Below the pieces are notes generated by a model that was not told the origin of the DNA, did not search any database, and was given only the letters and a program-made list of their open reading frames with translations. Of a DNA stretch of 50,888 nucleotides, positions 1 through 50,888 are shown in pieces (the stretch's first letter is position 1; the number at the start of each line of letters is the position of its first letter). The translations under genes and the position numbers were made by a program. Location of the stretch: IMG/VR virus record IMGVR_UViG_3300050343_000151, positions 1 to 50,888 of that record; one strand, given 5' to 3'. Source of the stretch: a virus. Taxonomy: Duplodnaviria > Caudoviricetes.

Positions 1-174
1 ATACAAAAAGAAAAATCAAAAAGTGGGGCATACCCCCCCTCCTAGGATATTTAGATAGTGTCTACGGAAAGATTTTATAAGATGGTGCTACGCACATCTT
101 ATTTCTTTCTATGCTGTCGCTTCGCTCGGCATAAAAAGGGTAGGATTTTTAAAAAAGCTAGGAAAACTGCGGAT

Positions 175-675
175 TTAATTTATTTTTTTTTCAAATAAAG
201 AATTAAAATCAATGCTATCAAATAGATTTTTATTATCTGTTTTATTTTCTGTAATCTCGGTGGCTTCGCCTTGCATGAGTTGCAGAAGTTTCTGAAGTTT
301 TTCAATGGTGTTAATATGGGCGGTCATATCTTGGGCATTGTTCACTTGCACATTAGCGGATTTAAGAGCATTAAGTATATTATCAGTCGTCAAGTTTAGC
401 ACTTCGTTATAGGCCTCTAGTCGTTCCTTGGTACTTGATACCGTCTGAGATATAGCCTCTTTTATTCCCTCTTCTTTTATGGTGATTTCATGGCGTTTCA
501 CGGCCTCGGCCCAAGAGCCTTTGGCACTCCACCGCTTCAACGTGGGTATGCTCGGCGGTATTATTGCCGAATTATTGGCGATCATTAAGGCCCTCATTTT
601 GGGAATAGATCTGTCATTCCCCATAGTTAAATAAAGTTGCAAGGCTTCAGCCTCGCCGATTGCGTGTTTTACCAT
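175..675 (-). CDS. Putative terminase small subunit / HTH DNA-binding protein
   Basis: N-terminal HTH-like segment (RSIPKM...SIPTLKRWSAKGSW) followed by helical region. Same strand as, and circularly upstream of, terL. Start 675 has a GGGG SD; ORF can extend to 711. Confidence 0.55.
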   Translation of the reverse strand: MVKHAIGEAEALQLYLTMGNDRSIPKMRALMIANNSAIIPPSIPTLKRWSAKGSWAEAVKRHEITIKEEGIKEAISQTVSSTKERLEAYNEVLNLTTDNILNALKSANVQVNNAQDMTAHINTIEKLQKLLQLMQGEATEITENKTDNKNLFDSIDFNSLFEKKIN

Positions 676-781
676 AGCCCCAAATATAAACCAATTCCGC
701 ATTGATACCAATACACGTTAACAATTCCAAAAAATGGCGGTTTTATAGGCTATTTTAAGCATATAGATTTCTGGGCAATCG

Positions 782-842
782 TTGCCACAATTGAACATTT
801 TTTGGCTAAAAACAGCCAAATTTCCGGGGTGAATTGTGGCAA
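782..842. repeat. Nested inverted repeat in the divergent terS/early intergenic region
   Basis: TTGCCACAATT (782-792) / AATTGTGGCAA (832-842) enclosing TTTGGCT...AGCCAAA; IHF-like TAAGTTGTTGAAT near 863-875. Confidence 0.7.
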
Positions 843-991
843 TTTTGCTGCTGAAATGTGGCTAAGTTGTTGAATTTAATCAATAAATTTAATCATTTTT
901 GTTTTTTTTTCTGTCAAATACTGCTAATAATATGAATGCAATTTTTACACAGATTTTGCATGAATTACAAAACCCAAAACCAAAGGAAAAT

Positions 992-1315
992 ATGAACACA
1001 ATAGAAATAGATAACAAAGACAAAGAATTATTTAAATTCTTTCTTACTATCCAAAACCTTGAAGCCTTGGAAAATGTTTTTTCTGAGATCAAGCAATTTT
1101 GCGAAACTAAAAAACAGTTCGCAATAATTCTAGATCATTTGTCGAATGCAAGATTTGCAATTGATGATCTTAAATACTTACACGAACAAAAAGACGACAA
1201 CGGCCCATACACAAATTCATATATTGATAATTTTTTAAATAATGAAATTGATACTTATGAATACGATCTAGAAGAATTAGAAGAAAAATTTTCTAACCTT
1301 TATAGAAAATCTTAA
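992..1315 (+). CDS. Hypothetical acidic early protein
   Basis: AAAGGA SD before ATG 992; TAATG coupling to next gene. Confidence 0.75.
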   Translation: MNTIEIDNKDKELFKFFLTIQNLEALENVFSEIKQFCETKKQFAIILDHLSNARFAIDDLKYLHEQKDDNGPYTNSYIDNFLNNEIDTYEYDLEELEEKFSNLYRKS

Positions 1316-2058
1316 TGGAAGCCATTAAGAAAAAAAATAATTCTGTTGGCGGTATTCTTACCGCCTCAGAATTTGAGAACAATCTCTATAATTTTTTACA
1401 GTCTAAAAAATGGACTTTGAAACAAGCCAAAATTTTAAGCGGTGGCGGTATTACAAAACAAAACAAAAAAATGCCGTTTTATAATTATGATCTATCCGCT
1501 TGGGATTGCAAAAAAGGTTCACAATTACGCAACGTAAAAAATTCAGTGTGTGGTTCATGTTATGCCATGAAAGGTAATTACTTGAGATATAAAAACGGCT
1601 CAGTTGGCCGAAGCCATGAACTACATTTAAAAAGTTTAAATAATAGTTTTGATTGGGTCATTGCTATGGCTTATCAAATTATTCATTATAAAACTAAATA
1701 TTTTAGATTTCACGCAAGTGGCGATCTACAAAGCGTTGACCATGCAATTCAAATTATAAACCTTGCAAGGTTAACACCGTCTACAAGTTATTGGATTCCA
1801 ACAAGAGAAATTTCTTTCATTAAAGAAATACAAAAAAGAAATATTTCAATTCCTAAAAATTGTATTTTTAGAATATCCGCGCCACTTGTTGACGGCTTTT
1901 TAAATTCAAAAGTTTTCAAAAATACAAGTTCAGTTATTACCGACAGCAAAAAAGCAATCGGCAAAATATGCCCAAGTTCTAAACAAGGCGGTCAATGCTT
2001 AGATTGTCGAGCGTGTTGGAAGTTCAAAGAAACTAATATTAATTATTTAATTCATTAA
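1315..2058 (+). CDS. Phage Gp88-family protein (radical-SAM-like Cys motif)
   Basis: C-x14-CGSCYAMKG, FRFHASGD, YWIPTRE, C-terminal CP..C..C..CW. Confidence 0.8.
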   Translation: MEAIKKKNNSVGGILTASEFENNLYNFLQSKKWTLKQAKILSGGGITKQNKKMPFYNYDLSAWDCKKGSQLRNVKNSVCGSCYAMKGNYLRYKNGSVGRSHELHLKSLNNSFDWVIAMAYQIIHYKTKYFRFHASGDLQSVDHAIQIINLARLTPSTSYWIPTREISFIKEIQKRNISIPKNCIFRISAPLVDGFLNSKVFKNTSSVITDSKKAIGKICPSSKQGGQCLDCRACWKFKETNINYLIH

Positions 2059-2077
2059 CAAAAACGAAAGGTAAAAA

Positions 2078-2224
2078 ATGAAAACAACCACAGAAACAAT
2101 AAGCCAAGTTTTGCTTTGGCTTCTTTGCATTCTCTTAATGTCGCAAGGCTTTTTTATATCGTCTTTGATACTTTTTTTAATCTCAGCAATAAGAATTGCT
2201 TTTGTATTTATGGAGGATTTTTAA
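2078..2224 (+). CDS. Small membrane protein, 48 aa (not in ORF track)
   Basis: GAAAGGT SD; MKTTTETISQVLLWLLCILL...IAFVFMEDF, hydrophobic. Confidence 0.65.
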   Translation: MKTTTETISQVLLWLLCILLMSQGFFISSLILFLISAIRIAFVFMEDF

Positions 2225-2226
2225 GA

Positions 2227-2367
2227 ATGACAATAGCAAGTAAGCACAAAAATAAAAAACTTATACGCTTAAAAATAAAAATTAAGCAAAGAGAATTTTA
2301 CAAAACTCTAAACCCACAAGCAAAGCCTCTAGGCTTTAACCCTCAACGCAGATTTAAAAACCAATAG
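2227..2367 (+). CDS. Small basic protein, 46 aa
   Basis: GGAGG SD before ATG 2227; MTIASKHKNKK... Confidence 0.6.
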   Translation: MTIASKHKNKKLIRLKIKIKQREFYKTLNPQAKPLGFNPQRRFKNQ

Positions 2368-2379
2368 AAAGGAAAAAAA

Positions 2380-2829
2380 ATGATAAGCACAACAACGGAA
2401 TCACTGCACAAAATGCTAGGGAAAAAAATCTTTAGCATGGTATACGCAACGCAAAGCGGACGATTAATAAAGCGAACGTGTCAATTCGGAGTAAAAAAAT
2501 ATTGTAAAAACCCACCGAAAAAATATGAACATATTATTAATTATTATGATCACACTAAGCAAGGTTATAGATTTGCTAACCTTGGCGATATCAAAGCAAT
2601 CAAGCAAGGCAAGATTAATTTAAAAAGTAATGATTTTGATGAAAGTGAAATTGATAATCATAGTTTTATAATTATTACGCAACAAGTAATAACTAGAGAA
2701 TATCGCATTCAAGCAAAGACCGAGCAAGAAGCAAAAAAGATTTGGCATAAGTTGCCAAGCCTAACCGCTAAAAGCCAAGAAGCACAAAAAGAATTTATTA
2801 ATGAAGTTCAAGAGGAGGTACAGAAATGA
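2380..2829 (+). CDS. Hypothetical; N-terminal SH3/WYL-like beta-barrel plus C-terminal short alpha/beta domain
   Basis: GKKIFSMVY..SG..KR...YYD..KQGYR pattern; C-terminal EYRIQAKTEQEAKK pattern; GAAAGGA SD. Confidence 0.55.
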   Translation: MISTTTESLHKMLGKKIFSMVYATQSGRLIKRTCQFGVKKYCKNPPKKYEHIINYYDHTKQGYRFANLGDIKAIKQGKINLKSNDFDESEIDNHSFIIITQQVITREYRIQAKTEQEAKKIWHKLPSLTAKSQEAQKEFINEVQEEVQK

Positions 2830-3914
2830 ATGTGCTTTCTCTTTTTGACGGAATGTCTTGCGGTCGAATTGCACTCGATCGCATAGGTGTAAAAGTAAAT
2901 AAATATTATGCCTCTGAAATTGATAAATACGCTATCAAAGTAAGCAAAGCCAATTGGGATGATATCATTCATCTTGGTGATGTAAACGGCATTAAGCAAT
3001 GGTATGAGGATAATCAACCAAGCATAGATTTAATGCTCATGGGTTCACCATGCCAAGGTTTTAGTAATGCAAGTAAAGACAAATTAAATTTTGAACATCC
3101 ACAAAGTAAACTTTTCTTTGTAGCGGTAGAGATAATGAAACTTGTTAAGCCTAAATATTTTCTACTTGAAAATGTAAACATGAAAAAAGAATGGCAAGAT
3201 ATTATTTCTGATTATATGGGAGTAAAGCCAATAAAAATAAATTCCGCTTTATTATCAGCCCAATCAAGAAATAGATTGTATTGGACTAATATTCCATTTG
3301 ATCAAAACATTGAGGATAAAAATATTGTCTTAAAAGATATTTTAGATGAAGAAAATATTTTTACTGAGACTTATTCTAATTATCTCAATTCCAATTGGGG
3401 TGATAAGAAAAAAACCGACATGGTTAAATCTACTGAGGATAAAAAATCTCATTGTTTAACCGCTTCAATGTACAAAGGTCAAATTCCCACATGGATTAAA
3501 AAACCGTTACGAGTTGGAACTATTCAGCAGAGCGCTAAACAAGTTGTTAATAGTGACGCGTTAATTCAAGTTGGTATTGCCGATGATATCAAAGGTCATG
3601 ATATTTTAAGGCGTGTGTATTCAATTGAGGGTAAGGCCCCAACATTAAATACTTGTAGTGGTGGTAATCGTGAACCAAAAATTGCTGACAATGTAATTCC
3701 TATTGAGAAAAATAAATTCTTATGGAGAAAGTTAACGCCCACAGAATGCGAAGCCTTACAAACAGTTAATCGTGGTTATACCGATCATGTATCGAATACT
3801 CAAAGATACCGCATGTTAGGCAATGGGTGGACGGTGGATGTTATTGGTCACATCTTAAAACCATTATTAGAAGATCAAAAAATTGTATCAATCAAATCAA
3901 AGGAGGAAAAATGA
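2826..3914 (+). CDS. DNA cytosine-5 methyltransferase
   Basis: Motif I LSLFDG, motif IV GSPCQGFS, motif VI ENV, motif VIII QSRNR, motif IX/X RKLTPTECEALQ...LGNGW. Confidence 0.95.
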   Translation: MNVLSLFDGMSCGRIALDRIGVKVNKYYASEIDKYAIKVSKANWDDIIHLGDVNGIKQWYEDNQPSIDLMLMGSPCQGFSNASKDKLNFEHPQSKLFFVAVEIMKLVKPKYFLLENVNMKKEWQDIISDYMGVKPIKINSALLSAQSRNRLYWTNIPFDQNIEDKNIVLKDILDEENIFTETYSNYLNSNWGDKKKTDMVKSTEDKKSHCLTASMYKGQIPTWIKKPLRVGTIQQSAKQVVNSDALIQVGIADDIKGHDILRRVYSIEGKAPTLNTCSGGNREPKIADNVIPIEKNKFLWRKLTPTECEALQTVNRGYTDHVSNTQRYRMLGNGWTVDVIGHILKPLLEDQKIVSIKSKEEK

Positions 3915-4180
3915 CAAACGAAAGAAGTATTAAACAAACGTGGCTCGACAAAAAAGAGCGACAATTAGTTATAAAAATGGAAACCGCTTACGCAATAGCA
4001 GATGAAATATTTTTTAAATTTATAGATCATGAAGCATTACCGAGTGGTGTAAGGGAAATTTTTATAGAGGATGATATTGAAAACAATGGAACTAAAAACA
4101 CCGAGATTGGAACCGAACTTTATTATTCTATTGAAAATAAAATAGTTGAATTATTAAAAAAAACTGAGGAGGCAATATGA
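3911..4180 (+). CDS. Hypothetical early protein
   Basis: AGGAGG SD, ATGA overlap with the methyltransferase stop. Confidence 0.75.
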   Translation: MTNERSIKQTWLDKKERQLVIKMETAYAIADEIFFKFIDHEALPSGVREIFIEDDIENNGTKNTEIGTELYYSIENKIVELLKKTEEAI

Positions 4181-4554
4181 AAACATTTAAACAAAGAGTT
4201 GAGCAACTAAAAGCTAAAGGTCATGGTGAGGGTAAATATTTACTTCAAGCTATTCCTAATAATGAGGAGGGTAGAGCCTTTATTAAAATGTTTCGTAAGC
4301 ATTTAAATAGAGATTATTTTACACATTATACTCAAGGACGAAAAGACGAGGGTTCATGGTCGCATTCAATTACACCGAGTGAGGCTGATCATTTAGTTTT
4401 ATATGTTGCACCAAAAGAAGGTAAGTATTTTAGACAAGTTGAGCAATCAGTAAATTCTAAATTACTTGATGAAACTAAATTAAAAAAACATCAACTAAAT
4501 CTTTTAACACAACAATTAAATCTAATATCATTTGAGTTAGAGAAGTTAAAATAA
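4177..4554 (+). CDS. Hypothetical early protein
   Basis: GGAGG SD, ATGA overlap. Confidence 0.75.
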   Translation: MKTFKQRVEQLKAKGHGEGKYLLQAIPNNEEGRAFIKMFRKHLNRDYFTHYTQGRKDEGSWSHSITPSEADHLVLYVAPKEGKYFRQVEQSVNSKLLDETKLKKHQLNLLTQQLNLISFELEKLK

Positions 4555-4685
4555 TGGAACTTCATTTATCTCAATTACTAATTGTATTGCCGTTAATAGG
4601 CATTGGTTATGGCGTATGGATTATTTCATCCGCCATTACTGAACATTTTATAAACCACAACGAAAGGGAAAACGACAATGAATAA
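4554..4685 (+). CDS. Small single-TM protein, 43 aa (not in ORF track)
   Basis: TAATG coupling; MELHLSQLLIVLPLIGIGYGVWIISS... Confidence 0.6.
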   Translation: MELHLSQLLIVLPLIGIGYGVWIISSAITEHFINHNERENDNE

Positions 4686-5010
4686 TTTTAAAATAGAAAT
4701 CATTGAACGTAAGTATGCAACCGCTTCGGAAGCACAACAAGAAATCATGAGTAGAGATATGAATGATAAAGTTTTAAATGATAAGGCGTTTGCATTTAAT
4801 ATTCACGCTAACGAGGACGCTAACATTGAGGATTATGTATTCTATTCAGCTAAGATTTCTAATGGAGATCAAGTTTGGTATACCGATGAAAGCTATCTGC
4901 AACGAGCATGTTTAATGGAAAACATTGAATATCAATTACAAAGAATTGAACGTGGTCAAGAGCCAACATTTTTTGAGCAAGTTGAAGTTAGATTAAAGGC
5001 GGTACAATGA
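4678..5010 (+). CDS. Hypothetical early protein
   Basis: ORF with GAAAGGG SD within the operon. Confidence 0.75.
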   Translation: MNNFKIEIIERKYATASEAQQEIMSRDMNDKVLNDKAFAFNIHANEDANIEDYVFYSAKISNGDQVWYTDESYLQRACLMENIEYQLQRIERGQEPTFFEQVEVRLKAVQ

Positions 5011-5198
5011 CACCACAAAAAACCAAAACCGAAATCGATATGATCTGTAAAAGAAAATACCGCCATACCAATTGGGCAATCAAAGGCACATGTACTTTTG
5101 AAGAATTACAAGTAAACGAGATTGCTCACGTTGATAATGAAGAGGGTATCATTTACTTCAAAAACAAAGAATTCAATGTTTCGAGGTCAATATTATGA
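5007..5198 (+). CDS. Hypothetical early protein
   Basis: ATGA overlap; operon context. Confidence 0.65.
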   Translation: MTPQKTKTEIDMICKRKYRHTNWAIKGTCTFEELQVNEIAHVDNEEGIIYFKNKEFNVSRSIL

Positions 5199-5340
5199 AA
5201 TTTTTCTCACACAGATCATCGAGGATAAGCAATTTTGGTTGGGGCTTAGTGTTAGTACCCCTCCCAAATCGCAGAATTAGCTCGAATGCAGCTTTTGCTA
5301 AAAAGAAATTAAAAGTAACTAAACTGAAAGGAAAAAAGAA

Positions 5341-5535
5341 ATGAATGAAAATGAAATAGAAAAATATGTAGTTTACAATCTAAAAACTAAACAAGAAGAT
5401 TACAAATTTTTTAAAATACATAATGCGGAAGATAGAGCATTTTATTTAAATAGTGCTGTAATTTTAGAAGATGAAATTATACCTAAAACTACAAATTGGG
5501 TAGTAAAAGAAATTTTTAATAAGGAGAATAAATAA
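5341..5535 (+). CDS. Hypothetical early protein
   Basis: GAAAGGA SD; starts MNENEI. Confidence 0.7.
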   Translation: MNENEIEKYVVYNLKTKQEDYKFFKIHNAEDRAFYLNSAVILEDEIIPKTTNWVVKEIFNKENK

Positions 5536-5738
5536 TGAATGAAAATGAAATTGATAAATTAAGAGATGAACACACCTATACTAATATCAGTACTTACTCG
5601 ATAACTTTTTGTCGCATGGATAGTGACGGCAATATGTTAAAAGATGATAACGGCAAGGTTATAGAATATCGAGCCGATGATCTAGTATGTGATGATTTAT
5701 CTGAGGATTTAGAACTAGATGATTTGGAGGAAGTATAA
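5535..5738 (+). CDS. Hypothetical acidic early protein
   Basis: AAGGAG SD; starts MNENEI; very Asp/Glu rich. Confidence 0.7.
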   Translation: MNENEIDKLRDEHTYTNISTYSITFCRMDSDGNMLKDDNGKVIEYRADDLVCDDLSEDLELDDLEEV

Positions 5739-5989
5739 TGAAAGTAAAAGAACTTATAAAAGAATTACAAGAAGTACCTAATCAAAATGCAAGAGTAGAA
5801 CTATACATTCCTGATGAAATAGAGAATGACGGTGGTAGTGATATTGTACGAAAAGATTTTGCAGTACATTCGTCACACGCTATGAATGAAGATGAAGATA
5901 ATGCAGAGTATGTTGAATTATATGCTTTGATTGATTTACATGGTCATAAACACCCTTGTTTAGAAAGTGAGAACACATGGAAGAAGTAA
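5738..5989 (+). CDS. Hypothetical acidic early protein
   Basis: GGAGG SD; MKVKELIKELQ start common in small phage proteins. Confidence 0.7.
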   Translation: MKVKELIKELQEVPNQNARVELYIPDEIENDGGSDIVRKDFAVHSSHAMNEDEDNAEYVELYALIDLHGHKHPCLESENTWKK

Positions 5990-6026
5990 TTATCCAATCT
6001 ATCTTAATGATACTAATTTTTTTACT

Positions 6027-6530
6027 TTAGATACCTAAAGCCGTACAAAGCGAATTCATACCTATTTTAAGGTTGTTTAGCTGTTTGGGATGGTGATGAG
6101 GACTATTGATTAGTGCAAGTGGCATAATGTCGTAAATACAGATTTTATCGACCGCCACTTGGATAACGAGACCACAATCAAGTAAAGCATTCTTAGCGTG
6201 ATCGTATCTATTGCGAACTCGGATCTCAGTTTCCTCATCAATTAAGCCAAGACCTCTTGTGCTGCCGATTAAGTCAGCCGTGCTTGGGTTAACTGAACCA
6301 AAGATTTTGCGTCTGAGATTGCAGTATTGTTGACCAGCTTTCAACTGATACTCATTGATCAGACCACGAGCAAAAAGTACCCCAATTGCAGATTCCGCTA
6401 AGCTAGGATCACCAGGGCCAACTAACAATGCTCTCTTCATTTGCAATTCTGGTGTACCTACATCTCTAGCTGCAATAGGTTTCTTTTTGAGTTTCTTGTT
6501 TTTCTTTTTTCTCATAATTGCCTTTCCCAT
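6027..6530 (-). CDS. Hypothetical; possible late transcription regulator
   Basis: Last gene of the replication operon; GTPEL...LFARGLI..Q.KAG..Y pattern resembles alphaproteobacterial phage proteins. Function inferred from position only. Confidence 0.45.
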   Translation of the reverse strand: MGKAIMRKKKNKKLKKKPIAARDVGTPELQMKRALLVGPGDPSLAESAIGVLFARGLINEYQLKAGQQYCNLRRKIFGSVNPSTADLIGSTRGLGLIDEETEIRVRNRYDHAKNALLDCGLVIQVAVDKICIYDIMPLALINSPHHHPKQLNNLKIGMNSLCTALGI

Positions 6531-6535
6531 GTTAT

Positions 6536-6765
6536 CAGAGAGGCGCTAAAATTTTTATTTTAGCACTCTCTTATTTATAAGAGGAACATCTTACCATCTT
6601 AAATTCGTTATATATTTCAACGACTTAAAGATGTTCACGCCTAAACTTTCAATGATCATCTTAACGCTCCGAATTCCTTAGTAAATTCAACGAGTTAAGA
6701 CCATTTAAGATGTTCATGACCATCTTAAATTTGCCAACTTTTAAGATGTTCAGATCATCTTGAAC
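6536..6765. repeat. Putative replication origin (iterons in both orientations)
   Basis: Eight AAGATG/CATCTT-core repeats (6584, 6593, 6628, 6654, 6706, 6718, 6741, 6753) and two TTCAACGA(C/G)TTAA copies (6616, 6686), directly downstream of the primase-helicase. Confidence 0.7.
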
Positions 6766-6781
6766 CCCAAATCCTGAATGG

Positions 6782-9013
6782 CTATTCAAAATCATATTCA
6801 CTCACCATCCATTTTACATTGCCTTTCGCGTCCAGCTCTTCTGCTCCAACTGGCTGCACTTCACCCGTGCCACCATTAACAAAATGGGTTGGTCGAATGG
6901 TCATATTGGTCTTGATACCTTTGGTATCATTGTCCCAAACAGGCATATCTTTGATACATAAAAACTTACCGCCTTTGATAATTTTCTCACCAACTTGCTC
7001 CCCGTCAAATAACATAATCCACCCTTGGGTCAGTAATGTTGACAGATTTCGCTTGATAGTAGAGGCTCCACCCAGACGATATTTGTCTGAAAATTTCAAC
7101 GCAAATTGATTTTTATTGTAGTATTTACCCTTACTTGCCTCTCGAAATAGCAGCCCTAGGCACTTATTGACTTGATTAAATCGATCCATACTCATGTCAT
7201 CCGTGATATTTACGCCAGAATCTCGATCAAATGCGTCCCCACGATCACACATATGTCCCTCATGATAGAAAACTGTCATTGGTTTTGGCTCCATAACTGC
7301 TCGTGTTTGAAAAAATAGTCTACGATCTTGCGTATCTTCGCTTGTTTTGGTGATGAATAGCCCCACATCATAAGCCCCTTGGATTGCTGAAGCCCCTCGA
7401 ATAGCTAGGAATGGGTTTTCCATCATCTGATTTCTGTTAACTTTGTTCGAGTGATGAATAAGTATGATAGCAGCTTTGGGATTAATCTGATCTCGTAAGA
7501 CCCAAATGCGATCTCGAATAAACTTCATCAACTCCACGTTAGAGTTTTCATCATCGCCCGCGAATATATTAGATAGTGGATCAAAGATAATAACTTGCGG
7601 TAAATCATTGCCACAACTTCGATCGACCCAATCTTTAACATCCTTAGAGCCTTCATCATCCAATACTTTAGTAAATCGATAAGTGAATTTAACATTGCGT
7701 TTTAATAATGCTTTCTCGGCCGGGTTTACTTTCACTGCTCTTAATCTTGCCGAGAGCTGGGCTTTTGACATCTCTGCTTGAACGACTACGACTTGCTGCG
7801 GTATTGGTACATCAAAACGATTGAGTAATTTATTTCCAGTGCCAATACAATATGCCATTTCTTGCATGAGTAATGATTTTTGCGACTTCGGTGGCCCAGC
7901 GATAACCATAAACTCACCCTCACGCAACAATCCTTCAATGATTTCTGGTGGTAGTGGGGTATCGTCATCCACAATATCCGCCCAATCATCACCTTCAAGT
8001 GCCACTTGCTCTTTTTTTATTTTTGGCGCCCCATGTTTGTTGTAGTGAATTTCAAAAATACGATCAAAATCTTTTTTAACTCGATCTAATTCCCATGGTG
8101 GATTAACTTTAGTTTGATTATAACCAACAACATCGTTCCAAGCCTCTTGCAATGTCCAATGACCTTCGAAGTGTCGAGTTAAACTCCACCCAATCGCTCG
8201 ACCCATAGCTTCAAATCTAGTTTCACCTGCGTCTGCGCCTTCGTACACTTGCTCTTTGTACATGTCTTCCATTGGTACTTTGTTGTCACCTAAAGTTTTT
8301 TCGTTAACTTGTATCCCTGGCATGATTGCCATGTTATTAACGCTGTCGATTAATTCTTCCAGCTCATATTCAATCGCTGAGTGATTAGCTATGCGTACTT
8401 GATTAGCAACATTATTTTTTTGATGTATGCTTCCAGGGAGGCGAATAGGTTGGTGGGCCGATCCAAAACTAGGATCCGCTGCAATCTTTTGAGCTGCTAA
8501 TTTTTGAGCCGAGGTGATACGAGTGATGTCAGTTCCCATGGCAGGTTCTGTTAGCTTCCAATACAAATGTCGCTTGTAAACATTTTCAGCAGTCTTACCG
8601 CCAGAATATATTTCTAAACTTGGTTGACCGAGTTGGGCAATGATATAATTTTTTGACGCTTCAATATCACCGCTATCGATATCAACCACAAAACATGGGT
8701 AGTTAATAATGTCACTAGCTTTTGCTTGATCTCTTGCAGCTACCGTTCCAGGGATAACATACACCCCCATTTTAAAATTACGTCCACGCTCAACTAAGGG
8801 TTTGAGGTGTTGGTGCATGTCATCTAAATTACTAGTTGGGATCCAATGTAATTGTTGATAGTGGCTCGTGCCGTCTACGCCCTTCTCCATAAACATACGA
8901 ATAGGAATAAAGCCGTCACAATAACCATACAAAGTTTGTAGATACAACTTGATAGCGTCCGTATCTATGCGTGTTGGTTGACTGTAATCCGTGCGGAAAT
9001 TATTCATTACCAT
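6782..9013 (-). CDS. DNA primase-helicase (RepB/AEP-type primase plus RecA-like AAA_25 helicase)
   Basis: VVDID, YSGG...HLYWKL and IRLPGSIH primase motifs; Walker A GPPKSQKS; Walker B IIFDP; IHH..K; RGASA. Confidence 0.9.
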   Translation of the reverse strand: MVMNNFRTDYSQPTRIDTDAIKLYLQTLYGYCDGFIPIRMFMEKGVDGTSHYQQLHWIPTSNLDDMHQHLKPLVERGRNFKMGVYVIPGTVAARDQAKASDIINYPCFVVDIDSGDIEASKNYIIAQLGQPSLEIYSGGKTAENVYKRHLYWKLTEPAMGTDITRITSAQKLAAQKIAADPSFGSAHQPIRLPGSIHQKNNVANQVRIANHSAIEYELEELIDSVNNMAIMPGIQVNEKTLGDNKVPMEDMYKEQVYEGADAGETRFEAMGRAIGWSLTRHFEGHWTLQEAWNDVVGYNQTKVNPPWELDRVKKDFDRIFEIHYNKHGAPKIKKEQVALEGDDWADIVDDDTPLPPEIIEGLLREGEFMVIAGPPKSQKSLLMQEMAYCIGTGNKLLNRFDVPIPQQVVVVQAEMSKAQLSARLRAVKVNPAEKALLKRNVKFTYRFTKVLDDEGSKDVKDWVDRSCGNDLPQVIIFDPLSNIFAGDDENSNVELMKFIRDRIWVLRDQINPKAAIILIHHSNKVNRNQMMENPFLAIRGASAIQGAYDVGLFITKTSEDTQDRRLFFQTRAVMEPKPMTVFYHEGHMCDRGDAFDRDSGVNITDDMSMDRFNQVNKCLGLLFREASKGKYYNKNQFALKFSDKYRLGGASTIKRNLSTLLTQGWIMLFDGEQVGEKIIKGGKFLCIKDMPVWDNDTKGIKTNMTIRPTHFVNGGTGEVQPVGAEELDAKGNVKWMVSEYDFE

Positions 9014-9048
9014 CCGTATTCATCTTCGGGGTTCAAGGGCATTAAATT

Positions 9049-9350
9049 TTAGTTTCCTTTTTCTGTTTCTCTTGGGATTGGCATAGTTGCAAGGGTAATG
9101 TTCCCGGCAATAAATTCGTTAAAAGCTGCGTCTTTGTTGCCTTCAAAAATTTTCTCATGTTTATCAAAAATATCTAAAATTTGTTTTACTATTCCTGAAT
9201 GAAAGTTACCCAAGATCTGTAATTCATCACGCAATAGTTCAGCGTCATTAGTACACTTCTCGACATGTTTATCGATCAACGGCTGTACATGTTTATTCAT
9301 AGCTGCGAATACTTTCTCTAAAGTTTTTTCAGCTGCATCATTTTTCTCAT
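9049..9350 (-). CDS. Hypothetical protein (5' end apparently frameshifted)
   Basis: ORF 9049-9300; the SD-bearing ATG at 9350 joins it in frame if one A is added to the A5 run at 9341-9345. Confidence 0.6.
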
Positions 9351-9697
9351 AGTGGTTCCTCCAAATAATAATCAGTTAATAAATGGTCAGCGACATGACC
9401 AACAATAGTCATAGCGGTGCCGTCAGTTCTTCTTAGTTCTCTATCTGCAATCTCTCTTAACCCTGCGGTTGGATCTTGAAATTTTTGTATCATCTCAGTT
9501 AAATAAGATGAAAAGACTGCAACATAGGAACCTTTGTTATTGATATCTTCCTGGTATTTATGAAAGATTTTAACCGACATTAATCTGCCATCAGGCATAG
9601 GTCGGTATTGTGCATTAATATAATATTTACCTGTCTCATGTAGGCATTTGACAGTTACACCATGTCTACGCCAAGGTTCTTGAAGTGTTGTTTGCAT
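9347..9697 (-). CDS. Hypothetical; resembles stand-alone TSCPD (class II RNR C-terminal) domain
   Basis: RR.G.T.K...YI...PDGR...IF...GS pattern and size. Confidence 0.4.
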   Translation of the reverse strand: MQTTLQEPWRRHGVTVKCLHETGKYYINAQYRPMPDGRLMSVKIFHKYQEDINNKGSYVAVFSSYLTEMIQKFQDPTAGLREIADRELRRTDGTAMTIVGHVADHLLTDYYLEEPL

Positions 9698-9717
9698 TAG
9701 TTTTCTTTCTTTAGTTG

Positions 9718-10512
9718 TTAAATTGCTCGTTCACCCCAACAAGTTTTACGATAGTCACACCACTTACATTGAAAATATGATGGATCATTAAAACTTCTGG
9801 GTAATAGTTCGCCACGTTCGGTAGCGGTAATAATTTCAAAGGCTCGATCAGAATATTGTTGGGCAACTTCAGCGTCATAACCCACAAACTCATGCCAAAC
9901 TTCAGCCGTATCTTTATTGACTGAAGTAAACCAACATAGATTGTCAGTTAATTTCATGAATGCCATGTAGAGCTGGACTTGTACATAGTAACCATAGTGA
10001 CTTTGCTTCACGCCTTTTTTCTTATACTCATTGAACTTAGAATTTTTCATTGACTTGGCTTCCCATAAACATGGAAACCCTCTGACATATTCTTCTATGG
10101 TGTCTCGATCTTGCACCCAATCCTCAATGCCTTTGATAATGCCATCACAGTGGCCAGATACTTTGCCTTCCTTGCCAACATTAAGAGTGAACTCCCACTG
10201 CTTACCCGTTTTTGGATTAACATCTTGTAAAATAATGCCACCAGTACGCATCCAATCCACCATAAGTTCCTCTGACTTGTGACCAAAATCAAAAATTCTT
10301 AAAGTCTTACCTTGAAAATCAAAATCTTTCTCTTGACCCATGTAGCCGTATTGCACTTCACGTTGACAGTCACGACCGATAGCTGATGGCCCAAGGTATT
10401 TTCGTCTAGCTTGTTTTTTATTCTTAGCTTCGATACCTGTGTCTAGGGCTAATGCAACTTTCTTATTAAAAAGTTCACCAGGGGTTGGACTGAAATTAGT
10501 GTTAAAGTTCAC
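9718..10512 (-). CDS. Cas4-like PD-(D/E)xK exonuclease
   Basis: YLGPSAIGRDC, GHCDG, EAKS, QVQLYM, C-terminal CKWCDYRKTC (four-Cys cluster). Confidence 0.88.
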   Translation of the reverse strand: MNFNTNFSPTPGELFNKKVALALDTGIEAKNKKQARRKYLGPSAIGRDCQREVQYGYMGQEKDFDFQGKTLRIFDFGHKSEELMVDWMRTGGIILQDVNPKTGKQWEFTLNVGKEGKVSGHCDGIIKGIEDWVQDRDTIEEYVRGFPCLWEAKSMKNSKFNEYKKKGVKQSHYGYYVQVQLYMAFMKLTDNLCWFTSVNKDTAEVWHEFVGYDAEVAQQYSDRAFEIITATERGELLPRSFNDPSYFQCKWCDYRKTCWGERAI

Positions 10513-10709
10513 TTATAAAATCCTTGAAACCAACGACTAATTTTGCGTAATACGATTGATTGATTTTCAATGTAATATTGCATACGTCTATAAGTGGTGT
10601 AACGTGCCTTAGTTTCCTCGACAATCTGTCGTCTCAACAATGCATTCTCTTGTTTTAATGTGTTGTATTCTTCTAAAGTTATTTCGATCATTTTGTTTCC
10701 TTCCGTCAT
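10509..10709 (-). CDS. Hypothetical coiled-coil protein
   Basis: ORF tightly packed in operon. Confidence 0.65.
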   Translation of the reverse strand: MTEGNKMIEITLEEYNTLKQENALLRRQIVEETKARYTTYRRMQYYIENQSIVLRKISRWFQGFYK

Positions 10710-10711
10710 GG

Positions 10712-10939
10712 TTAATTAATTCCTTGTAATAATTTCACTATCTCGTTGAGATAAAATTGTGCTTTCTGATAATCCTCAATGGGTTTGCCTTTGTGAGGCG
10801 CTCTCCAAGTGTATTTTTGTACTTGCCCACGGCAATAGGCTAGGTAGCCTTCAATACCCAACATAGATTTGATTGAATCCTTGCATTCTATTTCGCCTTG
10901 CTTGTAATGCGGTGGGTGGTTTACCATATCATCGGTCAT
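10712..10939 (-). CDS. DUF3310 / T7 gp1.7-like nucleotide kinase domain
   Basis: VNHPPHY..G.IEC...KY.WR..HKG..ED..KA.FYL signature. Confidence 0.88.
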   Translation of the reverse strand: MTDDMVNHPPHYKQGEIECKDSIKSMLGIEGYLAYCRGQVQKYTWRAPHKGKPIEDYQKAQFYLNEIVKLLQGIN

Positions 10940-11361
10940 AATAATCTCTCTTTACTTGTAATAATGTTTGTAATGCTTCTTCGCTGTGAATTGGTTTGTT
11001 GGCTTTATGTTTTTCAAAAGGACATTTAACCAAACCACAAGGGAATGATACTTTGCGTGGCATAGCTTCGGTCCCATAACAATTGATTGAACATAGACCG
11101 CATTCACCCACGACTTGTTTGTCTTTAACCATTTTTTTAACCAATGAGTCTGACCGATAAAGTTTATCATCTAATGCAGCTTCCAATATAGGTGCCAACG
11201 CTTGGTCTTTGTTGCGTTTGACAATGGTATGAATAATCATTTGAAATGTAATTAGAGTTTCTTTGAACCTTGCGTCTAATAGGTTCAGCTTCTCTTCGAG
11301 TACCTTGCGTTTTACTTTCCATGGTACATGTACACCCCTTGCTCTTTTTTTTCTCGGTCAT
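10929..11361 (-). CDS. Hypothetical Cys-rich (Zn-binding) protein; 5' end apparently frameshifted
   Basis: CxxC...C...C motifs. The frame stays open up to 11357; ATG 11361 joins if the A8 run at 11345-11352 changes length. Confidence 0.6.
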
Positions 11362-13031
11362 GCAACTCTACGTCCCTCTATTAAAGCGATGTCTCGAATG
11401 AGAGAGCCGTAAAACTTCCACTTGATCAAAGCGGTTGCTCGATACTTAGTCATGGAATAATCATGTTTGAATTTGTTGTTCAGCATTTTTTGCTGTTTGT
11501 CAGTAGGTCGTTGTTGTAACCACGTTCGACTTTTTTTAGCAGAGTCACCTTGCTCATGCTTACACATAAAATCATTAGCGACCGCTAGTGCGTGTAATCT
11601 TTCACCAACAAATAATTTGTATGCTTGACGACCTTCAACTCTACCAATGGCGCACCAAGTGGTAGGATTTAGTTGTAACATCATAGCGAAACAATCAAAC
11701 CCGGTAGCCATAAAGGTGTCTCCCTGGCCGAATAAATCTACCCATAAAAATGGTGATTGTTTTAATAGATCAACTTCACGCATTTTAAAATCAATGACAA
11801 TTTCTTTACCCATTGATTGAATGCGTTTATTTTGAAAGCTGTACTCACAAAATGGACACTCTAAAGAAGCAAGAGGAACTTCTGCCAAACATTCTGGACA
11901 AGTTTTGTGGGGGGAGGTTCCAGAAGGTTTTTTATCCGTCTCTAGTAAGTTTACCTCTTGCTCTAATGTGCCGTGAAGGGAGGAGCTAATACCAAAATCC
12001 AACACGATACAATCTCGTTTATCGACACCAGGGAATTTATCTGGATCAACAATTCTTAGACCTCGACCGATCATCTGAATCATTGTTGATTTATATGATG
12101 AAGGTCTAAGAAGGATAACGCAGCTTGTAGGTTGACTGTCAAAACCTTCAGTTAAAACCATAACGCTAATTAAAACTTGGGTATTACCATAGTCGTAATT
12201 TTCGTAGATCTCTTTTCTCTCAGCTTCTGGTGTCTCACCTGTAATTAACTCTGCATTAATGTTACTACTCATGAATTCATCTAACACGCTTATGCCGTGG
12301 GCCACTGTCGAACAAAAGATAATGGTCTTACGATCACCAGCTTTGTCCATCCAATGTTTTACCACTGACTTGTTGTGTGCTTGTTTATTCATGATGTCCT
12401 CAACGTCTTGCATGTTGAAGTCGTTCATAGTTTGTCGAACTTCTTTTAACTTATCGTTACAACCTAAATCGATTTGATAAGTTACTGGTGGTACTAATAA
12501 ACCACTCATAATTAATTCACCGATATGTACTTGATCGGCACAATTGTTCCAAATCTTACCTAAAGTTTTACCGTCACCTCGATTAGGTGTAGCGGTAACT
12601 CCAAAGATTTTTAAATTGGGGTTTAAAGATTTAGCGTGATCTAAAATTTTTAAATAACTATCACTAGCTGCATGGTGGGCTTCATCAATAACACATAAGT
12701 CTATTGGTGGTAGGTTCCATAAGTTTTTTTCACGGCTCATAGTCTGTGCCATGGTGAAAATTGTTTTACCGCTATAGTCTTTGTTGTCACCATTGACAAT
12801 GCTAGTAGCGATACTTGGATTTAATCTACTAAATGTTCCTAGATTTTGGTTCGTGAGTTCATCACGATGTTGAATAACTAAAGTTTTATTAGATTTTATC
12901 TTGCCGATAATATCTGAAGTGACAACAGTTTTGCCATAGCCTGTCGCTGCTACCAAAAGGGTATTACCTTTTGTATTAAGTGCTTCAATGCACTTGGTTA
13001 CTGATTCTTCTTGGCGAGGTCTAAGAATCAT
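11358..13031 (-). CDS. Superfamily 2 DExH helicase with Zn ribbon (RadD/YejH-like)
   Basis: ATGYGKT, DEAHH, TAT, LTEGFD, QMIGRGLR, CPEC...CPFC. Confidence 0.93.
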   Translation of the reverse strand: MILRPRQEESVTKCIEALNTKGNTLLVAATGYGKTVVTSDIIGKIKSNKTLVIQHRDELTNQNLGTFSRLNPSIATSIVNGDNKDYSGKTIFTMAQTMSREKNLWNLPPIDLCVIDEAHHAASDSYLKILDHAKSLNPNLKIFGVTATPNRGDGKTLGKIWNNCADQVHIGELIMSGLLVPPVTYQIDLGCNDKLKEVRQTMNDFNMQDVEDIMNKQAHNKSVVKHWMDKAGDRKTIIFCSTVAHGISVLDEFMSSNINAELITGETPEAERKEIYENYDYGNTQVLISVMVLTEGFDSQPTSCVILLRPSSYKSTMIQMIGRGLRIVDPDKFPGVDKRDCIVLDFGISSSLHGTLEQEVNLLETDKKPSGTSPHKTCPECLAEVPLASLECPFCEYSFQNKRIQSMGKEIVIDFKMREVDLLKQSPFLWVDLFGQGDTFMATGFDCFAMMLQLNPTTWCAIGRVEGRQAYKLFVGERLHALAVANDFMCKHEQGDSAKKSRTWLQQRPTDKQQKMLNNKFKHDYSMTKYRATALIKWKFYGSLIRDIALIEGRRVA

Positions 13032-13200
13032 TCGTATCCTCTGGCTCAAAAAATATTTCTATTTCATCGTCTTGGTCTACATTGACTTGTACATTTTCTA
13101 TTTGTACTCCAGCGTCTTGTAAAAATTCTAGTATAGAATTCTTTGACCTAGTTTTAACTCTTTTAGCTTTTTCTTTTGCAAAATTTATAACTTTTGACAT
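13021..13200 (-). CDS. Hypothetical 59-aa protein (not in ORF track)
   Basis: AGGGGT SD; MSKVINFAKEK...; basic N-terminus, acidic C-terminus; overlaps the helicase start. Confidence 0.7.
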   Translation of the reverse strand: MSKVINFAKEKAKRVKTRSKNSILEFLQDAGVQIENVQVNVDQDDEIEIFFEPEDTNDS

Positions 13201-13270
13201 TATTACCCCTAACGGGCGTAGGTAGGAAGGTGGGTAATGAACGAACCCTTGTAACGACCTACGCCCTTAA
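13198..13270 (-). promoter_or_regulatory. Intergenic RNA stem-loop with anti-SD loop
   Basis: 10-bp perfect stem GGGCGTAGGT/ACCTACGCCC; loop ATTACCC is complementary to downstream GGGTAAT; no U-tract. Confidence 0.6.
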
Positions 13271-13274
13271 TTTT

Positions 13275-14141
13275 TTATGTGTAGCTTTCTCGTTGCCAAG
13301 AAGGTTGCGCCCATTCGCCTTCCGCTGGTGCGGTAGGTGATGTCATTGCTTGATCTAGTTTACCTAAATCAGAAGCATTAAATTCAGCAGCTTCATCTTT
13401 TGGTATAAAAGTTTTCAAGTTGGGTTGTCTACTAGCCATGATGGTCTGATATTGAGGGTCGTTAGGAAGTATAATCTTCTTAACTGAGTTCTTATCATCA
13501 GGGTAATCTGGGTTTGTGCTTTTCTCTAACTTGAGAATTGCAGCAAACTCTAAACCAGTCATTGCCATAAAACCGTCATCGCCAAGGTTAAACACAGCAT
13601 TGTTTGAACCATCGTTCATGACGTTATTTGCAGAAGATAATACATCACCAATAAAAGTCTCACTCATTTTTAAATGCATGAGAATTTTTTTGTACTTGGC
13701 AGCGTAATTATTTGCTGGGCTACCTGATGTACCGTTTCTTATTGCGTCTTGGATTTTTGGATAATGCGTAGCTTGAGTTGCATCATCGATTGTATTAAAC
13801 ATTTCCAAGGTTGGTTTGTCTGCAAGATCGCTTTGGATAGGGTGATAGGAATTCATCAACTGTGCATTGCCATGACTTAATACAGTCATAGTAAAAGGCA
13901 CTTGCCATGTTCCAGCTCCACTTAGATAAGCCTGATCTTGAGTTTTTACACCATTCTCAACTTGTTTTTGAAGGTGCTTGTGATTGATCGCAATGCCTAA
14001 AACCACGGGAGTTCCGTCTGGTAGGGCTTTACGTTCGTTTGTTTCCATGACTATGTTGTTCTCTTTTAAGAACTGATTCTTAGATTCAGCATGAGCCGTC
14101 ATAGTGGCTTTACTAAAATCTGTATTAAAGGTATTATTCAT
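13275..14141 (-). CDS. Putative single-stranded DNA-binding protein
   Basis: Follows the Sak4-like ATPase; flexible C-terminal tail ending PSW; AAGGAG SD. Confidence 0.55.
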   Translation of the reverse strand: MNNTFNTDFSKATMTAHAESKNQFLKENNIVMETNERKALPDGTPVVLGIAINHKHLQKQVENGVKTQDQAYLSGAGTWQVPFTMTVLSHGNAQLMNSYHPIQSDLADKPTLEMFNTIDDATQATHYPKIQDAIRNGTSGSPANNYAAKYKKILMHLKMSETFIGDVLSSANNVMNDGSNNAVFNLGDDGFMAMTGLEFAAILKLEKSTNPDYPDDKNSVKKIILPNDPQYQTIMASRQPNLKTFIPKDEAAEFNASDLGKLDQAMTSPTAPAEGEWAQPSWQRESYT

Positions 14142-15057
14142 AAGTTGTCTCCTTTGGTTTTGGAACAATAGGGGTAGAGATTGGTTTGGTTGTGCTTACT
14201 TTATTCTCTACTCCGCTACTTCCTTGCATTTTTTTGAACAAGTTTCCCCATAAAGGCTGTTCAATTCCCTCCAAGCGTCCGCTTCTATCTTTAGCAGGAT
14301 ACCCTCCAGGGTTGGGGCTAGTACAAACAAAAACTCTTTCGGGCTTTGTTGTGTCGTCTTTTTGTTTCACTGGAATTACCGCAAGTGTAATTACTTCGTC
14401 TACAATTCCAGGAAGTTCATTCTTAATTCGTCTACCTTCAGCTTCAATGACATAAGACTTACGACCTAAATCGTCTTCCTCAGTATTGAGTTTGCATGAA
14501 AATATAACTGTTTTCTCATGATTGTGTTGCCAATGGCGTAACGCACTTAGTACATCTGTTGCCATGTTTCCATAAACCCTCATCATATTATTTGATGTTT
14601 CTAAGGCTTTATGGTGGGCAAAGGCTCTCTTAGTTAGATCCGAGATACTGTCGATAAAGAACACGTCAGCGTCTTGAAACATTTTTTTCTCAGCCTCAAC
14701 ATTGTAACCAGCTTGACTTCTTCTGCTCATTACACTGTCGTGGTGATTTTGTGACATTGGGCTACTTGGATGTGCCGACTTATCTGGCCCACATGCTAAA
14801 ACAGTTATATCTAGAAAGTCTTGAAACTCACCAATCTTAATTGTTTGAACATGATCACCAGCTTTAGTGCGTAACCATTGGTTGACAGTCATTAATCCAC
14901 TTTCAATATCAAGTACAATAGTCTTCATATGTTTAGGGATAGTTTGAATAGTGTAAGTCTTGCCTACACCATACTGACCTGTTAATAAGATCTTAGGCCC
15001 TTGGCTTTCCAAGTGTGTAGCCCTTTGATCTGGGGTTATTATAGAATATCCGTTCAT
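14134..15057 (-). CDS. Sak4-like AAA_24 ATPase / ssDNA-annealing protein
   Basis: GQYGVGKT, LDIESG, FIDSIS, LPGIVDEV, AKDRSG. Confidence 0.88.
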   Translation of the reverse strand: MNGYSIITPDQRATHLESQGPKILLTGQYGVGKTYTIQTIPKHMKTIVLDIESGLMTVNQWLRTKAGDHVQTIKIGEFQDFLDITVLACGPDKSAHPSSPMSQNHHDSVMSRRSQAGYNVEAEKKMFQDADVFFIDSISDLTKRAFAHHKALETSNNMMRVYGNMATDVLSALRHWQHNHEKTVIFSCKLNTEEDDLGRKSYVIEAEGRRIKNELPGIVDEVITLAVIPVKQKDDTTKPERVFVCTSPNPGGYPAKDRSGRLEGIEQPLWGNLFKKMQGSSGVENKVSTTKPISTPIVPKPKETTYE

Positions 15058-15593
15058 TTGAGATCCTTTACAGTTAATTTATATGAGGGGGTTTTTTCAG
15101 TGATAGTTCTATGAGGCTCTAGAAATCCTCTAACGGCTTTAGCTAATGGTTCGTCACTTGCTTTAAGTTTAGTCCAATTAGTCTCAGATACTTCTATCTT
15201 TACAGTCACTCCACACTTATTTAATTGTTGAAGAAACTCCATAGCCTTATCATCTATATTACTAACGACCTTTAACATTGCCTTAGAATCCCACTTAATA
15301 GCTGTTGGGCTAGAAGCAGACACAGATACTTGTGGATTCTTAGAATCATTCCAAGATACTTGGCCGATAGTATTCTTTACCTTCCTAGCTTCTTCCGCAT
15401 GGCTGCTAAATAGGGTAGATAACACATCTTGAAATTGCAACGTCCGCAACTTTGTGTAATCTGCCGAACTTTTAATTTGTGACTGGATCTCAAGTAGATC
15501 GTCAGTATCTAAATTAACAGCACCATTGGGGTTTTGTGAGAGATCATCTAGTATTTCTAATGTTAAATTAGACTTTTCGTGAGCATTTTGCAT
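15054..15593 (-). CDS. Hypothetical protein (first gene of the replication/recombination operon)
   Basis: AGGAAGGT SD; helical N-terminus; lies immediately upstream of Sak4. Confidence 0.7.
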   Translation of the reverse strand: MQNAHEKSNLTLEILDDLSQNPNGAVNLDTDDLLEIQSQIKSSADYTKLRTLQFQDVLSTLFSSHAEEARKVKNTIGQVSWNDSKNPQVSVSASSPTAIKWDSKAMLKVVSNIDDKAMEFLQQLNKCGVTVKIEVSETNWTKLKASDEPLAKAVRGFLEPHRTITEKTPSYKLTVKDLK

Positions 15594-15710
15594 TTTTTTA
15601 CACCTTCCTAATGTAGGCAGACTACTAGAAACTGGAAGGTATGCTCGGATTAGAAACTAAATAATCTGCCTTAAAATTTGTTGATTCGAAGCATACTCGA
15701 ACCGTATGTA
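15594..15710 (-). promoter_or_regulatory. Structured 5' leader with alternative pairings over the SD
   Basis: 12-bp stem AGGCAGATTATT/AGTAGTCTGCCT; loop ATCCGAGCATACCTTCC can pair with upstream GTATGCTTCGAAT or downstream GGAAGGTGT. Confidence 0.6.
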
Positions 15711-15711
15711 G

Positions 15712-15830
15712 ACTTTTTACAGTAAAAATATAAATGCTTCAAGTATTAATTTTATCAATTCAAATAAATATTAATGCACATGCTATGTAAAAAAAACTTG
15801 ACAACAATTTACAATTGTCTGTAATGTGAA
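15712..15830. promoter_or_regulatory. Divergent promoter/operator region (lysis-lysogeny switch)
   Basis: Rightward TTGACA 15798-15803 with TGTAAT/TAATGT; leftward TTGAAG-N17-TAAAAA; palindrome TTTTTAC-A-GTAAAAA 15714-15728. Confidence 0.55.
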
Positions 15831-15854
15831 AAAATTATCAAAAAAAATATTTTT

Positions 15855-16805
15855 ATGTTGCGAAAAAATTTAACTAATATTATAGAAAAAGCTAAAGTGA
15901 GCAAACCTACAGATATATCTACAGAGTCAAACGCAGGTATAGGATCATATTTTGACAAAGAGGGTAAGTATGTACAGCGCAGACCCGAAGATAATTTCTA
16001 TTTTATTATTGACAGAATTCAGACTAAGCACGGTTTAAAGTTAAACGATGTTGCTACTAAAACAGGCGTTAGTGTTAAGACTTTATACAATATCCAAAAA
16101 GAATATAGAGAACCTGGTGAAGGTCACACTACTACTATTGGTGTGATTAATAAGGTATTTGCTGCTTACCCTAAATTTAAAAAAGAGTGGGAAGAATTTA
16201 AGGCAATTATGCCAATTGATAAAAAAGAGGATGTGGTTACAAATCTTACTTTTGATAAAGATATGTATGCAACTATTCCAGTGTTGGGTAATTGGTATTC
16301 ACAATTTGATGACTGTTCTATTTCTTCATTAGAACCGCAGCAAACGCCACAAATGCTATTTCCTAAATTCGTTTTAGGGGTAGGTGGTTATCAAGACGGA
16401 CAGTCTTTAAAGGGTTGGTATGCTTTAAACTCACAATCTCCCACTTATAGTGGTGTTAGTATTATGGCTGAAATTGGTGATGTTATTCCTGGCACTAAAA
16501 TATACAGAGCTTCATTGAATAATTGGTCAATCATTAAATTTAAAGATCAAAAAAGATATTTTAAAGGTTTAATTTATGCGTGTTTAGTACCTTCTAAAAG
16601 TGGTTTTGTTAATTTACATTTATCATATAGTAACTATGAAGCTGAAGGTAAATCACCAACTAAAGTTATTAACGATATACCAATGTCAGATATTGAATAC
16701 ACAATTCCTTTTGTCTTAACAGTAAGTCAAGTCACAGTCGGCTTATGGCAAAGCAGAATCCAAAACCAAAAAATAAACAACAATGACGAAAAGATTAAAG
16801 AATAA
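15855..16805 (+). CDS. XRE-type HTH repressor-like protein
   Basis: LNDVATKTGVSVKTLYNIQ HTH; IPVLG motif opening the C-terminal domain; divergent from the lytic operon. Confidence 0.7.
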   Translation: MLRKNLTNIIEKAKVSKPTDISTESNAGIGSYFDKEGKYVQRRPEDNFYFIIDRIQTKHGLKLNDVATKTGVSVKTLYNIQKEYREPGEGHTTTIGVINKVFAAYPKFKKEWEEFKAIMPIDKKEDVVTNLTFDKDMYATIPVLGNWYSQFDDCSISSLEPQQTPQMLFPKFVLGVGGYQDGQSLKGWYALNSQSPTYSGVSIMAEIGDVIPGTKIYRASLNNWSIIKFKDQKRYFKGLIYACLVPSKSGFVNLHLSYSNYEAEGKSPTKVINDIPMSDIEYTIPFVLTVSQVTVGLWQSRIQNQKINNNDEKIKE

Positions 16806-17022
16806 AAAAGAGATTGCTACATATTTAGGATTAAGTTATCCCAATTTTTTGGCCAAAGAACACCGTTTACAGGCTGTTGGCTTCCCTAAATTAGAGCTGG
16901 TTGTTAACCGTTACGACATAAAAAAAGTCGATGCTTGGCTAGACAATGACACAATTCAGCGGGATAGTGGCTTAAAAAAACATTATGAAAGTAAACTATC
17001 CCTACTTAAAAATAATCACTAG
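16783..17022 (+). CDS. Putative excisionase (AlpA/Xis-like wHTH)
   Basis: KKEIATYLGLS...GFPK...RYDIKKVDAWLD; overlaps the integrase start. Confidence 0.7.
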   Translation: MTKRLKNKKEIATYLGLSYPNFLAKEHRLQAVGFPKLELVVNRYDIKKVDAWLDNDTIQRDSGLKKHYESKLSLLKNNH

Positions 17023-18025
17023 ACGATCTCGTTCTAAAAAATCTAAAAAAATAATTAAAAAATACTATTACTATTTTCGTAATAAAAAATTACATAAAAT
17101 AAATGTATCACCAGACCATCCACAATTTCATAAAATGTATACCGCAATTGATAGCAGCTTCGATGGTGCTACAACTCATGGTACTATTGAGTGGGCTTGT
17201 GATTGGTATCTAAAATCAAAACATCATAAGTCTCTTAGTGATTTTTCACAACGAGATGATAAAAAATTTTGTAAGGCTTTAAAGGAAGTGATAGGTGATT
17301 ATAAATTAAATTTAATTACCGCTATAGATGTTAGAGATTTTAAAGATGACTATGCTGAAGTTAAATCTAACGATGCAGCTAATAAGATTTTAAGTTTTAT
17401 GCGTAAACTTTTTAATCAAGCTGAACTAAGAGAGTTGCAACCAATTAATCCGTTTGCGAAATACGGCAAGTTAGCAACACTACCTAGGGATCAAAGGTGG
17501 GAAGATGATGAAATAGCTTTAGTGCATAAACATAAGGATGACTTGCATCCAAATAACTATTTAGTTTTTTTAATGGGATTGTATACGCTCCAAAGAATTG
17601 GAGACATTTTAGACCTAGATCGAGATCAATATGATGGTAAGAAAATATCTTTACAACAAGCAAAGACCTTGAAGAAATCAAGGAAATTGGTGGGTTTTCC
17701 AGTACATAAAGATTTAAAAATTGTACTTGATAAAAGTTTACAAGGACACAATCATCATAAACTGTTACAACAAAATTCGTACTGGAGTTTTAGAAAAGAT
17801 TTTGATAACTTCAGACGCAAACATAATTTGTCGCAAAAAAGATTTCATGATTTACGCAGAACAGGAATGGTTAAAATGGCTGAGTTGGGAGTAAATGATA
17901 TTATGATCTCGGCTGTATCTGGTCATAGTCTTGAGTCTACTAAAAGAATACTTGAAACTTACTTGCCGAGAAATTATAAAATGGCAAAGAAAGCAATGGA
18001 TACTTGGGAAAGTGGAAACCCCTAA
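16985..18025 (+). CDS. int: Tyrosine integrase
   Basis: Catalytic set: LQRIGD (R), QAKT (K), FHDLRRT (HxxR), SGHS (H), TYLP (Y). Confidence 0.95.
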   Translation: MKVNYPYLKIITRRSRSKKSKKIIKKYYYYFRNKKLHKINVSPDHPQFHKMYTAIDSSFDGATTHGTIEWACDWYLKSKHHKSLSDFSQRDDKKFCKALKEVIGDYKLNLITAIDVRDFKDDYAEVKSNDAANKILSFMRKLFNQAELRELQPINPFAKYGKLATLPRDQRWEDDEIALVHKHKDDLHPNNYLVFLMGLYTLQRIGDILDLDRDQYDGKKISLQQAKTLKKSRKLVGFPVHKDLKIVLDKSLQGHNHHKLLQQNSYWSFRKDFDNFRRKHNLSQKRFHDLRRTGMVKMAELGVNDIMISAVSGHSLESTKRILETYLPRNYKMAKKAMDTWESGNP

Positions 18026-18214
18026 CGCAAAAGTGGAAACCCCTAATTAATTTTTCGCAGTTTTCTAGTACGGCTCGATAGCTCAGTTGGTAGAGCAAAG
18101 GACTGAAAATCCTCTGGTTTATGCCCTAAGTCATTGATTTCATTGGATGGGGTTTCCACTTTGGAGTAAAAAAAACTCTATATAAATCAAGAAAAATAAA
18201 ATTAATTGGAAACC
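18009..18214 (+). mobile_element. attP site with arm-type repeats and IHF-like site
   Basis: AAAGTGGAAACCCCTAA at 18009-18025 and 18030-18046; inverted copy 18149-18162; partial copy 18206-18214; TAAGTCATTGATT 18127-18139; these flank a tRNA fragment. Confidence 0.88.
18072..18113 (+). tRNA. 5' fragment of tRNA-Phe(GAA), attP core; not a complete tRNA
   Basis: GGCTCGA-TA-GCTCAGTTGGTAGAGC-A-AAGGA-CTGAAAA-TCCT; anticodon GAA 18105-18107; no T-arm or 3' acceptor strand. Confidence 0.9.
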
Positions 18215-18298
18215 TTTTTTCCGTATAGTTTTGTCCAAGACCAACTATTAATCTTACCTGCGTACTTATTAATTATTTTTAATATTGTTCTCATCTAT

Positions 18299-18619
18299 TT
18301 ATCTGAGTAGTGGGTTACTTTGCTCTTCTTTAATCTCATTTAATTTGGCTTCCATGTAGGCTATGGCAGCTTCGTTGATTTTAATAAGTGCTTTCATTGC
18401 TTGTAAATCTGTTTGTAAGACTTCAAGTTCTTCGCTTAAACCATCTTTTGATTCTGCAATGCGATCATGAATTTCTGTAAGATCAATTGATTGAACTTTC
18501 TTTTTTTCAATGACATCTAGTCTTTGGTTAAATGTACCCCAGGTATAAAAGCCACCTCCGATTGCTGAAACCAATGCTATAAGCATTCCCACTGTTTGTA
18601 GTTTAGATATTATTTGCAT
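18299..18619 (-). CDS. Membrane-anchored coiled-coil protein
   Basis: N-terminal TM segment followed by heptad-like helix. Confidence 0.75.
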   Translation of the reverse strand: MQIISKLQTVGMLIALVSAIGGGFYTWGTFNQRLDVIEKKKVQSIDLTEIHDRIAESKDGLSEELEVLQTDLQAMKALIKINEAAIAYMEAKLNEIKEEQSNPLLR

Positions 18620-20459
18620 TTTTTAACTCCATTAATTTTTTATATGCGTCTTCTGTTTTAATTTTAAGTTTTTCTTTTTTTATTTCATGAGCGGTTACAG
18701 GATCATCAACTGACAAAGAAACTTGTTGCTGATATATCTCATAATCATAACCGACTAAATCTATTTGCTTAAAGAAATCCATGTTACCGTCAGGGAAGTC
18801 TAATTGGTTCTCAAAGAAACTTTCATTAATTGCATTGTAACTAGCAAGACTTACTTCTTGTTGAATAATATCTCGGCTTAAAATTTCACTGACTACTGAC
18901 AATGTTACTTCAACTTTTTGTCGTACATTAGTTATCTTATCGGCAATGGCTTTTTCAATTTGCACAACTTTAGTATCTTCTAGCTCAACTACTTCTTCTT
19001 CGACTGATTCGTCAGCGACTTCTGGCTGTTCGACTGGCTCTTCAACGTCTGCTGTCTCTTGCGGTTGCTCTGCGATAGGCTCCTCTGTAATGGGTGATTC
19101 ATTCTCAATGGCATTTTCTTCAACTACCTCTTCGCTGATAACTTCTTCTTGGTAGGTTTCTTGGATTGGCGTTTCTTCTTGATAGGTTTCTTCATCGGTG
19201 CTTGTGGAAAGAATAGGTTCTTCAACCATTGCAATCTCTTCATTAGAATTTGTTTCAACATAATTATCCTCACTATAGTTGGTTGGTTCATCGATTGGTC
19301 CTGTTGAGACATCATCTTGATTATTAAGTGTAGGCTCATAGGTTTCAATAAATTCTTCTTGATTAAACTCTTCTTCTTGATATGGATCGGTGTCATTATT
19401 TAAAGTTATTAAAGACAACTCATTTTCATTGTCTAGTGACACACTAGTTTCAAACTCTATTTCAAGTTCAAGATTTTCTTCAACTGTAATATTGTTTGGT
19501 TCAAAGTTAATTTCTTCAGCATCGAAGTACTCAACGTCAAAATAATCGTCAGATATAAGTACAGTTGCTTCATCATAATTAAAATTATCTTCTTCATATG
19601 TGTAAAGATCTTCTTCATACTCATATTCAAAATAAGTAATGTCAGTATTAGGAATATTAAAAATTTCTGTTTCTTCGTTGGGGTCATAAATATCTATCCA
19701 TTCCTCTACATCTATGCTTTCAATCAATTCTCCCGCTGCTACAATTTCATCGTTACCGGGACATGCGTTAGGTATCTTTTCATAACAGTAAACTGTATCT
19801 ACAGAGACCGTGTTTGTGTAAGTATTGTAACTCACATTTAACGAAGGCGATTTCAAATCAACGCCAGCATGGCCTCCGTTGTAATTAATTTTAGTATCAT
19901 CTAAAATATCAAAATCAAACCGAGCGGTTAGAGTTCCATGTTGAATATCTGCACTAGGGTTTACAATCAAAGTATTTTGATAAGGATAAAACTGATAGTT
20001 ATGATTAGTAGTATCTTCTAGAAGTAAAATTTGTGTTGTACTATCACCATTAGATGTTGTTGCAATTTGTGTCATGGTAAAAGTTGATGGCACTGAGTTC
20101 CACCATCGAGCTTGAACACCAAACACACTAGTAAAACCACCTTGAAGTTCTTGTAAAGTAAAGTAATCTTGTGAGCTAAGTGTAGTTTGTGCATACGTTC
20201 CATCTTTACCTGTCAGATAAAGAGACTCATTACTTAAATCACTTGAGTCTGGAAACATAGTTCCAACCCAAGATCCATCAATCCAATTTTCACTAATAAG
20301 ATTAGAAGTAGTTACAGATGTACCATGCGCGTGATAAGTAGTTGTCGTGGTGTCCCCTATAGATGGCCAGTCTTCTTGTATCTCAACTAAATCGGCTAAA
20401 CTATTGGTTACCCAACTTAACAACACCACCAGAGTGGCTAATGACGTTAGTAGTTTCAT
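18603..20459 (-). CDS. Large acidic exported protein
   Basis: Signal-peptide-like MKLLTSLATLVVLLSWVTNSLA; beta-rich N-domain; long Glu/Pro-rich linker. Confidence 0.75.
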   Translation of the reverse strand: MKLLTSLATLVVLLSWVTNSLADLVEIQEDWPSIGDTTTTTYHAHGTSVTTSNLISENWIDGSWVGTMFPDSSDLSNESLYLTGKDGTYAQTTLSSQDYFTLQELQGGFTSVFGVQARWWNSVPSTFTMTQIATTSNGDSTTQILLLEDTTNHNYQFYPYQNTLIVNPSADIQHGTLTARFDFDILDDTKINYNGGHAGVDLKSPSLNVSYNTYTNTVSVDTVYCYEKIPNACPGNDEIVAAGELIESIDVEEWIDIYDPNEETEIFNIPNTDITYFEYEYEEDLYTYEEDNFNYDEATVLISDDYFDVEYFDAEEINFEPNNITVEENLELEIEFETSVSLDNENELSLITLNNDTDPYQEEEFNQEEFIETYEPTLNNQDDVSTGPIDEPTNYSEDNYVETNSNEEIAMVEEPILSTSTDEETYQEETPIQETYQEEVISEEVVEENAIENESPITEEPIAEQPQETADVEEPVEQPEVADESVEEEVVELEDTKVVQIEKAIADKITNVRQKVEVTLSVVSEILSRDIIQQEVSLASYNAINESFFENQLDFPDGNMDFFKQIDLVGYDYEIYQQQVSLSVDDPVTAHEIKKEKLKIKTEDAYKKLMELKNANNI

Positions 20460-21120
20460 CTTTATTTTCCTCTTGCTCAATTTTTTTATCAACTGAATCT
20501 ATGTAACGAAGGTCTTTAGTATAAGTCTCATAGTCAGGTCGTAACTTAGGATACTTTTGATAATGCTCTTCGGCCTGACTTCCAATCAAACCCATGTAAG
20601 GACAATGAGTTGAGGCATGAGCCATAGAAAGAAAAATTCTTTCATCAGTACATAGCAACGCCAAACTTGCAACTTTCATACCCATTAAGTGTAAAGTTTT
20701 AGCAAGTAAAACTAACTCACACGTTAAATCTCTTTGATGACTTGCAACTGAAACACCAAGACCAAATTTTTGAATACCACCAGACACTGATGATGTACAA
20801 ACCATTTGATTCATGTTGCCGATTGCCGCTGCATTGGCACTAGGTACGACTCTTGTGTCGCCTGTAAAACTGTTATTAGTACTATTAGTAGTGTTAGTAG
20901 TCGTGGTGTTAGAAGATGAACCAGATTGATAATTAGTGGTACTATCTGTTTCTGTATGCATTCCGCCTGTTATGGCAGTATTTGTTCCTGAACTATTAGT
21001 TTGTGTATTAGTTGTTGCTTCTGCACCAGTAACGTCTGCCATTGCTTGATCCATTAACCAACCAAAAACAAACAATACTAATGTGATAATAATTACCATT
21101 GTTAATATATTCTTTATCAT
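20401..21120 (-). CDS. Exported/membrane protein with Thr/Ser-rich N-terminus and Cys-containing domain
   Basis: Hydrophobic leader ending AMA; four Cys in the C-terminal domain. Confidence 0.75.
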   Translation of the reverse strand: MIKNILTMVIIITLVLFVFGWLMDQAMADVTGAEATTNTQTNSSGTNTAITGGMHTETDSTTNYQSGSSSNTTTTNTTNSTNNSFTGDTRVVPSANAAAIGNMNQMVCTSSVSGGIQKFGLGVSVASHQRDLTCELVLLAKTLHLMGMKVASLALLCTDERIFLSMAHASTHCPYMGLIGSQAEEHYQKYPKLRPDYETYTKDLRYIDSVDKKIEQEENKDETTNVISHSGGVVKLGNQ

Positions 21121-21314
21121 CTTCTTGCTGCCCTTCGATATTTTTTTTGTTGTTTACAACACTCACCACGCTGATTTTTATTTACAGTATGGTTAGTGCA
21201 AGTTCGTGAGTGATCAGTCATTCGTTCTTGATTCTCTTTTAAAAAATCAACTAACTGAGTAAAAGTTTTTACTTTGCCTGTGGAGGGGTGAGAGTAATTA
21301 GACTTCTTCGCCAT
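21117..21314 (-). CDS. Hypothetical basic protein
   Basis: MAKKSNY... start; overlaps both neighbours. Confidence 0.6.
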   Translation of the reverse strand: MAKKSNYSHPSTGKVKTFTQLVDFLKENQERMTDHSRTCTNHTVNKNQRGECCKQQKKYRRAARR

Positions 21315-21510
21315 ATCTACTTTCACAATAAAACTCAAAGCCTTGAAGCTGATCACCATATTCTATTAAAAGTGGTGCTAATAAAGTCACCTTGTTGTCT
21401 GCGATAAATTCGTGACAACTCCATGTGTCTTGAAAAGATCTTTGTAGGTACTCTCGACTGAATTGTTCACCTTCATAGAACGTCAGCATTATTGTGATTA
21501 CAAAAAACAT
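21298..21510 (-). CDS. Hypothetical protein
   Basis: TAATG coupling to the holin-like gene; two Cys. Confidence 0.65.
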   Translation of the reverse strand: MFFVITIMLTFYEGEQFSREYLQRSFQDTWSCHEFIADNKVTLLAPLLIEYGDQLQGFEFYCESRYGEEV

Positions 21511-21935
21511 TATTTTTTAACCAACGAACCGCCAAAGTATAAGCCAATAATAGCTGACACTAAGTTAGTATCTAACGGAGTTATAACTAACCCTTTGAGT
21601 GGTACCCAATTCATTACGTCTTTGCCTTCAATAAATAAAAACCCTGGTCTAAATTCTGTAAAGCCCACAACGACTGGTGTGTCTGGTGCAATCAATGGTA
21701 CGATTTTAGGTAGTACTACGATTGCAAATACAGAGACTAATGCAATAATTCTTCTGGTCCATTGGAACCCTTCATTCTCATATTCTCTTGCTTCCTTAAA
21801 AGCTGCTGTTTGTACTTCAGCTCTGGCCAATAACATTTTTTGTTCTGCTTGTTTGGCTTTAATATTTTGTGACCATATACTCATAACTCCACCTAACACG
21901 GTTGAGCCGAGCATGGTAATCATCTCGAACGGCAT
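21510..21935 (-). CDS. Holin-like membrane protein
   Basis: Three hydrophobic segments; WTRR; C-terminal IIGLYFGGS. Confidence 0.65.
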   Translation of the reverse strand: MPFEMITMLGSTVLGGVMSIWSQNIKAKQAEQKMLLARAEVQTAAFKEAREYENEGFQWTRRIIALVSVFAIVVLPKIVPLIAPDTPVVVGFTEFRPGFLFIEGKDVMNWVPLKGLVITPLDTNLVSAIIGLYFGGSLVKK

Positions 21936-21946
21936 TTTGTTTTCTC

Positions 21947-22426
21947 CTAGTTATTTTTTGAAATTAATTTGCAAAGTTTAATAAAGTCTTTTTGCTTTAA
22001 GTCATTCTTTGCAACATTCACATCGGCACATACCAACTGAACATTTTTTTTTGTGTAACCCTTGTCGCTGTTAATGCGATCAATACTCATATTGGTATTG
22101 CATTTTTTTTTTAAACCAATAATCCGGGTCATAGGCCTATGTGATAAGGCACACAAACCTTTTTGTTTTTTTAATAATTTTAATAAGAACTCAACATCAA
22201 CCGCTATCGGTATGTTACCGTGGCGATTAGATCTTTTACTGTGACTAATTTTTCTTCTTAAAAATGAAGCATCGCTTCTAGCATAACGCTCTTGCATTTG
22301 TTTTTGTTTGCAAATTTTACAAGCGTCAATGGTCGGAGTTTTCCTATGAGTATTATTAACATAAAATTCTTGTACTGCTTTTTCTTTTTTACAAATACGG
22401 CAAACGTGCCTTCTTTGATGAAGCAT
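21947..22426 (-). CDS. His-Me finger/HNH-like endonuclease with N-terminal Zn finger
   Basis: CRIC...CKIC; QKGLCALS; SIDRINSDKGYTKKNVQLVC..VN..K. Confidence 0.75.
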   Translation of the reverse strand: MLHQRRHVCRICKKEKAVQEFYVNNTHRKTPTIDACKICKQKQMQERYARSDASFLRRKISHSKRSNRHGNIPIAVDVEFLLKLLKKQKGLCALSHRPMTRIIGLKKKCNTNMSIDRINSDKGYTKKNVQLVCADVNVAKNDLKQKDFIKLCKLISKNN

Positions 22427-22455
22427 TCATAAACCAAACCGAGCGTCCAGTTTGT

Positions 22456-22692
22456 TTAAAATATCAGACCAAACATAGATTGGACTGTATCTGCAAATAT
22501 TACTGACAACATTATAGCAAATCCAACAGCTAATTTATAGAGTTGGTTAACACTTTTCTTTAATTCCTGTACCTCAATTGAGAGGTTTTCCATTTGATTG
22601 TCGCGCATAATTAATACTTCCTGTGATAGTAGTGCAACCTTCTTATCTAATTCGATGATTGCTTCTCGATTTTGTTGTGATTGGGTAGCCAT
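22456..22692 (-). CDS. Coiled-coil protein with C-terminal TM (XhlA/holin-like)
   Basis: Heptad N-terminus, hydrophobic C-terminus. Confidence 0.55.
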   Translation of the reverse strand: MATQSQQNREAIIELDKKVALLSQEVLIMRDNQMENLSIEVQELKKSVNQLYKLAVGFAIMLSVIFADTVQSMFGLIF

Positions 22693-25600
22693 TTACTTCA
22701 TATCCTTTATATATTTTAAATATTCTGGTCGTTGAGATTTTCTTAATTTCTTAACTGTGTTGATTGCCCTAGGATTTCTAAGGTTTCTAAACATTCTGCG
22801 GATGTAACCATTGTTAATAGGAATATCATCCTCTCGTGCTTCAGTTCGAATACGATTTAATTCTTCTCTAAACTTTTCAGGATCAGTTTTAGCATAACGT
22901 GTATATACATATGCCATGTCGGTATAAACTTTTTTGGTTTCACGATCTAAATTGTTATCATCAAACATTAATAGTTCATTTAAGTCAGACTCTAATGAGA
23001 ACTTAGTAGGGCGACCACCAATCATATAGTTGAATACATCAAGTCTAGATACTTTATTACTAACTACTTGCCCTGATTTGTAACCACTAGTGTAAACAAT
23101 ATTAGATGGACTGGCTAAGTTCTTCATAACTGTTTCAGCATACAATTGTAACGTACTCATATCGGTTGTCGCTAATACTGCCAAGTCTTGACCGCCTGCT
23201 AACATCTCAATACCTTTTAGTGGTTTACCAATACCACTTGTAATGTTAACTGTTTGATCACCAAAAGTAGCACCAGCTTCTTGTAGTTTACGAGCGTTAA
23301 TTAAAGTAGATATAAACGGACCTTTAAATTGATCCATTAAGTTATCACCGATACTCAAACGATCATTGTAAGGAATAAATCTATTACCTAAACCAACCCT
23401 AGATGATATATCTTGGCCAACTAAAGTAGGTAAACCTTTAACAAAAAGATCACCCATCATACCAGTGGCTTCACCGTTAGCATGAGCATCTAAATTAGTA
23501 CGCATTAAAAATTTAACTGGTGAATATTCATCACCGAATAAGGATCTGATTAACCAATCAAGTGCTTGTAAACCAGGTAAGCCTAATGCTCCCGCTAGTA
23601 TATAAATGTGTAGTAATTGTTTTAACATTACCTTACGCATCTCTTTAATTCTAGCGACTGCTTCTTCGGCAGTCTCAATAGTGCCATCGTCTTTTTCTAA
23701 ACGAGTTTTTGGATTAAATGGATTGAGTTCAGCATCTTTCCATATACCTAAAGTAAATGCAGTTTGTTTGAATAAGAAGTTTTTAAATTGAGTTCCAACT
23801 TTTAAACCTTTTATTCTTAAAATTTTTGATGTATCAGATTTGTCATAGAAGAACTGTGTATCGTTCCACGCTTTTTGGCCATCAAATCTAGCTTGTTTTT
23901 CTGTCTTGCCGTTGTTGGTAGCTCTAGTATGTCCTGCCGTATAAGCCATCATACGGTTAAAGACTTCTGCTTTTTGAAATAAGAACATAGAGTACTTAGC
24001 AATAGTGCCACGATCTAAATTCATTTCAGTACCATCAGTAAATAGACCTTGGTCTACATCTACACCACCTTCATCAAATCTTTGATCCCACATAGTAGTA
24101 AACTCAGTGTCAGTACCAGTCATTTTACCACGAGTATAACGTGAAAGAATTCCATACGATTGTACTATTTCGCTGTAACTATAAAGTGCTGAAGTATTAA
24201 TAACAGTTTGCGATAAGTTAACAATCGGTGATAGTAAGTTCATAAACATACCTAATTTAGTATGTGCTGAGATACCTAAAATTGCTTGTATAGTAGGATC
24301 AAAAACTTTAGTTGATCCATCTTCGGATACTATACCTGCGTCTGAAGAGGCTTTTACTCTGCCGTAGACCATCATTCCTAACGGTACACCTATAATTAAA
24401 CCAATAACAGGAGCGCCAAAAATACCTACGACACCTGCAGCTCCTAATCCTGTCATACCAGAATAAAGTGTTGCTCGATCTAAGCCTTTAACTTTACCTT
24501 TAGTTAAGGTGTCAATACTATTATCAACTGTATTAAAAAATGAATCAAATACACTATCAAATGTATTTTCGAAACCGCCTTCAACATTACTAATGTCATT
24601 GATAAAGTTTCTAAATTCGTCTTTCATTAAGTTATCAACTGATGAATACTTTCCATCGTCTAATGCTTGTTGTATTTCATTAGCGTCATATTTCATTTCA
24701 TCTAATATTAAGAAACGCATGACGTTTTGAATATGTGAACCTAATATCTTTTGAGTGTCAGTTGAGTAACCTTCAGCACCTAATCGTTCTTTTTCAAATG
24801 AAGCGGTAACTCTTCTATCACCCATTTTAACATTTAAGTCTCTATTAATTTGAGCTAATGATTGTCTACCTGTTCTAACATCTTCTAATTGATCCGCAGT
24901 TAAAGATACTGCTAACTTTTCAATTGTTTTATCATTAAGTATAGTTGCACTGACAGCACTGTCAGCCCAAGTTGTTCCTCTATTTACAACAACAATTTTA
25001 TCGTCTTTATACTTAGGGTTAGCTTCAATAAAATTTTCCGCTGCTTGTCTTGCTTGAGCGTCTGTATCAAAATAACCTTGCTCACTAAATATGTTTTTAA
25101 CTTTACCGTCCGCGCTAACAATTCTAACACTATGACTACCAAACCATATATGAGGCAGATAACCATCATTAGTTTTAATATCAAACTCAGGTTTTATTCT
25201 AGAGTTCTCAATATCAATCATTACAATTTGACGATTTAATTCTAATTGATATGGGTTACTATTTTTGTAACCTCTCTTATAACCAATCTCTTTTTCAATT
25301 TCTCTAATACGATCGTTTAGTCTATTAATATTTTCTTCTCTAAGTTTAGCTTTCTCAGCGTTTCTTAATTTAGGAGTACGATAAACTCTTTTAAGTTCAT
25401 TATATATTTCTTCACGTTCCTTTAAAGATTCAATAATATCAATCTCGGCTCTTTCTGCTTCAAAATCAGCTTTAGCTTTAGCTATAGCTATTTCTTGAGC
25501 TGCTTTCACTGCATCACTTTCCATGATTAATTTTTCTAATTGTTTGCCGTTTGGGTTATTAACTTCTGGAAAATCTTTTTTAGTAAACTTCATTGACCAA

Positions 25601-28600
25601 CCGTCAGGAAGTGCTACTACATAACCTAATATATTTTTAGTCTTAGGATCTTTAATACGTTCAACAATTTCAACTTTACCTGCATCTTTAAACTTAGGTG
25701 TTTCAAGACTATCAAATGTTTTTTTTACGTCAGCTAATAAGTCGTTTAATCTTTTAGTAGCTTTAGGTCTGATGTTGTCGTTGTGTTCGTTAATTAATGT
25801 ACCAAGTTCATCAAGGGTGTTACGAGTTTCATTGTAACCATCAATACCTTCTTTAGTTAACTTGATTGTTTTATCACCAATAACAATACCTTCTTGTAAT
25901 TCTGCTAATGAGTACTTTTTACCTTGGCGATCACCTTCCACTATAACTGCGGATACATCTGCACGTTCAGCTTCAGGAACTTTACGCCAAACATCATTGT
26001 ATCGCTTAAAGATACGACTCATTTTTGAGGTTACACTTTGTGTATTAAATTGAAATTTTTCTATAACTTTTCTAACTTGAGGATAGACATAAGTACCATC
26101 AGGATTACGCATACTCCAAAGTTTTAACGGGCTTTGTACCCACTTTAAAAAATTTACTTTCCATTTCTTAGGTGCTTTCTTATCTGAAGTACCATCACCG
26201 TCACCGCTATCACTTTCAACACCAGCTTCATCAGGCACAATTGGCTCTGCAAGTTCTGCAAGTTTTTCTTCTTCAGTCATCTCATCCACTATAACTTTAG
26301 CTTCTGCCTCAGTACGTTCAACGGACTTTTCAACTGCTTCAACAATTTCTGGGTCTTCTATAATTTTACTTATGGGTAAACCATCTTTTAACTCACCGTT
26401 AAAACCAATATTAGTGTCTATGGATCTGTCAATGACACCTTCAAAGCCTAAAGGTTGATTTCTATCTTCAACAACCCCCAACTCATTCATGACAAATCGT
26501 TCATCTAAATACTTTTGAATTCTTTTATCTGTAATATTAAACGGAGCTTTCTCATTTGGAACTCCATATCGGCTTGTTGCCTTTTGATCTTCAGCCGTAT
26601 CAAAACGACCCCACGATGTAAAATTACTTCTTATACCAGGAGGTGGTTGTTTGTTAGGGTAATCGTGCGCCCACAATGGATTTTGTGATCTTGTTTCATA
26701 CATTTTACTAATGCTGTCAACTGGAGTAATTGTGTTAAATAGGCGTTTCCAAAACTCTGCAACTTTTGCAAAAAATTTTTCTGATAAAGTTTTTGGTGGA
26801 ATATTAGTTAATGCCCAACGTGAACTTTGTTCAGCAAACCATTCTGCAAAACTCCCATGATATGCTTGATCCTTATTTGGTATCTTATAGTCACGTTTTT
26901 TACCTGGTCTCTCAACACCACCGCTAACAACAGTTTCACCATATTTAACTTCATAATTTTGAAAGTCAGTAATGTCTTTCATCAACGCATCATTATTAAA
27001 ACTACCATCGCTGTTGCGATATATCTCAGCAGTATGTTGATTTCCAGCAAAAGCAGCTAACCTACTTAAAGGGTTACTTTTAGTAAACGTTAAGTTCTGA
27101 TATGTTTTACCTATTTGTAAATATTTAAGATAATCAAGAAGAACTGCTCTTTTAGTTGCAGTATCAGAATTGTTAAACAATTCCCATTCCATAATATGAC
27201 CAACTTCATGAGCCACTGTTGAAAGAATACTCATGTCGTCAACAGATCTATTTAAATCAGCTTCATTAAAAGTATCAAACATACGTTTAATTTGGTAACT
27301 TGTTGAGCTAGTGTCTAAATTAATAGTGTATGTTTTATTTATTTCAAAATCGGGACCAAATTCATGTTGTATATGTCCTGCAAATTTTTTCTGTGCGCGT
27401 CCAACTATATAAACATTACCACGGGTTAAACCTTGTTCAGATAATTCATTCTTAAATTTTGCCCGTCTTTTATCACTGCTTGGATTTGCGTAAACACTAT
27501 GTTTTTTTGCAACTTTTTCTGTCAAATGTCCATTACCATCTCGGTCTTTATCGGTAGTAACAAATATATTAATGTTGCTCATATTTAATTTTGCTAACAT
27601 CTGTTCCATATATTCTAATGCATAACTTGGAACTGTATCTGTACCGACAACTTTGCCATCTAATGTGTCCCCAAATGGACCAAACTTAGGTGTCGATTTA
27701 GTTGGAACTGCTGGCCCTTTAGTTTTCTTCTTAACAACTTTTTTTTCTTCTTGACCAAAAGTATTTGACCAAGAGCGTTTGTCATACTCTAACCTAGTGC
27801 CATCAGGTAAAAAGATATCTACAATTTCGTTACTGGCTTCATCAATTTGAGATTTTTGTTTAGCTCTTACCGCGGGCTTGTTTCGATCTGTGCCTTCTTC
27901 TACAAATTGTATCGGAATTGCATTAATACCTTCTTCAATATAACTGTTTAAGTTATTAAGGTTATCTTGAGTATCATTTATTATATAACGGCTTCCAGTT
28001 TTACCGGGCATTTTAGTAACTATAATTTGTGGAATATTTGCCCCACCAACATTTGATTGATTATCAAAATCTTGAAATGTAAATCTTGAATCAGAATTAC
28101 TACCAGCTAATTGAAAAGCCCCTACACCAGATCGTAATTGCGCTCTAGTTGGATCAATAAATTTAGATTTTAAATTAAATGATTTAGCTAAATTTTCTGC
28201 TTGAGCTTTAGTAATAAACCCTACTTTACCGATAAACTTACCTTTAAGATCTTTTTTATCAATGGCTGCTCTAGTAGAATTTTGATCTGCTGAATTTTTA
28301 TTAGCAGCTCTTGCACGTTGTACAGAAGGTCTGTTGTCTATCGTATAATAGCCATCATCAAGTATAGTTGTCGCTGTATCTGCTATATCTTTTGGATCTA
28401 GTTCTTCAACAGTTTCTTTTACCGCTTTAGTTTCAGCAGTTGGTTTATTATAGATGCCTCTTTTTTCAGCTTCTTTTTTAAGAGCAAAACCGTCACGCAT
28501 TGCACTGTAATAAGTGTCTTGTCCTGCACCAAACTTATCACTTGTTTTTTTACGGTCTTTAATTCTTGTTCTTCTATCTGCAAGAAGTGCTAATAATTGT

Positions 28601-30156
28601 TCATTAGATAAATCTTTAGGTTTGATTTTAGTTTCTTTGCCGTCAATACCACTTAATTCAAAATTTTCATCTAAAGGATTTTTAGTATCATATTCAAATC
28701 CTAAAATTTGAGGCTCACCATCTAATTCAAAATCAACTTGACCTGTCTCTTGATCTCTTGAAATAACTCTTACTCTTTTTTTTCTACCTTGAAGATCATA
28801 GACATCTATATGTGAACCATCATCAATATCATCTTTAGTAGTCTTTGGTCGCCAGTCAGGACCATTGTCATCAAACGGAGTTAACTCAACTGTATCAAAT
28901 CCAAACGGATCAAGTTCTTCATCTACGTCCATGTCGTAGTAATCGTCATCAGCTAATACAGTTTGAAAACCGCCAGTGGGTGTTGAGCCACCCATATTGT
29001 CAATGCCTTCAGCTATTTCTTTTTCTGCATCGATAGCAGCTTTGATTCTGCGTGTCTTTGCTTTAGCAAACGGATAAACAATTGCAGTTAAAGTACCGCC
29101 CGCAATACCACCTAAAATTCCTTCGTATTGATTTTCTGCCCAACCAATAGTTTTTTCTGGGTCTAAGAACATCTGCTCAATATAATCTTGTGCAATAGCT
29201 TGAGCGTATTCTTGGCCACCCTCAAGAAAGGCTCCAGACACCGCGCCTGTAAACACATCACCAGTAACTTGGGCTAATCTATTGTTGCCCATCTTTTTAG
29301 CAACACCTTCAATAATTGGATTCTTACCAATAATTTTACCAAGAATACTATATGACATAGCAGTCTTAGCTTTACCGCCCTTACTAAGTTTAGATAACTT
29401 ACTTGCAACTAAACCTATTGGTGCTGCTTCTAATGTACCTAAACCAAAGGAAGCTCCTACAGCTTTTGAAAATTCAATATCATATTCATCATAACCTAAA
29501 CTTCTAGCACGTTCAGCCATATCACCTGCTGCCATGCCACCACCTAAAGCAGCCATCATACCTATACCTGCTAATGGCCCACCAACGGCAGTACCTGCTA
29601 CACCTGCACCAATGAAACCACCGAGATTACCAAACACATAACCAAGGTCATCAACCCAATCATCGTCTGTAAAATCTACTTCACCAAACCATTCACGATT
29701 AGCATCACGGACAGCTTGTCCAGCTTTCCATAAAGTACTGTCATTACCACTTGCAAATTCTTCAAAGAAATTTTTATAATTATCATCAGTTGCAGTTCCT
29801 GCCGCAACTGCTTCAGAAATACCTTGTAACGCTAGACCACCAGTATCGATCACACCGCTCATAAGACTTTGACTAAATCTACTTATAGCTCCACGATCAT
29901 CAAAAGAATTTTCAGTAACTTGTGGCACCAATAAATTACGCATAGTTGGATCGCCAGAAACATATTGCGATACTTGAAATGCTTGAGCGTTAGGATTTAA
30001 TTCTGAAAAATCCATTGACTGACCTTTTAATAAGGCAGGCTCATAATTAGCAAGTGGATTAGAGAGTAGATTAAGTTCAATATCTCTAGCGTCAGCATTC
30101 AGCCGTTGTTCTCTAGATGCAATTGGATTCTGCTCTTCTTCTAAGTTCTTAACCAT
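22693..30156 (-). CDS. Giant internal virion/DNA-ejection protein with zincin-like HExxH motif
   Basis: 2487 aa; last of the ejection cluster; Gly/Ala-rich hydrophobic stretches; AHEVGH plus downstream EWFAE. Confidence 0.8.
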   Translation of the reverse strand: MVKNLEEEQNPIASREQRLNADARDIELNLLSNPLANYEPALLKGQSMDFSELNPNAQAFQVSQYVSGDPTMRNLLVPQVTENSFDDRGAISRFSQSLMSGVIDTGGLALQGISEAVAAGTATDDNYKNFFEEFASGNDSTLWKAGQAVRDANREWFGEVDFTDDDWVDDLGYVFGNLGGFIGAGVAGTAVGGPLAGIGMMAALGGGMAAGDMAERARSLGYDEYDIEFSKAVGASFGLGTLEAAPIGLVASKLSKLSKGGKAKTAMSYSILGKIIGKNPIIEGVAKKMGNNRLAQVTGDVFTGAVSGAFLEGGQEYAQAIAQDYIEQMFLDPEKTIGWAENQYEGILGGIAGGTLTAIVYPFAKAKTRRIKAAIDAEKEIAEGIDNMGGSTPTGGFQTVLADDDYYDMDVDEELDPFGFDTVELTPFDDNGPDWRPKTTKDDIDDGSHIDVYDLQGRKKRVRVISRDQETGQVDFELDGEPQILGFEYDTKNPLDENFELSGIDGKETKIKPKDLSNEQLLALLADRRTRIKDRKKTSDKFGAGQDTYYSAMRDGFALKKEAEKRGIYNKPTAETKAVKETVEELDPKDIADTATTILDDGYYTIDNRPSVQRARAANKNSADQNSTRAAIDKKDLKGKFIGKVGFITKAQAENLAKSFNLKSKFIDPTRAQLRSGVGAFQLAGSNSDSRFTFQDFDNQSNVGGANIPQIIVTKMPGKTGSRYIINDTQDNLNNLNSYIEEGINAIPIQFVEEGTDRNKPAVRAKQKSQIDEASNEIVDIFLPDGTRLEYDKRSWSNTFGQEEKKVVKKKTKGPAVPTKSTPKFGPFGDTLDGKVVGTDTVPSYALEYMEQMLAKLNMSNINIFVTTDKDRDGNGHLTEKVAKKHSVYANPSSDKRRAKFKNELSEQGLTRGNVYIVGRAQKKFAGHIQHEFGPDFEINKTYTINLDTSSTSYQIKRMFDTFNEADLNRSVDDMSILSTVAHEVGHIMEWELFNNSDTATKRAVLLDYLKYLQIGKTYQNLTFTKSNPLSRLAAFAGNQHTAEIYRNSDGSFNNDALMKDITDFQNYEVKYGETVVSGGVERPGKKRDYKIPNKDQAYHGSFAEWFAEQSSRWALTNIPPKTLSEKFFAKVAEFWKRLFNTITPVDSISKMYETRSQNPLWAHDYPNKQPPPGIRSNFTSWGRFDTAEDQKATSRYGVPNEKAPFNITDKRIQKYLDERFVMNELGVVEDRNQPLGFEGVIDRSIDTNIGFNGELKDGLPISKIIEDPEIVEAVEKSVERTEAEAKVIVDEMTEEEKLAELAEPIVPDEAGVESDSGDGDGTSDKKAPKKWKVNFLKWVQSPLKLWSMRNPDGTYVYPQVRKVIEKFQFNTQSVTSKMSRIFKRYNDVWRKVPEAERADVSAVIVEGDRQGKKYSLAELQEGIVIGDKTIKLTKEGIDGYNETRNTLDELGTLINEHNDNIRPKATKRLNDLLADVKKTFDSLETPKFKDAGKVEIVERIKDPKTKNILGYVVALPDGWSMKFTKKDFPEVNNPNGKQLEKLIMESDAVKAAQEIAIAKAKADFEAERAEIDIIESLKEREEIYNELKRVYRTPKLRNAEKAKLREENINRLNDRIREIEKEIGYKRGYKNSNPYQLELNRQIVMIDIENSRIKPEFDIKTNDGYLPHIWFGSHSVRIVSADGKVKNIFSEQGYFDTDAQARQAAENFIEANPKYKDDKIVVVNRGTTWADSAVSATILNDKTIEKLAVSLTADQLEDVRTGRQSLAQINRDLNVKMGDRRVTASFEKERLGAEGYSTDTQKILGSHIQNVMRFLILDEMKYDANEIQQALDDGKYSSVDNLMKDEFRNFINDISNVEGGFENTFDSVFDSFFNTVDNSIDTLTKGKVKGLDRATLYSGMTGLGAAGVVGIFGAPVIGLIIGVPLGMMVYGRVKASSDAGIVSEDGSTKVFDPTIQAILGISAHTKLGMFMNLLSPIVNLSQTVINTSALYSYSEIVQSYGILSRYTRGKMTGTDTEFTTMWDQRFDEGGVDVDQGLFTDGTEMNLDRGTIAKYSMFLFQKAEVFNRMMAYTAGHTRATNNGKTEKQARFDGQKAWNDTQFFYDKSDTSKILRIKGLKVGTQFKNFLFKQTAFTLGIWKDAELNPFNPKTRLEKDDGTIETAEEAVARIKEMRKVMLKQLLHIYILAGALGLPGLQALDWLIRSLFGDEYSPVKFLMRTNLDAHANGEATGMMGDLFVKGLPTLVGQDISSRVGLGNRFIPYNDRLSIGDNLMDQFKGPFISTLINARKLQEAGATFGDQTVNITSGIGKPLKGIEMLAGGQDLAVLATTDMSTLQLYAETVMKNLASPSNIVYTSGYKSGQVVSNKVSRLDVFNYMIGGRPTKFSLESDLNELLMFDDNNLDRETKKVYTDMAYVYTRYAKTDPEKFREELNRIRTEAREDDIPINNGYIRRMFRNLRNPRAINTVKKLRKSQRPEYLKYIKDMK

Positions 30157-30176
30157 TAATGATGTTCCTTGATTAT

Positions 30177-31409
30177 TTAGTAGCCAACAAAATCTTCTAG
30201 TTTACCACCAGAAGCTACCCATGCTTTTTGATCTGCTGTTAAGTTACCTTGACCAACTTCAGATAAAAGATTGTTAACATTTACGTTTTGATTGTCAGTT
30301 TTATTTAAACTTTTTTGATAACTCTCTGAACGCATAATATCATACAATGTAGTTTGAGTGCCATTCAACGTCACTTTAACTTTTTTCTTTTGTGCATCTG
30401 TTTTTTCACCATGCATTGAAACTACCGATTGTATCTCTTGATTAACTTTAAATCCTTGTTCTTGGTTGTCACCATCCATAGTAATTTGAAAACCATTGTC
30501 TTCATCATATTCTGGCATACCAATTTTATTATCAACGATGTTAGCAAGGTAATTATCAGAATAAAAACTAGCATCAGGATCCATTTCTCGTAATGATATT
30601 GCAACTTGGTTCCAATCAGTCTCTGAATACTTAGTACCAGTGTCACCGTCAGTGAAATCTCTAGTATTCTGTTTTACAATGTTTTCATAGATCTCACTAG
30701 TTGTTTTAGCTTCATCAAGTTTAGCCGCTCTATTCTCTTTAGCAGTTTCTAATGCAGATAATTTTCTTGCATCAGCTTTATCAACTGTATCACCAACTGA
30801 TTGCGCAACGGTTCCTAAGAAGTCATCACCTGCACCTTTTGAGTTAGCCATCATAGCTAATCCAAAATCCAAAAGATTCCGTGGAGCGGTACTGTCTTTG
30901 TCGGTAAATTTATCCCATTGTTTTTTAAAGAAACCTCTTTTATCTAATTCTTTAGGAAGTTTTCCACCTTTTCTTTGTTCGTCAGTTGGACCACTTTTAT
31001 CAGTTTTTTTGTTATTAGATTTTCTTTGCTCATCAGTCATAGTTTTAACCGATTGAACTTTTTCTTTTGGTGCTTCGTATTTTGCCCCTGCATTAAAATT
31101 ATCTTCAGAATAAATTTCATTCATTGCATCCTCAAACGCAGGGCTTCCAGGTAGTGGGTTAGAAGTTAAACCATAAGGATTAATTTGTTCTTTTGATTTA
31201 GCTTTTTCCATCATGGCATTATACCCACTATTGGCAGCGTCTTTTAATGGTTGAAGCTGTTCACTAATAGGTGCAAAACCTTGTTTAATATTAGGATCGC
31301 CTGGTGGAAGAAACTGAAAAAAAGGTACTCCATATTTTTCTTCAAATGCAGATTTCTCTTTATCATTATTAACTAGACTTTGAAAATATGTTACTTGATC
31401 TCTATTCAT
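30177..31409 (-). CDS. Putative internal virion/ejection protein
   Basis: Position; LLDFGLAMMA segment followed by helical region. Confidence 0.65.
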   Translation of the reverse strand: MNRDQVTYFQSLVNNDKEKSAFEEKYGVPFFQFLPPGDPNIKQGFAPISEQLQPLKDAANSGYNAMMEKAKSKEQINPYGLTSNPLPGSPAFEDAMNEIYSEDNFNAGAKYEAPKEKVQSVKTMTDEQRKSNNKKTDKSGPTDEQRKGGKLPKELDKRGFFKKQWDKFTDKDSTAPRNLLDFGLAMMANSKGAGDDFLGTVAQSVGDTVDKADARKLSALETAKENRAAKLDEAKTTSEIYENIVKQNTRDFTDGDTGTKYSETDWNQVAISLREMDPDASFYSDNYLANIVDNKIGMPEYDEDNGFQITMDGDNQEQGFKVNQEIQSVVSMHGEKTDAQKKKVKVTLNGTQTTLYDIMRSESYQKSLNKTDNQNVNVNNLLSEVGQGNLTADQKAWVASGGKLEDFVGY

Positions 31410-32434
31410 TAGTAACCTCCTCCTTGACCAAACATTCCACCTGCACCAAGTAGTGATGCAAAGGCTCCAATGTTGCCCGCTAAATTATTGTTGCCAGGAC
31501 CATAAGTTGTTGACGTAGTTGGATACGCTGCTCCTGTTAATGCTCCTTGGCGAATTGCTAAGTTACGCAATGGATAATCTCTTTGTTGTAAGAAATCATT
31601 GTACTTATAGTCTTCACCTTGTTGAGCAAATTGTTGATTGGCTGCTCCAACAGATTGACCTGCAAGTAAAGCCTTCATCGCCTCTGCGTTTTGTGCGCCT
31701 TGCATTTGACCCATCATACCGTAGGCTTGATTACTTAAACCACGATTTTGTAATTGAGCCGCTTGATTGAGTTGGCCAGTCTTCATTAAGTTAGCAATGT
31801 TTTGTTGATCAGCACTCATCTGACTTGCACGGTCTTGATTAAATTGTTGTTGTGCATTTTGGAAACCTTGATTTAAAGTTCCAGATAAGAATTGATTGAC
31901 TTGATTATTTGTATTTTGTTGTAATTGCGAATTTTCTAGTGCCGTTCTATTATTACCAAATGCACCTCGTGCAGCTTGTCGTCTTCTCAACTGTGCTTGT
32001 TGGTCAGAACCTTGCTGATTGATTGTTTGCAATCCTTGATTAATAACTTGTTGCTGATATGGATTCATATACTGAGCAGCTTGTTGTGCGCCAAACTGTT
32101 GTGACGTAATTGAATTAGGATCAGCAATAGTCATAGCACTAGAGCCAGCGTTATTTGCGATACCAGACATTGCTTTAGTATAGTTTTGACTACCTGGTGC
32201 TGTATAATTGCCATCGACATCATACATATTTTTTAAGTAGTCAGTACCTCGTGTTTGCAAATCATTTTGTTTTGCAAATCGTTGAGCTGGATCCGCATCA
32301 TTGTATTGCTGATATGGCGAAGCTGCAATTGTATCCGCCATTGTAATATTTTTCTTTGTCGCATCTCTTAACCAATCAGGTATTTCTGTTGCCTGAACTT
32401 GAATTGGATTTTGACCTCCGCCACCCATGCACAT
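31409..32434 (-). CDS. Putative DNA ejection/pilot protein
   Basis: MCMGGGG start; Gln/Asn-rich; YMNPY and GAFG motifs; Gly-rich C-terminus. Confidence 0.75.
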   Translation of the reverse strand: MCMGGGGQNPIQVQATEIPDWLRDATKKNITMADTIAASPYQQYNDADPAQRFAKQNDLQTRGTDYLKNMYDVDGNYTAPGSQNYTKAMSGIANNAGSSAMTIADPNSITSQQFGAQQAAQYMNPYQQQVINQGLQTINQQGSDQQAQLRRRQAARGAFGNNRTALENSQLQQNTNNQVNQFLSGTLNQGFQNAQQQFNQDRASQMSADQQNIANLMKTGQLNQAAQLQNRGLSNQAYGMMGQMQGAQNAEAMKALLAGQSVGAANQQFAQQGEDYKYNDFLQQRDYPLRNLAIRQGALTGAAYPTTSTTYGPGNNNLAGNIGAFASLLGAGGMFGQGGGY

Positions 32435-32446
32435 AATTGTATCTCC

Positions 32447-32887
32447 TTATAATTTTGTGGTGTAAATTCCGCCTGCTCGTGTAAAGCCTGCTTTATTAAA
32501 AAATTTATCTTTTGCTTCAATATGTCTGCCGTCTAAGACTGACATAATTAAAGGTTGTTTGTGTTTGTTAGAAAACTTTTTTAGTTTTTTTAAAAGTTGT
32601 TGACCAACCCCTGTATGTTGTACAGAGGAGTCAACGTAAAAGAACGCATCAAATAATCCACCTTCATCTGAGAACCACATGTTATTCCAATAGCAACCGA
32701 TAGTACCATTGAGAATGCCTTGTTTATCTTGACTCACCCAACACATTTTATTCGTAACATGTTGAGAGATATATTTAACGGCACGTTCTTGATTGATTGC
32801 TGGATAAGTTGTACTCGCTTCTGAGTGCATCTTTTCCAACATGATAAAGATATCAATCACATCTTCTTGAAGGGCTAGTCTAATCAT
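32447..32887 (-). CDS. GNAT-family acetyltransferase
   Basis: MIRLA...; FYVD..QHTGVGQQLL (motif A); KFFNKAGF (motif B). Confidence 0.8.
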   Translation of the reverse strand: MIRLALQEDVIDIFIMLEKMHSEASTTYPAINQERAVKYISQHVTNKMCWVSQDKQGILNGTIGCYWNNMWFSDEGGLFDAFFYVDSSVQHTGVGQQLLKKLKKFSNKHKQPLIMSVLDGRHIEAKDKFFNKAGFTRAGGIYTTKL

Positions 32888-33882
32888 TATTCGTAATTGT
32901 AAATTCCTCTATTGATAGTTCTTTTTAAAGGATCATTTAATAATTGTGCTAATTCTTCTTCTGATAGAAGTTCTAACGGTTTATTAAATTCAGCTAACGC
33001 TTTAGCTTTAAGTTCTGCTTGTTCATCAGAAGCATCTTGAGCAGCCCCTGCGGTCATTGAACCTGCAGTTGACGCTCCCGCATTGATTGCAGTTGATGCA
33101 TTCATACCACCTGCTGTACTGTTAGCCACAGCATTGGCTGCTGTACTACTAGGGCCAAACATATTATATGCCGCATCGCCAACTGATATTGGAGGTGTAG
33201 CTGTACCAGAAAGAACTGGACCCGACACTCCAGGTCCAAGATTATTACCAAGCATTGGATCTGATGCAGGAATATTATTACCTGTAATAGGATTAACACC
33301 GCCTGTTGATCCACCACCCATAAAGGTTGAGCCAGACGCCATATTACCAGCACCTGTCAAACCACCTGAAATTACTGCTCCAGTTAAACTTGACTCATGG
33401 TCATTACCTACTACTCGGTTAGCGGTGTAGTTAACTGCCGCTGCTCCTAATGGATTAGCCATTAATGCAGGTGCCAAAGTAGGCATAAACATTGAAGCTG
33501 CAATTGGCAAGATAGTTCTTAGCATTTTGTTTTTTTTAATTTTGTTTCTAGCTTTTTTAAGTTTCTTTTTTAAGCCACTTAAAAAATATTCAGGGTTACC
33601 TGTAGTTGGATTAATTTTATTGTCTGCCATTCCCACAACAAATTCTAATGGGTTAATACCCGCACTTTCAAACGCATCTCTTACGGCTGTTAAGACTTCT
33701 TCAGTTTGTGCATCAAGTGGAATTATAATCTCTCCAGGAGTTAAGTGTCCTAAAACACTATCACCACCTCGACCTGTTTGTTCTGCAAAAGCCTGCATGT
33801 TTGGGTTCATGCCTGCTTGAGGGGCTTCTTGCCCCGGTTGTGGCATCATGGTTGGTGCCATGCTCATATTATCTATTGCCAT
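32887..33882 (-). CDS. Putative internal virion protein
   Basis: GRGGD..LGHLTPGE and INPTTGNPEYF motifs; Gly/Ala-rich. Confidence 0.7.
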   Translation of the reverse strand: MAIDNMSMAPTMMPQPGQEAPQAGMNPNMQAFAEQTGRGGDSVLGHLTPGEIIIPLDAQTEEVLTAVRDAFESAGINPLEFVVGMADNKINPTTGNPEYFLSGLKKKLKKARNKIKKNKMLRTILPIAASMFMPTLAPALMANPLGAAAVNYTANRVVGNDHESSLTGAVISGGLTGAGNMASGSTFMGGGSTGGVNPITGNNIPASDPMLGNNLGPGVSGPVLSGTATPPISVGDAAYNMFGPSSTAANAVANSTAGGMNASTAINAGASTAGSMTAGAAQDASDEQAELKAKALAEFNKPLELLSEEELAQLLNDPLKRTINRGIYNYE

Positions 33883-34127
33883 TATTTTAGTACTCCTCGG
33901 TTTTTTAAATCTGCAATGAGTGTTGCCACTACATTTGCTAATTCGGTTAAAGTTGTAGTTGACACATTATAAGTTCTAGTGTCGGTTGAATTACTAGTAA
34001 CGTAAGGTTCTTTATTCACTAAAGATAATTGTCTTACGATCTCTTCTAGTTTTGATGATACATCATTGGTATAACGAGTATCGTACTGTTCAGGTGCTGA
34101 ACCTAAAAACATTCCTCTTTTTGCCAT
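33882..34127 (-). CDS. Small virion structural protein
   Basis: C-terminal VATLIADLKNRGVL helix; located in tail cluster. Confidence 0.6.
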   Translation of the reverse strand: MAKRGMFLGSAPEQYDTRYTNDVSSKLEEIVRQLSLVNKEPYVTSNSTDTRTYNVSTTTLTELANVVATLIADLKNRGVLK

Positions 34128-35890
34128 TACCTACGTCTTCCTGCAGGAGCAATATCAATTCTGTTTTTACCCATACGATAGTGTCCGCCCACAACATTAC
34201 TTTGTAATTTAAATGACAAAGTTCTGGCACTGTTACGCATATCAATTTTTTCTGTTGATGGTGAAATGGCATAAGGACCAATAGTTTCAACTACTGAATT
34301 AGGTTTATCTTTTAAATCTACTGTTAATAAAATATCACCTGTTTGGTCTTCAAAATCAGGTACCCATCCAAATAGATCTGCAATCTGTTCACCGTCTGCA
34401 ATATCAAGTGGTGCTGTTTGTAAAGTGCAATCCATTGCTGACCCATCATCATCTGTACCTAACTCGTGTTGGTAAATATAACTTGCACCATCTTCATTCG
34501 AAGCTAATGGGTAAGGCCAAGTAGGAGCGTCAATCCAAGCTGATCGATCCATTGTACCAACTGACCAAGTGCCTTCTTTCATATTATAAATAACATAACG
34601 ATTGTTAAATGTAGAATTTGCCGTTGGATAAAACCACCATACTTCATCGTGTTTTGAATTGTGAGCTGCAAACACTTTTGATCTTTGATCAAAGTTAAAG
34701 TCATCAAAAACAAAACGCTCAATTGCACTAGAATTTAATTTTTTAGCATAACCATCATACATAAAGAAATTTTGTTTAGTCATCCAAAAAGACATACCAC
34801 CAACTTCAACTGAGGCTTTAGGAGCAATCAATCCACAGTTAGTACCTACAATGTTAAAGTTAAAAACTAATGTGTCGGCTGTAAACTGCATTAAAAAAGC
34901 AGTTGTGTCAGACCATAATAAAATGTTTCCACCTCTTAATCTTTTACCACCTACCATAATCGTTCCACCTGATAGCAAATTTGAGCCAGCATCATTATCC
35001 GAAGCTGCGGTCCATTGTGTAAAGTCTTCTTGATCAGACCAAGATACTTTCATTGGATCTCCATCTGAACCAAAACAAACAAGATGTCTTTGTTCTGTAA
35101 CAACAATACCTTGATTATTATCTGGTGTATTAACACTAACAATTTGTGAAGTGTCAGTTGATGCATCATAATAATATGGACGATCACCACTAGGACAAAA
35201 TATTAAATCTTCACCCCAGTTATCCATGGTAAAAGTTTTTAATGCAAGTATAATGCCACTACCACTTGTACGAGGAGTACCATAAGTGCCTTGGTTCCAG
35301 GTACCTGTACCATAACCAAAAGAAGCAAACGCTGAAACATTACCAACAGCCATATAATAATAATAATTTAAGTTACCACTATGTGTTCCTGAAGCATTAG
35401 CATTAGTTGCTGAAGTTATAATATAATTGTTAGCATCAGTTACCGCAGTTACTTGAAAGTCACCATTTAAAACTACATTATTAAAAGTGACATTAGTTAA
35501 TTTGATCCAATCGTTCTCACCTAAAGCGTGAGTAGTATGAGCAATACTAACTTGGTTTGATCCGCTAGTGGTAGTGATAGCATTGGTTAATGTGCCTGTG
35601 CCATTAATACGATAGGGCGTACGATCATTTAAATAACCATTTTTATAAATATAAAATCTTTCTGTAGTTACAGCACCAATTAAATCTGTTTGATCATTAG
35701 TTGACCATGCAGCTAATGCTCTCGGTGTACCTGTTAAAGTTTGTGTTGATAGCTTTGACCATCCACCAATCTTTTCAGGTTGCCCGTTTTTAAATCTAAT
35801 TTTATCAGCATCAATAAATCTACCTTCAGATGCATATTCAGTTTCATCTTTAACTACTCCTGGAGCAAAAGCTAACGGCTGTAATGTCAT
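34127..35890 (-). CDS. Tail nozzle / packaged-DNA stabilization protein
   Basis: PGV.KD.T, RF..G.PEKIGGW, WSDQED, EVWWFYP; beta-propeller-like composition. Confidence 0.75.
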   Translation of the reverse strand: MTLQPLAFAPGVVKDETEYASEGRFIDADKIRFKNGQPEKIGGWSKLSTQTLTGTPRALAAWSTNDQTDLIGAVTTERFYIYKNGYLNDRTPYRINGTGTLTNAITTTSGSNQVSIAHTTHALGENDWIKLTNVTFNNVVLNGDFQVTAVTDANNYIITSATNANASGTHSGNLNYYYYMAVGNVSAFASFGYGTGTWNQGTYGTPRTSGSGIILALKTFTMDNWGEDLIFCPSGDRPYYYDASTDTSQIVSVNTPDNNQGIVVTEQRHLVCFGSDGDPMKVSWSDQEDFTQWTAASDNDAGSNLLSGGTIMVGGKRLRGGNILLWSDTTAFLMQFTADTLVFNFNIVGTNCGLIAPKASVEVGGMSFWMTKQNFFMYDGYAKKLNSSAIERFVFDDFNFDQRSKVFAAHNSKHDEVWWFYPTANSTFNNRYVIYNMKEGTWSVGTMDRSAWIDAPTWPYPLASNEDGASYIYQHELGTDDDGSAMDCTLQTAPLDIADGEQIADLFGWVPDFEDQTGDILLTVDLKDKPNSVVETIGPYAISPSTEKIDMRNSARTLSFKLQSNVVGGHYRMGKNRIDIAPAGRRR

Positions 35891-37302
35891 TATGAAATCC
35901 TCTGTGCTATAAACATAAGCGACCAGAGGGATGTACTTGTATTTTCACCACCACCACTAGTATTACTACCTGTCTGACCGCTTGTAATTGCCCGCCATGT
36001 TCCTGTTTTAGTAGAAACAGTAGATGTATTCTCTAGACTAGTAGATCTGCTTACTCGGTTTTGTTCTGACGTAAATTGACCAGTGTAGTCAGCTATTATG
36101 TGATTACTTTGACCTGCTCCTGAACCAGTATAAGGTCCATTATTAAGTACAAGAGTGCTTGGAGTAAATGTAGTGCCTACACTTATTGATACTGGGTTAA
36201 CACTGTATGTACTGCCGTCTGACCTTAGTTGAATTAAAAAAGGCATAATACTGCCTATGTCTGTATTTGCACTTGGTACTGCTTCTACTCCCGTTAAAGC
36301 TGAGCCGTCAATTGCAGGTAAAGTTCCCGTTAAATTAGCAGCGTTTAAGTTTGTAAGATTTTGACCATTACCGTTAATATTTCCTGTCGCTGTAACGTCC
36401 CCCGAAATAGAAACTCCTGTGCCTACTGTACTTAGCTTACCTGAATTTGAGTAACTTAAAGTCACTGATCCTCCATTGCTAAAACTTGCTAAAGTACCAC
36501 CACTTGCTCCTTGCAATAAAATACTATCAGATTTTAATCTTAAACTATGACTTGTATTAGTTGCTTGAATGACGTTGTCTGTTCCACCTCCAGAAGTATC
36601 ATGAAAAATTTCTAAATCGTCACCTGCACCAAATTTAATTTTTACATCATCAGCATTGTGACGTAGACCATCTAATTGACTTTGTATATCAGAAGTAACT
36701 CCATCTAATCTTTGAAATTCAGTATTTGAAACCGAGCCATCAGCAATTTTTGATGCGTCAATCGCTGCACTTGTATTTATATCAGCGTTAACAATTGATC
36801 CATCAACAATAGATGTAGTAATAGTTGGGTCAGATGAAAAATCAGTAGCAACCGAACCGCTAACAACTCCGCTTAAAGTAATTGTTTTATTAGCAGAGAA
36901 ACTATTAGCAGGGCTAGTTGCTTCAACTATATTTGAGCCATCACCATAAACAATACTTTTTAATCCTTGCGTAATAACTACGCCTGTTCCTGAATTACTT
37001 TTAAAAGTTAAAGTATAAGAGCCACTAGTATTATTAAATATAATATATGGTTTAGTGTCATTTGATGCGGTCTTAACATCTATATTACCACTTAATGTGC
37101 CTTGAAATTCTATAATGGCAAAACTAGATTCAGAATCTGATAATGTAACATTAGAGCCACCACCTACACCTTTGACTAGACGTTGAGCAATTGCCTTATC
37201 AATTTGATCGATGGTTCCATTTAAAACATTTCCCCAATTGTTAGCTTCAGAACCAATATCAGGTTTAGCTAAATTTAAATTTGAAGTTACAGTAGTAGTC
37301 AT
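35890..37302 (-). CDS. Tail fibre protein
   Basis: TSNL.L.KP..G...N.WG..LN anchor; Ser/Thr/Gly-rich; FGAGDDLEIFHD and IDGSALTG fibre motifs. Confidence 0.8.
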   Translation of the reverse strand: MTTTVTSNLNLAKPDIGSEANNWGNVLNGTIDQIDKAIAQRLVKGVGGGSNVTLSDSESSFAIIEFQGTLSGNIDVKTASNDTKPYIIFNNTSGSYTLTFKSNSGTGVVITQGLKSIVYGDGSNIVEATSPANSFSANKTITLSGVVSGSVATDFSSDPTITTSIVDGSIVNADINTSAAIDASKIADGSVSNTEFQRLDGVTSDIQSQLDGLRHNADDVKIKFGAGDDLEIFHDTSGGGTDNVIQATNTSHSLRLKSDSILLQGASGGTLASFSNGGSVTLSYSNSGKLSTVGTGVSISGDVTATGNINGNGQNLTNLNAANLTGTLPAIDGSALTGVEAVPSANTDIGSIMPFLIQLRSDGSTYSVNPVSISVGTTFTPSTLVLNNGPYTGSGAGQSNHIIADYTGQFTSEQNRVSRSTSLENTSTVSTKTGTWRAITSGQTGSNTSGGGENTSTSLWSLMFIAQRIS

Positions 37303-37311
37303 GAAATTCCT

Positions 37312-38286
37312 TTACGTTTTAATAATGTAATTGACACAAAGATATGGATTTAACACGCTAGTGTTTGAACCAGTAAAAGTAGCTGTAGTAGTGTTACCAC
37401 TAAAAGTTGATGAAGCTGTTAAACCAGTTGAACTATGTGAGTGAGCCTGACCTGATCCACCAGTAGGTACACTTGCACTATTGTAAGCTGCTCCACCACC
37501 AGAAGATGAACCTCTGTTTCCTAGTCCATCTCCGTCAGGTGGGGTTAATGAAGTTTCTTCCATTTTTACATAGTTTGTAGTTTTTAAAGTTATGTTAGGT
37601 AATTGAGCTTGGGTAATAGAATGACCTGCTGTACTACCACCAATACTTGTTGATACTGAACCTGTTGGTGTTATTGAGCTTACTGAACCAGCGGGAGTTA
37701 TTGTAGCAGATCCATTAGTGTCTCCTAAATTATCACTACTACCTTTACCTCTTGGTACTCTTTCTTGAAAATTTGGTAGACTAAATGTTAAAGCACCTGT
37801 GCTACCATGGGTTGTTCCAATTACTGCAAATAAAGCAGAGTAGGTTGATCTAGAAATCTCAGTACCATCACATAATAAATATCCGCTTGGGGGAGAGGTG
37901 CCTCCAAACATTGATATTACTCCAGTTGGCATTGGATCTGTACCAAAAGAGGTACTAATAGAAGCATTGCCACTTACAAAATTAGCTGTTCCAACAACTG
38001 CCCCTGTCAGTGCGACTGTTGCGTCAGCAACATTAGCAGGTGTCCAAACGGCTGTAACTATATTACCTGCAGTGGTAGCGATGTAAATAATTTTATTAGA
38101 ACTATCTACGCATACTTGGCCAATAAAATCTGCGGCAACATTATTATTAGGGTCACCTGTAAATCTTAAACCAATAGCTGCATCGATTGCATCTAAGTTA
38201 CTGTTAAGTGTGTTACCCCATGAGTTGGATTGTTCACCTGGACCTGGTTTTTCAAGTGTCAGATTTGAAGTAAAAGTTGATGTCAT
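37312..38286 (-). CDS. Tail fibre protein with tail-collar domain
   Basis: PTGVISMFGG..PPSGYLLCDG..ISRSTYSALFAVIGTTHG..FSLPNFQER; C-terminal NPYL.VNYIIKT. Confidence 0.88.
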   Translation of the reverse strand: MTSTFTSNLTLEKPGPGEQSNSWGNTLNSNLDAIDAAIGLRFTGDPNNNVAADFIGQVCVDSSNKIIYIATTAGNIVTAVWTPANVADATVALTGAVVGTANFVSGNASISTSFGTDPMPTGVISMFGGTSPPSGYLLCDGTEISRSTYSALFAVIGTTHGSTGALTFSLPNFQERVPRGKGSSDNLGDTNGSATITPAGSVSSITPTGSVSTSIGGSTAGHSITQAQLPNITLKTTNYVKMEETSLTPPDGDGLGNRGSSSGGGAAYNSASVPTGGSGQAHSHSSTGLTASSTFSGNTTTATFTGSNTSVLNPYLCVNYIIKT

Positions 38287-38296
38287 AAATTATTTC

Positions 38297-38923
38297 CTAA
38301 GTAGTTGCTACAGTTAATAAAGTGCCTTGTCGTTCAAAGTCACTTTCACGCATAGCTTGGTCTATTTCTGCCACAACAATTTGCATCCAATATGCTTTTT
38401 CAGCATCGTCTTTTAAATACTCATTAGCAAATGCACACGTTGCAGCTAATAACATTCTTGGATATCTTTTTGTTAAAAAATTTTCTGCATTAGATGAAGT
38501 TAAGGCGGCAGGTTCATTAAAATAAATCATTTCATAACTGTAATCAGCATTAGCAACTAAATTAAAATTTATGTTTGAACCATCTGTATAATATTGAGTT
38601 GGTACACCTTGAGTTCGAGTATTACCTGATGAATAAGTAATTGATGCTTGTAAGACTTCTGGTAGTTTTCGTGTAAGTACAGAATTATTTGCTCCAATAA
38701 GTTTAACTTGTTTAGCAGCTAGATAATCATTTGGTAAGGTTACTGATGATGTACCAGAACTAATGGTACCACTAACAGTTGTCAATTGATCTCTAAGTCT
38801 AAGTCTGCGATAAAGAAATGCTTCTGCTTGACGAATTAAAATTGCAACAGGAACATTCTGATTGACAAAATTACGGATACTACCCTCAGTAGATTTATCC
38901 GCAGTTAATTGATGATAATTCAT
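38297..38923 (-). CDS. Head-tail adaptor protein
   Basis: QAEA..YRRLR, LPNDY, GVP..Y, NFL...YP pattern; located after the capsid gene. Confidence 0.7.
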   Translation of the reverse strand: MNYHQLTADKSTEGSIRNFVNQNVPVAILIRQAEAFLYRRLRLRDQLTTVSGTISSGTSSVTLPNDYLAAKQVKLIGANNSVLTRKLPEVLQASITYSSGNTRTQGVPTQYYTDGSNINFNLVANADYSYEMIYFNEPAALTSSNAENFLTKRYPRMLLAATCAFANEYLKDDAEKAYWMQIVVAEIDQAMRESDFERQGTLLTVATT

Positions 38924-38957
38924 TTAAGTTCCTCTTTTAAATTGGGATAGACCCAGC

Positions 38958-39182
38958 TTACGCTGGATCCATTCCGTCTGAGCCAGTGTCTTTGACTTTA
39001 CCCATTGGTGTGTAACCTTTGTCTAGTAGTGACTCAGATTTGCCATCCAATGCTTTTTTATATCCATGAGGATTAGAAGGAACAGAAGTTCCTTTACCTA
39101 ATGCATCCCCACCGATGTCTTGTGTATTTGATCTGATTGCATTGCTGTAACCAGTTGTATCTTTCATTCCATATTTTGGCAT
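38958..39182 (-). CDS. Small hypothetical late protein
   Basis: AGGAG SD. Confidence 0.7.
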   Translation of the reverse strand: MPKYGMKDTTGYSNAIRSNTQDIGGDALGKGTSVPSNPHGYKKALDGKSESLLDKGYTPMGKVKDTGSDGMDPA

Positions 39183-39207
39183 GATGTATTCTCCTAATTA
39201 AAATTAA

Positions 39208-39402
39208 TTATCGTTCGTTAGCAAAGTAGCCACGATCTAAAAATCCTGTGTGGTCGTAACCTTTTAGTCTTGCACCTTTAGGATCGTTTTCCATGTTCTC
39301 AGTGCTATCTTTAACGCAATAACCTTTGTCATGATCCAAGTCACTCTTGTTCATTACGCCAGTCATTTGGTTCTTATCGAATTTCTTTTTTTTCATTTCC
39401 AT
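39208..39402 (-). CDS. Small hypothetical late protein
   Basis: AAGGA SD. Confidence 0.7.
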   Translation of the reverse strand: MEMKKKKFDKNQMTGVMNKSDLDHDKGYCVKDSTENMENDPKGARLKGYDHTGFLDRGYFANER

Positions 39403-39416
39403 GATGATGTCCTTAT

Positions 39417-39450
39417 AAAAATGGAAGGAGTGCCATAAGCACTCCCTCCA
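39417..39450 (-). terminator. Rho-independent terminator after the major capsid gene
   Basis: TGGAGGGAGTGC-TTATG-GCACTCCTTCCA followed by TTTTT on the minus strand. Confidence 0.8.
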
Positions 39451-39457
39451 ATTGGTA

Positions 39458-40420
39458 TTATGTAGCGGAATCCCACTTCACAATTCTAGCTTGTGCAGCT
39501 GAGTCGTGAACTAGACCAAAGCCACCTAGGTAGTACCATGCGATACCTCTAGAACGACCGTAGTCAGTAGGAATTTTACCACGCATTTCTTCAGGTATTG
39601 CAATTGCTTCGGCTACAGTATCTGCACCAAAGAAATAACAAGCATTAGATTTGCCGTTAGTAAATTCTCCTGCTGGAGTTCCGAATCCACCTTTAGCAAC
39701 ATTTGTTTGCTCGATGAATCGTACGTTCTCATATCTTCCAATTTCGCCATTCATGATCATTTGGAAACCACCATCAGTGTACTGATGAATAGATTCTAAA
39801 TCATTTTTAACGCCTCTGAAAGTTGATGGGTGAGCGATCGCATAGTAGTCATCATTGATGTATGCAGGAATATCTCTTTCCTTCATGATATCAACAATAG
39901 CTTTAACGTGATCTTTACCCATTGCAACGTCATTAGTTACTGAAGTAGTTCCGTCAGCATCTAGAGTTACAGCACTTGTTGATGTACCTCCAGTTGGAAC
40001 TACAGCAAGTGGTGTAGCTTTAAACTGAGCATGTGCTGCTCCGTCAAATGCTTTCTTAGCATCGTTCTTTAGAACTTTGTTAATCACTTCTGTAACTGAG
40101 TGTTTTGATAAATCATCTAACTTACTAGAGTAGCCAACGCTGTTGCCGTACTCAGTAACTGTTAATTGATTTTGTTCTACAGTAAAACTAGTTTCAGGAA
40201 TTGCTGTGCCTTCAGTTAAAGCTGTACCTGCAGTACCTACATCGCTGTAGATATTCCAGTTAAACTTGTCACCTTTAGATAGACCTTTATTAGTCGCATC
40301 TTTAGCATCACAAAACTGTCTAAACTTTACCATAGGTTGCACAGCCATTCTAAGTACATCAGACAATTCGTCTGAATACATAAAACCACCGGCAGAATTT
40401 GTACCCCATACTTGAGCCAT
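39458..40420 (-). CDS. Major capsid protein (N4-gp56-like family)
   Basis: Follows scaffold; LTEG, TEYG, GEIGRYENVRFIE, DYGR..GIAWY; strong SD and downstream terminator. Confidence 0.88.
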   Translation of the reverse strand: MAQVWGTNSAGGFMYSDELSDVLRMAVQPMVKFRQFCDAKDATNKGLSKGDKFNWNIYSDVGTAGTALTEGTAIPETSFTVEQNQLTVTEYGNSVGYSSKLDDLSKHSVTEVINKVLKNDAKKAFDGAAHAQFKATPLAVVPTGGTSTSAVTLDADGTTSVTNDVAMGKDHVKAIVDIMKERDIPAYINDDYYAIAHPSTFRGVKNDLESIHQYTDGGFQMIMNGEIGRYENVRFIEQTNVAKGGFGTPAGEFTNGKSNACYFFGADTVAEAIAIPEEMRGKIPTDYGRSRGIAWYYLGGFGLVHDSAAQARIVKWDSAT

Positions 40421-40460
40421 ATTCTTTATTCTCCTATTTTAGTTTATTTATTTGTTTAAG

Positions 40461-41612
40461 TTAAAGTTGACCTCGTCTTTTTTGCATCATACGCACAACA
40501 TCCGATCGAGTAGGAGGTGGAGGAGTATCCTCGCCTATACTTGCGGTACTTGAGGTAGATGGTTTGACGACATCTGCGCTCTGCCTTTTAGCTTCAACTT
40601 TTTTTATTGACGCTTTAGGTTTCGCTTTTTTTTCACCATCAACATTGGACAGTTTAGATTTTGACCATTGATCAACAGCCTCACACGCACTTCTAAATAA
40701 CTCCGAGTCTGATCTCGAATTGCCACTTTGGGCATCTTCGGCTCTCATCTCGTGTACATATTGTGCAGCTAGGTATGTAGTATTTCGGTCTGCAAAAACA
40801 TCTGGGTACTCTTGCCCCAGATCTTTTAATAGGTTATCGAAAGCAACTTTGTTTTGAACTTGCTGTGTCGCTTGTTCGGCTGCTTGTCGTGCAATCGCCA
40901 TCTCATCAATTTTTGGTTGTTGAGGTGTGCGAGTTTGCAAAATTTGTTTTAAAGCATTTTTAGCTGTATCACCTTCACCAAATTGAATATCATGAACCAA
41001 CTTATTAAGTTGTTCATCATTCATTTCTGATTCAGGTTTCTCTTCTACTTTCTCTTCTGCTTTTTGCTCTCTCAATTGTGCTAACTGTTCGGCTTGAGCC
41101 TTCATAGTTGCAGCTTCTTGAAATTTCTGCGTAGCAGAGTCTGCCATTTGAGCCATACGTTTTAATTCATCAAGGCTAACATCTTTTTCTTGGCCATTGA
41201 CTTTAAGTTTGTACGTCTCAGCTACAGGTGGTGTAGTAGGTTCTTCAGCTTCTTCTTCAACTGATTCCGCTTCAACTTCTTCTTGCTCGGAATCACTTGC
41301 TTCTTGAAGAGGTTCGTCTTCAGCAATAACTTCGCTATCGGGTTCTGCTTTAACTTCTTCTTCTTGTTCATATGCTTCTGGTACTTCAGTTTTTAACTGC
41401 TCTTTTCTTGCAGCTATAATAGACTCCAAGGTATTAGTTCTTGGATTAAGTAGTACTCGTTCTTGGTCAGCAATCTCTTTACGTTTTTCTTGATCGCTTC
41501 TAGTATCTTCTTCGTTAACCTCAAGATGAGGTGTTTCTTTTGGGGCGTTCTCAACAACAGCTTCAGTAGCTTCAGGTTGAGAGATGCCCTCTTGGGTGAT
41601 CTCTTCAGACAT
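40461..41612 (-). CDS. Capsid scaffolding protein
   Basis: Acidic N-terminus; YKLKVNGQEKDVSLDEL motif; precedes the capsid gene. Confidence 0.8.
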   Translation of the reverse strand: MSEEITQEGISQPEATEAVVENAPKETPHLEVNEEDTRSDQEKRKEIADQERVLLNPRTNTLESIIAARKEQLKTEVPEAYEQEEEVKAEPDSEVIAEDEPLQEASDSEQEEVEAESVEEEAEEPTTPPVAETYKLKVNGQEKDVSLDELKRMAQMADSATQKFQEAATMKAQAEQLAQLREQKAEEKVEEKPESEMNDEQLNKLVHDIQFGEGDTAKNALKQILQTRTPQQPKIDEMAIARQAAEQATQQVQNKVAFDNLLKDLGQEYPDVFADRNTTYLAAQYVHEMRAEDAQSGNSRSDSELFRSACEAVDQWSKSKLSNVDGEKKAKPKASIKKVEAKRQSADVVKPSTSSTASIGEDTPPPPTRSDVVRMMQKRRGQL

Positions 41613-41626
41613 TATGTCCTCCTATG

Positions 41627-41953
41627 TTATTTGTTTAAATCTTCTTCTTGAATAATTTGCTCGGCAAGTATTCCTCGGTCGATTTGTTTCTTCAGATATT
41701 CTGTAAGCATAAAGAAAATTCTTGCATCATTTTGCAATTTTCTAACTGTGTCGACTTTAGTTGCATCGGTTGCAATTAGTTTTCTTATAGCTTCACTAGA
41801 ATCTTTTTTCGCCTGTGCTAAGACAGCCGATAAGCCTGTGTTGTCAGCTAATTCTTTTTCTATGTCCATTGCTTTACGAGCAATTTTGAACAGTGGGTCT
41901 TGAGCAAATTGATCAAACATTTGCTCTTCATTAAAATCTAAATCTGCGGGCAT
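41627..41953 (-). CDS. Hypothetical head-assembly protein
   Basis: Helical ~100-aa gene between portal and scaffold. Confidence 0.6.
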   Translation of the reverse strand: MPADLDFNEEQMFDQFAQDPLFKIARKAMDIEKELADNTGLSAVLAQAKKDSSEAIRKLIATDATKVDTVRKLQNDARIFFMLTEYLKKQIDRGILAEQIIQEEDLNK

Positions 41954-41961
41954 TTAGTTCC

Positions 41962-42324
41962 TTACTTTAAAGGTTTAGTGAGAATTGATAGAGCTTGACT
42001 TTTTAATTTAAAAAAATGTTCTGCATCAACTAACACGAGGGGTTTAGTATTATTTTTTTTTATAACCAACAAAGGCTCATACTGTTTACAGTTAGCCTTT
42101 GCTTGGTCATAGGCTTTCCATACATTAATCTTTTCTGTGTTTTTACATTCAATGCTGTATGGAAATTTGCGTCTAGCAAGTGGAGACATCATTACATCTT
42201 CACCGCCAGCTCCCATTGAACGACTTTCAAGATCACCTTCTTCTAAATAAAAAATTTGTGTTAAAATATCTCGGACCCATTGTTGTAGTCTTCGACCTTT
42301 AGCTTTAGCACTTTGTGTTTTCAT
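41962..42324 (-). CDS. Holliday junction resolvase-like PD-(D/E)xK nuclease
   Basis: SAKAKGRRLQ, GED, SIECKN, PLLVIKKN. Confidence 0.8.
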   Translation of the reverse strand: MKTQSAKAKGRRLQQWVRDILTQIFYLEEGDLESRSMGAGGEDVMMSPLARRKFPYSIECKNTEKINVWKAYDQAKANCKQYEPLLVIKKNNTKPLVLVDAEHFFKLKSQALSILTKPLK

Positions 42325-42338
42325 GAGGGCAATCTTAA

Positions 42339-42467
42339 TTAGTAACCTTTACTTTTTTTTGGTTTTCCCATTTTACCAGGGTTACCTGCTTTAACTGCAC
42401 CCATGTTTTTAGGTTTTTTACCTTTTACTTTTTTGTAAATTTTTTTACCTATCATAGAAACTACCAT
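42339..42467 (-). CDS. Tiny Lys-rich peptide, 42 aa (not in ORF track)
   Basis: AAGGA SD; MVVSMIGKK...KKSKGY. Confidence 0.65.
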   Translation of the reverse strand: MVVSMIGKKIYKKVKGKKPKNMGAVKAGNPGKMGKPKKSKGY

Positions 42468-42469
42468 AA

Positions 42470-42571
42470 TTAATATCCTTTACTTTTGGTTTTTTTCTTT
42501 GTTTTCTTTTTCTTCTTAATTTTATCTTGCAAAAATTTAGGAAGAGTTTTTTGTGACTTTGTTAGTGACAT
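42470..42571 (-). CDS. Tiny Lys-rich peptide, 33 aa (not in ORF track)
   Basis: AGGAG SD; MSLTKSQKTLPKFLQDKIKKKKKTKKKTKSKGY. Confidence 0.7.
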   Translation of the reverse strand: MSLTKSQKTLPKFLQDKIKKKKKTKKKTKSKGY

Positions 42572-42584
42572 AAGGTTTCTCCTG

Positions 42585-42719
42585 TTATTTATTTTTCTTT
42601 TTTTTCTTAGGGAAGCCAGCTTTCATATTGGCGTAGGCTTTTTTAGAAATGGTACTGTTCTTTTTACTTCTAGATGTATTATTACGTTTTCTTTTATTTA
42701 TATTTTCATAGAGTGACAT
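42585..42719 (-). CDS. Tiny Lys/Arg-rich peptide, 44 aa (not in ORF track)
   Basis: AAGGAG SD; MSLYENINKRKRNNTSRSKKNSTISKKAYANMKAGFPKKKKKNK. Confidence 0.75.
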   Translation of the reverse strand: MSLYENINKRKRNNTSRSKKNSTISKKAYANMKAGFPKKKKKNK

Positions 42720-42728
42720 AATTTCTCC

Positions 42729-42992
42729 TTACCACTTTACTTTGTTAGCCCAATAAGCCGCACTCATTTTGCCTTTAGCAATATTTTTACCGTGCCTAGC
42801 CTTAAAGGAATCTGATCTTTTAGTTTTAGTTCGGTCGCCAGTAACACCTTGTTGACCAAAACGAATTGTCTTAACTTGGTCACCAGATTTTGCTACTACC
42901 ACATGAGATTTAGTTTTGTGACTAGGTGTACGTTTAGGTTTATTGTACCCACTAACACCTGCACTTTTTAGTCGAGAGTCTTTTTCGCTCAT
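42729..42992 (-). CDS. Basic phage protein
   Basis: YNKPKRTP, IRFGQQG, SFKARH, SAAYWA..W motifs. Confidence 0.8.
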   Translation of the reverse strand: MSEKDSRLKSAGVSGYNKPKRTPSHKTKSHVVVAKSGDQVKTIRFGQQGVTGDRTKTKRSDSFKARHGKNIAKGKMSAAYWANKVKW

Positions 42993-42994
42993 GA

Positions 42995-43102
42995 TTAACC
43001 GAAGATGATTGCGACTAAAGCAATTACCGCTATTGATAATGCAGCTCGTTTGTGCATTGGCATAGCCATAATTTTATCTTTTATCCAATTAATTTTTTCC
43101 AT
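42995..43102 (-). CDS. Small single-TM peptide, 35 aa (not in ORF track)
   Basis: TAATG coupling to the portal stop; MEKINWIKDK...LSIAVIALVAIIFG. Confidence 0.6.
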   Translation of the reverse strand: MEKINWIKDKIMAMPMHKRAALSIAVIALVAIIFG

Positions 43103-45237
43103 TATCCTTGTCTCCTATTTTGATTGTTAACTAATGTCATTTGCACTTGTTGATCTGCTTGTCTTAATTTAATTTTGCTATCAATCATTTTCTCTGCTTC
43201 ACGCAAAGTTAACTGTGCTTTTAATCTTTGACTTTCACTTTGTTGTTTCATTTGCTCCAACATTAAGTCACCTTGATTTTCCATTTCTTGCTCTTGGATG
43301 TTTGCTTGAGCTGCTATCTGAGCAATCTCAACTTTGTTTTGCATTTCTGCTTGTTTGTCATTTAATGCTTGTTCCATTTGAGCAATTTGATCTTGCAATT
43401 GTTTCATTTGCGGATCATCTTCACCAAAATTAAAGAATCGCATTCCGTCTTTGTAACCAAGTTTGCCAAATATTTCGGTAATAATTTCTTTTACATTAAG
43501 TGCTTGAGCAACAGATGGACCAACTAGTTGTGAAACTGTTTGAGCGCCCATTGTAAATTTTTGTAATTGTTCCATCGGATTTGTTGAACCAATGCCGACA
43601 TTAACATTAAGCGATAATTTTTGTTTTAAGATCTCGTCAGTCATTTCATCGGTACCGTAAGTTTTGTACATATCAATATCTTGAGCAGCTAACTGCATAA
43701 CCACTTGATCAGTTTCATAACTTTGTTCTAGCTGAACTAGTTGACGTATTGTTGGTTCAACCCAAGTTTCAGAAAAAATTCTTAAATCATATTCACCAAT
43801 TGCCGATGCAGCTCCACTTATAAGTTGCATTCCACCAACAGTTTCATTTAACGATTTGTTAGATTGCACTGAACTTGTAGAAAAGTTTCCAGCAATTTCA
43901 TCAAAGTCTAAGTTTAATCTATCTTGCTCAATGTAACTTGATTGCGTAACATCAGGCGCTCTATTGATAACAACATCCGAAGACGGATCTTCCATTAATA
44001 CAACACCGCCAGGTGTACTGCGAACCAGCGCGTTAAGATCAATATTCCTCCCTTGGCGGGCAAACATTCTTCCGTTTAGTGCTAGTTTTATATTGTCAAG
44101 TCTCTGATTCGCAATATCGTTGGTCTCTTTCTGAATTTCAGAAGTTAACGAAACTTTTGATTGAGGGTAAATTTTATGTGCTTCAAGAACTGTGTAACCC
44201 ATTGTAAAAGGTCTAACCCCGTGTAAGTACACTTCTTCAATTGGTCTTGGTGTTGTTAATAGTTGTTTTGTAGAAAGTGAATAGAAATGATAATCTTTAC
44301 CATCTTTTTTTACAAAATTTTCATGTACCCAAATAATTTCATAATCACTAACAGATTTATTTGCAGTATCAGTACTATCTTCTCTATAATCTTCTCGTGC
44401 CGAACGAGTAGAATCATTTTTCATTTTACCGTCAGATGATCCCGCTATAATTTCTTCACTGTACTTTTTCCATTTACCCATACCTGTTTTAGGGTCACGC
44501 TCTTTCATTTTAGCTTTAATGTCGTGAATATACATTGGGATACAATAGATCACATAAGGTGAACTATTAATTGGATCCATCCAATCTGAACCAGGATCAA
44601 CTCGTAAATTCTCAGGGGCAATTAAATCTATTACAGGCTTGTCACTAATAATTTCTACTTCATCTTCAACTTTACCTTTAAGTTCACCATCAACGTCTAG
44701 TAGTGGTAAACCGTTTTCATCAAACTCTGGTACAAAACCTGATCTAATTTTTTTCTCTGAATATTCCCAATAGTTTTTAGTAGCACATACACCTGTAACT
44801 TGTGCATCCTGAAATGCTCCCACTACAGTTAAGAACCATGGAATAGTTTTTTCTAAACGATAGTTAATAATCTTATTCATGATTTTAGCACTTGCTACTT
44901 GTGCAGGATCACGATCATCTTCTGGTCGAATACTAACCATATCTTTAGTAGAGAAGAAAGCGGCTGCACATGCAGCTTCGTTTTTACGCACACTTGCTCT
45001 AGTCTTTGGTCTAAAAACTTTACTTCTATTTTTATAAGTGTCCGATGAATATTTAGAGCCTTTTGGGTGTTCAGAATTAAACGCTCTTAAATTAGACTCC
45101 CAATCATGTCTTAAATTAGCATCAATAAAGTCAGTAGACTTTTCAAATGCATTTTGTGCTAGTCTTAAAAATTCTTTATCTTTTTCATTACTAGCAACAA
45201 TTGGTTGGTCTTCGGAATTATCTTCGTATTCTTCCAT
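43102..45237 (-). CDS. Portal protein
   Basis: 711 aa between terL and scaffold; LRVDP, NQRLDN, NETVGGMQL; Gln-rich coiled C-terminus. Confidence 0.88.
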   Translation of the reverse strand: MEEYEDNSEDQPIVASNEKDKEFLRLAQNAFEKSTDFIDANLRHDWESNLRAFNSEHPKGSKYSSDTYKNRSKVFRPKTRASVRKNEAACAAAFFSTKDMVSIRPEDDRDPAQVASAKIMNKIINYRLEKTIPWFLTVVGAFQDAQVTGVCATKNYWEYSEKKIRSGFVPEFDENGLPLLDVDGELKGKVEDEVEIISDKPVIDLIAPENLRVDPGSDWMDPINSSPYVIYCIPMYIHDIKAKMKERDPKTGMGKWKKYSEEIIAGSSDGKMKNDSTRSAREDYREDSTDTANKSVSDYEIIWVHENFVKKDGKDYHFYSLSTKQLLTTPRPIEEVYLHGVRPFTMGYTVLEAHKIYPQSKVSLTSEIQKETNDIANQRLDNIKLALNGRMFARQGRNIDLNALVRSTPGGVVLMEDPSSDVVINRAPDVTQSSYIEQDRLNLDFDEIAGNFSTSSVQSNKSLNETVGGMQLISGAASAIGEYDLRIFSETWVEPTIRQLVQLEQSYETDQVVMQLAAQDIDMYKTYGTDEMTDEILKQKLSLNVNVGIGSTNPMEQLQKFTMGAQTVSQLVGPSVAQALNVKEIITEIFGKLGYKDGMRFFNFGEDDPQMKQLQDQIAQMEQALNDKQAEMQNKVEIAQIAAQANIQEQEMENQGDLMLEQMKQQSESQRLKAQLTLREAEKMIDSKIKLRQADQQVQMTLVNNQNRRQG

Positions 45238-45248
45238 AATGTTTTCCT

Positions 45249-45596
45249 TTAAAATAATTTGAGGTCTTCTTGATGATAGGGGCCTGCACCTCTTTTAATA
45301 TTATATCTTTCTAAAAATTCACCACCTGCGCGAACTACAAGAAGTAATCCTGGGTCATTTTTTAGTGCGTCAATCTTAACGACAAATCCATACTTTTCAC
45401 TGAGGACAAAATTTCTAATAGTAACAATGCCGTCACTAACACTTGCGGTTACTCCCCAAGCATGACCCGGATAATGTTCATTTAATTTTTCTGAGACTTT
45501 TTTAGATAGTTCAATATCCGCTAATGGGATGGGAGCGTTGCCGTCTTTGTCTTTAGCTTCGTCATGATATTGTAAAGGGCTAATTAGTTCAGACAT
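45249..45596 (-). CDS. Hypothetical protein
   Basis: GAGGA SD; HYPGHAW and AGGEFLERY segments. Confidence 0.7.
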   Translation of the reverse strand: MSELISPLQYHDEAKDKDGNAPIPLADIELSKKVSEKLNEHYPGHAWGVTASVSDGIVTIRNFVLSEKYGFVVKIDALKNDPGLLLVVRAGGEFLERYNIKRGAGPYHQEDLKLF

Positions 45597-45721
45597 TAAG
45601 GATAATCCTCTTGCCTAAATTCTCTATCGCCAGAAAACTCATAAACTACAGGTCGAGTGTAATCTTCATCGTAGTAATCAGGGTCTGCGTCTAATATTAA
45701 TTGTATCCAACTAATTTCCAT
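45596..45721 (-). CDS. Small acidic peptide, 41 aa (not in ORF track)
   Basis: GGAGG SD; MEISWIQLILDADPDYYDED...; TAATG coupling. Confidence 0.65.
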   Translation of the reverse strand: MEISWIQLILDADPDYYDEDYTRPVVYEFSGDREFRQEDYP

Positions 45722-45773
45722 TGTATGCCTCCATGACAATTAAATGTTTGTAAATGTATGTTTATTTTTTTTT

Positions 45774-45800
45774 AACATAAGCATAAAACATGCTTATGTT
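45774..45800. promoter_or_regulatory. Perfect 11-bp inverted repeat in an AT-rich intergenic gap
   Basis: AACATAAGCAT-AAAAC-ATGCTTATGTT. Confidence 0.55.
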
Positions 45801-45859
45801 TGATAATTTAATAATGTTTTTTTTAGTTTCGTATTTTACTTTGGTCTTAGCAGGCGTTC

Positions 45860-46132
45860 CTACTTATCTTTAATTTCTACAAAGATAGTTCTATTGTAAG
45901 TACGCCCACCAGAAGTTGTAATTTCACATTTAACTTTGTAAGTTGTGCCATTAGTTCCACCTGATACAAAAACAGTTGAAATTCCAGCACTAGTAAAACT
46001 TTCAGTTACCTTAGTAAGTCCTGTATCTGGAGTAAAAGTACTACCAGTAACAGTCTCAGAATTCTCTAGTAATGAACCAAAGTTAATCTGATAATCTAAA
46101 GTTTCATCAGGATCTTTTACAAAGTATGCCAT
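45860..46132 (-). CDS. Phage fibre-adaptor-like small Ig-fold protein
   Basis: KDPDETLDY...FVSGG..GTTY.V.C.ITTS.GR pattern. Confidence 0.7.
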   Translation of the reverse strand: MAYFVKDPDETLDYQINFGSLLENSETVTGSTFTPDTGLTKVTESFTSAGISTVFVSGGTNGTTYKVKCEITTSGGRTYNRTIFVEIKDK

Positions 46133-46133
46133 G

Positions 46134-46556
46134 TTACGCTACTGTAAATACGCCAGCGGCATTTATTACGATAGTAAATGTACCTGCTGTAGATGCAACT
46201 GATCCACCACTTGTATTTAAATCAACATAAGCAATTAATCCATCACTTGCATGTGTATCTGAATATAACGCAGCATATTTAGCTGTAATTGTAACAGATG
46301 ATCCAAACGTAATATCATCACAGTCAAATTTAACTGTTCCACCAGACTCTGTAACCGTTGGGTTAGCAATAGTCTGAACACTGTAATCACTATCGGTTAC
46401 TTCATTAGTTAAATCTGAAATAGTCGAATGCGTTGCCGCTGGTGAATAACTTGTTGTTAGTAGTTTGCATTTTAGTGTATCGCCATTTAGGTCGATATCA
46501 CCATTTATAATTCTTTCTTTGCCATCATTGTAGATGACCCATGAGCCTGCAGCCAT
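46134..46556 (-). CDS. Virion structural protein
   Basis: IDLNGDTLK..L, FD.DD.TF, LIAYVD pattern; AAGGA SD. Confidence 0.7.
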   Translation of the reverse strand: MAAGSWVIYNDGKERIINGDIDLNGDTLKCKLLTTSYSPAATHSTISDLTNEVTDSDYSVQTIANPTVTESGGTVKFDCDDITFGSSVTITAKYAALYSDTHASDGLIAYVDLNTSGGSVASTAGTFTIVINAAGVFTVA

Positions 46557-46574
46557 AATTTTTTCCTTTATTAG

Positions 46575-48004
46575 TTATGCAACTCTCTGTACGTCATTGC
46601 CGTTTTGGTCATTGACTTGTTGTGAGATCTTGCGAGATTGTTCTTGTGCAATTTTTGTTACCACTAAATCATTTCCGTCTGCACTTAGGAAATTAGCAAC
46701 AAGCAGTCTGCTTTGTTGCTGTGGTGCGATAGTTCTTCCTGCTGGCTCAAAAGATCCAGTTAATGGAAGAGGGGCTAAAGTTGTAAATTGGTAACTGCCT
46801 ACATTTAAAGGTATCGTATTACCAATTCTTAAATTGATTTGTTTACCTGCGGTACTTAATGTTTCAACACCTAAGTTAGTATTAATACCAATATTTAAAC
46901 TAGCTGACTTAACTGCAACAGCCAATGAACCATTACTTACGTTAAGTGTGTTTCCAATTATTAATGAAGGTTGATAACCAACAGTTGTAAATTGATTACC
47001 TAAACCAACTGGAATGTTATTATCAATTCTTAAATTAGATTGTTTACCTTCAATAGCTAATGTTCCAAGACCTGCACCAATCGTGTTACCGATAACTAGT
47101 GATACTTGATATTGAGCATCAAATAGTGCTGTATAACCAACAGAAATATTTTGATCTATAATTTTAGATATTTGTTTACCAGTAACTGTAAGTTGATTAC
47201 CTAATCCAACATCTATATTACAACCAAGACTTAAACTAGGTTGTTGGCCTATAACATTTAATGTTTTAGTGCCAACACTAACAGCATTACCAATTTTTAA
47301 ATTAACTGTATTGCCTGTAGTATTTATTGTGCCACTATTTAAGCTAATTGCATTTCCAATACTTAATGATGGCTGATAACCAACACTTGAGCCTAATGAC
47401 GATGCATTAGGATAAACTTTTACATCAGTAACAACATCAGCTACTTGTTCAGCTATTGTTAAACTGGTTACTCCAACACTTAAATTATGACCAAGTATGG
47501 TGCCAACTTGAAACGATTGACTCGCTTGGCCACCCAATTGTGTAGTTATAACTTGATCAATGACAGTTGAGACTTGCTCAGTATTTGTAGCTAGTGCAAC
47601 TGCACTTGGATATAAATTAGCTGTACCAATAATAGTTGTTGGTAACGGTGAAAAAGTTAAACTAGTTAAACTTGGTTGTATAATAGGTGTCGAGTTGTAA
47701 CTAACTGCACTACTCGTAATACTTAAACTTCCTGTACCAGAGTTAGCTACAAGTGGTGTACCTGTTAATATAATAGCATCGTCACTTACGATTGTTAGTC
47801 CGCCTGTGCCTACTGCTGATTGACAGTCTGTATGTACTGTTACTTGGTAAGTTGCATCAAAGATTGCAGTGAACCCTGCGGTCACTATCATATCTGATCG
47901 CCAAACAACCTGCTTAGTACTTGTAGTTAATGAACCAACACCAGTAGTTAAACCACCAATACCAAATTCACCAATTCCAAAACCACCATACCAAAACCAG
48001 CCAT
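46575..48004 (-). CDS. Repetitive fibre-like structural protein (5' end apparently frameshifted)
   Basis: About 23-aa repeats (IGN...VG.G.L...G.Q). ATG 48004 gives MAGFGIGGFGIGEFGIGG if one T is added near 47988. Confidence 0.7.
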
Positions 48005-48006
48005 GA

Positions 48007-48585
48007 TTAATTAAACCCGTATTTTTTAGCCACTTCATCTAAGGCAGCTATTTTTTGTTCAACAGGGCGCATCTTTCTTAATAAGTTAGCTTCTTTTTTT
48101 CTGCGTGTGTCGTACTTGTCACCAAAGTTATCTAAATTTTTAATAGCTCCATTCCAATCACCATTAGTAATTTGATTCCAAAATTTTGGAGTTTTAGATT
48201 CTAAATCACCGTATTGAAATGCAACTGACGCTATAACTGTCTGAGCAGCTTTAGGTAAACATAAAAAAGATTGTCCTGTGGTTGCTTCAAAAGATTTATT
48301 TAATTTTGATAGTGCTTCGTTCTTAGCAAATTTGTTTATTGTTAGAACTTCTTCATCAGTTAAGTTTAAATTTTTATAATCTAAATTTAATGCGTCTTTA
48401 CCTTTAACACCTAAGTAAGGTCTCATCTTTTCAATTAACTCAGGTGGTAGACCTGCTAGATCTGCATTCTTACGTTGTCCTAAATCAAAACCACTCGCAA
48501 TAGTAACACCAGAGTTACCTAATACTTCACCATTCTGTGTTGGTACATAACCAGTAGATTTTGTACCTTCTAATTCTTGTATAAA
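48007..48585 (-). CDS. Pesticin C-terminal-like muramidase (lysozyme) domain
   Basis: Frame open from 48585: FIQELEG...GYVP...SGVTIASGFDLGQR...QTVIASVAFQYG...TRRKKEA; no proper start of its own. Confidence 0.88.
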   Translation of the reverse strand, partial: FIQELEGTKSTGYVPTQNGEVLGNSGVTIASGFDLGQRKNADLAGLPPELIEKMRPYLGVKGKDALNLDYKNLNLTDEEVLTINKFAKNEALSKLNKSFEATTGQSFLCLPKAAQTVIASVAFQYGDLESKTPKFWNQITNGDWNGAIKNLDNFGDKYDTRRKKEANLLRKMRPVEQKIAALDEVAKKYGFN

Positions 48586-49481
48586 CTAAAGTCACCTAAA
48601 AACCGCTCACCATGAGTAGGTTTTTTTACTGGTAGCGGTATTACATTGTTATTTTGTATTGTTGCTGGGTTAGGAATAATTTCACCCTTACCATTTTCGC
48701 CAGTCATTAATAACTCTGGACCTTGCTCACCAACTAAATAGGCTTTACCTTTTTCAATCATGCCACCTAAAAACATAGGCTCAATTTCTTCAACACTTAC
48801 AGGAGTGATTTCAGCACTTCCTGCGTCTGGAATATCAGTAGTTACTTGGCCACCATATGTTGCAGCTTCAGAATCATTTGGTCCAAGGAATCCATCAGGA
48901 TCAGTAAAAAAACCATCTGACCAATGCGGAGTTTCTCTTCCTAAAATTGTTCTTTCAGGACCAAGAGCTGCATTACTCACAATAGCACCTGCACTACCAA
49001 GTGTATTAGGAGTAAACATTATATGCTCCAACGCCAATATCAGCTAGAGTTCCGCCTAGAGCATTACCCATGTGAGTTAGTTGTTCTCCTATACTAAAGC
49101 TATCCCAATTCGGATCCATTGGTGAACCTGGGCCACCATGAACAAAACCACCACCTGCCGCCCAATCTGCTTGTGCTTGTTCTCGTTCTCTAGCATTCGC
49201 ACCAGCAATCTCTGAACCTAAACCAAAATTTGCAGCCGCAGCCGCATTGGTCGTAGCGTCATCACCATCAACATAACCTTGTCCTACAAAGTTAGCTGCG
49301 GTTGGACCAGAAAAACTTGCAAAGGTTTCTGCACTAAAAGGTGATCCACCTATTGTAGGTCTTTGACTACCCGCATCCTCGTTTTGACCTGCAAAACATT
49401 TGTACTACTAGTGGTACTACTAGTGGTACTACTAGTTGTGCCATCCTTATCTTTATCTGTATCTGCTCCACCACCACACAT
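48570..49481 (-). CDS. N-terminal part of a probable virion protein fused to the muramidase (broken into three frame segments)
   Basis: MCGGG start at 49481 with AAGGA SD; Gly/Ala-rich middle frame 49006-49396; GG..EKGKAYLVGEQGPEL motif in 48570-49019. Confidence 0.6.
49402..49436. repeat. 12-bp tandem repeat x3 encoding TTSS
   Basis: GTACTACTAGTG repeated. Confidence 0.85.
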
Positions 49482-49494
49482 ATAATCACATTCC

Positions 49495-50888
49495 TTAACT
49501 GTCGAAAAAAGCGTCTGGTTCCAAATACGCTTGTTTATAAAATTTTGGAGGTGTAGGTTCCATGTCGTAAATCCTGCTAACACAATCAATAAGATCATCG
49601 TGAACACCAAACGGGAAATATACACACTCCTCGATAAAATCCCTGGTAAGGTCATAAACTTTTTTCTCCTCGTCTATCCGTTTGATCGGTTCAGCGAGTT
49701 CAAAAGTTTTACCTTTACGTTTTTCTTTTACGGCTTTGTCATGCTTGTCATCAACTGATGTATAATGCACAACACCGTTCTTGGTTTTCCATAGAGACTT
49801 TTTATAAGCCTCATGCCACACCACTACAGGTAAGAAAAAACGACCATCCAACATATCTGGAATTAATCTTTCAACTCGGTCTTGTTTTGATCCTCCACCT
49901 GATCTTGGCCAAGCCAACTCTTTGATCTCAAAGTGTTCGTTGTCCATCTTCATCATTGCTTGAAAGTGTTCTATGTCACTTTGCATTCCGTAACGCTCAT
50001 ATCCAATATGAACACTTACGACCCCTTGCATTTTGATCCACCGTCTGCGTAACAACTTTAAAAAGTTCCAACGCTCGGATAAATTCATCCGATGGCGGTA
50101 ACCGTCTAATAAATATTTATTTAAATTTGAATCTACACCAATAACTGCAAACGCTGTTCTATCTGATCGTGTGCCTGATCCTTTACTTGGATCACACATG
50201 ATATAAACATTTAAAGTAGTCGGTCTAATTTCATATGTTCGTAACCAATCAATATCAAACATTGACTCGTTACCTGCGGCAGGATTTTGCAACATCTGCG
50301 CAGAAATAGTTGTGGGCTGTGTTTTCTTTTTTCGTTCCCACTCTTCAGGTGACAAAAAAACAGGTTCACCATCCAACTTACCATTCTTAGTAGCTGCATA
50401 AATGCGTTCTTTAAACACACCACGCTCTAACATAAAGTGATAAGTGTCGGCTAGGTGATAGCGTGTACCAATGGTCCACACTCTAGATTTATCACCTATG
50501 CCTAGGTTGTCGGATAGTTCCCACGCTTCTGTAGTCTTCTTCACCATGTCAGGTGTCGTTACACTTTCTCGTGTAACCACATCATCGTAAATTCTAAGTT
50601 GAAAGTGACGACCAGTTGGTTGTCCATCTACTAAACCCCATGCCTCAACTGTGGCTTCTTTGGGATTAGAGTTGCGTCTAACAACTACACCATCATCTTC
50701 TGACCATTTCGGAGCTTCACGTTTTTCGTTAGTCCAAACAACATCAGGATAAAGATGTTTTAATTTTACACTGCCTTCTAATTCTCTTTTAATTTGACGT
50801 AAAAAAGATTTTGCAATTGGCCGTGTATGCGAAAATATACCAATAGTAATTTCCGGGTTTAACAAGATTGCTTGTATCGTGCCTGCGT
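49495..50888 (-). CDS. terL: Terminase large subunit (N-terminus beyond the window)
   Basis: TGRHF..RIYDD (Walker B), IGTRYH..D, CDP...D.TA, HDDLID nuclease motifs; frame open to the window edge. Confidence 0.93.
   Translation of the reverse strand, partial: AGTIQAILLNPEITIGIFSHTRPIAKSFLRQIKRELEGSVKLKHLYPDVVWTNEKREAPKWSEDDGVVVRRNSNPKEATVEAWGLVDGQPTGRHFQLRIYDDVVTRESVTTPDMVKKTTEAWELSDNLGIGDKSRVWTIGTRYHLADTYHFMLERGVFKERIYAATKNGKLDGEPVFLSPEEWERKKKTQPTTISAQMLQNPAAGNESMFDIDWLRTYEIRPTTLNVYIMCDPSKGSGTRSDRTAFAVIGVDSNLNKYLLDGYRHRMNLSERWNFLKLLRRRWIKMQGVVSVHIGYERYGMQSDIEHFQAMMKMDNEHFEIKELAWPRSGGGSKQDRVERLIPDMLDGRFFLPVVVWHEAYKKSLWKTKNGVVHYTSVDDKHDKAVKEKRKGKTFELAEPIKRIDEEKKVYDLTRDFIEECVYFPFGVHDDLIDCVSRIYDMEPTPPKFYKQAYLEPDAFFDS

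Follow-up and report, generated by a model that had tools for sequence, protein, structure and literature searches.

A position-bound CCNG-free zone in a marine phage genome and its statistical link to a module of an early cytosine methylase

We analysed a window of 50,888 nt from a marine phage genome of about 58 kb. Why do its first 6.3 kb almost lack the word CCNG on both strands, and is this gap connected with the C5 cytosine methylase encoded there? A first-pass annotation had listed the few sites in 1-6333 (CTGG 771, a CCGG/CGGG and CCTG 5810), the return of these words from CCAG 6334 and CCAGG 6412 onward, about 60 AGG trimers in the same region, and about 15 sites in the other plus-strand operon (15855-18025). 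We recovered the site list exactly apart from one coordinate shift (CCGGG lies at 824-828, not 823-827), as well as the return of the words, and counted 65 AGG trimers and 16 sites. The features are collected in Table 1.

Table 1. Coordinates of the features in and around the CCNG-free zone (window positions; counts are observed vs. expected).
Feature	Position	Strand	Remarks
ORF-free gap, right part	1..174	.	zone start; candidate terminus or packaging site
terS-like gene	175..711	-	PHROG 6299, E 3e-11; late strand yet inside zone
CTGG exception	771..774	+	polymorphic, absent from L001
CCGGG, full CCNGG site	824..828	.	divergent intergenic region, between terS and operon
Core CCNG/CNGG-free stretch	826..5809	.	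0 vs 35.7 (full codon shuffle)
First early ORF	932..1315	+	acidic, pI 4.6; no family matched
GP88-family protein	1315..2058	+	PF17338, E 3e-19; ESM Atlas GP88 clusters
WYL_2-like small protein	2380..2829	+	PF10902, E 0.0012
C5 cytosine methyltransferase, orphan	2826..3914	+	PF00145, E 7e-38
TRD1, predicted target-recognition module	3363..3515	+	presence tracks CCNG avoidance
TRD2 module	3555..3689	+	homologous to module in Bacillus phi3T/SPbeta/H2/rho11s methylases
Small early ORFs after methylase	3911..5989	+	several acidic, pI 4.1-4.8
CCTG exception	5810..5813	+	forced by Pro-Asp in ORF 5738-5989
Conserved 167-aa gene	6027..6530	-	CCNG resumes at 6334; 4 vs 6.8, not depleted

CCNG and CNGG together give 5 strand hits in 1-6333 against 55.2 expected (full codon shuffle; minimum 34 in 200 shuffles), and 478 against 586 outside it. 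When codons were shuffled synonymously, the early operon had 1 CCNG against 17.5 expected, a value reached in 0 of 1000 shuffles; automatic ORF calls gave 1 against 17.0 (0 of 200 as low). The second plus-strand operon had 16 against 21.7 and the remaining genome 432 against 514. A scan of all short motifs over 22 five-kb windows, a kind of check proposed earlier, placed CCNG in 1-5000 first among the local depletions. In a Markov model of the region the four most under-represented 4-mers were the four CCNG words, and the longest CCNG-free gap was 4,985 bp, the second 1,221 bp. The depletion thus survives both kinds of shuffle, as expected from the earlier claim that codon bias alone fails to explain the gap, and lineage-specific genes within the zone are as empty as conserved ones. 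These results support the conclusion that the zone is upheld by selection, not composition. With CCNG no more than about 18% below expectation elsewhere in this genome (observed/expected ratio, O/E, about 0.82), avoidance scans at the genome scale would overlook the hole.

The avoided motif is CCNG on both strands, regardless of flanks, and not CCWGG or CCNGG. CCNGA (1 vs. 6.5), CCNGT (0 vs. 5.6) and CCNGC (0 vs. 3.3) are gone from the zone, whereas the complete CCNGG site shows hardly any depletion (42 vs. 44 outside the zone; 24 vs. 29 in the early zones of phages carrying TRD1), so the loss is not restricted to the full palindrome. One full CCNGG site is even kept inside the zone in both lineages, where CCGGG 824-828 aligns with CCAGG in the relatives L002 and L119. 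The host nuclease of CCWGG/CCNGG type suggested at first pass does not fit these counts. CCCG was 24 vs. 46 in the TRD1-phage early zones and 148 vs. 150 in the far zones; the sparing of CCCG expected from avoidance of an LpnPI-type C-m5C-DG site was therefore not found there, and the zone of the window alone (0 vs. 1.9) has too few expected to inform. Other NCNG words occur at normal levels, and SCNGS, GCNGC and GGCC were rejected as the motif (GCNG 24 vs. 23.5; GGCC is present in the zone). We also rejected 5mC decay as the cause, because the inner C of CCNG showed no excess of C-to-T changes (36/345 vs. 394/3,359 for CCNH). No clear gain of decay products was seen, and both strands are equally empty.

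The zone first delimited as 1..6333 is real and its depletion exceeds what was first described, but both limits need correction. Contig L001, 99.4% identical to the window, adds 7,078 bases between window 50888 and window 1; position 1 was rejected as a genome end since L001 reads across it, and it is an assembly end. The whole ORF-free gap is L001 6917-7349 (about 433 bp) and the last CCNG of the late arm is at L001 6939, which puts the zone start about 236 bp left of window position 1. The right edge is bounded only to 5989-6334, for 6027-6330 has 0 vs. 1.0 expected. The terS-like gene, probably starting at ATG 675, belongs to the zone as the first-pass annotation had it (0 vs. 9.2 expected; 0 of 1000 codon shuffles), and so does its orthologue in L002 (0 vs. 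4.4; 13 of 1000). Because this opposite-strand gene lies inside while the first late gene beyond the ORF-free gap is not depleted (3 vs. 3.0), the zone is set by position, not by operon.

The avoidance reaches the proteins. Dipeptides that force CCNG number 1 vs. 18.7 expected in the zone, and 0 vs. 15.2 and 0 vs. 18.5 in the relatives L108 and L116. They are absent from the methylase, whose gene has 0 CCNG vs. 11.6. Pro-Asp/Pro-Glu after QTV and Ala-Gly after PCQGFS, family motifs in 70 and 68 of 84 representative methylases, respectively, have both given way to other residues in this clade's methylase. Its catalytic motifs I, IV (PC), VI (ENV), VIII (QxRxR) and X are intact at residues 7, 73, 115, 146 and 332. 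The GP88-family gene has 0 vs. 7.7 and the small ORFs after the methylase 1 vs. 11.5 (1 of 1000 shuffles). These small ORFs may be candidates for anti-defence genes; PADLOC gave no match for the 5 of them that were scanned. The WYL_2 assignment is below the Pfam cut-off (19.5 bits vs. 26.7).

Relatives at 81-94% primase identity retain the gap. Repeating the analysis in related genomes, also proposed at first pass, gave empty early zones in L108 (0 vs. 14.6), L118 (0 vs. 12.7), L116 (0 vs. 13.1) and L119 (0 vs. 12.7), including the genes that are not common to the lineages. A module swap is represented by one methylase-bearing contig, L114, which has the same operon with a different TRD1; here CCAG (9 vs. 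9.8) and CCGG (2 vs. 1.3) are tolerated, and CCTG (0 vs. 5.3) and CCCG (0 vs. 2.3) are missing. The gap as a general trait of the methylase family was rejected, since among 85 loci only L001 and L002 have it within 1.5 kb of the gene.

The variable region of the methylase consists of several tandem, exchangeable modules, and relatives gain or lose entire modules. TRD2 shares 62-68% identity over 34 aa with the phi3T/H2/rho11s module (HMM E about 1e-19). Between TRD1 and SPR residues 308-318 there is just a weak match (E 0.32; 0.032 for the L114-type module), and TRD1 had no meaningful match in cultured phages (1 at E 8). The methylase scan covered the best 80 of 318 matches and the module scans the best 80 of 85 and the best 80 of 528. 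TRD1 is predicted to read CCNG. TRD2 alone is not enough for avoidance, and it was rejected as the cause of CCTG avoidance because 7 clusters with a TRD2 variant give no CCTG signal; the module common to L114 and three methylase-carrying pelagiphages is a better candidate.

We then compared phages outside this clade, using loci of at least 3,500 bp. CCNGA ranked first of 1,198 motifs between 21 TRD1 and 63 non-TRD1 representatives, and CCWG was lower near the methylase than far from it in 16 of 19 TRD1 loci vs. 26 of 54 others. After 50 of 83 clusters without the divergent early-operon layout were omitted, CCNG was the first of 1,204 motifs for depletion in TRD1 clusters, with a median O/E of 0.52 in 12 TRD1 clusters and 0.90 in 21 others; 8 of the 12 belong to one broad phage group, so that about three groups are independent (this clade, the L140 group and L158) and p-values overstate the case. 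Forced dipeptides were 105 vs. 284 in TRD1 phages and 441 vs. 441 in those without it. Along the TRD1 phages O/E rose from 0.28-0.43 up to the methylase end, through 0.52-0.58 in the next 3 kb, to 0.67-0.80 beyond, whereas it was flat (0.83-0.99) in phages lacking TRD1. The coupling of zone and methylase suggested at first pass thus takes the form of a statistical link to TRD1, and in related phages avoidance relaxes after the methylase gene. TRD1 is accompanied by a second module in 9 of the 12 clusters; the remaining L167, L209 and L216 show little or no CCNG loss. TRD1 phages are also poorer in CG-containing words, so a shared host could confound the link. In the L140 group, three members lack TRD1; these show no depletion, but their GC is higher (0.44-0.45). 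TRD1 also occurs in gapless phages (for example L204, L224 and L155), mostly with the methylase outside the early operon.

T7-like pelagiphages give a separate comparison. Early-zone CCTG was 4 vs. 21.8 in 3 methylase carriers, 109 vs. 95.9 in 11 non-carriers (partial genomes), and 22 vs. 27.1 in the carriers' 3 same-genus sisters. One orthologous early gene has 0, 0 and 0 CCTG in carriers and 6, 1 and 3 in sisters. The carriers' genus is CCTG-poor in the polymerase block with or without methylase (O/E about 0.4-0.7).

The ORF-free gap is a candidate genome terminus or packaging site. In two lineages it holds conserved non-coding blocks, in which lie a run of eight G (G8) and the inverted repeat GGGG..CCCCC. 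The closest terminases, at 21-28% identity, belong to phages of the SIO1/cobavirus type; cultivated cobaviruses are described with short terminal repeats, and for SIO1 the genome end was assigned to an inter-module region that is free of ORFs (PMC6775973). In contigs from one set of four runs, three showed greater depth over terS and to its left (146 vs. 90-103; 51 vs. 30; 39 vs. 22), while depth in the fourth was even (2.1-2.5). The step falls within terS, not in the ORF-free gap, and contigs cannot reveal ends; it could be a sign of headful packaging, to which, following the treatment of leaders in PMC12455610, leader avoidance would not apply. Strain sharing could also produce the depth difference.

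For the host, we searched genomes with the tRNA-Phe fragment. Within one order it matched 2 of 301 genomes, with 2 mismatches; further sets gave 0 of 61, 1 of 251 with a single mismatch, and 1 of 81, this last being the genome already matched in the set of 251. Clade contigs occur in two MAGs, Methylobacillus and Flavobacteriales, whose host assignments conflict, and no phage-host junction was seen.

The zone could be a site-free leader whose early methylase methylates the incoming DNA, a reading to which we give about an even chance. The stretch with terS and the early operon, kept CCNG-free on both strands, would likely be first into the cell and would offer no target to a host nuclease whose predicted substrates are CCNG-type sites without methylation; synthesis of the methylase, with TRD1 as its predicted CCNG reader, would follow, and the methylase would modify the remaining genome during entry. 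In this model we infer that the genome has a fixed terminus lying in the ORF-free gap, that entry is slow and ordered, what the methylase targets, that virion DNA is under-methylated and that the host has such a nuclease. Virions from a methylase-expressing cell could carry pre-methylated DNA, so the leader model needs under-methylated progeny. The conserved CCNGG inside the zone counts against it, as does the matching protection that a host of a CCNG nuclease would need. Restriction enzymes that act on three-base sites such as CCNG in unmethylated form are not known to us, and a literature search turned up no example. The pre-methylation problem vanishes if, instead, the methylase marks virion CCNG against ordinary restriction enzymes and a host methyl-dependent nuclease (MspJI/LpnPI type) then targets it, the leader being spared until an early inhibitor, perhaps a small acidic protein, is made. 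The same link between TRD and motif is predicted, the zone in this clade extends 2 kb beyond the methylase to acidic ORFs, and there are enzymes whose recognition words are short and methylated (LpnPI C-m5C-DG, FspEI C-m5C; PMC3874153). We consider this unlikely: the methylase would not have to be early, yet depletion relaxes directly after it in TRD1 phages, CCCG, which a CCDG enzyme spares, is depleted too, and PADLOC found no inhibitor among the 5 ORFs.

TRD1 might also be a mere marker of a host group whose CCNG-reading defence is disabled by another early protein, the methylase having a different target. The few independent groups, the CG-word confound and the gapless TRD1 phages would agree with this. 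It appears decidedly unlikely to us, because within the clade a different module goes with a different motif (L114), the depletion steps at the methylase end, and pelagiphage CCTG loss is found in carriers, not in non-carriers, although the polymerase block of the genus is CCTG-poor regardless. An abundant early methylase that binds or methylates CCNG could hamper its own operon, either in being transcribed or in entering the cell, without any part played by a host nuclease; this accounts for the TRD link and the local zone and would make the conserved CCNGG in the divergent intergenic region a possible autoregulatory site. However, opposite-strand terS is purged as well and the replication genes are not, and the price in conserved residues would seem too high for a mild effect; we regard this as very improbable. 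Least credible, and already largely refuted, is an origin without selection, be it through low GC, codon usage, deamination of 5mC or inheritance of a cassette from a CCNG-poor genome. The early operon does have 31% GC vs. 36% elsewhere in the genome, and CCNG is mildly low genome-wide, but the shuffles, the normal NCNG words, the lack of C-to-T excess and the emptiness of both strands, in conserved and lineage-specific genes alike, argue against it.

Site avoidance in leaders is already known. [quoted passage not shown] Here the word specifies three bases, roughly one site in every 100 bp, and its removal has taken dozens of sites and altered amino acids; the predicted protector is a methylase and not an inhibitor, and the host system is hypothetical. 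A literature search did not find a three-base leader motif, the protein-level cost or the TRD link. A survey of first-transferred plasmid DNA similarly tested for loss of restriction targets, but dealt with palindromic 4-8-mers and found depletion in certain plasmid groups only. The multispecific C5 methylases of Bacillus phages (M.SPR, M.phi3T, M.H2, M.rho11s) also have tandem exchangeable modules; the targets given for M.SPRI are GGCC, CCGG and CCWGG (bioRxiv 10.1101/2020.03.09.983320). TRD2 is homologous to one of their modules, whereas TRD1 resembles SPR only weakly and the catalytic core is nearest to DNMT3 among solved structures. To our knowledge, they have not been reported within a site-free leader. 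That each module confers its own target may be suggested, indirectly, by motif loss tracking modules. The MspJI-family nucleases (LpnPI, SgrTI, FspEI) have very short asymmetric sites near CCNG (PMC3874153), but they require 5mC.

DNA-level pressure, probably from a defence, here strips common dipeptides from a whole operon and alters conserved methylase residues. If the TRD link holds, local motif holes could assign targets to many orphan phage methylases and could reveal host nucleases with unusually short sites. It is possible, though doubtful, that an undescribed marine-bacterial nuclease reads the half-site CCNG (most strongly CCNGA/CCNGT), and that several unrelated phage groups answer with the same portable kit, a leader rewritten to the amino-acid level and a methylase module marking the entering DNA. 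If so, the word absent from a leader would let sequence by itself disclose what the methylase recognises, from which end the DNA enters and which unknown defences the host has.

We recounted CCNG and CNGG over the window and recovered the few sites that the first-pass annotation had reported in a nearly empty 1–6333: CTGG at 771, CCGG at 824, CGGG at 825 and CCTG at 5810, with no others. Their density elsewhere in the window is about 10 per kb. The four CCNG words are the most under-represented of all 4-mers in the region, and across 22 five-kb windows and all short motifs, CCNG in the zone showed the strongest local depletion. The depletion, which had been thought to exceed codon bias, held under codon-preserving shuffling. 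With synonymous shuffles, the early operon contained 1 CCNG vs. 17.5 expected (0 of 1000 shuffles as low; 1 vs. 17.0 with automatic ORF calls), and the second plus-strand operon 16 vs. 21.7. With full codon shuffles, we obtained 5 vs. 55.2 for 1–6333, 0 vs. 35.7 for 826–5809 and 478 vs. 586 outside the zone. The CCNG hole is a real, strong and replicated feature.

The avoided word is CCNG irrespective of flanks. Divided by 3′ base, the zone has CCNGA 1 vs. 6.5, CCNGT 0 vs. 5.6 and CCNGC 0 vs. 3.3; each 5′ flanking base gives 0–1 vs. 3.4–5.5, and both orientations are empty (1 vs. 7.4 and 0 vs. 10.2). GCNG, ACNG and TCNG occur at normal counts. Slight depletion of CCNGA and CCNGT (0.77) persists outside the zone, where CCNGG is close to expectation (42 vs. 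44). Because CCNG is lost whatever its flanks and CCNGG is normal outside the zone, the CCWGG/CCNGG type of target proposed in the first-pass annotation is excluded. In the terS–early intergenic region, one CCNGG is retained by both full-length lineages, and contigs L002 and L119 contain a second; these are possible methylation-sensitive control sites.

Other words are also scarce. Within 881–6000, GANTC is low (2 vs. 8.9 in the zone, 68 vs. 103 outside), and L108, L118, L116, L119 and L114 show the same shortage in their early zones, hinting at an alphaproteobacterial host; GATGC is missing from the zone (0 vs. 5.4). CGNCG is absent from the whole window (0 vs. about 44) and likewise from HTVC309P, HTVC134P and CRP-9. 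Outside the zone, AAGCTT, GCAAGC, GAGCAC, GAGCCC, GGGCAC and CTTAAG are all absent.

Selection against CCNG extends to the protein sequence. Some dipeptides (Pro followed by Ala, Val, Asp, Glu or Gly, as well as Thr-Gly and Ala-Gly) give CCNG with any codons. We found 1 such forced dipeptide vs. 18.7 in the zone proteins (0 of 1000), this one being the CCTG exception at 5810, 0 vs. 15.2 and 0 vs. 18.5 in the zones of the relatives L108 and L116, and 303 vs. 323 outside the zone. The reversed dipeptides, used as control, gave 11 vs. 18.5 in the zone. Among 84 representative methylases, 70 have Pro-Asp or Pro-Glu after QTV and 68 have Ala-Gly after the catalytic PCQGFS; both are replaced in the methylases of the window, L108 and L002.

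The phage is of marine origin and is probably a temperate podovirus, with an SU10-like portal and adaptor, an AAA_25 primase-helicase and a tyrosine integrase. Contig L001 (99.4% identical) fills the 7,078 bases between window positions 50888 and 1, which carry the terL start, oxygenase-like genes and a tail fibre, for a total of about 57,966 bp. The final CCNG of the late arm lies at L001 6939, which puts the start of the zone some 236 bp to the left of position 1, inside a gap of 433 bp that has no ORFs but contains conserved non-coding blocks. As first annotated, the zone includes terS in addition to the early operon: the terS-like gene, which is encoded on the late strand, has 0 vs. 9.2 CCNG (0 vs. 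4.4 in the L002 orthologue). The first gene beyond the gap is undepleted (3 vs. 3.0), and thus the zone is set by position, not by operon. The gap is a candidate genome terminus. The closest terminases, 21–28% identical, are from SIO1/cobavirus-type phages, and terminal repeats of 159–173 bp are described for cultivated cobaviruses (PMC6775973). Of four runs, three gave elevated contig depth across terS and to its left, the change falling within terS itself. This hint is weak: a packaging start, a longer repeat and strain sharing would each be compatible with it, and it weighs against a simple picture.

Features of the window and of contig L001, with matching sites in L002
Feature	Position	Strand	Observation
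Intergenic CCNGG	window 824–828; L002 1992 and 2025		Full CCNGG conserved in the divergent terS–early region
Methylase	window 2826–3914	+	Core: top solved-structure matches DNMT3A/B (E 3e-21), M.HhaI behind
TRD1	window 3363–3515	+	Predicted target-recognition module
TRD1–TRD2 linker	window 3516–3555		Short; additional whole module here in compared methylases P0003, P0006, P0007, P0008, P0015 and in L119
TRD2	window 3555–3689	+	Predicted target-recognition module
tRNA-Phe(GAA) 5′ half	window 18072–18113	+	Directly after integrase; near-identical in L083/L109; likely attP core
2,487-aa protein	window 22693–30156	−	Belongs to no clear family; may be an ejection protein with a bearing on slow entry
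2OG-Fe(II) oxygenase and adjoining gene	L001 422–1664 and 3977–6367		Between terL and collagen-repeat tail fibre; in part lacking from window; adjoining gene may be another such oxygenase

The catalytic motifs of the methylase are intact, and its variable region is modular, whole units being gained or dropped among relatives. The Bacillus phage methylases of phi3T, H2 and rho11s contain a module that is a homologue of TRD2. TRD1 (E 0.32) and the corresponding module of L114 (E 0.032) weakly match SPR residues 308–320, which we take to be the CCGG-reading module. The SPR enzyme is described as reading GGCC, CCGG and CCWGG (bioRxiv 10.1101/2020.03.09.983320), and tandem-module phage methylases are already known (PMC8936443). 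Membership of the methylase family is insufficient for the gap, which 2 of 85 loci have.

Related genomes bore out the hole. The early operon is CCNG-free in L108 and L118 (93–94% primase identity) and in L116, L117 and L119 (81%), and genes not common to these relatives are equally without CCNG. The relative L114 has the same operon and a methylase with a different first module; its early zone contains CCAG 9 vs. 9.8, CCGG 2 vs. 1.3, CCTG 0 vs. 5.3 and CCCG 0 vs. 2.3. L112, L113 and L086, short contigs ending before the methylase, have CCAG/CTGG only, as in L114.

We then gathered loci outside this clade by methylase, TRD1 or TRD2 (228 loci in 83 clusters, from the best 80 of 318 in the methylase scan and the best 80 of 85 and best 80 of 528 in the module scans). 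In these best-80 sets, CCNGA ranked first of 1,198 motifs for association with TRD1 (0.59 vs. 0.99); CCNG itself came 27th, and depletion extended to many words containing CG. CCWG loss was local to the methylase in 16 of the 19 loci with TRD1 and in 26 of the 54 remaining loci, and CG, unlike CCWG, changed little with distance from it.

A divergent early operon was present in 33 clusters; for the 12 of these with TRD1, CCNG headed the list of 1,204 motifs (median early-operon O/E 0.52 vs. 0.90 in the 21 others). Forced dipeptides were 105 vs. 284 in the TRD1 clusters (reversed control 203 vs. 281) and 441 vs. 441 in those without TRD1. CCNG O/E in the TRD1 clusters was 0.28–0.43 up to the methylase end, 0.52–0.58 in the next 3 kb and 0.67–0.80 further on; it was 0.83–0.99 along the same distances without TRD1. 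In the TRD1 early zones, full CCNGG was mostly spared (24 vs. 29), and CCNGA (0.46) and CCNGT (0.49) were worst hit. Eight of the 12 clusters belong to one broad group, so there are about three independent groups, counting L158 and the window's clade; these share 0–1 of 26 other proteins with the window's phage. A second shared module is present in 9 of the 12; in the other three, CCNG depletion is weak or absent.

In T7-like pelagiphages, early CCTG was 4 vs. 21.8 in three methylase carriers, two of them near twins, 22 vs. 27.1 in three same-genus sisters and 109 vs. 95.9 across all 11 non-carriers; the carriers' genus is CCTG-poor in the polymerase block with or without the methylase. Among cultured phages, HTVC309P and HTVC134P carry the methylase and HTVC120P lacks it. 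The carriers' early zones (L091–L093) also lack CCATC (0 vs. 16.5) and are poor in GCAG (11 vs. 27.7), which may mark other modules. Phages with a TRD2-type methylase (L230–L234, L238, L240, L254, L270, L288) avoid CCAG throughout (O/E 0.14–0.38 where flanks allow), and it is nearly gone near the methylase gene (0–2 vs. 6–16). In locus L076, CCTG/CAGG is almost missing throughout (3 vs. 20 early, 0.00 far) and CCAG is above expectation.

Our preferred explanation is that a leader without sites enters first and that the methylase, made early, would methylate the rest of the genome as it comes in; we give this explanation an even chance. Its weak point is that we know of no nuclease cutting unmethylated CCNG. 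It would also require virion DNA to be under-methylated. Marine viral methylomes are reported to mismatch the motifs predicted from their methylases (Seong et al., PMC9516812), which would be compatible with under-methylated virions. Alternatively, virion DNA would carry methylation and would have to evade a host nuclease that depends on it. Enzymes of this kind with near-matching sites are described (PMC3874153), the LpnPI site being also given in the MANTIS preprint and PMC6329791. However, this alternative needs the methylase only during replication; the easing of depletion where the methylase gene ends, and the fact that this gene lies early, therefore make it doubtful and favour the leader with methylation of incoming DNA.

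The remaining explanations rank below that one: a host-only cause is unlikely, self-interference improbable and neutral causes very improbable. Methyl-decay was ruled out as the cause of CCNG loss because comparison of relatives gave no surplus of C-to-T changes at CCNG.

In the main texts of open PubMed Central papers and bioRxiv preprints, we found no CCNG-free leader, no such protein-level cost and no link between a leader motif and a methylase module. Avoidance of restriction sites in early-injected DNA is described as established for T5, T7 and Murciavirus (PMC12455610), and the leading regions of plasmids have also been analysed for site avoidance (bioRxiv 2025.04.03.647016).

Follow-up and report, generated by a model that had tools for sequence, protein, structure and literature searches.

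In the IncI-alpha (ColIb-P9), IncB, and IncL/M plasmids, the loop of an upstream hairpin in the repZ or repA leader pairs near the ribosome site, and the resulting pseudoknot is the ON state; in the repZ switch the partner lies in a stem that hides the Shine-Dalgarno (SD) sequence, a leader peptide opens that stem, and an antisense RNA blocks the switch (PMC4705826). Temperate phages P4 (CI RNA, with seqA, seqB, and seqC) and P1 and P7 (C4 RNA) carry an early-leader hairpin whose loop complements an upstream site, as described in two reports (PMC4825925, PMC12197685). In autoregulation of T4 gene 32, a pseudoknot is followed by more than 40 unstructured nucleotides that contain the ribosome site (PMC535899), and the E. 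coli rpsO operator is likewise a leader pseudoknot (PMC3985624).

Here we describe a leader of about 110 nt that heads the minus-strand early recombination and replication operon of a temperate phage, found in the window (the whole 50,888-nucleotide stretch analysed, a linear virus record). Comparison among relatives indicates that it is a real, conserved, structured, clade-restricted RNA, in which an invariant core accompanies a loop-loop helix that covaries. It would work most like the repZ switch, and its layout is like that of P4 CI, but by this comparison it is a member of neither. The leader shares with repZ a long-range pairing from an upstream hairpin loop, and in both an ON pseudoknot competes with an SD-hiding fold (for the leader, as predicted), whereas the partner in the leader is a second hairpin loop. 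Its likeness to P4 CI and C4 extends, in clade A, to complementarity between the loop of the long hairpin and a site at the start of the first gene; it differs in matching no model of those RNAs, in having this downstream target in clade A only, and in a first gene that is not kil-, icd-, or ant-like in the searches run. As with gene 32 and rpsO, a leader pseudoknot might be recognised by a protein that the downstream unit encodes, here one that handles single-stranded DNA, but the >40-nt unstructured stretch of gene 32 is not found in the leader, whose long hairpin ends shortly before the SD, whose fold is of the loop-loop type, and whose candidate single-stranded DNA-binding protein (SSB) is the third gene. 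The anti-SD and anti-anti-SD logic of SD-sequestering riboswitches is possible in clade A; unlike those, the leader has no Rfam family, ligand clue, or conserved anti-SD.

The operon and its promoter-like site

From position 15593 on the minus strand, the operon encodes gene 1, a Sak4-like ATPase, gene 3, a helicase, a Cas4-domain nuclease, and a primase-like gene (Table 1). No family scored above cut-off for gene 1 (DUF7173 is a lead only), and fold searches with a confident model (pLDDT 85) gave no clear match or solved relative (best Z 4.3). The wider unnamed family of gene 1 precedes Sak4/AAA genes in other phages. Gene 3 is possibly an SSB, given its place after Sak4 and a nearest named cluster, DUF669 at 0.88, that is a weak lead. 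Stop-start overlaps connect gene 1 to Sak4 and Sak4 to gene 3, and the first three early genes are probably translationally coupled.

Table 1. Positions of the features discussed, in the numbering of the window unless a relative is named.
Feature	Position	Strand	Remarks
E2 hairpin	13214..13266	-	directly after gene 3, 2.3 kb downstream of the leader; in 7/7 relatives examined
E2 in relatives	L139 5826-5912; L140 2578-2657; L142 3787-3881; L143 5834-5927; L153 2499-2577
Gene 3, 288 aa	13275..14141	-	family search without match
Sak4-like ssDNA annealing ATPase	14134..15057	-	phrog_124, E 5.8e-32
Gene 1, 179 aa, unnamed phage family	15054..15593	-	stop overlaps Sak4 start
AUGCUC, gene 1 codons 3-5	15581..15586	-	complementary to P2-loop GAGCAU; clade A only
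Gene 1 SD region	15600..15610	-	clade A has the non-canonical GGAAGG, the other leaders GGAGG or AGGAG
P2, long hairpin: 12-bp stem and weak upper helix	15615..15671	-	16-23 predicted pairs in homologs
Invariant core UCCGAGCAU (15649-15641) ... CYAGUU (15635-15630)	15630..15649	-	holds 3' strand of kissing helix, 15646-15639
Anti-SD segment AUACCUUCC	15634..15642	-	clade A only; 6-9 bp with SD in 5/8 leaders
A/U-rich single-stranded linker between P1 and P2	15672..15682	-	11 nt in the window
P1, short 5' hairpin, 7-8 bp, loop with invariant AUGC	15683..15703	-	pair probability 0.71-0.99
Kissing helix 5' strand GUAUGCUU	15689..15696	-	pairs with P2 loop, 15646-15639
Promoter-like site of the leader	15714..15742	-	-35 TTGAAG 15742-15737, 17-nt spacer, -10 TAAAAA 15719-15714
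Promoter-like site for the HTH gene	15798..15827	+	-35 TTGACA at 15798-15803
Divergent HTH protein	15855..16805	+	HTH families below cut-off, E 0.003-0.03

On the plus strand, the genes from 15855 encode a helix-turn-helix (HTH) protein, a 79-aa ORF, and a tyrosine integrase, followed by the 5' half of a tRNA-Phe. The HTH protein, which is 31% identical to its counterpart in locus L151, is a probable repressor, and the divergent gene with its back-to-back promoter is a conventional protein switch in this phage. The -35 hexamer of the HTH gene or a one-base variant lies upstream in eight of 11 loci; of the three loci that lack it, L140 and L153 are truncated by the end of the contig. Integrase-gene sequence lies no more than about 200 nt from the leader promoter in L148 (1-612) and L141 (1-280), with the HTH gene missing between, an arrangement that is either a deletion variant or a mis-assembly. 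Directly after the integrase lies an attP-like site (18012-18158, plus strand), in which the tRNA-Phe 5' half (18072-18112) is flanked by GTGGAAACCCC twice upstream and by the inverse of GTGGAAACCCC downstream.

The transcript of the leader is predicted to start near 15708-15706. Its promoter-like site was not detected by a strict promoter scan; a TTG...15-18...TA arrangement is present in all eight leaders, ending 61-67 nt upstream of the core, and the -35 is TTGACA, TTGACT, or TTGACC in five of them. A 15-bp inverted repeat (15714-15728, minus strand) overlaps the predicted -10 in the window; it is partly lost in L139, L145, and L147 and missing in other lineages, and is thus not a conserved operator.

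Two hairpins straight after an early promoter-like site, with an invariant loop sequence, could also suggest an antitermination RNA of the put or nut kind, acting on RNA polymerase shortly after it leaves the promoter; HK022 put RNA, a pair of hairpins, occupies the same position after an early promoter. We consider this very improbable: the operon strand has only one terminator-like site in 10 kb, fewer than in shuffles, and the element lies right against the SD.

Two hairpins joined by a predicted loop-loop helix

To find homologs of the leader, we searched contigs of viruses, metagenomes, and genomes with gene 1 and Sak4 and with alignments of each; the homologs comprise eight distinct leaders in five lineages: A1 (window, L139, L147), A2 (L140, L148), L142, L143, and L153. 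The whole-leader folding z-score of the window is only -1.2 (18 of 200 shuffles), so that the window alone proves little and the case rests on comparison. A preliminary description of the locus, made from the window, had placed a structured leader at the head of the replication operon, which agrees with the structured RNA that we find conserved just behind the promoter-like site.

The 12-bp stem that it had drawn around a 33-nt loop is present at 15671-15660/15626-15615, with two G-U pairs, and forms the base of hairpin P2. A direct repeat said to bracket part of the loop, AGTTTCTA, does occur at 15658-15651 and 15633-15626, on either side of 15650-15634, but it is not conserved: of the leaders compared, the window type and L147 alone have it in full. 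Pair identities in P2 differ between lineages while pairing is kept, and the lineages L142, L143, and L153 have 21-23 predicted pairs. The covariation in related phages that had been named as a check is thus seen for P2, as it is for the flanks of the kissing helix described below. MAFFT left P1 and P2 partly out of register, for which reason RNAalifold recovered only part of P2 and we used per-sequence tables. Within the P2 loop, the core UCCGAGCAU/CYAGUU, with about 14 invariant nucleotides, is identical in all aligned leaders. For comparison, only 8 of 72 four-fold silent sites in Sak4 are invariant across the five lineages; such sites are 34-52% identical between lineages, which is near saturation, and 68-69% identical for the pairs window/L194 and L197/L198. 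The distance from the end of P2 to the SD is 6-12 nt in all eight leaders.

The exchanges of G-U for A-U in P2 point to the transcribed minus strand as RNA. They bear on whether the element might instead act as DNA, either as an operator or as a single-stranded DNA structure. It does precede DNA-handling genes, and similar ambiguity has been noted for other motifs (PMC2864571, PMC5737381). Against this, the core is not palindromic, the G-U/A-U alternation is on the transcribed strand, and the element has a fixed place between promoter and SD, which together make a DNA-level function highly improbable.

Upstream of P2, across the A/U-rich linker, a short hairpin (P1) of 6-8 bp compatible with the loop-loop helix is found in the homologs, with the exception of L142, where no P1 is predicted. 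In clade A1, the sequences of both P1 arms are like those of the tRNA T-loop, a likeness that other lineages do not share. The P1 loop and the P2 loop are complementary over 8-12 contiguous bp in all 11 clade loci, and in 10 of 10 loci the upstream AUGC lies 50-53 nt from the GCAU of the P2 loop. The central four pairs are invariant and the flanks change (U-A/C-G, G-C/A-U, and A.C (mismatch)/G-C/U-A), so the covariation of this helix comes from only two or three positions at its flanks, seen across four loop types. Several controls bear on its significance. No kissing helix was found at any of 110 distinct chance sites with the same core elsewhere in viral contigs, a control whose criteria came from the homologs themselves. 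Among the 24 possible assignments of the four loop types, the cognate pairs rank first, and among seven leaders they fall within the best 24 of 5040. In an unfitted MAFFT alignment, 91% of kissing-helix cells are paired versus 11-57% for slid partners; the covariation score, computed with L142 out of register in the alignment, was reached by 21 of 500 shuffles. In each of the eight leaders, the duplex between upstream site and loop was matched by 1-83 of 1000 shuffles. When the helix strands are kept unpaired, both hairpins are still predicted in nine of 10 loci (L142 is the exception, for P1), and the conserved fold is therefore predicted to be a loop-loop pseudoknot. Its kissing duplex has a calculated energy of -11.6 kcal/mol in the window and is absent from the nested folding model.

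In the preliminary description, this upstream partner had a different role. It was read as an anti-anti-SD that could be hidden in a 5' hairpin, CATAC-N7-GTATG, letting the anti-SD segment close the SD. The pairing of CGAGCATAC with GTATGCTTCG does form, though imperfectly, as either 8 contiguous bp (one G-U) or 7 bp, a bulge, and 2 bp, and by our comparison this 'anti-anti-SD' pairing is the best-conserved long-range helix of the leader. The CATAC hairpin is also present (15708-15692), but its sequestering role does not follow: its predicted probability is 0.001-0.009 at 37 C and does not exceed 0.20 at 15 C; P1, which had been missed, outcompetes it and displays the upstream partner in a loop. 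All three pairings of this three-way switch exist in the window, the hairpin gains in the cold, and the CATAC complement recurs in L152. Nevertheless, an exact complement is found in only two of 11 loci and is missing from the close relatives L139 and L147, and the CATAC 5' arm begins at about the predicted start site. As a family feature the three-way switch is largely refuted, and as an account of the leader it is scarcely plausible.

The ribosome site and how it may be controlled

In the leader-only fold, the SD is mostly unpaired in nine of nine leaders (0.67-0.97). The preliminary description had also paired the P2 loop with the SD, ATACCTTCC (15642-15634) with GGAAGGTGT (15608-15600); this duplex stands in the window, with 9 bp and one G-U, but is a property of clade A and not of the family. 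It was matched by 2-4 of 1000 shuffles in the three A1 leaders and by 43-619 in the other five: in A2 it has 6 bp (101-143 shuffles), and it is weak in L142 (43), L143 (406), and L153 (619). Cognate loop:SD pairs rank 6 of 24. In the window, the nested model with at least 60 coding bases passes to an SD-blocking refold 10-12 kcal/mol below the P2 fold. This gap is about the size of the omitted kissing duplex, as a switch would need. The full refold dominates in only two of nine leaders (window and L147), and an alternative pairing that hides the SD, which a translational riboswitch would conserve, was found in clade A only. A family-wide anti-SD switch is thus not borne out, and the switch logic as first proposed possibly fits this phage and its closest branch without being the conserved feature.

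We tentatively propose that the leader is a kissing-loop translational operator for the first three early genes, with the kissed fold as the ON state. The starting points are the conservation of the leader, the covariation of P2 and of the helix flanks, its position, and its complementarities, all read from the aligned sequences. During transcription, P1 and P2 would form first and then kiss. The kiss would occupy the P2 loop and leave the SD, just past P2, open. The invariant UCCGAGCAU/CYAGUU core is conserved beyond the needs of pairing and would be read by a factor acting in trans; we infer that this trigger is most likely an early phage protein, for instance a product of the operon itself. 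If the kiss were blocked or broken, the freed loop is predicted, for clade A only, to pair with the SD and the first codons, turning gene 1 OFF. Through the stop-start overlaps, the shut-off of gene 1 would carry to Sak4 and gene 3. In favor of the operator, the spacing to both the promoter-like site and the SD is fixed. Against it, the predicted OFF pairing is not family-wide, as the shuffle counts for L143 and L153 indicate.

The same complementarities could instead belong to an antisense immunity RNA of the CI/C4 kind, in which an RNA of about 60 nt containing P2 is excised and pairs with the P1 loop (seqA-like) and the gene 1 start (seqC-like), silencing the operon in the lysogen. The order of promoter, upstream target, hairpin, and downstream target is as in P4 (PMC4825925). 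The loop is complementary to an upstream site on its own transcript in 11 of 11 loci, and the five clade A leaders have a bipartite downstream complement (SD and AUGCUC); the phage is temperate, and an A/U-rich single strand lies 5' of P2. However, while the downstream complement at the first gene is present in those five of the eight leaders and borderline in L142, L143 and L153 have no target at the gene 1 start, and no conserved target was found elsewhere in 3.4 kb. Searched singly, the C4 (RF01695) and c4-2 (RF02944) models match none of five records at E<=10, and the phage already has a protein repressor switch. Marine RNA libraries also bear on excision. Part of the region 13300-16800 is contained in 24 runs, and in the eight that were examined contigs cover gene 1, Sak4, and gene 3; single contigs in two runs (X2 and X3) bridge P2 and the gene 1 start, joining what excision would separate. 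The RNA-run pieces end at 15679 (X2), 15677 (X3), 15632 (X8), and 15608 (X4), and none of the pieces from these eight of the 24 runs covers P1 or the HTH gene. Because these are assembled contigs, which show neither strand, ends, nor level and may derive from DNA, they give no support for a processed end. On balance, we regard a CI/C4-like RNA as unlikely.

Two features of the repZ switch were sought in the leader. A promoter-like motif for a possible antisense RNA occurs on the opposite strand in two of six loci, at different offsets and not in the window, by a consensus scan that can miss promoters. Reading frames of 7-23 codons start at the invariant AUG of the P1 loop and share neither an end point nor a consistent SD; we saw no leader ORF preceded by an SD of its own.

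A compact pseudoknot-type fold with about 14 invariant nucleotides beside the SD might also serve as a small-molecule riboswitch or small ribozyme, with the kissed fold making a pocket from the invariant CCGA and CYAG. This is improbable given that the leader was found in a single phage clade only, that the downstream genes hint at no metabolite, that beyond clade A there is no conserved expression platform, and that no likeness to Rfam families was found.

A second hairpin after gene 3

A second hairpin, E2, not in Rfam, lies at the other end of the three-gene unit. It is built of a 9-11-bp outer stem of varying sequence, an internal loop, a GGG/CCC inner stem, and a UUCAU loop that is anti-AUG-like. 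A pyrimidine tract on the 3' side of its internal loop (13232-13223) is an exact 10-bp complement of the gene 1 SD region in the window. Cognate pairs of E2 tract and SD beat 62 of 5040 and 4 of 120 reassignments, among relatives that are not independent. As a target of the tract in about 3.4 kb, the gene 1 SD ranks best in the window, L147, and L195, second in L197, and fourth in L198, and lies outside the top six in L194 and L199; in L197, L198, and L199, the E2 loop pairs over 6-7 bp with the gene 1 start codon region. These comparisons suggest that the anti-SD and anti-AUG segments of E2 partly track the gene 1 ribosome site. The leader model (R1) weakly matches E2 in two lineages (E 0.3-0.5) and the E2 model (R2) weakly matches P2 in three loci (E 0.026-1.5), both with rough calibration. 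A further weak match to the E2 model (41858-41935, minus strand, E 0.11) lies where two late genes meet. E2 could either act together with the leader or be a hairpin in its own right.

One explanation that accounts for both elements is that P2 and E2 are processing or stabilising hairpins for RNase III or RNase E, bounding the message of gene 1, Sak4, and gene 3 and raising it above helicase and primase, with the kiss tuning cleavage. In T7, early RNase III sites occupy comparable places, as long hairpins just ahead of ribosome sites in the early operon. P2 and E2 are each preceded by an A/U stretch and closely followed by an SD, and the 5' arm of each is rich in purines. Their models weakly match each other's element, and the stem lengths of P2 are compatible with RNase III, with the 21-23 pairs noted above for L142, L143, and L153. 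However, the cross-matches are weak, and processing leaves the invariant loop core and the covarying loop-loop helix unexplained; neither the T7 RNase III sites nor put is known to require the two together. We therefore hold a processing role to be rather unlikely.

If E2 is a partner of the leader, the two might form a protein-free RNA circuit over the 2.3-kb message of gene 1, Sak4, and gene 3, acting as a timer or as a gate between lysis and lysogeny, a reading that we consider quite doubtful. The kissing loop would keep the ribosome site open on the nascent RNA, and E2, transcribed last, would fold back or work in trans to close the same site. E2 would then mimic the two RNAs of the initiating ribosome: its tract would resemble the anti-SD of 16S RNA, and its CAU loop, set on the GGG/CCC stem, the arm of the initiator tRNA. 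If true, this would explain the odd GGAAGG ribosome site of clade A, which is matched by both elements. Pairing of E2 with the gene 1 start over 2.3 kb, if it truly occurs, would be an unusual case of 3'-to-5' control of a phage recombination operon.

Distribution and significance of the leader

In the searches made, the leader appears restricted to one uncultured marine phage clade. A scan of viral contigs with the core pattern gave at least 119 loci in 16 of 64 parts, one of them in the clade, and a second scan gave 17 loci, of which eight are the clade leaders. On 91 non-clade loci, with L098-L136 excluded, the leader model gave one partial match (E 0.48); it matched one of 151 sampled genomes, the metagenome-assembled genome (MAG) that holds the phage contig, and found no leader in the cultured phages searched. 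Distant members of the gene 1 family (in AcaML1 and Yong-M3-232) are mid-operon and have no match to the leader model. Within the window, a second copy of an 11-mer from the P2 loop (544-555, inside ORF 175-711) is in coding frame and not kept in L191, and we attribute it to chance; chance repeats are seen for 36 of 2126 comparable 11-mers. Elsewhere in relatives, ATGCTCGG encodes Met-Leu-Gly.

The host is only loosely indicated by these records. The MAG with the phage contig is labelled Methylobacillus, but it matches the attP-like tRNA half at no better than 89%, and a search of 150 other genomes from its family gave no close Sak4. Relatives of the integrase are mostly alphaproteobacterial, at 24-27% identity.

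That the leader could not be assigned to a known family from the window agrees with covariance-model searches of Rfam 15. At the gathering threshold, the whole window gave only a tRNA fragment (18072-18126), the region 15500-15900 at E<=10 gave one miRNA match of 13 bits, and seven homolog loci at E<=5 gave four weak matches, none on the leader. No description of the motif was found in the literature compared, which included PMC8632094; the alignments of 8,495 IMG/VR candidate RNAs (PMC10690425) and the supplement of PMC5737381 lie outside that comparison. The leader is thus uncatalogued, in the sense of having no Rfam family, and an earlier computational listing is possible.

With eight distinct leaders from a single uncultured clade, the reach of these results is limited. 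Structured RNA control of phage early genes has so far come from a few coliphages and plasmids, and the leader adds a loop-loop RNA outside Rfam, supported by covariation, from marine temperate phages, one short enough to be probed and placed in reporters without the host.
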